The notes under the pieces: generated by a model
Told to the model about the DNA's origin: nothing
The model's database searches: none
What the model saw: the letters and a program-made list of their open reading frames with translations, nothing else
NCBI GenBank assembly: GCA_003454335.1
Contig: DMKK01000244.1
Coordinates: 5,030-31,812 of the forward strand
Source: Gammaproteobacteria bacterium
GTDB lineage: Bacteria > Pseudomonadota > Gammaproteobacteria > UBA9214
Length of the DNA stretch: 26,783 bases
Reading direction: 5' to 3'
Shown: piece by piece, positions 1-26,783 of the stretch
Position numbering within the stretch: position 1 is the stretch's first letter
Layout: each line of letters begins with the position of its first letter
Translations under genes and position numbers: made by a program

Positions 1-354
1 GTGCTGTTCCTGTGGACGCCCCCCCACTTCTGGAGCCTGGCATTCAAGTACCGGGATGACTATGCAAAGGTAGGAGTGCCGATGTTACCGGTTGTGGTTA
101 ATGAACAAACCGCAGCCTATATCATCCTCGGGCACACAGTGCTGCTGGCAGGGCTCTCGCTGCTGCCGGTGATGTATGGTTTGGGATGGATCTATTTTTT
201 GGGCGCTGCAAGCGGCGGCGCCTGGTTTGTATGGACCAGCATCGCGCTGGCGCGTAACCCGTCTCCCGAGACGGCCATGACCAACTTCCACGCCTCGTTG
301 CTGCAACTGAGCCTGCTGTTGATCGCCGCCATTCTGGATGCCTGGCTGATCTAA
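1..354 (+). CDS. cyoE: Protoheme IX farnesyltransferase (heme o synthase), C-terminal part; truncated by the window edge
   Basis: [29 protein letters not shown] is the characteristic CyoE/CtaB/COX10 motif, followed by hydrophobic helices and the F..S..QL terminal segment. Confidence 0.93.
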
Positions 355-393
355 TACTGGTTTAACCTGATATAGATAAAGATAAAGATCTTA

Positions 394-473
394 GCCACGG
401 AATCCACGGAAGAACACGAAAAGATTTCTTATAAGGCATTTATTTTTCCGTGTTCTTCCGTGGATTCCGTGGC
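394..473. repeat. Long inverted repeat (REP/MITE-like palindrome)
   Basis: Perfect 25-bp arms GCCACGGAATCCACGGAAGAACACG (394-418) and its reverse complement (449-473) around an AT-rich 30-bp spacer; a related copy lies at about 25041-25103. Confidence 0.85.
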
Positions 474-580
474 CATTTAATAATCGGGTCCTTTGCTTTA
501 GCCGCATTAACCACCGCGCATTACTATCAAGACGTAGCGTTATATAATTAGAATATTACCTGATATGAAATTTGAGACTT

Positions 581-1480
581 ATGATTACCACCAGTAACAA
601 AACACCCGCGTACCTCCTGCTCTTCATGGGCCTGCTCTTCATGGGCAGTGCTGTTGCGGTCGAGGAACATGCACATGAAATGGAGGCAATCACGACGGAA
701 CCCATGCAGGATCACGATCCCGCCATGCACCAGCATGAAAAGGGCGCGGACTATAACGAAAAGGCCGCCCTTGCCCTGAGTCAGGCGGCCATGGGACAGA
801 CGGTTGGCGATTACGACTTCCTGGACGGCAGTGGCAAACAAATAACGCTGGAATCCATGCGCGGTAAACCGGTGCTGATCAGCCTGATCTACACCAGCTG
901 CTACCATATCTGTCCAACGGTCACGACCAACCTGGAAAAAATCGTCGAGATTGCGCGCGACGCCCTCGGTGATGACAGTTTTTCAGTACTGACCATTGGC
1001 TTCGACACCCCGAACGATACCCCGGACCGGATGCGGCTGTTTGCCAAACAGCGCAACATTGACATCAACAACTGGCATTTTGTCAGTGCCAGCGCCGCGA
1101 CCATGAAAGACCTGGCCCAAGACCTGGGCTTCAGTTATTTCAGTACGGGCAAGGGCTTTGACCATATGATCCAGGCCACGCTGATCGACGCAGAGGGCAA
1201 GATCTACCGGCAAATTTACGGCATGGCCCCCGAACCACCCGCCCTGGTGGAACCCCTCAAGGAAATACTCTATGGCAAACAGGTGGCTGCTACACCGATC
1301 GAGGGCTGGATAAACAATATAAAGCTGTTTTGCACCGTATACGATCCAGCCACAGGCAGGTATCATTTCGACTACTCCTTATTTATCGCCCTCGGCGTCG
1401 GTCTGCTGCTGCTTGGCGGGACCGCCTGGTTTATTGTCAGTGCCTGGCGCAAGTCGCCAGCGCCCGGATCGGTAAAATAA
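581..1480 (+). CDS. SCO1/SenC-family copper chaperone with C-terminal membrane anchor
   Basis: CxxxC (SCYHICP), downstream His (FDHMIQ), thioredoxin-like SCO pattern (VLTIGFDTPNDTPDRM), N-terminal signal/TM, His/Met-rich segment, C-terminal TM; ATG at 581 preferred over TTG 572. Confidence 0.9.
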   Translation: MITTSNKTPAYLLLFMGLLFMGSAVAVEEHAHEMEAITTEPMQDHDPAMHQHEKGADYNEKAALALSQAAMGQTVGDYDFLDGSGKQITLESMRGKPVLISLIYTSCYHICPTVTTNLEKIVEIARDALGDDSFSVLTIGFDTPNDTPDRMRLFAKQRNIDINNWHFVSASAATMKDLAQDLGFSYFSTGKGFDHMIQATLIDAEGKIYRQIYGMAPEPPALVEPLKEILYGKQVAATPIEGWINNIKLFCTVYDPATGRYHFDYSLFIALGVGLLLLGGTAWFIVSAWRKSPAPGSVK

Positions 1481-1505
1481 ATCCAACCATGGGAATTCGC
1501 GACAC

Positions 1506-3077
1506 ATGAGCGGCTTGCGTACTGTTGCCAAGGCAGCCTTTGAATCCGTCGAGAATTTTTTCGACCGGGCCTTCGGTCCAGAGTTAAATCCCATGCACCA
1601 GCTGGGCGCACTTGGCTGGTTCTTTTACTGGATTGTCATTGTCAGCGGCGTCTATCTGTATATCTTTTTCGACACCGGCATTCACCAGGCCTATGAATCC
1701 CTGGAATACATAACCAACGTGCAGTGGTATGCCGCGGGCGTCATGCGCAGCCTGCACCGCTATGCATCTGACGCCCTGATCATCGTCATGATACTGCACC
1801 TGGTGCGCGAATTTGTCATGGACCGCTACCGGGGTGCCCGCTGGTTTTCCTGGTTTACCGGGGTGCCCCTGCTGTGGTTCGTATTTGCCTGCGGCATCAC
1901 CGGCTACTGGATGGTCTGGGACGTACTGGCCCAGTACATTGCCATCACCACCACGGAGTGGCTCGACACCCTGGGCATCTTTGGTGAAACGATTGCCCGG
2001 AATTTCCTGAATCCTGACATCCTCAGCGGCCGTTTCTTTACTCTCATGGTGTTCATTCACATTGCCGTGCCGCTGTTCCTGCTGCTGGCCATGTGGATTC
2101 ACATCCAGCGTCAGAACTATGCCAAGGTAAACCCGCCGAAGGGACTCGCTATTGGTACCCTGGGCATGCTGCTGGTACTGTCATTTATCAAACCGGCTGT
2201 CAGCCAGCCCCCGGCAGACCTGAGTATTGTGCCGGCAGTCATCGACCTTGACTGGTTTTACCTGGCGGCCTACCCCTTGCTCGATATCATTCCCGGGCTG
2301 ACCATGTGGGCAATCGCCGTGGGCGGCTCCCTGTTACTGGCGCTCCTGCCCTGGCTGCCACCCCGTCGCCGCGAGGCAGCAGCCGTGGTTGACCTCGACA
2401 ACTGCAACGGTTGCGGCCGCTGCGTGGATGACTGCCCGTTTACCGCAGTAATCCTTCAGCAGCGCACGGATGACACCGCTTTTTCGGAAGAGGCCATTGT
2501 CAACAGTAGCCTGTGCACCAGTTGCGGCATCTGCGTAGGCGCCTGCCCGACGTCCACCCCCTTCCGGCGCACCTCCGAACTGGTTCCGGGCATCGACCTG
2601 CCGGATCAGGGCATGCAGGCCTTGCGTGATGATGTCCTTGCGGCAGCGGCCAAACTGTCCGGAGAGACACGCGTCATTGTTTTCGGCTGCAAGAACGGCC
2701 CCGACCTGCAGCGGCTCAACGGACCCGCTGTTGCCGCCATGGAGCTGCAGTGCATTGGTATGCTGCCACCCTCCTTTGTCGATTTTCTCATCACCCGCCA
2801 TCACGTGGATGGGATCTTCCTGACGGGCTGTACCCTGGGAGACTGTCACAATCGGCTTGGCAACAAGTGGACAGAGCAGCGACTGGCCGGGGAGCGTGAC
2901 CCCTACCTGCGCGAGCGCGTGCCACGCGAACGCATCGGCAAATTCTGGGCCGGCCTGACCCACAACAAACGCCTGTCACAGGAAGTGGCCGCGTTCCAGG
3001 AACGGATCAAGGGACTCCCGCCTTACCATCGTCCGTCTCGCAAGCCGTCCGGTCAACAGCCCGCGGAGAGCAGCTAA
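1506..3077 (+). CDS. Fusion: cytochrome b/b6 N-terminal domain + 2x[4Fe-4S] ferredoxin + MvhD/FlpD-like Fe-S domain
   Basis: Heme b His pairs in RSLHRYASD..ILHLVR and FIHIAVP..WIHIQ; CNGCGRCVDDCP and CTSCGICVGACP; C-terminal FGC..LQCIGMLPPSFVD..DGIFLTGCTLGDCH..GN matches the MvhD pattern. Confidence 0.88.
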   Translation: MSGLRTVAKAAFESVENFFDRAFGPELNPMHQLGALGWFFYWIVIVSGVYLYIFFDTGIHQAYESLEYITNVQWYAAGVMRSLHRYASDALIIVMILHLVREFVMDRYRGARWFSWFTGVPLLWFVFACGITGYWMVWDVLAQYIAITTTEWLDTLGIFGETIARNFLNPDILSGRFFTLMVFIHIAVPLFLLLAMWIHIQRQNYAKVNPPKGLAIGTLGMLLVLSFIKPAVSQPPADLSIVPAVIDLDWFYLAAYPLLDIIPGLTMWAIAVGGSLLLALLPWLPPRRREAAAVVDLDNCNGCGRCVDDCPFTAVILQQRTDDTAFSEEAIVNSSLCTSCGICVGACPTSTPFRRTSELVPGIDLPDQGMQALRDDVLAAAAKLSGETRVIVFGCKNGPDLQRLNGPAVAAMELQCIGMLPPSFVDFLITRHHVDGIFLTGCTLGDCHNRLGNKWTEQRLAGERDPYLRERVPRERIGKFWAGLTHNKRLSQEVAAFQERIKGLPPYHRPSRKPSGQQPAESS

Positions 3078-3081
3078 AATC

Positions 3082-3585
3082 ATGGCTAGCATCTTTCAAT
3101 ACATCGGTCAGGCAATCGCCTATACACTGTTTGCTGTGTTCGTAGGCTACTTTGCCACCAAACCCGCCTATACCAACTTCCCACCGGACAAGGCACAGAT
3201 CAAGCTCAGTTTCGGCCATGCCGGCGAACACGCGACCGAATGCCGGCGCCTGACACAAGAGGAGCTGAACCAGTTGGCGCCCAACATGCGCCGTCCACTT
3301 GACTGTCCGCGTGGACGGCTGCCGGTACTGATCGAGCTGGAACTGGATGGCGAGCTGCTCTACAGTGAAGCATTACCACCCTCGGGCCTGGCAGGAGACG
3401 GCGTCTCTACTGCCTATAAAACATTTGCCGTAGACCCCGGCCAGCACCAGCTGGTTGCCCGGCTGCGCGACAGCAATCGCACCGAAGGTTTTGATTATGA
3501 GAAGACGTCCGAGATTACACTGTCACCGCAACAAAACTTTGTAGTTGATTTTCACCCGTCCAGGGACGGGTTCCTGTTTTTGTGA
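3082..3585 (+). CDS. Membrane-anchored hypothetical protein, probable partner of the cytochrome b fusion
   Basis: Starts 4 nt after the upstream stop; N-terminal TM helix; two Cys (ECRR, DCPR) in a soluble domain; normal codon usage. Confidence 0.8.
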   Translation: MASIFQYIGQAIAYTLFAVFVGYFATKPAYTNFPPDKAQIKLSFGHAGEHATECRRLTQEELNQLAPNMRRPLDCPRGRLPVLIELELDGELLYSEALPPSGLAGDGVSTAYKTFAVDPGQHQLVARLRDSNRTEGFDYEKTSEITLSPQQNFVVDFHPSRDGFLFL

Positions 3586-3592
3586 GGCTGTC

Positions 3593-3985
3593 ATGGTACT
3601 GATTGAATGGAAAAAGGAGTTCGAGGTAGGCGTACCCGATGTCGATCACGAGCATCAGGAGATCATCGACCTTATCAATAAGCTGCATGACGCCATGCGC
3701 GGTGAACATGCAACCATTTCCGTGATGGACTTCCTGGGCGAAATCTACGCGCATGTCTCGGCACACTTTGCGCTTGAAGAAAAAATCATGCGAACCAAAA
3801 GGTATGACCAGTATACGGATCATAAGGCAGACCATGAACGACTGCTTGATGAGCTGCGCGACATTATGGATGACTACGAAGAAAACGCCTACTTCAGCGA
3901 CGAGGAATTTGCCGGCCATGTCGAGCGCTGGTTCACCGAACACTTCAAGACAAAGGATGCACGCTTGCATAAGCACCTTGGGTAA
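3593..3985 (+). CDS. Bacteriohemerythrin (single-domain, di-iron)
   Basis: W....VG...VDHEH, HFALEE, HKADH and HFKTKD ligand motifs; ATG at 3593 after GAGG. Confidence 0.92.
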   Translation: MVLIEWKKEFEVGVPDVDHEHQEIIDLINKLHDAMRGEHATISVMDFLGEIYAHVSAHFALEEKIMRTKRYDQYTDHKADHERLLDELRDIMDDYEENAYFSDEEFAGHVERWFTEHFKTKDARLHKHLG

Positions 3986-4002
3986 CTATTCACCGGTACA
4001 TC

Positions 4003-4058
4003 TGTAGGGCCGAATTTACTCGGCCAATTCCGACCGGTCGAATAAATTCGCCTCTGCA
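4003..4058. repeat. GTAG-family REP-like palindrome
   Basis: TGTAGGGCCGAATTTACTCGGCC...GGTCGAATAAATTCGCCTCTGCA: two imperfect palindromic units in inverted arrangement, intergenic. Confidence 0.65.
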
Positions 4059-4119
4059 GTTATTCCTCTATTCGTGATTTTGCAGGGACGGTTTTTAAAT
4101 TATTCAGAGCTTCCCTAGT

Positions 4120-4599
4120 ATGTTCTCCGCATCCCCCCGTACCCTGAAGATTCTGGCTGCCCTGCTCTGGTACAGCGGCGCCATCATTCTGCTGACCAAG
4201 GGAACCACCCTGCTGCTTGAAGCTGATGCACTGCAACCGGGACGCCACTGGACATGGCTGACCGTCATTCTGGGGCTGTCCATTGGCGTGCTGAAGATAA
4301 AATTCATATTCCGCCGGGCTTGTCAGAAGAACCTCACGAGAATATCGCTTCTCAGTGAACCAAAAATATGGCAGTTTTACCGACCCGGATTCCTGTTGTT
4401 TCTGGCCGCCATGATTATTATCGGCTCGACCCTGTCCAGGATGGCGCATGGCAACTATCCATTCCTGATAGCCATGGCCGTACTGGATTTCAGTCTTGCC
4501 ACGGCATTGTTCGGCAGCAGCTACCTGTTCTGGCAACAACAGGCCTTTAAAAAAAGCTGTAGATCAGAAACTCCAATCAACGGAACAGATTCAAAATGA
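4120..4599 (+). CDS. Hypothetical inner-membrane protein (about 4 TM)
   Basis: 159-aa hydrophobic ORF; ATGA overlap with the next gene suggests translational coupling. Confidence 0.75.
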   Translation: MFSASPRTLKILAALLWYSGAIILLTKGTTLLLEADALQPGRHWTWLTVILGLSIGVLKIKFIFRRACQKNLTRISLLSEPKIWQFYRPGFLLFLAAMIIIGSTLSRMAHGNYPFLIAMAVLDFSLATALFGSSYLFWQQQAFKKSCRSETPINGTDSK

Positions 4600-5990
4600 G
4601 CATTGATCACTATAGCGATAGCGAAACCACCAACAAACTGGCACTGGAAATGCCGGGTGAACGGATGCGCCGCCTGACCACTGGCTGGTTGTTGCTGGCG
4701 CTGGGTTCACTGGTGGTTGGTGGACTGCTGACGATCGTGATCGTCCTGTCCCGCACACCCTATGTGCAGGATATTTTTCCCTGGGTCGACCTGTTCCATA
4801 CTGCGCTCGTGGTCCATGTTGATTTGACCGTACTGGTCTGGTTCCTGGGCATGGCCGGCGTTATCTGGAGTGTTAACAGTCAAAGCAGCTGCCTCCGCTG
4901 CGGTTGGGTAGCGTTATTCCTCTGTGCTACGGGCTCCATCATCATTTCCCTGTCGCCGTTTCTGGGATCGGCCAGCCCCTTGATGATCAACTATATTCCA
5001 ATCCTGGACGATCCCCTGTTTTTTTCGGGATTAATCATATTCGGGAGCGGCTTTCTCGCGCTGGTACTGCGCGGGCTGTTTTTTTCCCGCCCGATCGGCA
5101 TGCGTGTCACCGGACAGGGTGCCTTGCGTTTTGGCTTGTTTTCGGCTCTCATTTCCGCGGTGACTGCACTGGGTGCACTGCTTGGTTCCTGGCTTGGCAT
5201 ACCGGCATCAATACAGGGCGAGTATTACTATGAGCTGTTGTTCTGGGGCGGCGGACATACCCTGCAGTTCGTCCATATCCAGCTGATGCTGGTCTGCTGG
5301 CTGTGGCTGGCTACCGAGTCCGGAATTGCCTCCAGGCTAACACCGCGAACAGTGTTGTTGCTGTTCGCCTTTGGTCTGATCCCCGTGCTGATGACCCCTG
5401 TCGCCTATTTTATGTACGATGTGGGATCGGCAGAACATCAAATCGCGATGACCTGGTTGATGAAGTTCGGAGGTGGTCTGGCGGCACTGCCGATCAGTCT
5501 TGTTGTCATTTTCAATCTTGTCAATTCCTTGCAGAGCCCGGCAAGTCCCAGTCCGCAACGATCCGCGCTGTTTTCATCCATAATCCTGTTTGGGGTAGGC
5601 GGCATCATCGGTTTCATGATCGAGGGCAGTAACGTCACGGTCCCGGCCCACTACCATGGCTCCATTGTTGCCGTGACGCTGGCGTATATGGGTGTGACCT
5701 ATCACCTCCTGCCACTGCTCGGGTTCAGACGCCCCACAGGAAAGCTGGTTGTCCTGCAGCCCTGGATCTACGCCAGCGGACAGCTTATGCACGTAATCGG
5801 TCTGGCCTGGTCGGGCGGCTACGGCGTACAACGAAAAACCGCCGGAGGCGCCCAGGCCCTGGACGGGATAGAAAAGGTTGCCGGCATGGGATTAATGGGG
5901 CTGGGCGGTCTGGTTGCCGTTGTCGGTGGCATCCTGTTTCTGGTGATCGTCTTCAAGGCCATGTGGCCGGAAAAAAAGAACTCCCTGTAG
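4596..5990 (+). CDS. Heme-copper oxidase subunit I-like 12-TM protein lacking the CuB His-His motif
   Basis: About 12 hydrophobic segments; His in helix II (VVHVD), WGGGH in helix VI, AHYH in helix X, GVQRK in the G.PRR position; no HH after helix VII and Phe at the cross-link Tyr position (HTLQF vs HPEVY). Confidence 0.8.
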   Translation: MSIDHYSDSETTNKLALEMPGERMRRLTTGWLLLALGSLVVGGLLTIVIVLSRTPYVQDIFPWVDLFHTALVVHVDLTVLVWFLGMAGVIWSVNSQSSCLRCGWVALFLCATGSIIISLSPFLGSASPLMINYIPILDDPLFFSGLIIFGSGFLALVLRGLFFSRPIGMRVTGQGALRFGLFSALISAVTALGALLGSWLGIPASIQGEYYYELLFWGGGHTLQFVHIQLMLVCWLWLATESGIASRLTPRTVLLLFAFGLIPVLMTPVAYFMYDVGSAEHQIAMTWLMKFGGGLAALPISLVVIFNLVNSLQSPASPSPQRSALFSSIILFGVGGIIGFMIEGSNVTVPAHYHGSIVAVTLAYMGVTYHLLPLLGFRRPTGKLVVLQPWIYASGQLMHVIGLAWSGGYGVQRKTAGGAQALDGIEKVAGMGLMGLGGLVAVVGGILFLVIVFKAMWPEKKNSL

Positions 5991-6085
5991 GAGAGCAGCG
6001 TCGCCTACAAGGATGTAGGTGAGGGGCGTAAGCAGGACGCGGAAGCTTCCTCGCCGCGATTCGCGCCGGGGACGGAGCTCCTACA
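5986..6085. repeat. GTAG-family REP/BIME-like element
   Basis: Ends TGTAGGAG...CTCCTACA are inverted; internal GTAG/CTACA units and a CCGCGATTCGCG palindrome; lies between convergent genes. Confidence 0.7.
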
Positions 6086-6125
6086 ATATAAGTTTTACAC
6101 CGACTGGTTTACCGTAGAAGCCTGC

Positions 6126-6551
6126 TTAGGCTACGAAGAGATGAAATGCCATCAGGTAGATGATTACGCCGGTGATGGACACGTATAACCAGATCGGCAG
6201 TGTCCAGCGTGCAAGGCGCCGGTGGCGGGTGGTATTCCCCCTTATTGCCAGGCCTGCGGTAACCAGAACCAGCGGGAACAATACTGCGGCAAGGATCACA
6301 TGGGACGCAAGGATCGAAAAATAGACCGGACGGACAGCCCCGACCCCCGCAAACGGAATATTGCCGATTTTTGCATGGTAATAAAGATAAAAGACCATGA
6401 AGACAGTGGACACGAGCAACGCGCTCACCATGCAAATACGATGCGCCGCGGTGTTCTTTCGCCGCACAAAAAAATAACCCAGGCTCACCAGCGTTGCAGC
6501 CGTGGTATTGAGTATCGCGAGGAACGGCGGAATGACGGGAATGAGTTCCAT
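6126..6551 (-). CDS. DUF420 (YozB-like) membrane protein
   Basis: LN...A..L..GY..+RR....HR..M..A...S..F+..YL.YH and H..LA...+PL....H+R+ARWT.PIWLYVS+TG+++Y patterns. Confidence 0.9.
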   Translation of the reverse strand: MELIPVIPPFLAILNTTAATLVSLGYFFVRRKNTAAHRICMVSALLVSTVFMVFYLYYHAKIGNIPFAGVGAVRPVYFSILASHVILAAVLFPLVLVTAGLAIRGNTTRHRRLARWTLPIWLYVSITGVIIYLMAFHLFVA

Positions 6552-6647
6552 AAGAATTACGGATTATTACCGATTATCGAGTTCATGAATAGACAACCAT
6601 CCGCTCTCCCATCATGCTCGCTACGATTACCCAAGTCCGACAGGCCC

Positions 6648-7676
6648 CTACCCCAGGTAACGGCTGGCCTGTTTAAAAAAGTCGGGCCGCTCGGGCAGTT
6701 CACTGCGCAACAACCTTACCGGCAGGACAATCCTGCGCTCACCACTGGCCGAGAACAGCCCAATCAGCTGCAGATCGTTTGCAGGTATACTTGACGATGC
6801 ATCTGTCTTGATACCCATGGAATTCAGACGCATGTGCACTTCGTCCTGGTAAATCCAGTGCGCGGGCTGCGCCAGGACTTCGGCAAGTTGTTCAAGATTC
6901 CGTTCCAGCCCCCCGCTATCCCCACCAAGCTCCAGCAGTTCGGATTCCACTGCATCAATCTTTGCTGCCAGGCCAGCCAGATCCGGCGCCGGTTCTTCGC
7001 CATTCGAAAACATGGTTTCGAGGCCCCAGTCGCCAGCCTTCATGGCCTCGAGTTTTTTGTCCAGCAACCGCTGTTCGCGCTGCAGTTCCTGGCGCTTGCC
7101 GCGTGCACCCAGGATTTTTTCCAGTGCCAGCTTGAGCAAATAATCGAAAGCACGTTTCTTGAGTTCCAGGCGGGTTTCGGCTTCATTGTCGGCAGGACAT
7201 GCGAACCGGTGGTTGAAGAAACTGACGGAGACTTGCGCTACATCCCGCCGCACCTTGCCACCCTGTTGCTCCATACCGAGTATATTGCGTTCCTTCCACT
7301 CCAGGGTAAGCAGGCCGAAGATTTCATGGGGCGGGAGGCCGGACAGACCTTGCAGGTAATCGCTAATAGTACTGGATCCGCCCAGCATCTCCTGCAGATG
7401 ATCGTTTGACGCAAAAAAAGCGCGCAACCGAGGGTCGATGCTATAGCCTTGCCGGCTGAGTGGCACGGCTTCCGGCAAACCATCGATGAGCTCCATGACA
7501 TGCCTTACCGCCAGCTCGACGGGTTCGCGCAGCTGCTTGCGGTAATTGCCGAGCGCGCGCAGGCGCGGGTCTGTGCCCTCCACTGCCCGTTCGGTCGCCT
7601 GCTCGATCAGTACCTTGTCCAGTCCGCCGGACTTGCCTGTGTCAGGGGTAAACAGCGAACTCAAAAAATCCAGCAT
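6648..7676 (-). CDS. Hypothetical soluble protein with a central coiled-coil segment
   Basis: 342-aa ORF with AGAGACAG upstream of ATG; charged helical stretch ELQREQRLLDKKLEAMK; no recognised domain. Confidence 0.75.
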   Translation of the reverse strand: MLDFLSSLFTPDTGKSGGLDKVLIEQATERAVEGTDPRLRALGNYRKQLREPVELAVRHVMELIDGLPEAVPLSRQGYSIDPRLRAFFASNDHLQEMLGGSSTISDYLQGLSGLPPHEIFGLLTLEWKERNILGMEQQGGKVRRDVAQVSVSFFNHRFACPADNEAETRLELKKRAFDYLLKLALEKILGARGKRQELQREQRLLDKKLEAMKAGDWGLETMFSNGEEPAPDLAGLAAKIDAVESELLELGGDSGGLERNLEQLAEVLAQPAHWIYQDEVHMRLNSMGIKTDASSSIPANDLQLIGLFSASGERRIVLPVRLLRSELPERPDFFKQASRYLG

Positions 7677-7813
7677 CAGTGTCTGTCTCGTCTTTATTCA
7701 GAGGAGATTGAGGTTACCCGAAGCACGGAAGCACTGGCAACAGCAATCAGGGAATCGCTATGCATTCATACGGATTTTCTGCAGCGGGTCAGGAGCAGTT
7801 CGCCACCTCCACC

Positions 7814-9121
7814 TTAATCCGCCTCCATTGCAGCAATACTGGATCGGGTGCCGGCGTATAGCAGTGCCGCATTGATCATCAGGAATGCCAGCCAGCCAAA
7901 GTCCAGCAACAATGCCAGCCCGGCAATGCCCGTCAGCGGGCCGTATATGACCGCACCCAGCATGGCCGCAATGGCCACCACGTGGATTCGCAACAACCAT
8001 AGCGACCGGGCCGGGCTGATAAAACCATGCATATTGGGCAGGCTCCTGATCGCCCTGATATTGGCCGAACAGTGTCGCTGCAGATGAAGAAAGGCAAGAA
8101 ATGGCACTATCTTCTGCAACATCCCCATGATAATGGAGCAAGCAAACCCGAGGACCATCAACACGCCCGCCAGCAACACCCCCCTTGCAGGGCTCACGAC
8201 TGAACCGGCAATGTCCGGCAACAGGAAAACCAGCCAGAACAGCAACACCGCAAGGATCAGGCAGGACAATCCCAACTGCCAGAAACGCACAGATACATCC
8301 ATCAACCTGCGTTTTCTGTGTTGTAACAAACGCAGGCTGAACCCGGCATAAACCAGCACCGCCACACCAATAACGATAACCAGCCCGGCTACCGCCACAG
8401 GCGTCTGCAGCAACGCGAGCAGCAGCAACCCCGTAAAGATCACCAGTGGTATAAACCGGGTCAACCTGGACGGGTAGTCGGGTGTGACCTGAAACATCGG
8501 TATAACCTGAAAGCTGATACCCATGATCAGGATCAGAACCCAACCGAGCAAAGCCCAGCTGACATGGAGCATTGTCAGGCTCAATGGGGATTCAAGCGGG
8601 TAGAGATAAGTCAGGGCACGGTAACAACCCAGGCCGATGGTGACCAGCAAGGCGGCGATTGCCAGCCGCATGGCATGGATACTGTCACCACCGGCGATGT
8701 TCGTGACGAGTTTGCTGCCAATGGCAACAATAAATCCGGCCAGGGCCATGGCCAGCAAGACAACGGCAACACCCAGCAGGAAATACTCACGAAACACAAA
8801 GCCTGCAGACAGACACAATACAGCGGCAACCATCAACAGATGCACAGCGAACGCAAGCGGAGTGCCGCCAGGGACTCGTTCACCACTGAGTACCGGCAAC
8901 AACTGGAACAGTGCCCCCAGCATGGTCATCGTCATAAAACCCAGCGTGAGCAGATGCGTCAGCGCTATTAACGCCGGATTCCAGTGGCTCGTCCACAGCT
9001 CCGAACCGCTGAACAGCAGCACCATTGCCGCCAGCATGCCGAAGCACGGTGCCGTCAGAAAAAACCGCAAGGGGATATGAATGGGTGGCAAGCTGTCCAG
9101 AGTAAGACCGGACATACGCAT
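7814..9121 (-). CDS. Polytopic membrane protein, NnrS-like/His-containing, associated with DUF2249
   Basis: About 12 TM; intramembrane His motifs (ALTHLLTLGF, MLHVSWALLGW..MG+SFQVIPMF, LQKIVPFL..LHL); TAATG overlap with the upstream gene. Confidence 0.75.
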   Translation of the reverse strand: MRMSGLTLDSLPPIHIPLRFFLTAPCFGMLAAMVLLFSGSELWTSHWNPALIALTHLLTLGFMTMTMLGALFQLLPVLSGERVPGGTPLAFAVHLLMVAAVLCLSAGFVFREYFLLGVAVVLLAMALAGFIVAIGSKLVTNIAGGDSIHAMRLAIAALLVTIGLGCYRALTYLYPLESPLSLTMLHVSWALLGWVLILIMGISFQVIPMFQVTPDYPSRLTRFIPLVIFTGLLLLALLQTPVAVAGLVIVIGVAVLVYAGFSLRLLQHRKRRLMDVSVRFWQLGLSCLILAVLLFWLVFLLPDIAGSVVSPARGVLLAGVLMVLGFACSIIMGMLQKIVPFLAFLHLQRHCSANIRAIRSLPNMHGFISPARSLWLLRIHVVAIAAMLGAVIYGPLTGIAGLALLLDFGWLAFLMINAALLYAGTRSSIAAMEAD

Positions 9122-9384
9122 TACGGGGCACCCCTGAACAAACGACTGATCATGTCCGTGTCCTGTTTATGCCAGATCAGAATATCGTATTTGGCGGTCT
9201 CGCCAGGCTGTGCCCGGTATTCAAGCTTGCGCTCATTGCAATAATCAAACAGGGGATAGGGAATCATCCGGTGTGCCATGCGCAGATACTCACCCGGCCG
9301 CAGCTCTGCAAGCAGCGACAGCGCCTGCACAAAAGGCATGGGTGCCGCCATCTCACTGGCATCGAGAAATTTTTCATCCAGCAT
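9121..9384 (-). CDS. DUF2249 / TusA-like small protein
   Basis: LDASEMAAPMPF..AL..L..L.PGEYL.M.H...PYPL pattern; GGAGA RBS before GTG/ATG; start trimmed from ORF 9474 to 9384. Confidence 0.75.
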   Translation of the reverse strand: MLDEKFLDASEMAAPMPFVQALSLLAELRPGEYLRMAHRMIPYPLFDYCNERKLEYRAQPGETAKYDILIWHKQDTDMISRLFRGAP

Positions 9385-9430
9385 CACGGTTTCTCCGTAT
9401 TTATCGTGAGCTTCCGTATACCGAAAATTG

Positions 9431-9862
9431 CTACTCCAGTTGCAGTTTCCCGACATAGTCAGCCGCATTGACAATTGACTCGTCCATCATCGGGTAAAGA
9501 ATCTGCTCTTCCTTTATATTGTGCTGCTGTATCAGCAGCATCAGCGTCTCGGCAAGTCCGAGAAACACCTGCTGATCCCGGGCTGCAAGTGCAGTGTGTA
9601 TCTGTTCCACCAGGATGCGTATTTGATCATGCTCCATGCGCATCATCTGTGTCGGCCCTGCCGGTCCGTTGACCTCTTCAAACGCGGGGAACAGCAACTT
9701 TTCCTCAAGCACGGTAATATGCTGATCCAGTACTCTGGAAAACTTGCGCCACGCATCTTTCGCACCGGGCCAGTCCGCATCGGCAACAGCCGCCTCGGCA
9801 CTGGCGAAATACCTGTCGCAGGTACGGTGACCTGCCGTCATCACTTCATCAATAGTTGTCAT
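9431..9862 (-). CDS. Hemerythrin-like HHE cation-binding domain protein
   Basis: H..CD, H....EE..LFP, GPT.MMR.EH, QHN.KEEQ+LYPM motifs; ATG 9862 after GAGAG (9880 is an alternative). Confidence 0.9.
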   Translation of the reverse strand: MTTIDEVMTAGHRTCDRYFASAEAAVADADWPGAKDAWRKFSRVLDQHITVLEEKLLFPAFEEVNGPAGPTQMMRMEHDQIRILVEQIHTALAARDQQVFLGLAETLMLLIQQHNIKEEQILYPMMDESIVNAADYVGKLQLE

Positions 9863-9913
9863 TTGGCTCTCTTTTGTCATAACGCACTCTGACAAACCCC
9901 CGGTGCACTCACA

Positions 9914-9927
9914 TTGACCTGTGTTAA
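9914..9927. promoter_or_regulatory. FNR/DNR-like box (degenerate)
   Basis: TTGAC-CTGT-GTTAA versus consensus TTGAT-N4-ATCAA, in the divergent intergenic region between the HHE gene and the Crp/Fnr gene. Confidence 0.6.
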
Positions 9928-9984
9928 ACAGTATTTCTACGGACTACAGATGCAGTTTTCTGCCAGATTGCGTAAGCTGTGGCC

Positions 9985-10662
9985 ATGAGCACAAACAAGA
10001 TCATGCCCGATGAGCTGCGCCGACATCCCCTGTTTGGAGGACTGGATAATGACCAGCTCGCACAACTGATGGAAACCGCGCGGGTTATCCAGCTTGATGA
10101 GGGCCAGCAACTGTTTCAGTGCCAGCAGGAGGCCAGACAGTTTTTCATGGTACGCAGTGGCACCATCCGACTGTTCCTGTCGGCACCGGACGGTGCTGAA
10201 AAGGTGATCCACCTGATCGCTGCCGGTGAAACCTTTGCCGAGGCCATCACCTTTATGGAGGGCCAGATCTATCCCGTCAACGCCAGCGCCCTGGATGCCT
10301 GTGAGGTACTGGCCTTTTCCAACAAGGCCTACCGCACCATCTTGCACAGTTCAACCGACACCTGCTTCAGGCTGATGGCAGACATGAGCAAGTGGCTAAA
10401 GCGACAGATCACCGACATCGATGCGCTGACACTGCAAAACGCCACACTGCGCTTTACCAACTACCTGCTCCACCAGGTGCCGGCAGGTACCGAACACGAA
10501 GTTGCCATCACGCTCGGTGCGCCCAAGAATGTCATTGCTTCACGCCTCTCCATCCAGCCCGAATCCTTCTCCCGCATCCTGCGCAACCTGCAGAGCGAGG
10601 GGCATATCACGGTTGACGGTAACGTGATTTATATCAAGGACATCAATACCCTGGGTCAATAA
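9985..10662 (+). CDS. Crp/Fnr-family transcriptional regulator, Dnr-like (no N-terminal Fe-S Cys cluster)
   Basis: cNMP-like domain (GETFAEAITF..YPVNASAL), HTH with IASRLSIQPESFSRIL (E..SR recognises TTGAT boxes); lacks the FNR Cys motif. Confidence 0.88.
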   Translation: MSTNKIMPDELRRHPLFGGLDNDQLAQLMETARVIQLDEGQQLFQCQQEARQFFMVRSGTIRLFLSAPDGAEKVIHLIAAGETFAEAITFMEGQIYPVNASALDACEVLAFSNKAYRTILHSSTDTCFRLMADMSKWLKRQITDIDALTLQNATLRFTNYLLHQVPAGTEHEVAITLGAPKNVIASRLSIQPESFSRILRNLQSEGHITVDGNVIYIKDINTLGQ

Positions 10663-10683
10663 ACCGGTAACACAGGCGTTTAT

Positions 10684-10697
10684 TTGATATGGATCAA
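10684..10697. promoter_or_regulatory. Perfect FNR/DNR box
   Basis: TTGAT-ATGG-ATCAA; TATAAG -10 at 10720-10725 gives class II (-41.5) geometry. Confidence 0.85.
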
Positions 10698-10731
10698 AGA
10701 CAATCAGGGCGGCTGCACTTATAAGTGTCAA

Positions 10732-11388
10732 ATGAACACGCCTATTGTCCGGCAACCACCCGGCTGCCAGCATCCTGACTGGAAAGACCACTGGGAAAGC
10801 ATCTATGCAGAGAAAAATCCTGCCGAGGTCAGCTGGTACCAGTCACACCCGCAACATTCACTCTCCCTGATTGGTGATACCGGCATAGGTACCACGGCCA
10901 GCATTATCGATGTGGGTGGCGGAGCCTCCACCCTGGTCGATCACCTGCTGATGGAAGGCTACCGTGACATCACAGTACTCGACATTGCCCGCTCGGCCAT
11001 CGAACAGGCCGAGAATCGGCTGGGCGACCGGAGCCAGCAGGTGACCTGGGTCGAGAGCGACGTCACCAGCTACGCACCCGGGCAGACTTTTGACATCTGG
11101 CATGACCGCGCGGTATTCCATTTCCTGACCCTTGAGCACGACCGGGAGTGCTACCTGAAAACACTGAACAAGGCCCTGAAACCGGGTGGCCATGTCATCA
11201 TCGCCACTTTCTCAGACAGCGGTCCCAACCAGTGCAGCGGTCTGGATGTTGTGCGTTACAGCCCCGAGGCACTCAGTCAGGCGCTGGGGCCAACATTACG
11301 CCTGGCCGAGATACTCACAGAAAATCACCACCCCCCCAGTGGCGGCCTGCAGCAGTTTGTCTATTGCAGATTCAGCCGTAACGCCTGA
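10732..11388 (+). CDS. Class I SAM-dependent methyltransferase
   Basis: HWE.+Y..K....VSWYQ, IIDVGGGAS, D+WHDRAVFHFL, L.PGGH+IIATF motifs; the ORF's TTG start (10684) lies in the FNR box, so ATG 10732 is preferred. Confidence 0.9.
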   Translation: MNTPIVRQPPGCQHPDWKDHWESIYAEKNPAEVSWYQSHPQHSLSLIGDTGIGTTASIIDVGGGASTLVDHLLMEGYRDITVLDIARSAIEQAENRLGDRSQQVTWVESDVTSYAPGQTFDIWHDRAVFHFLTLEHDRECYLKTLNKALKPGGHVIIATFSDSGPNQCSGLDVVRYSPEALSQALGPTLRLAEILTENHHPPSGGLQQFVYCRFSRNA

Positions 11389-11418
11389 ACCTGTAAACGA
11401 CAATCACAAAGGCATCCA

Positions 11419-11820
11419 ATGAATCTTCTGAATATTGTCTCCGTGGCAGCAATGCTCCTGCTTGGCCTGCTGCTGGTTATCTTTATGGTGCTGCTGTCGG
11501 TGGCTATTGTTTTTAACACCCGCACCGGCATGAAGTACCGACAGGGACTGGCGAAGCAACTTGACCGGCTCCGGCTCGGCAAAATGCTCACGGCACTGGG
11601 CATTGATACGGACAGCTACCTGTCCATTGAACGCGCAACCGACATACGGAAACAAATGGAGCGCTGTACTGCCTGCACCAATACCGGGGAATGTGACTCA
11701 CGGCTGGCCGAAGGGGCCGTGGATGCGGACAGTATCGACTACTGCAACAATGAGGCGTCGCTGCAGAAATTCGCCGAACGACTCAAAGACCAGGAGCCTG
11801 TCGAACTCAGGCAATCGTAG
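11419..11820 (+). CDS. Membrane-anchored Cys-rich protein (DUF6455-like)
   Basis: N-terminal TM; M...LG+D, RCTACTNTGEC and YCNN motifs. Confidence 0.65.
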   Translation: MNLLNIVSVAAMLLLGLLLVIFMVLLSVAIVFNTRTGMKYRQGLAKQLDRLRLGKMLTALGIDTDSYLSIERATDIRKQMERCTACTNTGECDSRLAEGAVDADSIDYCNNEASLQKFAERLKDQEPVELRQS

Positions 11821-11902
11821 CGCATGCGAGTACAGACTGCCCTGCGGTCAAGTGCAGACGCCGGAAAACCCATTCACAATACGCGGCATTCGCGACTTCT
11901 TT

Positions 11903-11935
11903 CTTAAGAAAACCTTAAGCTTTCATTGATAGCAT
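11903..11935 (+). promoter_or_regulatory. PmrA/QseB-type (OmpR-family) direct-repeat box plus -10
   Basis: CTTAAG-AAAAC-CTTAAG (11903-11919), 10 nt, TAGCAT (11930-11935). Confidence 0.6.
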
Positions 11936-11940
11936 CTGCG

Positions 11941-12044
11941 ATGACGGCCTTCATTAATTCATTGGCCGTTGTCTTTAGCGGAGACTTTCGAGTCACCGAG
12001 CGGCGGTTCCCTTCCCACTCCCATTCGGGGCCGCCGTTTTTTTT
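11941..12044 (+). ncRNA. Candidate small RNA with three hairpins and an intrinsic terminator
   Basis: Stem 11941-49/11964-72; CGGAGACT-TTCG-AGTCACCG; stem 12001-10/12027-36 followed by T8; promoter immediately upstream. Confidence 0.55.
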
Positions 12045-12105
12045 ATGGTGTTATGAACTTCCCCTGGCCGGTCCTTTAACTGCAACTGACCGGCACCCCC
12101 CCCCA

Positions 12106-12131
12106 TTAAAACGGCGACCTGAAAGCCGCCG
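12106..12131 (-). terminator. Rho-independent terminator for the 12170-12628 gene
   Basis: Minus strand CGGCGGC-TTTCAG-GTCGCCG-TTTT. Confidence 0.55.
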
Positions 12132-12169
12132 ACATGTTTTAAATCTTTTAAGCCTTGTTTAAAGCTTCG

Positions 12170-12628
12170 TCAATCCTGACCGCCGCCATTATTTATCATA
12201 GTCCATGCAGACCTTGTGCTCAGCGGGCCATTCGGATCCATACTGCAAAGAACGCTTTCATGAGCATCCTTGTCTGTAAAAAATTCAATATGGACCGTTT
12301 CGCCAGGTGGAACTACTACCTCACTCAATACACTGTTAGTGCCAGTCACAATACCTTCGGAATCATAGTTCCAGACAACCAGTTTATTAGGTGCAACAGT
12401 AGCCCGGGAATTGTTTGTAAAAAGGCAATCAGTCGTCCCCGAAGGGGCGGTCTTAACGTTACATCGCTTGATTGTATGTTTCTCACAATGATACAAATTC
12501 TCTGGGCCACTGCTACCAAATTGAGTTCCAATGTATGGAAGTGCGAGGGTAGCCAATACTGCAACGGCGGCAACGCTTATAATAGCTCCGGTCAGGTTTG
12601 ATGTGGTATTTTCTGATCCACCCCACAT
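12170..12628 (-). CDS. Membrane-anchored hypothetical protein, FxLYD-like Ig fold
   Basis: GGGAGG RBS; N-terminal TM; N....+..+.V..YD.EG.V.G......+.PGET..+.F pattern. Confidence 0.6.
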   Translation of the reverse strand: MWGGSENTTSNLTGAIISVAAVAVLATLALPYIGTQFGSSGPENLYHCEKHTIKRCNVKTAPSGTTDCLFTNNSRATVAPNKLVVWNYDSEGIVTGTNSVLSEVVVPPGETVHIEFFTDKDAHESVLCSMDPNGPLSTRSAWTMINNGGGQD

Positions 12629-12849
12629 TTTGTGGCCTCCCTGGTCACTTGTCTATGTCACTTATTGTAAAAAATATCACCCAAGAAACTCCCAAACTAT
12701 CAAAGCCGCAATAAAGTAGATATAAGGGGAACCCCTTAGGCCGCAACTCAAACCGGGTATTACAGTGGACGGGCAGGACAGAACAGGGAAGTTAAGGTAT
12801 CACGACAGCCTTCACAAAAAACGCCTGAAAAAAATACTTCATAAATATA

Positions 12850-12896
12850 TTTCTACATGTTGTGATATATATCTTTTTAATTTCTATATATTGTGA
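12850..12896. promoter_or_regulatory. Tandem NrdR-box-like sites
   Basis: TTTCTACATGTTGTGA (12850-65) and TTTCTATATATTGTGA (12881-96), 31 bp apart, versus consensus acaCwAtATaTwGtgt. Confidence 0.55.
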
Positions 12897-13016
12897 TATA
12901 TACATTTTCAGCGCATGTATGCGCTGCCAATAAATGACCGATGCCGACTGGCGAGAGTCAGCTGGTAAATGGATGCAATACGATCAGACTCAAAACTATC
13001 TTTCAGGGGGATAAGC

Positions 13017-13496
13017 ATGAAAATCATCAGGATACTGGTCTTGCCGCTCTTACTGACAATGCATGGGCTGGCGTCGGGCGGAATCAATACGGGACATACA
13101 GCCTATAAACAGGGCGATTATGATACTGCACTGCGGGAATGGCGACCGCTAGCCGAACAGGGCAATGCCGGGGCACAACTTAACCTCGGCTTCATGTACG
13201 ACAATGGCTTTGGTGTCTCGCAGAACTATAATGAGGCGATAAAATGGTATCGCAAAGCGGCTGAACAGGGTAATGACCGCGCCCAATACAACCTCGGACT
13301 TATGTACGACAGTGGCGACGGTGTCCAGCAGGACTACGTACAGGCATATATGTGGTACAACATCGTTGCTGTAGACAGTGGCGACGGCGAGGCGATAGCA
13401 ATCAGTTATCGTGACTATGTGGCCCGGGAAATGACCCCCGACCAGGTTGCCAGGGCAGAGAAACTCTCCAGAGAATGGCGAGGCAAGCATCCTTAG
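13017..13496 (+). CDS. Sel1/TPR-like repeat secreted protein
   Basis: Signal peptide; AEQG.A.AQ.NLG.MY..G.GV.Q.Y.EA..WY.KAAEQG repeats; ATG 13017 after GGGGA. Confidence 0.92.
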   Translation: MKIIRILVLPLLLTMHGLASGGINTGHTAYKQGDYDTALREWRPLAEQGNAGAQLNLGFMYDNGFGVSQNYNEAIKWYRKAAEQGNDRAQYNLGLMYDSGDGVQQDYVQAYMWYNIVAVDSGDGEAIAISYRDYVAREMTPDQVARAEKLSREWRGKHP

Positions 13497-13596
13497 CGGC
13501 TATGACGACCAGAATTATTTTACTGACACTGTTACCCCAGCTTAAGCAGTCCTGTCGCTGACCGCCGCGCAAGAAACGAGAAGCAGGGACACTCAT

Positions 13597-13621
13597 AACC
13601 ACCCTTCGGGGTGGTTTTTTT
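13597..13621 (+). terminator. Rho-independent terminator
   Basis: AACCACCC-TTCG-GGGTGGTT followed by a T-run. Confidence 0.8.
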
Positions 13622-13692
13622 ATTTCCGGCATCCCGACGCAGAACCTCTGACTGGCACTGATAGTAAGTATATTCCCTTATGCCAAAATATC

Positions 13693-13905
13693 TTATACAC
13701 AACCCTTTACCAGAATTTTTTCTATCTTGTCAAACCATCCGACAGCAGCAAATCACAATCTTCTAATAACCTTAACTTACTGAATTACATTAGTATAATA
13801 ATGAAAATCAGATTCAATCAATTTACCCCTAACATTGAACAAATACAGGCCTAATGCACTTTACAACAAATAATCCACAGAGTTATCCACAACCTTTGTG
13901 GACAA
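13693..13905. promoter_or_regulatory. DnaA-box cluster
   Basis: TTATACACA (13693-701), TAATCCACA (13871-79), TTATCCACA (13883-91), inverted TGTGGACAA (13897-905); IHF-like site with 1 mismatch at 13773-85. Confidence 0.6.
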
Positions 13906-13960
13906 CTCGTTCCAGCACCGTAGCGTATTCATTTAACCCGAAAATATTCAGGTTTAACCT

Positions 13961-14698
13961 ATGAGCTCTTGTAGTGAAACGAATGTACAGGCGGAACTGA
14001 TAGCCCTGTATACAAAGCTGGCAAAACAGCCGGATTCCGACCTGGGCTGGAGCAAAGGCAAAGCCAATGCGCGGCAGTTAGGTTACTCCGGCATATGGCT
14101 GGACAGACTGCCAGACGTGGTGTGGGAATCATCTGCCGCAGTTGGCAACCCGTTCAAGCTCGGTGAAATAAACCCGGGACAGACGGTGCTTGATGTCGGC
14201 TGTGGAGCAGGTGCAGACGCCTGTGTCGCCGCTTTACATGTGGGTAGCACGGGCAAGGTTATTGGTATTGATTGCACCCCGGCAATGATTGACAAGGCAC
14301 GTAACAACGCCCGGCATGCGGCACTGAATAACATTGAGTTTCATGAGGCAGACATTAGTAATCTGCCCGTTGCTGATAACTCGGTTGACGTTGTTATCTC
14401 TAACGGTGCAATTAATCTTTCAGAAAATAAAGACAAGGTATTTCAGGAACTGTTTCGCGTCCTGACACCCGGGGGGCACCTGCAGATCGCTGACATGGTT
14501 CGTGAATCAGACGTCTGCAGCAACCCTGAACTGGATGAAGAATCATGGGCTGACTGCGTTCAGGGGACATTAGTGGCCGACAAGCTACTGGAAGTCATCA
14601 CCAACGCCGGATTTGCAGATGCGGTTCTCGTGGAACTAACCGGATACAAAACATCCAAAAATACGAATGGTGCTCTCATGCATGCATTACGCCCCTGA
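13961..14698 (+). CDS. ArsM-like class I SAM-dependent methyltransferase
   Basis: GNP..LGE+.PG.TVLD+GCGAG.D, PVADNSVDVVISNGAINL, RVL.PGG.L.IAD+V, SWADCVQG; ArsM fold but two ArsM Cys positions are substituted. Confidence 0.8.
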   Translation: MSSCSETNVQAELIALYTKLAKQPDSDLGWSKGKANARQLGYSGIWLDRLPDVVWESSAAVGNPFKLGEINPGQTVLDVGCGAGADACVAALHVGSTGKVIGIDCTPAMIDKARNNARHAALNNIEFHEADISNLPVADNSVDVVISNGAINLSENKDKVFQELFRVLTPGGHLQIADMVRESDVCSNPELDEESWADCVQGTLVADKLLEVITNAGFADAVLVELTGYKTSKNTNGALMHALRP

Positions 14699-15299
14699 AT
14701 CAGAACGTCTGTGGGATTTGGCCAAGGCAGCTGGACCAGACCGGCTGACTGCGTCACCTTACAGCGACAAAATGTTTCTGCTCCAATCAGCCAGATAACT
14801 CACCAGCAGGGTTAACCGTCGGGTAACGACGACAGATCAAACAGTCCCGTCCCACTGGAGGACGAATTCAAATCCCGCTATCACTCCAAACTGCATGATT
14901 TTCTCCGCCTTATGCAGAAAGGCACAGGTTTTGCTTCTGGTTTTCTCTCATGTTGCCAGGATGATAACGAGTCATGAATGCAGTTCTTTTTTCAACAGCA
15001 AGGAAACCGATCAACAGACAACTCTGCAGCGGTATCGGCGGGACCGGCAATCAGAAGGACCCAAGTACCGCGCCAGACCCGTCCTGCAATTTGGCCCGAA
15101 CATCCGGCCCGACCGGTCTGACCAGATGGGACCGCATCACCAGCCGCACTCAAAAACGTTACGAGCAGTGCGAACCAGCCAACTTTTCCTGCAAATCTGT
15201 GACGAATGCCTGTATCCAGCGTGTTTCCGTTCACAGATATCTTGTGGCCAGCCACCTAGGATAGAACCATCGAAACAGCAGGAAGTAACGGAGACAGAC

Positions 15300-15455
15300 A
15301 TGCACAAGTTGATTATTGTACTGATGGCGATTTTCTTCCTGGGTGACCCCAGCCTGCAGACACTGGCCTGGCTTGGCGAAATAAAGGTATATATGGTGGC
15401 TGCTGCTATCGCACTGGTTTCCATACCCTTTGTGATATCTCAACTTGACGGATGA
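15300..15455 (+). CDS. Small hydrophobic membrane protein (51 aa)
   Basis: GGAGA RBS, ATG 15300, two hydrophobic stretches, terminator downstream; corresponds to the C-terminus of ORF 14895-15455. Confidence 0.65.
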   Translation: MHKLIIVLMAIFFLGDPSLQTLAWLGEIKVYMVAAAIALVSIPFVISQLDG

Positions 15456-15497
15456 CCCGGCACGGCAGCAGCCCGACACTGCCCGTGTAAAACCCCT

Positions 15498-15524
15498 GCG
15501 GCGACCTTCGGGTCGTCGTTTTTA
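15498..15524 (+). terminator. Rho-independent terminator
   Basis: GCGGCGACC-TTCG-GGTCGTCGT followed by a T-run. Confidence 0.8.
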
Positions 15525-15591
15525 TTTTCATGAACAACGCCTCCCGATGATTGATCATTGATTTGAAAACTCTGCTGTTTATCCACCCCGC

Positions 15592-15624
15592 CTTAAGCCT
15601 GCCTTAAGAAAACCCCTGTAGTCT
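15592..15624 (+). promoter_or_regulatory. PmrA/QseB-type box plus extended -10
   Basis: CTTAAG-CCTGC-CTTAAG (15592-15608), 10 nt, TG-TAGTCT (15619-24). Confidence 0.6.
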
Positions 15625-15692
15625 GTTTCCTTGCCTGTATCGCAGGCCGTACAAAGCCGTCTGCCATTTAACCTACTCGAATGGAGCATTAA

Positions 15693-15827
15693 ATGACAAA
15701 AACAACCGATCAATACAATGGCATCAGCATAGCCCGCACAGCCGTGGCCCGGACATCAAAGAACCCGGTAATGTTGCAGGCAAACCCACACACCTCGCCA
15801 TGCATTCATCTGCAGCGCCACCAGTGA
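15693..15827 (+). CDS. Putative small ORF (44 aa, MTKTTDQYNG...)
   Basis: GGAG RBS 6 nt before ATG, downstream of the 15592 promoter; no recognisable domain. Confidence 0.3.
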   Translation: MTKTTDQYNGISIARTAVARTSKNPVMLQANPHTSPCIHLQRHQ

Positions 15828-16104
15828 CATGGACGGCCTGAACAAACTGATGAGTGGATTGCGGATATTGATGTCTGCCGCGACGCTCTATAAACAGGGC
15901 GGTATCGCCGGTACCGGGCTATTGAGCGAATAAAATCATGGTTTCCTGCTGGCGCAGGCAGTGCGCGCCGTCACCAGGCAACAAACTACCTATGGTATTC
16001 GCGTCTGCGGATGTCATAGCCATCAAGATGCTACTCATATAAACCCCGGTCTGCAGCGGCTATAATCATAGTCACAACAGCACACCGGGTTACAGCAACA
16101 GCAG

Positions 16105-16722
16105 ATGGGTATCTACCACAAGCACGTCCTTCCCAGGATAACGCACTTTCTGTGCGGCCTGAAACCGGCCATGAAACAACGCGCAACAGTGGTACCACTG
16201 GCCACCGGCCGGGTACTGGAAATCGGTATCGGCACAGGGCTCAACCTGCCTTTCTATTCACCGGACAAAGTAAAACATCTCTGGGGGCTGGATCCCTCCA
16301 GAGAGATGTGGAATCTGGCGAAAGATAACCGCGAACCCGTTGACTTCGGCATGGAATTCATCCAGGCATCCGCATGCGACATACCACTGGCAAACAACAG
16401 CGCGGACACCGTACTGATCACCTATGCCCTCTGCAGTATTCCTGAAGTCGCCCTGGCCCTGGAAGAGACTCGCCGGGTACTCAAACGTGACGGACAATTG
16501 ATATTCTGCGAGCATGGTGCTGCGCCCGACCACAGTGTGCGTCGCCGGCAGGACCGGATGAACCCGCTCTGGACCCGGCTGGGCGGTGGTTGCAACCTGA
16601 ACCGGGAGATACCGTTGCTGCTGGAACAGGGTGGCTTCCGTATCAACCAGCTGGACACCAGGTACATCCCGGGATGGAAGCCGGCCTGTTTCAATTACCG
16701 GGGTACCGCCAGAACGTATTGA
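16105..16722 (+). CDS. Class I SAM-dependent methyltransferase (METTL7/UbiE-like)
   Basis: GRVLEIGIGTGLNLPFY, DTVLITYALCSIP, EHG.APD, GGCNLNR motifs; TATAAT at 16061. Confidence 0.9.
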   Translation: MGIYHKHVLPRITHFLCGLKPAMKQRATVVPLATGRVLEIGIGTGLNLPFYSPDKVKHLWGLDPSREMWNLAKDNREPVDFGMEFIQASACDIPLANNSADTVLITYALCSIPEVALALEETRRVLKRDGQLIFCEHGAAPDHSVRRRQDRMNPLWTRLGGGCNLNREIPLLLEQGGFRINQLDTRYIPGWKPACFNYRGTARTY

Positions 16723-16774
16723 TAGCTTGACTCGCTCCCTCGAGGAAACCTTGGAATCACTTGCTCTTTACCAC

Positions 16775-16807
16775 AAAAAACGGCTTCCCATAAAACATGG
16801 GAAGCCG
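16775..16807 (-). terminator. Rho-independent terminator for the PKD gene
   Basis: 11-bp stem CGGCTTCCCAT/ATGGGAAGCCG with A6 on the left (U-tract on the minus strand). Confidence 0.75.
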
Positions 16808-16839
16808 GTACGGGGTAAAAATATAGTCGGTGTGACTGA

Positions 16840-18180
16840 CTACTTGCGTTTTCCTTTTCTGACAGTGATGGTGATGGAGCCAGTGGCCTGCATGCCCATA
16901 TCGTCAGTGACAGTCAGAGTTACCGGATAGGTGCCAGGAGTGGCAAATGTATGCTCCAGCGGACCTGGATCAGTACTGAAACTTCCATCCATAAAATCCC
17001 AGGCATGATCAGTAATGGTTCCATCGGGATCATAGGAACCTGATGAAAAGCTCACCCTCAGAGGTGCCTTGCCTGAAGTCACATCTGCACTAACAACAGC
17101 CACAGGCACCTGGTTTTGTACAGGTGGCGATGCTGATATCGTGCCAGTACTCAGGACAAATCCATGCGACGCGCCATTCAGTGTACCAGTACCAACAATA
17201 TCACCATAATCATTAATAGCAGTGGCAGACGTCAGAACCCAACCCTCAGCTAACATCGTTTCATGAAGGTCGGTTATTGCACCCGCGCCGTCCCAGATAA
17301 CAGCATGATTTCCAGCAGCGGATTCAGAGTAACCGACGACCTCGTTGTGCTCATTAATATCAGAAGCGTGACTGTGTAAACCTCCTTCCAGAACCGGCAG
17401 AACAGTCAAATTGTCTGTGGGCGCACTGTAGTCATAAACAAACGCACGCGAATAAATAACGGGGGTTACCCTTGTATTGTTTGCGGTAGTGCCGGCAATC
17501 ATATTGTTGTCATTGATATCAACAGCACGCCCTCCGTAGGTAGGCAGATAAACGACATCGGCAAGATCATTCACGGTTACATTTGGGTCAATCAAAATGG
17601 CTGCTGACCCCGCCAATCCGTAACGATATTTATAACCAACCGTATAACCCCCGGTATTAATACCGTTCAGGATAAACCTGTCCGCATAGACATCTTCACG
17701 TGTTCCGCGTGGGTATAACTGCGCAATATCGTAGACATCCCACTTGTTGCCATTAAATATGGCGGGATTGTAAGGCAGTGATCTTGGCTGAAGCCGGTTT
17801 ATTCCCACTTCATATCCTGCTACCTCACCCGCCTGGTTAATCCCGAAAGCACCGTGGTCACTCCATTGACGAGCACCAATAAAAGCACCGTCAATCGTAC
17901 TACCGGCAACCAGCCCGGCATCATTCACTGCATTGGCACTGGTTCCACCCTTGATAAGCTCAATGCCGCTGCCTGAAGACCAGCCAAATGCAGTGGCTGG
18001 ATACTGATCCGTATTACTGGAACCAACAACGACACCCATATTATTAATGGCCCTGGGCTCCACATTTGCACCAAGATCGATCAACTCGTATGCCAGCGCC
18101 GGTGAATTCGCCATTACGCCCAAAAGCGCCGCAGGAAGTAAAAATTTGAAAAAGCCGTATCGGATATACCTGTTCATCAT
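16840..18180 (-). CDS. Secreted HAF-repeat (beta-propeller-like) protein with C-terminal PKD domain
   Basis: Signal peptide from ATG 18180; repeated A..IN..G.VVG.S and HAVIW motifs; PKD: P.A.+.AD..SG.APL.V.F..GS.DPDGTI....WDF.DG......HT+..PGTY.VTLTVTD..G. Confidence 0.85.
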   Translation of the reverse strand: MMNRYIRYGFFKFLLPAALLGVMANSPALAYELIDLGANVEPRAINNMGVVVGSSNTDQYPATAFGWSSGSGIELIKGGTSANAVNDAGLVAGSTIDGAFIGARQWSDHGAFGINQAGEVAGYEVGINRLQPRSLPYNPAIFNGNKWDVYDIAQLYPRGTREDVYADRFILNGINTGGYTVGYKYRYGLAGSAAILIDPNVTVNDLADVVYLPTYGGRAVDINDNNMIAGTTANNTRVTPVIYSRAFVYDYSAPTDNLTVLPVLEGGLHSHASDINEHNEVVGYSESAAGNHAVIWDGAGAITDLHETMLAEGWVLTSATAINDYGDIVGTGTLNGASHGFVLSTGTISASPPVQNQVPVAVVSADVTSGKAPLRVSFSSGSYDPDGTITDHAWDFMDGSFSTDPGPLEHTFATPGTYPVTLTVTDDMGMQATGSITITVRKGKRK

Positions 18181-18216
18181 TATTACCCTTAAGTAAAAAG
18201 AAACTATAAGCGGCAT

Positions 18217-18249
18217 ACGATAGCGAGCCCACCTTAAGGCAAGATTAAC
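18217..18249 (-). promoter_or_regulatory. PmrA/QseB-type box plus -10 for the PKD gene
   Basis: Minus strand GTTAAT-CTTGC-CTTAAG, 10 nt, TATCGT. Confidence 0.5.
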
Positions 18250-18371
18250 AGATGGGATAAAAGACAGATCGTGGTCTATACTTACCAGACAGAGAGGCCA
18301 GCTACGGACGATAGTGTGGCCCTGAGCGAGTTCCACCGTGTGAACATCTAAAAGCAAAAAAGCAAACAACC

Positions 18372-18641
18372 ATGAAAAAGACACCCGATATCCCAGGTAT
18401 CCCCGGCATCACAGCAGGTCAATTCAATCAGGATACCCTTCAAGAAGAATCAACCGCAGCCCCCGGGGTGGTCATATTGGAAATGAAGCCCGAGAGACGC
18501 TACTTCGGTGAACATACCAGGCGAATGGCAGAACTGAAAAAGAGGGCGGCACTTCAGGAAAAAGTCATTACCAGGATACTGGAAAGAAGTGTTGAGAAAC
18601 CTGCCCACCCCAAAAAACCACAACTAAAAGTTATCAAGTAG
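18372..18641 (+). CDS. Small hypothetical basic protein
   Basis: 89-aa ORF directly upstream of the globin on the same strand; no recognised domain. Confidence 0.5.
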   Translation: MKKTPDIPGIPGITAGQFNQDTLQEESTAAPGVVILEMKPERRYFGEHTRRMAELKKRAALQEKVITRILERSVEKPAHPKKPQLKVIK

Positions 18642-18662
18642 CACAAAACCTCACAGGAGAAC

Positions 18663-19043
18663 ATGATGCCCGATCAGGAAAAAACCCTGTATGAACGCCT
18701 TGGTGGCTACGATGCGATTGCCGCAGTAGCAGGCAACCTGCTGCCACGACTGGAGAACGACGCACAACTCGGACGTTTCTGGGCAAACCGGGGGGATGAC
18801 GGCATTGCGCGCGAAAAACAGTTACTGATCGATTACCTGTGTAGCAGCGCAGGCGGACCAATGCTGTATACCGGACGCGACATGCTGACCTCGCACAGGG
18901 GCATGGGCATCACCGAAAGTGACTGGCAGATATTTATCGAGCATATAAAGGCAACGCTGGCCGAATTCCAGGTGCCACAACAGGAGCAGGATGACGTGCT
19001 TGCCTTTATCGACAGCACCAGGGCCGATATTGTCGGCGTATAG
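18663..19043 (+). CDS. Group I truncated hemoglobin (trHbN/GlbN-like)
   Basis: TLYERLGG..AI, GGP..YTGRDM..SH.GM.IT..DW..F motifs; AGGAG RBS. Confidence 0.92.
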   Translation: MMPDQEKTLYERLGGYDAIAAVAGNLLPRLENDAQLGRFWANRGDDGIAREKQLLIDYLCSSAGGPMLYTGRDMLTSHRGMGITESDWQIFIEHIKATLAEFQVPQQEQDDVLAFIDSTRADIVGV

Positions 19044-19161
19044 CGCTTTTCCCGGCACGGGCATGCATCCAATGGGTATCTAAGGATCAGTTTGTTATAA
19101 TAACGACCAGACTCGTTCGCGCCACGGGCCAATAAATAACAACACTCGAGGAGCCCATACT

Positions 19162-22100
19162 ATGCGTATAGCCATACTTGAGCGGCCTATAGCACTACTA
19201 TGTTCCCTGTCAGCAGCCATGCTGCTGTCGACAACCGCCTGGTCAGCAATCACGACCATTAATCCCGGCCAGGACAACACTATGGCTGAGGAACTCCCGG
19301 ATAACAGCTCCGGGGAGTGCGATTCCATCTTCTCGGGAAACACGGATAACGGTATTGGCACTGCCCGGCGTGCATTGATGCAATTCGATCTCTCCAGCAT
19401 CCCTGCCGGCTCTACCATCAACAGTGTCACCCTGGAGATGAATGTAACCCGTGGCAGTAACCACGTCGATTCGACCTTCACCCTGCACCGGGTCACTATG
19501 GCCTGGGGAGAAGGCGCGAATACCTGCGGCCCCCGCGGCGGTGGCCAGGGTGAGGCCGCGGTGAATGGAGCCGCCACCTGGAACAATGCAGAAACAGGTA
19601 TCAATACCTGGAGCAATCCAGGCGGTGACTACAACGGCACTGCCAGCGGCAGCACGCTGGTCAACAGCACGACCCCGGTCTGGAGCAGCACCATCGACAT
19701 GGTCAGCGATGTCCAGGGCTGGCTGGATGGCACTATTAACAATTATGGCTGGATACTGATCGGTGACGAGACCATCAAGACCACCGCCCGGCGCTTCGAC
19801 AGTAGCGAAGGTGGAAGCCCTCCGGCACTGCTGGTGGACTTTACTCCGGTCGGACCGGTCGAGGCCTGCTGCGAGACAGACGGCTCCTGTTCCCTGGCGG
19901 TCCAGGGCCAGTGTTCGGATACACCTCTGCCGGGCATCAACAGCTGTGAACCCAACCAGTGTCCGCAGCCGACCGGCGCCTGCTGCAACCTGGACGAGAC
20001 CTGCTCGGATAACGTCGACCGCCTCCTCTGTGAGGATAATGGCGGCAGCTTCCAGGACGAAAACAGCAGCTGCGGCCAGGGCAACGTCGACTGCGGCCTG
20101 ACCCCATTTGTCGAGGCGCTGCCCATCCCATCGATCCTGCAGCCAACCGGCACCAGCCCTGATGGTTACCCTCAATATACCATCGCAGTGCAGGAAGCGA
20201 CCCAGAGCGTGCACCCCGAGCTGCCGAACACCAACCTGTGGACCTACAATGGCGCCTGGCCTGCCTCAACCATCGTGGCCACCCAGGGCCAGCCCATTGA
20301 AGTCATCTACCAGAACAACCTGTCTGCCGGTGGTGGCGGCAATCGCGGCAACACCCTGCTGGAAGTAGACACTTGTTCGCACGGCCCGAACGACTGGGGA
20401 GACTCCAAGCGTATTGTTACGCATTTACACGGTGCCCATGTGCCAGCCCGTGTTGATGGCCAGCCGGAGTACACCATCCTGCCAGGTGAAATCGACACGT
20501 ATGTATACCCCAATACCCAGGAGGCCGGTACGGTCTGGTACCACGATCATGCACTGGGCATCACCCGTCTGAATGTCTACGGTGGCATGGCCGGGTTCTA
20601 TCTCATTGCCGATGCCGAAGACACCCTGGCTTCGAACAACGCCTTCGGCCTGCCCAGCGGCCAGTACGAGATAGGCATGGCCATCCAGGATCGCACCTTC
20701 AACGAGGACGGTTCGCTGTTCTACAACGCCCAGTTGGAGGACGCCTTCAAGGGTGACAAGCTGCTGGTCAATGGCAAGGTGTGGCCGTTCCTCATGGTCG
20801 ACCAGGGCAAGTATCGTTTCCGGATACTGAATGGTTCACAGTCCCGCGACTACAGCCTGCGACTGGAGAACATCACTGATCCGGGTAATGATCCGAGCTT
20901 CACGCTGGTCGGTACCGACCTCGGCCTGGTCAGCGCGCCAATCGATCTTGGTAACAATTACGGTATCCAGGCTCCTGCCGAACGCATGGACATCGTGATC
21001 GACTTCGAGGGCTTCCCTACCGGTACCGAGATCATCCTGCGCAACGACGAACTAACCCCGCCGCTGCTGCCTAATGTGATGAAGTTTGTCGTAACGGGCA
21101 ACACTGGCTACACCGGGAGCATATCACCAACCCTGCGCACGGTGGATCCGCTGCAGGAGAGCTCCGCCGACGTCACCCGATACTTCCGCCTCGCAAAGGT
21201 TACTGCACCCTGTTCGAACGATCCGGGCCGCACCGTCAACGAGTGGCTGGTCGAATCGCTGGACGGGCCGGGTGGCAACGTGATTGGCGCACACTGGGAT
21301 GACCTGTCCGAATTCCCGATTCTTGGTAACCGCGAGGTGTGGGAGTTCGAAAACCCGACAAACTCCATGCACCCGATGCATGTCCACCTGGTGCGCTTTC
21401 AGATACTGAGCAAGACGGACCTCAATACGGGCCAGCCAATCCCGCTGGAGCCCTGGGAGGTCAACACCTGGAAGGATATCGTACGCATTCCGGCCAATGC
21501 CTCGGCGCGCATCATCATGGACTTCGAGGACTACCCCGGGCGCTTCCCGCAGCACTGTCATATCCTCGATCATGAAGACCACGAGATGATGCGGCAGTTC
21601 CAGACCCGCTATGATCCAGCCATATGCGACAATAATGGTAGCTGTGATCCGGGCGAGGACTGTCAAAGCTGTCCGAACGACTGCGTGCAGGTTAGTGGTG
21701 CCCTGTGCGGTAACGGACTGTGTGAAGGCGGTGATGGCGAAAACTTTACTACCTGTCCGGCAGATTGCGCCGGCAAGCAGACTGGTTCGGCATCCAAGCA
21801 ATTCAGCTGTGGATTTGACGACGGACAGGTCACCAACCCGATCGGATGTGGCGTCGATGTTAACGATGATCGCTGTATCGACGCAGGCAACAGTCTGTTC
21901 TGCCGTGTGACTGGACGCCTGTCGGCCTGCTGTGGTGACAAACTCTGCGAGGGTGCGGAGGACATCTCAAGCTGCAAGAACGACTGTGATCCCAATGTCT
22001 GCACGCCAACGGAACCGGGCGTGGAATACAGCTGTAGTGACGGCGAGGACAACAATTGCGACGGCCTGATCGACACGGCCGACCCGGACTGCCTGGACTC

Positions 22101-22575
22101 GGATGGCGACGGGCTGACCAATGCCTACGAGATCAATATTTCCGGGACCAACCCCACCAATATCGACAGCGATGGCGATGGACTGGTCGATGGTAATGAT
22201 GGCGTAGTGCTCGCCGGAACGGGTGACGTGGATGCCAACGGCGATGGTTTTGTCGATGGTGAGCAGACTGAGGGCACAGATCCGACTAAAGCGGACACCG
22301 ACGGTGATCTGCTCAACGACGGACTGGAGGTTGCCAACGGTTCCAATCCGCTTAACCCGCTCAGCTGGCCAATCCTGGCTGACGGGGATTGCGCACCCTA
22401 CGACGCACCAAACGCTCAGCTGGATGGAGGCGATCTGGTGGTCGCAATGCGGCTGGCACTGGGGCTGGAAACGACCCGGACACTGGAACTGGCACACTGT
22501 GACCTTGGCATACCCAACGGCGTTATCAATGCCGCTGACGTCCTCTTGCTGATACAGATGTTACAGTCGCCATAG
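19162..22575 (+). CDS. Large secreted multicopper oxidase (CotA/bilirubin-oxidase-like core) with DNRLRE-like, Cys-rich, TSP3-like and dockerin-like domains
   Basis: All Cu motifs present: THLHG, WYHDH, HPMHVH, HCHILDHEDHEMM; Sec signal peptide; RAL+QFDLSSIP.GSTI.SVTL; DxDxDG repeats; C-terminal paired GD...DGGD/D....NGVINAAD loops; GAGGAG RBS. Confidence 0.9.
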   Translation: MRIAILERPIALLCSLSAAMLLSTTAWSAITTINPGQDNTMAEELPDNSSGECDSIFSGNTDNGIGTARRALMQFDLSSIPAGSTINSVTLEMNVTRGSNHVDSTFTLHRVTMAWGEGANTCGPRGGGQGEAAVNGAATWNNAETGINTWSNPGGDYNGTASGSTLVNSTTPVWSSTIDMVSDVQGWLDGTINNYGWILIGDETIKTTARRFDSSEGGSPPALLVDFTPVGPVEACCETDGSCSLAVQGQCSDTPLPGINSCEPNQCPQPTGACCNLDETCSDNVDRLLCEDNGGSFQDENSSCGQGNVDCGLTPFVEALPIPSILQPTGTSPDGYPQYTIAVQEATQSVHPELPNTNLWTYNGAWPASTIVATQGQPIEVIYQNNLSAGGGGNRGNTLLEVDTCSHGPNDWGDSKRIVTHLHGAHVPARVDGQPEYTILPGEIDTYVYPNTQEAGTVWYHDHALGITRLNVYGGMAGFYLIADAEDTLASNNAFGLPSGQYEIGMAIQDRTFNEDGSLFYNAQLEDAFKGDKLLVNGKVWPFLMVDQGKYRFRILNGSQSRDYSLRLENITDPGNDPSFTLVGTDLGLVSAPIDLGNNYGIQAPAERMDIVIDFEGFPTGTEIILRNDELTPPLLPNVMKFVVTGNTGYTGSISPTLRTVDPLQESSADVTRYFRLAKVTAPCSNDPGRTVNEWLVESLDGPGGNVIGAHWDDLSEFPILGNREVWEFENPTNSMHPMHVHLVRFQILSKTDLNTGQPIPLEPWEVNTWKDIVRIPANASARIIMDFEDYPGRFPQHCHILDHEDHEMMRQFQTRYDPAICDNNGSCDPGEDCQSCPNDCVQVSGALCGNGLCEGGDGENFTTCPADCAGKQTGSASKQFSCGFDDGQVTNPIGCGVDVNDDRCIDAGNSLFCRVTGRLSACCGDKLCEGAEDISSCKNDCDPNVCTPTEPGVEYSCSDGEDNNCDGLIDTADPDCLDSDGDGLTNAYEINISGTNPTNIDSDGDGLVDGNDGVVLAGTGDVDANGDGFVDGEQTEGTDPTKADTDGDLLNDGLEVANGSNPLNPLSWPILADGDCAPYDAPNAQLDGGDLVVAMRLALGLETTRTLELAHCDLGIPNGVINAADVLLLIQMLQSP

Positions 22576-22619
22576 GGAAGGCCTGCAGAACTGTAGTGTG
22601 ACCTCACGGCCAACGAAAC

Positions 22620-23087
22620 CTATTGCCAACCGATCACACTGTAGCCTTTATCGGACAGACATTTGTTGACGAATTTTATAAACAGCGGAGACTGCTCTGT
22701 TGACTGTATACCGCCGCGCACTGCCCCCGTGGCGGCACCTGCGGCTGCACCGGCCAATGCACGATTGCCAACATCACTGCTGCCACGTACCGCACCATAT
22801 ACCCCGGTCGATACTCCGCCGATGGCAGCACCACTGGCAGCCTTGCGCCCGACCTCCCCGTCCTTCGTCACATTAACACCCGAGGTACGTGCCAGCCGCA
22901 TGCACGCATCAATGTCCTGCTGCGAAACAGGTCCGCCAACCCGGTTCAGATGTTGATTGGGATACAGAACCGGGCGCTTTGGAGAGCTCGAACAGCCGGC
23001 AACACTTGCTGTTACAAGCACTGCAAACAACACGGCGAGCAGCGCCGCAGAATGCTTCCCTGATTGTCTTACTGCGCCAGCAGGCAT
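22620..23087 (-). CDS. Glycine-zipper lipoprotein
   Basis: Lipobox VAGC; GAAIGG..GA..GA..GAAAGAA.G zipper; C-terminal FV..CL..KGY.VIGW. Confidence 0.8.
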   Translation of the reverse strand: MPAGAVRQSGKHSAALLAVLFAVLVTASVAGCSSSPKRPVLYPNQHLNRVGGPVSQQDIDACMRLARTSGVNVTKDGEVGRKAASGAAIGGVSTGVYGAVRGSSDVGNRALAGAAAGAATGAVRGGIQSTEQSPLFIKFVNKCLSDKGYSVIGWQ

Positions 23088-23149
23088 AATATTTTCCTGT
23101 GATTACGGGGAGCGGGACCCGGTTATCCTACCTGTGCAACAATAGCCCT

Positions 23150-23782
23150 GTGAAGACCCGATTCAAACAATCACTGTTTATCACCGTTGCATTCGTCGCC
23201 CTGTTATTTGGTATTGAACTGCTTGATCGCAGTCTGAACCTGCAACTCCACCGCTTCGGGGTCTACCCGCTGGATCCGGTTGGTCTGCGAGGGATACTGT
23301 TTGCGCCCCTGATACACGGCACCTGGTACCACCTGCTATCCAACAGTTTTGCACTGCTGATTCTTGGCACCGCGCTACTATACGGCTACCCGCGTGCCGC
23401 AAAACCCGTGCTGGCACTTGTCTATATTGGCTCCGGCATCGGTGTCTGGCTGTTCGCCCGGCACAGCTATCATTTCGGTGCCAGCGGTCTGACGCATGGC
23501 ATGATGTTTTTTATTTTCACCACCGGCATCCTGCGCCGGGACAAATTGTCTGTTGCCCTGTCCCTGATTGTGTTTTTACTGTACGGCAACATGGTATGGA
23601 GTATCTTTCCGCAGGAACCGGGCATCTCCTATGAAAGTCATTTCTTCGGTGCCGTCACCGGGATACTGGCGGCGTTCCTGCTCCGTGACCGTGACCCGGC
23701 GCTCCCGGTAAAGACCTATGACTGGGAAGATGAAGAGACTGACAGCGAGGCTGATGATCCACTTAAGGAACGGCAGGATTAA
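23150..23782 (+). CDS. Rhomboid-family intramembrane serine protease
   Basis: H...YHL..N, GASG catalytic Ser, S.ESHFFGA catalytic His; GTG 23150 preferred as start. Confidence 0.92.
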   Translation: MKTRFKQSLFITVAFVALLFGIELLDRSLNLQLHRFGVYPLDPVGLRGILFAPLIHGTWYHLLSNSFALLILGTALLYGYPRAAKPVLALVYIGSGIGVWLFARHSYHFGASGLTHGMMFFIFTTGILRRDKLSVALSLIVFLLYGNMVWSIFPQEPGISYESHFFGAVTGILAAFLLRDRDPALPVKTYDWEDEETDSEADDPLKERQD

Positions 23783-24975
23783 CCGAACTGACCATCCGTA
23801 CGGGGCTGGAACAACATGGGCAGAAACGCCCACAGGAACAGGGAAAAGGCAAGCACCCACAACACCTGTGACACACCGACCCAGAGTACGTAGTGTGCCG
23901 CATCGAACCATGGCAACGCTACCCGGATCACGCTGCCAATAGCCAGCAACCCAAACATCCACGCCACCGCAGCCGGTGGCTCGAGGATATTCCTGCCGGT
24001 ATGCCCGAGCGTCACGCGCGCCATCATACCAATGGTGAACAGACCAACGCCGCCATAGGTAAAGGCATGCAGGGGCAGAAACGGCGAAATACCGAGCACA
24101 TACACGGCCACCTTGAGGGCAAAGCCGATCGCCACGGCCACATAGGCCAGGTACAACACCCACAGCAGCGGCTTCCCCCAGATACCCGCCGCATACCAGT
24201 TCGCGAGGCGGATGACATGCAATACACACAGGGCGCCCGCCAGCGATGCCACTAACAGGGAATCAGGCTCAACAATGTCAGCAATCCAGAAGGCAAGAAA
24301 CAGGAACAGGCTGGCCCCATCCAGCCAGGCACTATTAGTCAGCTTAACTGGCTGATCGACACCGCGTTCAATGAAGAATGGCAACACCCGGCGCGACATA
24401 ACAAAGATCAGTGCCAGAATCAGATACACGCCCGAGTACAGGCCGGCCTGTACACCCCAGGGATAAATTTCCAGCACACCGGCATAAAACAGCAGATTGG
24501 CAAGCGTCAGTAACAAAACCTTTGAAACAACACCAATCTGCTTGAACTGTCGCACCTTGAAGACGGGCCAGGCAAGCGCAAGTACCAGCAAGATATTGAA
24601 CAGGCCATCAGCAAGGGCAGCCCATGCCAACAGGCCGGTACCCCCGACAAGCAACAACAGGCGTGCAGTGAACCAGAGCAGAAACAGCAGCAACAGGGGT
24701 AACCCATACAGTGTCTGTACGCCGGTCCAGTTCTTTACGGCCGTCAACAGAAACCCGGCAATTACAGCCAGGCCATAACCGTAAATCATCTCGTGGGCAT
24801 GCCAGGTTGTTGCTGGCAAGCCGACCTGCGGCCATTGCCAGCCAAATATATATATACCCATCCACACCAGCACGGAAAGCACCGCAAAGACTGCGGCGCC
24901 CGCAAAGAACGGACGAAACCCCAGATTCAGGATGGCAATGCCGGTGTGCCGGGCAGGCTGATCGATATTAATCAT
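23779..24975 (-). CDS. nnrS: NnrS family protein
   Basis: LGFRPFF, WHAHEM+YGY..AV+AGFLLTAV.NWTG, LHA.T.GG+G...+GMMARV.LGHTGR motifs. Confidence 0.95.
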   Translation of the reverse strand: MINIDQPARHTGIAILNLGFRPFFAGAAVFAVLSVLVWMGIYIFGWQWPQVGLPATTWHAHEMIYGYGLAVIAGFLLTAVKNWTGVQTLYGLPLLLLFLLWFTARLLLLVGGTGLLAWAALADGLFNILLVLALAWPVFKVRQFKQIGVVSKVLLLTLANLLFYAGVLEIYPWGVQAGLYSGVYLILALIFVMSRRVLPFFIERGVDQPVKLTNSAWLDGASLFLFLAFWIADIVEPDSLLVASLAGALCVLHVIRLANWYAAGIWGKPLLWVLYLAYVAVAIGFALKVAVYVLGISPFLPLHAFTYGGVGLFTIGMMARVTLGHTGRNILEPPAAVAWMFGLLAIGSVIRVALPWFDAAHYVLWVGVSQVLWVLAFSLFLWAFLPMLFQPRTDGQFG

Positions 24976-25040
24976 GTGGAATATTGGCTGAAAAGATGGC
25001 TATGGATGCAGAACAAAATCAAGCTGAGTGCCAGTATTAT

Positions 25041-25103
25041 TTATTTAATGGCCACGAAATCCGTGGATTCCGTGGCAATAATATCTGTCTATATCAGCTT
25101 AAA
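25041..25103. repeat. Internally deleted copy of the 361-483 palindromic repeat
   Basis: Reverse complement shares TTTAA(C/G)CTGATATAGA, GCCACGGAATCCACGGA and CGTGGCCATT(T/A)AATAA with 361-483. Confidence 0.75.
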
Positions 25104-25109
25104 AGAATA

Positions 25110-25613
25110 CTAGTAACGCCCGTGTTCCCTGGCAATGTAATTGGTCAATTCCACCTGCTGTACATTCATATTCCGCAAGATACGGTGCACGGTACGGATA
25201 ATGGCACGCATGACCTTGTAGACCAGGTCCGGATCTTTATCCAGCAGACTCTCGAAACTGGTGCGGTCCAGCCGCAACAGTTCACAGTTGCCCATGGCAC
25301 GCAGGCCGGCAGAATGTTCCACACCGTCAATAAATCCCAGTTCGCCGAGTATGTCGCCTTCCCTGATGATCTGCAGACCAACGTATTCACCCTTACCCGT
25401 GTGCGTAACCACCTCCATATGGCCTTTCGCCAAAACATGTAGCGCCTCATCCTTTTGCCCTTCCTCGAGCAGAAAGGCCCGGTCCTTGATACCACAGGCG
25501 GTCATAACACTTGCCAGCAACTCACACTGCGCATCGCTGAGTTCATCGCCCAGGGGCGAGGCCTTGATGGCATCTATGCTGACAGCTATATCGGTGCATG
25601 CATTGTCGTTCAT
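25110..25613 (-). CDS. Stand-alone cyclic-nucleotide-binding domain protein
   Basis: L.V+..G.+EV, G..+GE+GF+DG..HSA.+RA, DP.L.YKVMRAI.R pattern; no HTH; GAGGA RBS before ATG 25613. Confidence 0.85.
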   Translation of the reverse strand: MNDNACTDIAVSIDAIKASPLGDELSDAQCELLASVMTACGIKDRAFLLEEGQKDEALHVLAKGHMEVVTHTGKGEYVGLQIIREGDILGELGFIDGVEHSAGLRAMGNCELLRLDRTSFESLLDKDPDLVYKVMRAIIRTVHRILRNMNVQQVELTNYIAREHGRY

Positions 25614-25641
25614 AATGGATTCCTCGCAGACACAGGCCTGC

Positions 25642-26181
25642 TTATGATGTTGTCGCTGAATGTGGCTTGCGGATCGCAACCACCTGCCGCAGCATGAGAC
25701 CGAGTATCAGCAACAGCCCGGTAGCGAAAAACAGGCCAGCCATATAGCCTGCGGCCGTGGCCGGTACCGGCATTTCCAGCATGTGGACAACGCCATGATA
25801 AACCGCAAACCCGCCAAAGAAAATATAGGCAACATACCGTGGCGCCGCAATGCTTGCAGCAACAAAGGCCACCGTCAGCAACACGATCAGGATGGTCGAT
25901 AACTGCAGTTGCGGATATAGCAAACAGCAGTAACCCAGCAGGATACCCCCCAGAAACAACGCCAGAAAATACATCACGTCCGGCACCCCGTGATCACCGG
26001 AACGTCCTGCCCAGAACCCGGCAACGACGACCATCAGCAGGTGGTCCAGACCGGTCACCGGGTGCATGAAGCCGTCAGCCAGTCCGGCAATATGGCCGGC
26101 ACCGGAATGCGCCAGGGCGAACGGGGAAATCAGTACAGTAATGAGTGCCAACAACACGGCAGACAGGGATCTCAATTGCAT
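25642..26181 (-). CDS. hupE: HupE/UreJ-family nickel transporter
   Basis: Signal ending ALAH; GF.HP+TGLDHLL.+V..G.WA; F..FA+.HG..H..E; GGAG RBS before ATG 26181. Confidence 0.92.
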   Translation of the reverse strand: MQLRSLSAVLLALITVLISPFALAHSGAGHIAGLADGFMHPVTGLDHLLMVVVAGFWAGRSGDHGVPDVMYFLALFLGGILLGYCCLLYPQLQLSTILIVLLTVAFVAASIAAPRYVAYIFFGGFAVYHGVVHMLEMPVPATAAGYMAGLFFATGLLLILGLMLRQVVAIRKPHSATTS

Positions 26182-26225
26182 AAAATAAACTCCGGTATTG
26201 CAGGTTAATTTACATGAAGGATAAT

Positions 26226-26783
26226 TCAACGCACTTTCACCTTGATCAACTCTTCACCATCCGGATCAGTCACATGCACCGCACAGGCAATACAGGGGTC
26301 AAAACTGTGGATGGTGCGCAGGATCTCGATCGGCTGCTTCGGATCATGCAGGGTATGGTTGTCCTGCAAGGCAGCCTCGTAGGCGCCTGGCTGTCCGTTC
26401 TGGTCGCGTGGCCCGGCATTCCAGGTACTGGGCACCACTGCCTGGTAATTCTTGATGATTTCATCCTCAATCACGATCCAGTGCGCCAGCCCGCCGCGCG
26501 GTGCCTCCATGAAACCCACACCCCGCGCCTGCTTCGGCCACGTTGAAGGGTCCCAGAGTTGTTCATTATGCGTCTTGGTATCACCGGCCTTGATATTGGC
26601 CACCAGATTGTTGTGCCAGGTCTGCATCATGTCAGCGATAATCTTGGTCTCCCCTCCACGTGCTGCAGTGCGACCCAGGGTCGAGAACAACGCATCCACG
26701 GGGACATCCAGCGTACTCAGCGTCATGCCAACCAGTTCCTTCGCCTGTTCATTACCACTGGCATACAGCATCAGCACCCGTGC
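26226..26783 (-). CDS. hynL: Group 1 [NiFe]-hydrogenase large subunit, C-terminal part (probably group 1e Isp-type); truncated by the window edge
   Basis: EAPRG.L.HW, VVPSTWN, L2 motif SFDPCIACAVH followed by a cleavable C-terminal extension; from memory it closely resembles the Allochromatium/Thiocapsa Hyn/Hyd large subunit. Confidence 0.9.
   Translation of the reverse strand, partial: ARVLMLYASGNEQAKELVGMTLSTLDVPVDALFSTLGRTAARGGETKIIADMMQTWHNNLVANIKAGDTKTHNEQLWDPSTWPKQARGVGFMEAPRGGLAHWIVIEDEIIKNYQAVVPSTWNAGPRDQNGQPGAYEAALQDNHTLHDPKQPIEILRTIHSFDPCIACAVHVTDPDGEELIKVKVR

What the first reader, a model, noticed from the sequence alone, without database searches (positions are those of the whole stretch)
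1506..3585. Cytochrome b fused to a 2x[4Fe-4S] ferredoxin and an MvhD/FlpD domain, with a dedicated partner gene
Seen: four heme b His in cytochrome b spacing; the Qo-site PEWY position reads LDWFY; two CxxCxxCxxxCP motifs; an MvhD-like domain with four Cys (FGC, LQC, TGC, GDC). The next gene is a TM-anchored protein with two Cys. Established: bc complexes oxidise quinol towards a periplasmic Rieske protein; MvhD [2Fe-2S] feeds HdrA flavin bifurcation. Inference: a membrane conduit linking the quinone pool (or a second cytochrome b) to cytoplasmic low-potential Fe-S partners, possibly for reverse electron transport or for coupling sulfur/H2 oxidation. No Rieske or HdrA gene is in the window.
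Basis: partly seen in the sequence, partly recalled or inferred. Interest (0 to 1): 0.75.

Follow-up and report, generated by a model that had tools for sequence, protein, structure and literature searches.

The report
Cytochrome b-iron-sulfur partner of eNOR
The gene is real: a membrane cytochrome b fused to iron-sulfur domains inside the cell. It belongs to a widespread family, already catalogued but never tested at the bench. With a small periplasmic partner, it almost always accompanies the eNOR type of nitric-oxide reductase, and it probably carries electrons across the membrane for that N2O-producing system.

Summary
Window 1506-3077 (+) encodes a 523-aa protein with:
- a six-helix, two-haem cytochrome b domain (H84/H98, H185/H199);
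- LDWF at the Qo (PEWY) position;
- two CxxCxxCxxxCP motifs;
- an MvhD/FlpD domain with four Cys.

It is not the bc1 cytochrome b; a normal Rieske + cytochrome b pair lies on another contig.

It is a conserved member of an eNOR-type nitric-oxide reductase cluster. The order is CuA subunit II, subunit I (Gln replaces the active-site Tyr), haem O synthase, SCO1, this gene, a 167-aa partner, hemerythrin. About 80 species keep this order. In a 300-genome sample, eNOR and this gene co-occur in 31 of 33 genomes that have either.

The partner is supported as a subunit in two ways. A complex model scores 0.86 against 0.00 for the best control. In many lineages the partner is fused to the C-terminus.

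Sister proteins replace the Fe-S tail with NAD(P)H-flavin reductase modules. This favours electron flow from cytoplasm to periplasm.

The architecture was catalogued in 2014 as the 'PDWF-FeS clade'. A 2026 preprint noted it in an eNOR operon. This scan has found it several times before on other DNA. It is an ordinary member of an interesting but uncharacterised family.

The parts
1..354 (+). 3' part of the haem O synthase gene (CtaB/CyoE). The gene starts upstream of the window at contig C86:4547. The two eNOR genes precede it outside the window: CuA subunit II at C86:2296-2829 and subunit I at C86:2846-4522.
   Evidence: UbiA Pfam hit and TIGR01473 haem O synthase hit. eNOR subunits.
572..1480 (+). 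SCO1/SenC copper chaperone. It has a His/Met-rich N-terminal stretch, a CYHIC motif and an additional C-terminal TM helix.
   Evidence: PF02630, E 5.3e-14. It lies directly upstream of the cyt b-FeS gene in 76 of about 80 loci. One representative protein is a natural SCO1-cyt b fusion, P0214.
1506..2375 (+). Cytochrome b domain of the fusion (residues 1-290). It has six TM helices, haem ligands H84/H98 and H185/H199, Qo-position motif L248-D-W-F251, and a shortened D-E loop.
2382..2555 (+). 2x[4Fe-4S] ferredoxin domain (residues 293-350), with two CxxCxxCxxxCP motifs.
   Evidence: All eight Cys are invariant down to 26% identity.
2673..3077 (+). MvhD/FlpD-like domain (residues about 390-504) with C395, C416, C442 and C447, followed by a short variable tail and the stop codon.
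   Evidence: PF02662, 41.6 bits against a cut-off of 22.3. Aligns to solved MvhD chains 9sw2_D and 5odc_D. The Fer4+MvhD part is co-linear with the HdrA2 C-terminus (NF040770).
3082..3585 (+). 167-aa partner subunit. It has an N-in TM helix (residues 2-26) and a periplasmic beta-sandwich with a probable C54-C75 disulfide. No cofactor motif was seen.
   Evidence: No Pfam or NCBIfam hit. AF2 pLDDT 92. No PDB fold match at E<=1e-3. Present in 79 of 82 loci. Complex model 0.86 against 0.00 for the best control. Fused to cyt b-FeS in many lineages.
3593..3985 (+). Bacteriohemerythrin with no signal peptide, so cytoplasmic. It is a conserved last gene of the module.
   Evidence: NF033749, 100.8 bits against a cut-off of 84. 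Present in 77 of 82 loci.
4120..4599 (+). 159-aa polytopic membrane protein of unknown family. Its end overlaps the start of the next gene by 4 nt.
   Evidence: Matched in only one other locus (L008).
4596..5990 (+). Divergent haem-copper-oxidase subunit I-like protein of 464 aa. It keeps haem-ligand-type His (H74, H352/H354) and one CuB-type His (H221) but lacks the HH pair. It is an optional extra member of the module.
   Evidence: PF00115, 49.3 bits against a cut-off of 34.8. Next to the module in 6-8 of 80 loci and in L092. Naturally fused to this cyt b clade in P0253, 49% identity. Found in all 32 sampled genomes that have cyt b-FeS.
9979..10662 (+). Crp/FNR-family regulator, a possible regulator of the NO island.
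   Evidence: cNMP_binding + HTH_Crp_2. A regulator of this kind lies near the module in 24 of about 80 loci. No regulatory link was tested.

Best explanation
Window 1506-3077 encodes the cytochrome b-iron-sulfur subunit of an accessory membrane complex of the eNOR-type nitric-oxide reductase system. Its obligate partner is the 167-aa protein encoded at 3082-3585.

Shown (by sequence, models and comparative genomics):
- Six TM helices carry two b haems.
- The C-terminal 2x[4Fe-4S] and MvhD-type (probably [2Fe-2S]) domains lie in the cytoplasm.
- The partner's TM helix packs on helices B and E.
- The partner's disulfide-bearing beta-sandwich caps the periplasmic cd/ef loops, including the D-W-F motif. 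This is roughly where a Rieske head would sit, but the partner shows no cofactor motif.
- The gene pair is co-inherited with eNOR.

Inferred:
- The complex is a transmembrane electron conduit running [2Fe-2S] -> 2x[4Fe-4S] -> haem bH -> haem bL.
- It most likely takes electrons from a cytoplasmic donor and delivers them at the periplasmic face or within the membrane. The acceptor could be eNOR (CuA or low-spin haem), the HCO-like protein at 4596-5990, or the remodelled Qo-type pocket.
- This would give NO reduction an electron supply independent of bc1/cytochrome c.
- The identities of the cytoplasmic donor and the final acceptor are unknown.
For: Domains and ligands.

Topology: K+R is 10 on the N side and 2 on the P side. 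Helices come from the model's DSSP.

eNOR identity of the neighbouring oxidase:
- Six canonical His and GHSSQQ, that is H-x3-Q where O2 reductases have H-x3-Y.
- Q is the eNOR signature in Table A4 of PMC8756737.
- The CuA motif CNEFCGIGHHQM is in subunit II.

Synteny: subunit II, subunit I, (CtaB), SCO1, cyt b-FeS, partner, hemerythrin in about 80 species.

Co-occurrence in 300 sampled Pseudomonadota genomes:
- 32 have cyt b-FeS, 32 have eNOR, and 31 have both.
- The two co-occur even where unlinked. In G010 they lie about 930 kb apart on one contig, with the cyt b-FeS + partner pair still together.

The link holds across phyla. In Turneriella parva (CP002959) a 28%-identical fused form lies next to an eNOR subunit I that is 52% identical to ours.

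Partner, complex model:
- ipSAE 0.86 against a best control of 0.00.
- This mark was reached by 58 of 80 solved complexes and 2 of 110 mismatched pairs. The counts hold only roughly, because my own alignments were used.
- The runs agree in at least 91% of contacts, and the partner's pLDDT is at least 84.

Partner, natural fusions:
- About 64 of the 150 best 50%-identity clusters are 630-750 aa, long enough to carry the partner at the C-terminus. The C-terminal partner homology was checked directly for three: clear for P0130 and P0152, weak for P0220. It was also seen for the long forms aligned.
- Forms with cyt b + partner only also exist.

Direction: the same cyt b clade (41-55% identity) carries other tails.
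- Flavodoxin-FAD-NAD (CPR-like) in P0167, inside an eNOR island.
- Fer2-FAD-NAD (FNR-like) in P0168 and P0274, followed by a partner homologue.
These modules normally oxidise NAD(P)H.

Genome context: the genome has NirS, a source of NO. The window is an NO-response island with NnrS, a globin, hemerythrins and an FNR-type regulator.

Literature: a cyt b-[FeS] protein of the Ferrigenium straubiae eNOR operon was detected in the proteome under denitrifying Fe(II)-oxidising growth (preprint 10.64898/2026.01.22.701106).
Against: - No biochemical data exist for any member.
- eNOR keeps a CuA subunit and works in vitro with ascorbate/TMPD (PMC11214002). It does not obviously need a private donor.
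- No cytoplasmic donor gene is conserved next to the module. Only hemerythrin is.
- The Qo-position region is strongly conserved (D139, P230, D249 invariant). This fits a quinone or metal site better than a passive wire.
- Some relatives lack any cytoplasmic module, so the core job may lie entirely in the membrane.
- The AF2 model of the whole protein was poor (pLDDT 50). Cluster-to-haem distances are therefore unknown.
- Direct contact with eNOR was not tested.
- Kin are not independent. The 31 co-occurrences come from about 19 genera.
Confidence: 0.5

Rival explanations
1. Rieske-less quinol-oxidising module with electron bifurcation (reverse electron transport). One electron goes to the very oxidising eNOR branch. 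The other goes through bL, bH and the Fe-S chain to reduce a low-potential cytoplasmic acceptor such as ferredoxin or NAD(P)+.
For: - The Qo-position motif and surrounding loop are invariant or nearly so.
- The partner caps that pocket at a Rieske-like position.
- Many hosts appear to be chemolithoautotroph-type lineages that need reverse electron flow (Acidiferrobacterales, Sulfurifustaceae, Woeseiaceae).
- The preprint 10.64898/2026.01.22.701106 proposes a supercomplex coupling NO reduction to NAD+ reduction.
- SoxC of SoxABCD is a precedent for a cytochrome b homologue working with a haem-copper oxidase without a Rieske protein (weak NF041076 hit; the rest is established knowledge).
Against: - The partner has no cofactor motif. 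Its two Cys are lost together in one subclade, as a disulfide would be. No high-potential first acceptor is therefore evident at the pocket.
- A diflavin CPR-like tail in a sister protein acts as an NADPH oxidiser in all known cases (established knowledge).
- Moving the second electron inward against the membrane potential to about -320 mV is thermodynamically demanding (inference).
- The D-E loop that lines the Qi site is deleted.
Confidence: 0.2
2. Maturation factor rather than respiratory donor. The complex would be a transmembrane reductase that exports cytoplasmic electrons. These would reduce Cu(II)/Fe(III) or the SCO1/CuA thiols in the periplasm, or support O2-dependent haem A(s) synthesis together with hemerythrin. 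On this reading the complex is needed to build eNOR, not to run it. It would work like the eukaryotic FRE/STEAP metalloreductases.
For: - The gene sits among biogenesis genes (CtaB, SCO1; in some loci CtaA, CtaG, PCuAC).
- SCO1 is directly upstream almost everywhere, and one representative is a SCO1-cyt b fusion.
- Sister proteins carry NAD(P)H-flavin modules, as FRE/NOX/STEAP reductases do.
- Two invariant Asp (D139, D249) lie near the outer haem side and could bind a metal.
- eNOR uses a modified haem A whose synthesis needs O2 (PMC11214002), and a hemerythrin is conserved in the module.
Against: - CtaA is adjacent in only 10 of about 80 loci.
- Other CuA oxidases mature without such a protein (established knowledge).
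- In family f42 the cyt b-FeS + partner pair lies far from both eNOR and SCO1.
- The cyt b clade is also fused to an HCO-like haem protein. This points to electron transfer between haem proteins.
Confidence: 0.2
3. Ordinary cytochrome b of a bc1/b6f complex that happens to be fused to ferredoxin-like domains.
For: The best solved matches are cytochrome b6 and cytochrome b (E down to 2e-14). The four His are in canonical spacing.
Against: - No Rieske or cytochrome c1/f gene lies in any of about 80 loci.
- The genome has its own Rieske + cytochrome b pair on contig C85.
- There are only six helices, and the C-terminal cytochrome b domain is below threshold.
- The D-E loop is deleted and the Qo motif is changed.
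- The protein falls in the Rieske-less 'PDWF-FeS' clade of Kao & Hunte 2014.
Confidence: 0.02

Closest known systems
'PDWF-FeS clade' of cytochrome b (Kao & Hunte 2014, Genome Biol Evol, PMC4122944)
   Same: [quoted passage not shown] The Qo motif is xDWF, and no Rieske protein is in the cluster. [quoted passage not shown] I found the Turneriella protein as a 28%-identical relative.
   Different: The first motif residue here is Leu rather than Pro (LDWF). The 2014 paper catalogued the architecture only. It gave no function, no partner subunit and no eNOR link.
Cytochrome b-[Fe-S] genes of the Ferrigenium straubiae eNOR operon (bioRxiv 10.64898/2026.01.22.701106)
   Same: Same operon type (eNOR II, eNOR I, haem O synthase, SCO1, a gene of unknown function) with cytochrome b-[Fe-S] proteins. 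The proteins were detected in the proteome under denitrifying growth.
   Different: That operon also has a cyt b-[FeS]-FAD-NADH paralogue, which this window lacks. The authors call the cyt b genes 'rather unusual', whereas they accompanied eNOR in 31 of 32 sampled eNOR genomes here. Sequence identity to those proteins was not measured.
Cytochrome b6 + subunit IV (b6f) / cytochrome b (bc1)
   Same: Fold family (PF00033), four His ligands, helices A-F, and a recognisable Qo-position motif.
   Different: There is no Rieske or cytochrome c1/f partner and no helices G-H. The D-E loop is shortened. Cytoplasmic Fe-S domains and a cofactor-less periplasmic cap are added.
MvhD and the HdrA2 C-terminus (Fer4 + MvhD) of methanogens
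   Same: The C-terminal half is co-linear with HdrA2 residues 571-773 (NF040770, E 1.7e-19). It aligns to solved MvhD chains. It works like an Fe-S wire that hands electrons on.
   Different: No hydrogenase or HdrABC partner was found. The N-terminal CCxxC of MvhD is reduced to a single Cys. The module is attached to a membrane cytochrome.
NarI/NarH, HdrE/HdrD and QmoC-type dihaem b + Fe-S modules; NOX/FRE/STEAP transmembrane reductases (functional analogues only)
   Same: Two b haems span the membrane and are wired to cytoplasmic Fe-S or flavin modules. Sister proteins with NAD(P)H-flavin tails have a NOX/FRE-like layout.
   Different: The membrane fold is unrelated: cytochrome b/b6 type, not NarI or ferric-reductase type. 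No Pfam hit to those families appeared.
SoxC of the Sulfolobus SoxABCD quinol oxidase
   Same: A cytochrome b homologue encoded with and working for a haem-copper oxidase without a Rieske protein. There is a weak NF041076 hit (E 1.1e-10, far below cut-off).
   Different: SoxC has no Fe-S domains. Its oxidase lacks CuA and reduces O2. The two are not close relatives.

Membership tests
Cytochrome b superfamily (PF00033) | Profile match above the curated cut-off, and four His ligands on helices B and D spaced 14 apart | tested here: met
   61.2 bits against a cut-off of 27.2. H84/H98 and H185/H199 are invariant and align to the His of the genome's own cytochrome b.
Cytochrome b of a Rieske/cytochrome b (bc1 or b6f) complex | Encoded with and working with a Rieske iron-sulfur protein | tested here: not met
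   No Rieske gene in the window or in about 80 related loci. The genome's Rieske gene sits next to a different, canonical cytochrome b on contig C85.
Cytochrome b of a Rieske/cytochrome b (bc1 or b6f) complex | Full C-terminal part (helices E-H or subunit IV, PF00032) and a canonical Qo motif P-E/D/V-W-Y | tested here: not met
   PF00032 reaches only E 0.049, 14.3 bits against a cut-off of 20.7. There are six helices. The motif is L-D-W-F.
'PDWF-FeS' clade (Kao & Hunte 2014) | Cytochrome b fused to a non-Rieske Fe-S module (4Fe-4S + MvhD), xDWF at the Qo position, no Rieske gene in the cluster | tested here: met
   The clade's named member Turneriella parva was recovered as a homologue.
2x[4Fe-4S] bacterial ferredoxin domain | Two CxxCxxCxxxCP motifs | tested here: met
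   Residues 300-311 and 337-348. All eight Cys are invariant. Cluster binding itself is not testable here.
MvhD/FlpD (PF02662) | Profile match above cut-off with conserved cluster-ligand Cys | tested here: met
   41.6 bits against a cut-off of 22.3. C395, C416 and C442 are invariant to 26% identity. C447 is invariant in the close family but lost in one distant subclade.
MvhD/FlpD (PF02662) | Works with a hydrogenase and/or HdrA | tested here: not met
   FlpD occurs only in this gene in the 72%-complete genome. No Hdr or hydrogenase gene is conserved in the loci. A [NiFe] hydrogenase fragment at the window's far end is 23 kb away, on the other strand, and is not part of the conserved set.
eNOR gene cluster (accessory member) | Neighbouring oxidase has the eNOR signature: six canonical His, Gln at the cross-linked Tyr position, CuA subunit II | tested here: met
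   GHSSQQ, SAHH, GHFH and TAHG in subunit I. CuA motif in subunit II. Signature as in Table A4 of PMC8756737. No phylogenetic placement was done.
eNOR gene cluster (accessory member) | Conserved synteny and co-occurrence with eNOR | tested here: met
   Same gene order in about 80 species. Among 300 sampled genomes, 31 have both, 1 has cyt b-FeS only and 1 has eNOR only.
eNOR gene cluster (accessory member) | Physical or functional interaction with eNOR; NO reductase activity of the oxidase | not testable with these tools
   Needs purification or genetics.
sNOR cluster norSY-senC-orf1 of ammonia oxidisers | Asn at the active-site Tyr position of subunit I | tested here: not met
   The position is Gln. 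sNOR = N and eNOR = Q per PMC8756737.

The most novel reading that the evidence does not exclude
The cytochrome b + 167-aa partner core is a modular 'electron socket' of the eNOR system. Interchangeable cytoplasmic plugs (Fer4-MvhD, Fer2-FNR, a diflavin reductase, or none) feed it. This would turn a CuA-type haem-copper NO reductase into a self-contained enzyme driven by NAD(P)H or ferredoxin and bypassing bc1/cytochrome c. In the reverse sense, it could be a Rieske-less Qo-type bifurcating device that uses NO reduction to drive low-potential reduction. Either would be a new kind of respiratory complex for a major N2O-forming enzyme.
Probability: 0.3. Interest if true: 0.8.

Novelty: new member of a known kind. 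Interest (0 to 1): 0.45.

Why it matters
eNOR is reported to be among the commonest NO reductases in environmental data, and it makes N2O (PMC11214002). A two-protein membrane complex carrying two haems and probably three Fe-S clusters is co-inherited with it. If that complex supplies eNOR's electrons or builds it, models of the energetics and regulation of denitrification in many uncultured Proteobacteria are missing a component. The family also shows a whole cytochrome b, Qo-type pocket included, reused without a Rieske protein. For this window itself the result is an annotation. The gene is an ordinary member of that family, not a new architecture.

Tried and rejected
1. sNOR 'orf1'. I tested whether the gene is 'orf1' of the norSY-senC-orf1 cluster of ammonia oxidisers. 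Rejected: the oxidase has Gln, not Asn, at the Tyr position.
2. AF2 model of the 523-aa protein from a 14-sequence alignment. It was poor (pLDDT 50). I used it only for helix positions and ran no fold search on it.
3. Foldseek of the partner's confident model against the PDB. No match at E<=1e-3; only generic beta-sandwiches came up.
4. phmmer of the 464-aa HCO-like protein against PDB sequences. Nothing found.
5. Haem A synthase link. CtaA is adjacent in only 10 of about 80 loci, so I kept this only inside the maturation rival.
6. Hdr/hydrogenase link. FlpD is unique to this gene in the genome. The CCG-domain and [NiFe] hydrogenase hits lie elsewhere or at the far end of the window, and neither is conserved with the module.
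7. The partner's Cys pair as a metal site. Rejected in favour of a disulfide, because C54 and C75 are lost together in one subclade.
8. P0136. This is a cyt b with a 190-aa tail of no family. The tail is low-complexity and does not match the partner; it is probably a frameshifted gene call.
9. P0180. This X464-to-cyt b 'fusion' has a junk-like linker and may be an artefact. I rely on P0253 instead.
10. Literature searches for a functional study of the fusion found none.
Full report
**What is there**

The window lies on contig C86 of a 72%-complete genome. ORF 1506-3077 (+) encodes 523 residues. Pfam finds:
- Cytochrome_B at residues 23-200 (61.2 bits, cut-off 27.2);
- two 4Fe-4S motifs within residues 293-350;
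- FlpD/MvhD at residues 405-504 (41.6 bits, cut-off 22.3);
- only a sub-threshold trace of the C-terminal cytochrome b domain.

NCBIfam shows that the C-terminal half is co-linear with the Fer4+MvhD end of HdrA2. The best solved relatives are cytochrome b6 for the N-terminal part and MvhD for the C-terminal part.

The haem-ligand His (H84/H98, H185/H199) and both exact CxxCxxCxxxCP motifs are in the sequence. So are C395, C416, C442 and C447. All are invariant in close homologues. All but C447 remain invariant down to 26% identity.

Aligned to the genome's own canonical cytochrome b, L248-D-W-F251 falls on its P-L-W-Y Qo motif. The D-E loop is about 26 residues shorter.

Six helices and a K+R count of 10 on the N side against 2 on the P side place the Fe-S domains in the cytoplasm.

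**It is not the bc1 cytochrome b**

A Rieske gene followed by a normal cytochrome b gene lies on contig C85. No Rieske gene occurs near this gene in any related locus.

**The real context is an eNOR operon**

I fetched the 5 kb upstream of the window. It holds:
- a 177-aa cupredoxin subunit II with the CuA motif CNEFCGIGHHQM;
- a 558-aa haem-copper subunit I with all six canonical His, and GHSSQQ where O2 reductases have H-x3-Y;
- the start of the haem O synthase gene.

Gln at that position is the published eNOR signature; sNOR has Asn (PMC8756737, Table A4). eNOR from Rhodothermus marinus has been shown to be an NO reductase that uses a modified haem A (PMC11214002).

The gene order here is eNOR II, eNOR I, CtaB, SCO1, cyt b-FeS, 167-aa protein, hemerythrin. 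Eighty loci from different species in the genome collection keep this order almost without exception.

In an even sample of 300 Pseudomonadota genomes:
- 32 have the cyt b-FeS protein and 32 have eNOR subunit I;
- 31 have both;
- one genome has only cyt b-FeS (fragmented assembly, 730 contigs) and one has only eNOR (360 contigs).

The positives come from about 19 genera, so they are not independent events. In one family the two genes are often unlinked. In G010 they are about 930 kb apart, while the cyt b-FeS + partner pair stays together. They still co-occur in those genomes.

The link also holds in another phylum. Turneriella parva has a 28%-identical form beside an eNOR subunit I that is 52% identical to ours, together with SCO1, CtaA, a NirK-like gene and NnrS.

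The genome in hand encodes NirS. The rest of the window is an NO-response island.

**The 167-aa partner**

It has no Pfam or NCBIfam family. AlphaFold gives a confident model (pLDDT 92) of an N-terminal TM helix plus a beta-sandwich. There is no significant PDB fold match. C54, C75, R77, R79, D106, G107 and Y112 are invariant among 33 homologues.

Complex model:
- The model with the cyt b-FeS protein scores ipSAE 0.86 against a best control of 0.00.
- That mark was reached by 58 of 80 solved complexes and 2 of 110 mismatched pairs. The counts hold only roughly, because my own alignments were used.
- The runs agree in at least 91% of contacts, and the partner's pLDDT is at least 84.
- The interface puts the partner's TM helix on helices B and E.
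- It puts the beta-sandwich on the cd and ef loops, including D249-W250-F251. This is the periplasmic face over the Qo-type pocket.

Independent support comes from natural fusions:
- About 64 of the 150 best 50%-identity clusters are 630-750 aa, long enough to carry the partner at the C-terminus. I checked the C-terminal partner homology directly for three of them: clear for P0130 and P0152, weak for P0220. It also shows in the long forms aligned.
- This arrangement agrees with the N-in, C-out topology.

The two Cys are lost together in one subclade, as expected for a periplasmic disulfide rather than a metal site.

**A modular family**

The same cytochrome b clade occurs with other tails:
- flavodoxin-FAD-NAD, a diflavin reductase (P0167), inside an eNOR island with SCO1, CtaG, PCuAC and NnrS;
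- Fer2-FAD-NAD (P0168, P0274), followed by a partner homologue of 38% identity;
- the partner alone, with no cytoplasmic module (P0208, P0190);
- a homologue of the 464-aa HCO-like protein of window 4596-5990 (P0253, 49% identity);
- SCO1 at the N-terminus (P0214).

The core is therefore cytochrome b plus partner, and the cytoplasmic module is exchangeable. Two of the alternatives are modules that normally oxidise NAD(P)H. That is my main reason for preferring electron flow from cytoplasm to periplasm.

**Mechanism and rivals**

- Best reading (confidence 0.5): a transmembrane conduit running [2Fe-2S], 2x[4Fe-4S], bH, bL that serves the eNOR system with cytoplasmic electrons. The donor and the immediate acceptor are unknown.
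- Rival 1 (0.2): a Rieske-less Qo-type quinol oxidiser that bifurcates electrons.
- Rival 2 (0.2): a FRE/STEAP-like periplasmic reductase or maturation factor working with SCO1 and hemerythrin.
- Rival 3 (0.02): an ordinary bc1 cytochrome b.

The strongly conserved Qo-position region and the forms without a cytoplasmic tail count against a purely passive wire.

**Novelty**

Kao & Hunte (2014) already described cytochromes b carrying a 4Fe-4S domain and an MvhD domain, with PDWF and no Rieske protein. They named this the 'PDWF-FeS clade'. A 2022 paper lists such a protein in a neighbourhood table. A 2026 preprint notes cyt b-[FeS] genes in an eNOR operon and reports the proteins in a proteome. 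No functional study was found.

This scan has reported the same family several times on other DNA, with the same reading. Those notes gave me the Kao & Hunte lead, which I checked myself. The present copy is an ordinary member.

I could not tell from those notes whether three points had been seen before: the widespread partner fusion, the exchangeable NAD(P)H-flavin tails, and the link to the 464-aa HCO-like protein.

Noticed in passing
window 4596-5990 (+), with 4120-4599 (+): A 464-aa haem-copper-oxidase subunit I-like protein. It keeps haem-ligand-type His (H74, H352/H354) and one CuB-type His (H221) but lacks the HH pair. A 159-aa membrane protein of no family precedes it. Homologues occur in 61 of 300 sampled genomes, including all 32 that have cyt b-FeS. 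One natural protein fuses this family to the cyt b domain (P0253). No PDB sequence relative was found.
   Followed up: partly
G105:C1 (L086 5777-7306 and 7361-8953); also G069, G137, G159, G174, G219: In one family of small (about 2 Mb) genomes the cyt b-FeS gene is tandemly duplicated between SCO1 and the partner gene. The copies are 43-52% identical to the window's protein. A heterodimeric cytochrome b is possible.
   Followed up: partly
window 7814-9121 (-), 9121-9474 (-), 9431-9895 (-): A trio on the minus strand: a hemerythrin-domain protein (weak YtfE-like hit), DUF2249, and a 435-aa protein of no family. The same trio (hemerythrin, DUF2249, 434-aa protein) lies in the eNOR island of an unrelated metagenome contig, L092. 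Homology of the two large proteins was not checked.
   Followed up: no
window 18663-19043 (+), 19162-22575 (+), 23779-24975 (-), 25110-25679 (-): Further NO- or copper-related genes: a truncated globin, a 1137-aa multicopper oxidase with CBM96/DNRLRE and TSP3 repeats, NnrS (331 bits) and a second cNMP-binding regulator. Together with the eNOR cluster they make the window look like an NO-response island.
   Followed up: no
window 25642-26229 (-) and 26226-26783 (-): HupE/UreJ, and the C-terminal 185 residues of a group-1-type [NiFe] hydrogenase large subunit that runs off the end of the contig. It is not conserved with the cyt b-FeS module, so its nearness to an 'MvhD' domain looks coincidental.
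   Followed up: partly
contig C86:3-1511 (-), upstream of the window (L005): A third haem-copper subunit I-like gene (Pfam COX1, 213 bits) runs off the start of the contig, divergent from the eNOR genes. It has no NCBIfam hit at E<=1e-5. Some bases nearby read N.
   Followed up: no
window 572-1480 (+): The SCO1 protein is unusual. It has a His/Met-rich stretch after the signal anchor and a second TM helix at the C-terminus, preceded by a CTVYDPATGRYHFDYS stretch.
   Followed up: no
alignment A3 (distant homologues P0182, P0185, P0188, P0246, P0266, P0272): One distant subclade with long N-terminal extensions has lost the fourth MvhD Cys (C447). In most of its members it has also lost both partner Cys. 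Its third cluster may be ligated differently or be absent.
   Followed up: no

Follow-up and report, generated by a model that had tools for sequence, protein, structure and literature searches.

A family of haem-copper oxidase subunit I paralogues without the metal-site histidine pair, encoded in eNOR clusters and possibly involved in haem handling

To our knowledge, all characterised members of the haem-copper oxidase (HCO) superfamily are terminal reductases built on a haem and a second metal. Among them, eNOR is a B-family-derived NO reductase characterised from Rhodothermus marinus, with haem A_s in both of its haem sites (Murali et al. 2024, PMC11214002); a Gln in place of the cross-linked Tyr of the oxidases is diagnostic for it (PMC8756737). 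Another member with an altered metal-ligand set is gNOR, in which one metal-site His is replaced by Asp, another ligating residue, and which is predicted still to be a reductase. The view that every O2 and NO reductase has the same six His, from which a preliminary description of the present locus had started, is hence outdated (PMC11214002).

The literature on the protein family described here comes down to one informal label, 'eNOR scaffold protein', given without an assigned function to a gene of Ferrigenium straubiae (IMG gene 2878407321; bioRxiv 10.64898/2026.01.22.701106). This gene is annotated as COX1 (K02274) and follows, in one operon, the genes for eNOR II, eNOR I, haem O synthase, Sco1, a cytochrome b fusion and a hypothetical protein. 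Under conditions in which eNOR was induced, its transcripts reached 294-387 TPM against about 2100-9200 TPM for eNOR I, i.e. they were about 6- to 24-fold lower, and the protein was detected in the proteome at 28.0 versus 31.6 for eNOR I and II (10.64898/2026.01.22.701106).

The locus analysed here lies in a stretch of 26,783 nucleotides of a gammaproteobacterial contig (the window). The product of 4596..5990 and its family are named HCOL. The gene and its neighbours in the window are as follows.

1..354, + strand: 3' end of the haem O synthase gene (CtaB/CyoE); Pfam UbiA, TIGR01473 230 bits versus a cut-off of 210
572..1480, + strand: SCO1/SenC copper chaperone; Pfam PF02630; SCO1 in 78 of 103 related loci
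1506..3077, + strand: fusion of cytochrome b (N-terminal domain), 2x[4Fe-4S] ferredoxin and FlpD/MvhD; Pfam, NCBIfam; in 76 of 103 loci
3082..3585, + strand: membrane-anchored protein of 167 aa (P0273), no family match; in 72 of 103 loci
3545..3985, + strand: bacteriohemerythrin; NF033749 100.8 bits; in 16 of 103 loci
4120..4599, + strand: hydrophobic protein of 159 aa (P0272), no known family; its stop overlaps the HCOL start
4596..5990, + strand: HCOL, HCO subunit I paralogue; 464 aa, 12 helices, Pfam COX1, AlphaFold2
6126..6551, - strand: DUF420 (CtaM-like) membrane protein, convergent with HCOL; Pfam PF04238, E = 5e-39

The cluster begins upstream of the window. Its order is subunit II, eNOR I, haem O synthase, SCO1, cytochrome b-FeS-FlpD, 167-aa protein, hemerythrin, 159-aa protein and HCOL. 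The eNOR subunit I gene, whose COX1 product bears the eNOR-diagnostic Gln, is located 1.1 kb upstream of the window and thus within HCOL's own cluster. The haem O synthase gene (complete at G000:C86:4547-5383) had been thought to adjoin HCOL; it is about four genes upstream, within this cluster and likewise on the + strand. The Ferrigenium operon has the order found in the window with its upstream contig, an order shared by most of the 103 related loci, and Gallionella loci with a Ferrigenium-like order carry HCOL proteins with about 50% identity to the window protein. From gene order and annotation in the Gallionellaceae (L117, L125, L126, L129, L139, L140, L143), we infer that the Ferrigenium gene is an HCOL orthologue. 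The 159-aa protein was rejected as a conserved partner; among the related loci it occurs only in the closest relative (L066).

The HCOL reading frame is free of stops over its 464 codons, and its ATG overlaps the stop of the 159-aa frame (ATGA). It affiliates with HCO subunit I (PF00115) at 49.3 bits in Pfam COX1 versus a cut-off of 34.8. The AlphaFold2 model (pLDDT 91, pTM 0.92) consists of 12 long helices, and its top match among solved structures (Foldseek, TM-score 0.75) is subunit I of the B-family ba3 oxidase from Thermus thermophilus (PDB 1EHK, 3S8F), the best solved match to HCOL. Searched with the single HCOL sequence, the solved structures gave nothing relevant; ba3 was reached with the family profile only (E of about 1e-10 to 1e-11, about 17% identity). 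With this profile, eNOR subunit I reaches 140-160 bits and ba3 46 bits. In the phylogenetic tree the HCOL family is monophyletic with a support of 99 and adjoins eNOR I, of which it appears, by sequence, to be the sister group. The HCO subunit I paralogues to which HCOL belongs form a large family without prior characterisation, carried by at least 597 species genomes. One cultivable carrier is Noviherbaspirillum sp. ST 5-3 (NZ_CP176528, locus L093).

Conservation was counted in 349 near-full-length HCOL relatives. Positions were matched through an alignment of the HCOL family profile with Thermus ba3 and through a three-family MAFFT alignment of HCOL, 15 eNOR and 12 A-type sequences. The relevant residues, in window coordinates, are:

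4815..4817, + strand: H74 in helix II, axial ligand of the low-spin haem, opposite ba3 H72; His in 347/349
5256..5270, + strand: H221-T-L-Q224-F225 in helix VI (H221 codon 5256-5258)
5403..5408, + strand: A270-Y271, at the positions of the eNOR His-His metal ligands in the three-family alignment
5460..5462, + strand: M289 in helix VIII, family-specific Met; 345/349
5649..5657, + strand: H352-Y-H354 in helix X, opposite ba3 H384/H386
5832..5837, + strand: R413-K414, counterpart of the haem-propionate Arg-Arg pair in the alignments

The preliminary description of 4596-5990 as an HCO subunit I paralogue that kept the haem ligands and lost the three-His CuB/FeB site agrees with both motifs and alignments: H74 in helix II, FWGGGH221TLQF225 in helix VI, PAH352YH354G in helix X and GVQR413K414 are all in place. 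By alignment to ba3, H352 (348/349) is the proximal ligand of the high-spin haem and H354 (345/349) the second ligand of the low-spin haem. With H74, H354 and H352 conserved at 99% or more, a bis-His low-spin haem and a His-ligated high-spin haem are predicted to be bound. Haem ligands and propionate pair thus align between HCOL and ba3; the likeness does not extend to the three-His CuB site, the cross-linked Tyr, the proton channel or the CuA subunit II of ba3.

At the former metal site, H221 is found in 349/349, Q224 in 348/349 and F225 in 311/349 relatives. F225 occupies the helix VI position of the cross-linked Tyr in oxidases and of the diagnostic Gln in eNOR, and HCOL therefore lacks the Tyr that characterises O2-reducing HCOs of the A, B and C families. 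The ba3 residues H282/H283 fall opposite HCOL residues 272/273 in the family profile alignment; in the MAFFT alignment the His-His pair of eNOR falls opposite A270-Y271 and that of the A-type sequences opposite 271/272. Under either alignment there is no His at HCOL 270-273, and the end of helix VII (PVAYFMYDVGS) is devoid of His, as had been claimed. Since none of the 349 relatives has His at both aligned positions, where I/A-Y is usual, while the pair is kept in 15/15 eNOR and 12/12 A-type sequences, the loss is a fixed family character, neither chance nor the mark of a decaying copy. In contrast to gNOR, two His are lost, to Ile/Ala and Tyr. Only H221 remains of the three-His site, and it is predicted to be the sole CuB/FeB ligand left in HCOL.

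The loss of the pair bears on the name of the protein. As had been foreseen, relatives are registered in NCBI records as 'cbb3-type cytochrome c oxidase subunit I', a name that together with the weak Pfam COX1 match could suggest a true cbb3-type CcoN or else a decaying, non-functional oxidase copy. Against both stand the absence of the His-His pair from 349/349 relatives, so that no orthologue group that kept it was found, the absence of any match of the HCOL protein to NCBIfam models and of ccoO and ccoP genes from the window, and eNOR and the B-family ba3 as the nearest relatives. HCOL is under purifying selection, with a dN/dS of 0.15 versus an 81%-identical orthologue and of 0.08-0.12 versus more distant ones; the intact gene is present in at least 597 species genomes, and the Ferrigenium counterpart was detected as protein. 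Both identities are refuted by the sequence evidence, and we assign them a probability close to nil; the rejection of CcoN in the preliminary description was correct.

Whether other residues rebuilt a metal site was considered for several candidates. The column of M289 holds A/F in eNOR and F/Q in A-type sequences, and this Met may be part of the lining of the former metal site or may bind a metal in it. A shifted His-His pair, named earlier as a refuting observation, is absent from HCOL itself, which has W287-L288. Helix VIII begins with T-x-H-M or T-H-H-M in a minority of distant relatives, and a smaller metal site of another kind, formed around the invariant residues H221 and M289, may therefore exist. 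H227, H281 and H399, suggested earlier as new ligands, were rejected on conservation and position. H227 and H281 are His in just 196/349 and 222/349 relatives, respectively; H399 is more frequent (318/349), but is located in helix XI and is replaced in a clade with TPR fusions and in the basal clade. In canonical enzymes, helix XI flanks the low-spin haem, not the CuB site.

The distal pocket residues E213, H221, Q224 and M289 are nearly invariant across all HCOL clades. N132 and Y133 are invariant as well, and together these residues surround the former active site and its outer face. Such near-invariance of H221, Q224, E213 and M289 would be unexpected in a passive chaperone and hints at chemistry or ligand binding. 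HCOL could be a membrane haem protein that senses or buffers NO or O2 and thereby tunes or serves eNOR or the haem A synthase CtaA. The high-spin haem site is retained, a Tyr occurs in about 80% of the relatives on the distal side beside the invariant His and Gln, and hemerythrins, a Crp/Fnr regulator and NnrS are among the neighbours. On the other hand, no output or signalling domain, own or fused, occurs in the relatives examined, 12 helices and two haems go far beyond the needs of a sensor, and the gene contexts are biosynthetic, not regulatory. We consider a gas-binding role highly improbable.

HCOL and eNOR I share the 12-helix core, are encoded in one cluster and have R53, the helix VI His+3 Gln, T286, S328, M365 and Q388 in common. 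In helix VI, H-S-S-Q-Q of eNOR stands against H-T-L-Q-F of HCOL, so that only the +3 Gln is common to the two. HCOL has neither the His-His pair nor the diagnostic Gln (F225 there), nor the 13-residue loop, the 8-residue loop and the C-terminal extension of eNOR. In HCOL, Gly, Ala or hydrophobic residues replace the polar S, Y, S, H and T of eNOR helix VIII, which we take to be the cytoplasmic proton channel of eNOR. Also lost is the loop before helix X, presumably the carrier of the Mg site and of the subunit II contact in canonical enzymes. The CuA subunit II gene lies directly 5' of eNOR I, whereas the 159-aa and 167-aa genes in front of HCOL have no cupredoxin match; the only CuA subunit II gene of the cluster is the one at eNOR I, given as four genes from HCOL. 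With this set of losses, HCOL would be unable to act as a canonical O2 or NO reductase. It would bind two haems, probably of the haem A type in the clade of the window. In A-type oxidases an Arg bonds the formyl group of haem a, and R53, which we suspected to correspond to this Arg, was tried as a marker of haem A; the A-type sequences align no Arg at this column, and the residue, common to eNOR, is invariant also in the TPR/Ccs clade, where haem A is unexpected. This weakens R53 as a marker, and with it the case for haem A binding.

The gene context was compared across the 103 related loci. Most often the genes are arranged as (CtaA)-subunit II-eNOR I-haem O synthase-SCO1-cytochrome b-FeS-167-aa protein-HCOL, with DUF420, a CtaA-like gene or another cytochrome b fusion as optional last member, and the 167-aa gene is conserved directly 5' of HCOL in the eNOR clusters. 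HCOL accompanies haem-A-dependent oxidases (eNOR, A1, A2), CtaA, CtaB, SCO1 and DUF420; in other clades it stands at the ctaA/ctaB end of A1- or A2-type oxidase clusters. A gene of the CtaA superfamily (CtaA, divergent CtaA-like or DUF420) lies within 500 bp of HCOL in 25 and within 3 kb in 40 of the 103 loci, DUF420 within about 2 kb in nine related loci, and in several loci a CtaA-superfamily gene overlaps the end of the HCOL gene. These adjacencies could largely reflect membership in oxidase clusters. Fusions tie HCOL to haem O synthase (P0253, TIGR01473 251 bits), to cytochrome b (P0122) and, in five representatives, to TPR domains. In the two TPR-fusion loci examined, a CcsA-type gene for cytochrome c assembly immediately precedes HCOL, the longer of the two also has ResB upstream, and one HCOL clade is found in ResB-CcsA operons.

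Overall, this context favours haem-handling roles, i.e. a chaperone or a haem O/A-linked enzyme, over a role in electron transfer or sensing. We give an even chance to HCOL being a haem-handling or maturation helper. In this role it would be an accessory to enzymes that depend on haem A, in the cluster of the window to the eNOR whose gene lies just upstream, and would receive, hold, keep reduced or hand over haem coming from CtaB and CtaA, while the cytochrome b-FeS-FlpD and 167-aa proteins may give or take electrons. Analogies without sequence relation are NifEN, a paralogue of the catalytic subunits that serves as scaffold for the nitrogenase cofactor and is encoded beside cofactor-synthesis genes, and Surf1 and CtaM, accessory factors of haem-A oxidases encoded beside ctaA/ctaB (see also PMC9145763). 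Since Surf1 and DUF420/CtaM genes are found in some of the HCOL loci, HCOL is not simply a substitute for them. The expression of the Ferrigenium counterpart, low compared with eNOR I, fits a sub-stoichiometric accessory factor. Some eNOR clusters (G032, G244) have no HCOL, which counts against a helper; eNOR can therefore be made without it.

The immediate neighbours of HCOL suggest another role. HCOL may take part in electron transfer with the adjacent cytochrome b-FeS protein, and it could form the haem core of a separate membrane redox complex together with the cytochrome b-2[4Fe-4S]-FlpD fusion and the 167-aa protein. Such a complex might conduct electrons like a wire, or might be an enzyme whose new active site is haem-only or contains a metal bound by His and Met, and which uses NO, O2, peroxide or another N-oxide, with periplasmic protons as in cNOR. 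Cytochrome b-FeS, 167-aa protein and HCOL follow each other in most of the 103 loci, and this position directly after the two genes, together with the cytochrome b::HCOL fusion, suits a redox complex as well as it suits a helper. The nirS gene follows at the locus of that fusion, in one relative the cluster adjoins nirS and a radical-SAM gene, and genes linked to NO surround the cluster (Crp/Fnr regulator, hemerythrins, DUF2249, NnrS). An enzyme would also agree with the invariance of H221, Q224, E213, M289, N132 and Y133. However, HCOL is also found next to ctaA/ctaB in A-type clusters, and in ResB-CcsA operons, with neither the cytochrome b fusion nor the 167-aa protein beside it, and where eNOR clusters are split, the 167-aa gene stays with the cytochrome b fusion and HCOL with CtaA and SCO1 (L074, L077, L133, L076, L094, L135). 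The lost helix VIII polar residues and pre-helix X loop, and the Ferrigenium transcript levels, likewise stand against it. A separate redox complex is rather unlikely in our view, while remaining the strongest competitor of the helper.

In a third reading, HCOL modifies or reduces haem, and the former oxidase active site holds haem O or A as substrate; it would be an oxygen-sparing isoenzyme of haem A synthase or its electron partner, exchanging electrons by way of the cytochrome b-FeS protein and its own low-spin haem. This would address a puzzle recognised for both eNOR and Ferrigenium, as eNOR needs haem A_s and CtaA needs O2, and the organisms denitrify (PMC11214002 and the Ferrigenium preprint). 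The HCOL::haem O synthase fusion, the CtaA and CtaA-like genes that overlap or adjoin HCOL and the hemerythrin genes adjoining CtaA in several related loci are in line with it. A replacement of haem A synthase by HCOL was rejected. CtaA matches were obtained in 22 of the 23 HCOL-positive genomes of the class sample (two of them weak) versus 203/300 overall, and in 5/5 further HCOL genomes. Canonical CtaA is thus present in every adequately complete HCOL genome, often in the same cluster, and HCOL is therefore no replacement for it; in the source genome, which is 72% complete, no CtaA was seen. HCOL has no homology to CtaA/COX15 (PF02628) and no sequence relation to other known haem-modifying enzymes, and nothing ties the TPR/Ccs clade to haem A. 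We hold a haem-modifying or -reducing activity to be improbable. The predicted complex of HCOL with an adjacent CtaA (G219 pair, each chain with its own alignment, no controls) scored 0.00, which counts neither for nor against binding.

Having kept the haems and shed the metal site, the HCOL family would be the first branch of the HCO superfamily that is not a reductase. The company it keeps (eNOR, A-type oxidases, CtaA, CtaB, SCO1, DUF420, CcsBA) bears on the delivery and insertion of haem A into oxidases and eNOR and on the maturation of haem-A-dependent NO reductases at scarce oxygen. A further step, to which we assign a similarly low probability as to the haem-modifying enzyme, is that HCOL is the first member of the HCO fold with a non-respiratory, biosynthetic job and that the former binuclear pocket holds haem O/A as cargo or substrate. 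Fed by cytochrome b-FeS-FlpD, the low-spin haem would then keep the pocket haem reduced or help to oxidise it. If true, bacterial haem A synthase would have its missing electron partner in HCOL, or HCOL would provide an oxygen-sparing route, and the haem A loading of eNOR by denitrifiers at scarce O2 would be accounted for.

On the practical side, the routine naming of HCOL as 'cbb3-type cytochrome c oxidase subunit I' or its assignment to K02274 inflates oxidase counts in metagenomes, and the HCOL gene is a handy marker of eNOR-type N2O-producing clusters.

HCOL, a 464-aa paralogue of subunit I of the haem-copper oxidases (HCO), is encoded in a cluster with the order subunit II, eNOR I, haem O synthase, SCO1, cytochrome b fusion, 167-aa protein, hemerythrin, 159-aa protein, HCOL and DUF420, where eNOR denotes the B-family-derived NO reductase. 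On the contig the window spans G000:C86:5030-31812, and the 5 kb upstream of it hold a CuA-type subunit II, a 558-aa COX1 and the start of the gene for haem O synthase, which matches TIGR01473 above cut-off. The 558-aa COX1 carries the motifs H-S-S-Q-Q, A-H-H-L and H-F-H; a Gln replacing the cross-linked Tyr has been described as diagnostic of eNOR (PMC8756737). A third HCO-type gene (L008:3-1511, - strand; G000:C86:3-1511) also lies upstream of the window, divergent from the eNOR cluster. Its ORF of 503 aa runs off the contig end, with residues 57-96 forming a cytochrome c domain in front of the COX1 domain. The features in the window are:

1-354, end of the haem O synthase gene
572-1480, SCO1
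1506-3077, cytochrome b-2[4Fe-4S]-FlpD fusion
3082-3585, 167-aa anchored protein
3545-3985, + strand, bacteriohemerythrin, within the eNOR cluster
4120-4599, + strand, 159-aa hydrophobic membrane protein, its stop overlapping the ATG of HCOL (ATGA)
4596-5990, + strand, HCOL, an uninterrupted 464-codon ORF on translation
6126-6551, - strand, DUF420/CtaM-like gene, convergent with HCOL
6648-7676, - strand, 342-aa ORF with no Pfam or NCBIfam match
7814-9121, - strand, 435-aa ORF with no Pfam or NCBIfam match

The 159-aa protein has no family match and was found, among 103 related loci, in the closest relative (L066) only. The 342- and 435-aa ORFs are located between the DUF420 gene and a DUF2249/hemerythrin/Crp/Fnr regulator group, and have homologues in just one or two related loci.

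The motifs from which the preliminary description had concluded that HCOL keeps its haem ligands and has lost the His-His pair were all found: H74 in helix II, FWGGGH221TLQF225 in helix VI, PAH352YH354G in helix X, GVQR413K414, and PVAYFMYDVGS at the end of helix VII, without His. The Pfam COX1 model matched weakly (49.3 bits; cut-off 34.8), no NCBIfam model matched HCOL, and a search of solved chains with the single sequence gave no match. A profile of 42 diverse relatives finds the B-family oxidases Thermus ba3 and 7DEG (E ~1e-10 to 1e-11). In the profile alignment, H72, H233, Y237, H384 and H386 of ba3 correspond to H74, H221, F225, H352 and H354 of HCOL, and H282/H283 to residues 272/273. 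When HCOL was aligned with eNOR and A-type subunits by MAFFT, the eNOR His-His pair fell on A270-Y271 and the A-type pair on 271/272; under either alignment no His occurs at 270-273. The AlphaFold2 model calculated from the family alignment (pLDDT 91.2, pTM 0.92) consists of 12 long helices, with helix VII stopping at residue 273, and the solved structure that it matches best is that of ba3 subunit I (TM-score 0.75, identity 17-18%). HCOL has the HCO fold with ligands for two haems, and lacks the His-His pair and an active-site Tyr or Gln.

These losses are a family trait and not the decay of a single copy, a possibility that the preliminary description had left to be checked. None of 349 near-full-length members has His at both positions of the eNOR pair, which are usually Ile or Ala followed by Tyr, and R53, H74, N132, Y133, E213, H221, Q224, T286, M289, S328, H352, H354, M365, Q388, R413 and K414 are conserved at 89-100%. 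HCOL is under purifying selection, with a dN/dS of 0.15 against an 81%-identical orthologue and of 0.08-0.12 against more distant ones, for which dS is saturated. Both a pseudogene and a true cbb3 oxidase are excluded. Since His-His is absent from all 349 members, the canonical three-His site is gone family-wide; at the start of helix VIII the window protein has W287-L288, and a minority of distant members have T-x-H-M or T-H-H-M. Judged from sequence, a smaller metal site around the invariant H221 and M289 is possible. The closest full-length relative (L065, CAWKAE010000009.1; 81% identity, same gene order) stems from a record titled 'uncultured Halobacteria archaeon', but judging by its gammaproteobacterial-looking gene content, the MAG has probably been mislabelled or wrongly binned.

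The HCOL profile scored these eNOR subunits at 140-160 bits versus 46 bits for ba3. In a maximum-likelihood tree of HCOL, eNOR I and A-type subunits, with eNOR as the sole B-family reference, HCOL was monophyletic (support 99) and joined eNOR I, far from the A-type subunits. In contrast to eNOR, HCOL is without the His-His pair and, in helix VIII, without the polar residues that we take to be the proposed proton channel of eNOR. Also absent are a 13-residue loop, the C-terminal extension and an 8-residue loop ahead of helix X; the last of these presumably holds Mg-site residues and touches subunit II in canonical enzymes. The earlier rejection of a cbb3 CcoN identity holds, with eNOR I and the B-family nearest and no NCBIfam match, although relatives do bear the cbb3 name in public records.

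The family is widespread and mis-annotated, and in print it has been noticed once, as a label only. Of 8,000 candidates in a word-indexed protein search, 6,553 were scored as relatives, an exhaustive search gave 1,486 clusters at 50% identity, and at least 597 species carried the gene when one genome of each was scanned. The 80 loci listed by this last scan belong nearly all to Gamma- and Betaproteobacteria, plus one Nitrospirota MAG, and include one cultured isolate, Noviherbaspirillum sp. ST 5-3. The eNOR of Rhodothermus marinus reduces NO and carries haem A_s at each of its two haem sites; ctaA is part of many eNOR operons (PMC11214002). The same study, which terms gNOR the first HCO family with a metal-site His replaced, contains no account of a family in which two are missing; reviews of oxidase assembly make no mention of an HCOL-like protein. 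HCOL would represent a functional departure within the known HCO superfamily and as such would matter for bioenergetics.

Among the 103 related loci, labelled by BLAST against seed proteins, SCO1 was present in 78, the cytochrome b fusion in 76, the 167-aa protein in 72, haem O synthase in 66, eNOR I in 60 and haem A synthase (CtaA) in 53. Other HCOL clades occupy the ctaA/ctaB end of A1-type (GHPEVY) or A2-type (SHPAVY) oxidase clusters, and in L063 HCOL is divergent from ctaA alone. A gene of the CtaA superfamily (CtaA, divergent CtaA-like or DUF420) lies within 500 bp of HCOL in 25 and within 3 kb in 40 of the 103 loci, and overlaps the HCOL gene end in several Betaproteobacteria. HCOL is also fused to haem O synthase (P0253/L009), directly after an eNOR-type pair of subunits II and I. 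HCOL is embedded in clusters that build haem-A enzymes. The hedged interpretation of a haem-ligand-keeping HCO paralogue is supported. We give an even chance to HCOL being a two-haem-binding helper for haem-A-dependent oxidoreductases, here eNOR, that may receive, hold, keep reduced or pass on haem from CtaB and CtaA; NifEN, a paralogue acting as scaffold for the nitrogenase cofactor, offers an analogy. A helper role fits the sub-stoichiometric expression of the gene labelled 'eNOR scaffold protein' in Ferrigenium straubiae, here equated with HCOL by gene order. Its transcripts ranged from 73 to 387 TPM, with 294-387 TPM under eNOR-inducing conditions versus ~2,100-9,200 for eNOR I, and its proteome value was 28.0 versus 31.6 for eNOR I and II (10.64898/2026.01.22.701106).

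The usual gene order, a natural cytochrome b::HCOL fusion (P0122/L010, followed by nirS) and the near-invariant pocket residues H221, Q224, E213 and M289 point to the main rival, a separate redox complex of HCOL with the cytochrome b-FeS and 167-aa proteins, which we consider rather unlikely. In split eNOR clusters (L074, L077, L133, L076, L094, L135), HCOL stays with CtaA and SCO1, and the 167-aa gene with the cytochrome b fusion. HCOL::TPR fusions form a distinct clade of five representatives. At both loci examined (L145, L146) they directly follow a CcsA-type cytochrome c assembly gene, in surroundings unconnected with eNOR or haem A; in the longer one (L146:2-6880), upstream genes encode ResB and a multihaem cytochrome c of 789 aa, and a downstream gene encodes a TPR protein resembling CcmH/CycH. 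Many betaproteobacterial eNOR clusters (L103, L107, L109, L117, L119, L125, L130 and others) encode a second cytochrome b fusion of ~640 aa, matching the window fusion in the cytochrome b part only and probably corresponding to the Ferrigenium 'Cytbc1CCC-like protein 1' with FAD/NADH domains.

In about 300 evenly drawn genomes of the class, HCOL occurred in 23, eNOR in 16 and both in 14. Nine had HCOL without eNOR; two congeneric genomes had the eNOR cluster without HCOL and with CtaA in its usual place. CtaA matches were found in 22 of the 23 HCOL genomes (two weak) versus 203 of 300 overall, a tally including three unpublished genomes (G039, G141, G296) on which no individual claim depends, and in 5/5 further HCOL genomes tested. 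Because HCOL genomes have CtaA, HCOL as a substitute for haem A synthase is ruled out. A haem-modifying or haem-reducing enzyme is an improbable reading of HCOL, and a gas sensor or buffer a still more improbable one. The sole exception among the 23 is the source genome, in whose 72% complete assembly COX15/CtaA was not found, although eNOR and an A-type COX1 (C129) are encoded. The gene probably lies in the unassembled part; the closest HCOL-bearing relative has CtaA ~30 kb off on the same contig, and a same-genus genome also has it.

Divergent CtaA-like genes of ~300 aa overlap the HCOL 3' end in Betaproteobacteria (L093:11371-12282, L107:11364-12338, L130:11337-12209, L131:11322-12269), scoring 24-164 bits against the CtaA profile and, in Noviherbaspirillum, 68 bits against PF02628. 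The bacteriohemerythrin gene directly adjoins ctaA in several relatives (L147:12966-14458, L148:6960-8479, L074, L077). As CtaA requires O2 and yet these organisms denitrify, one may speculate that the hemerythrin supplies or buffers O2 for haem A synthesis.
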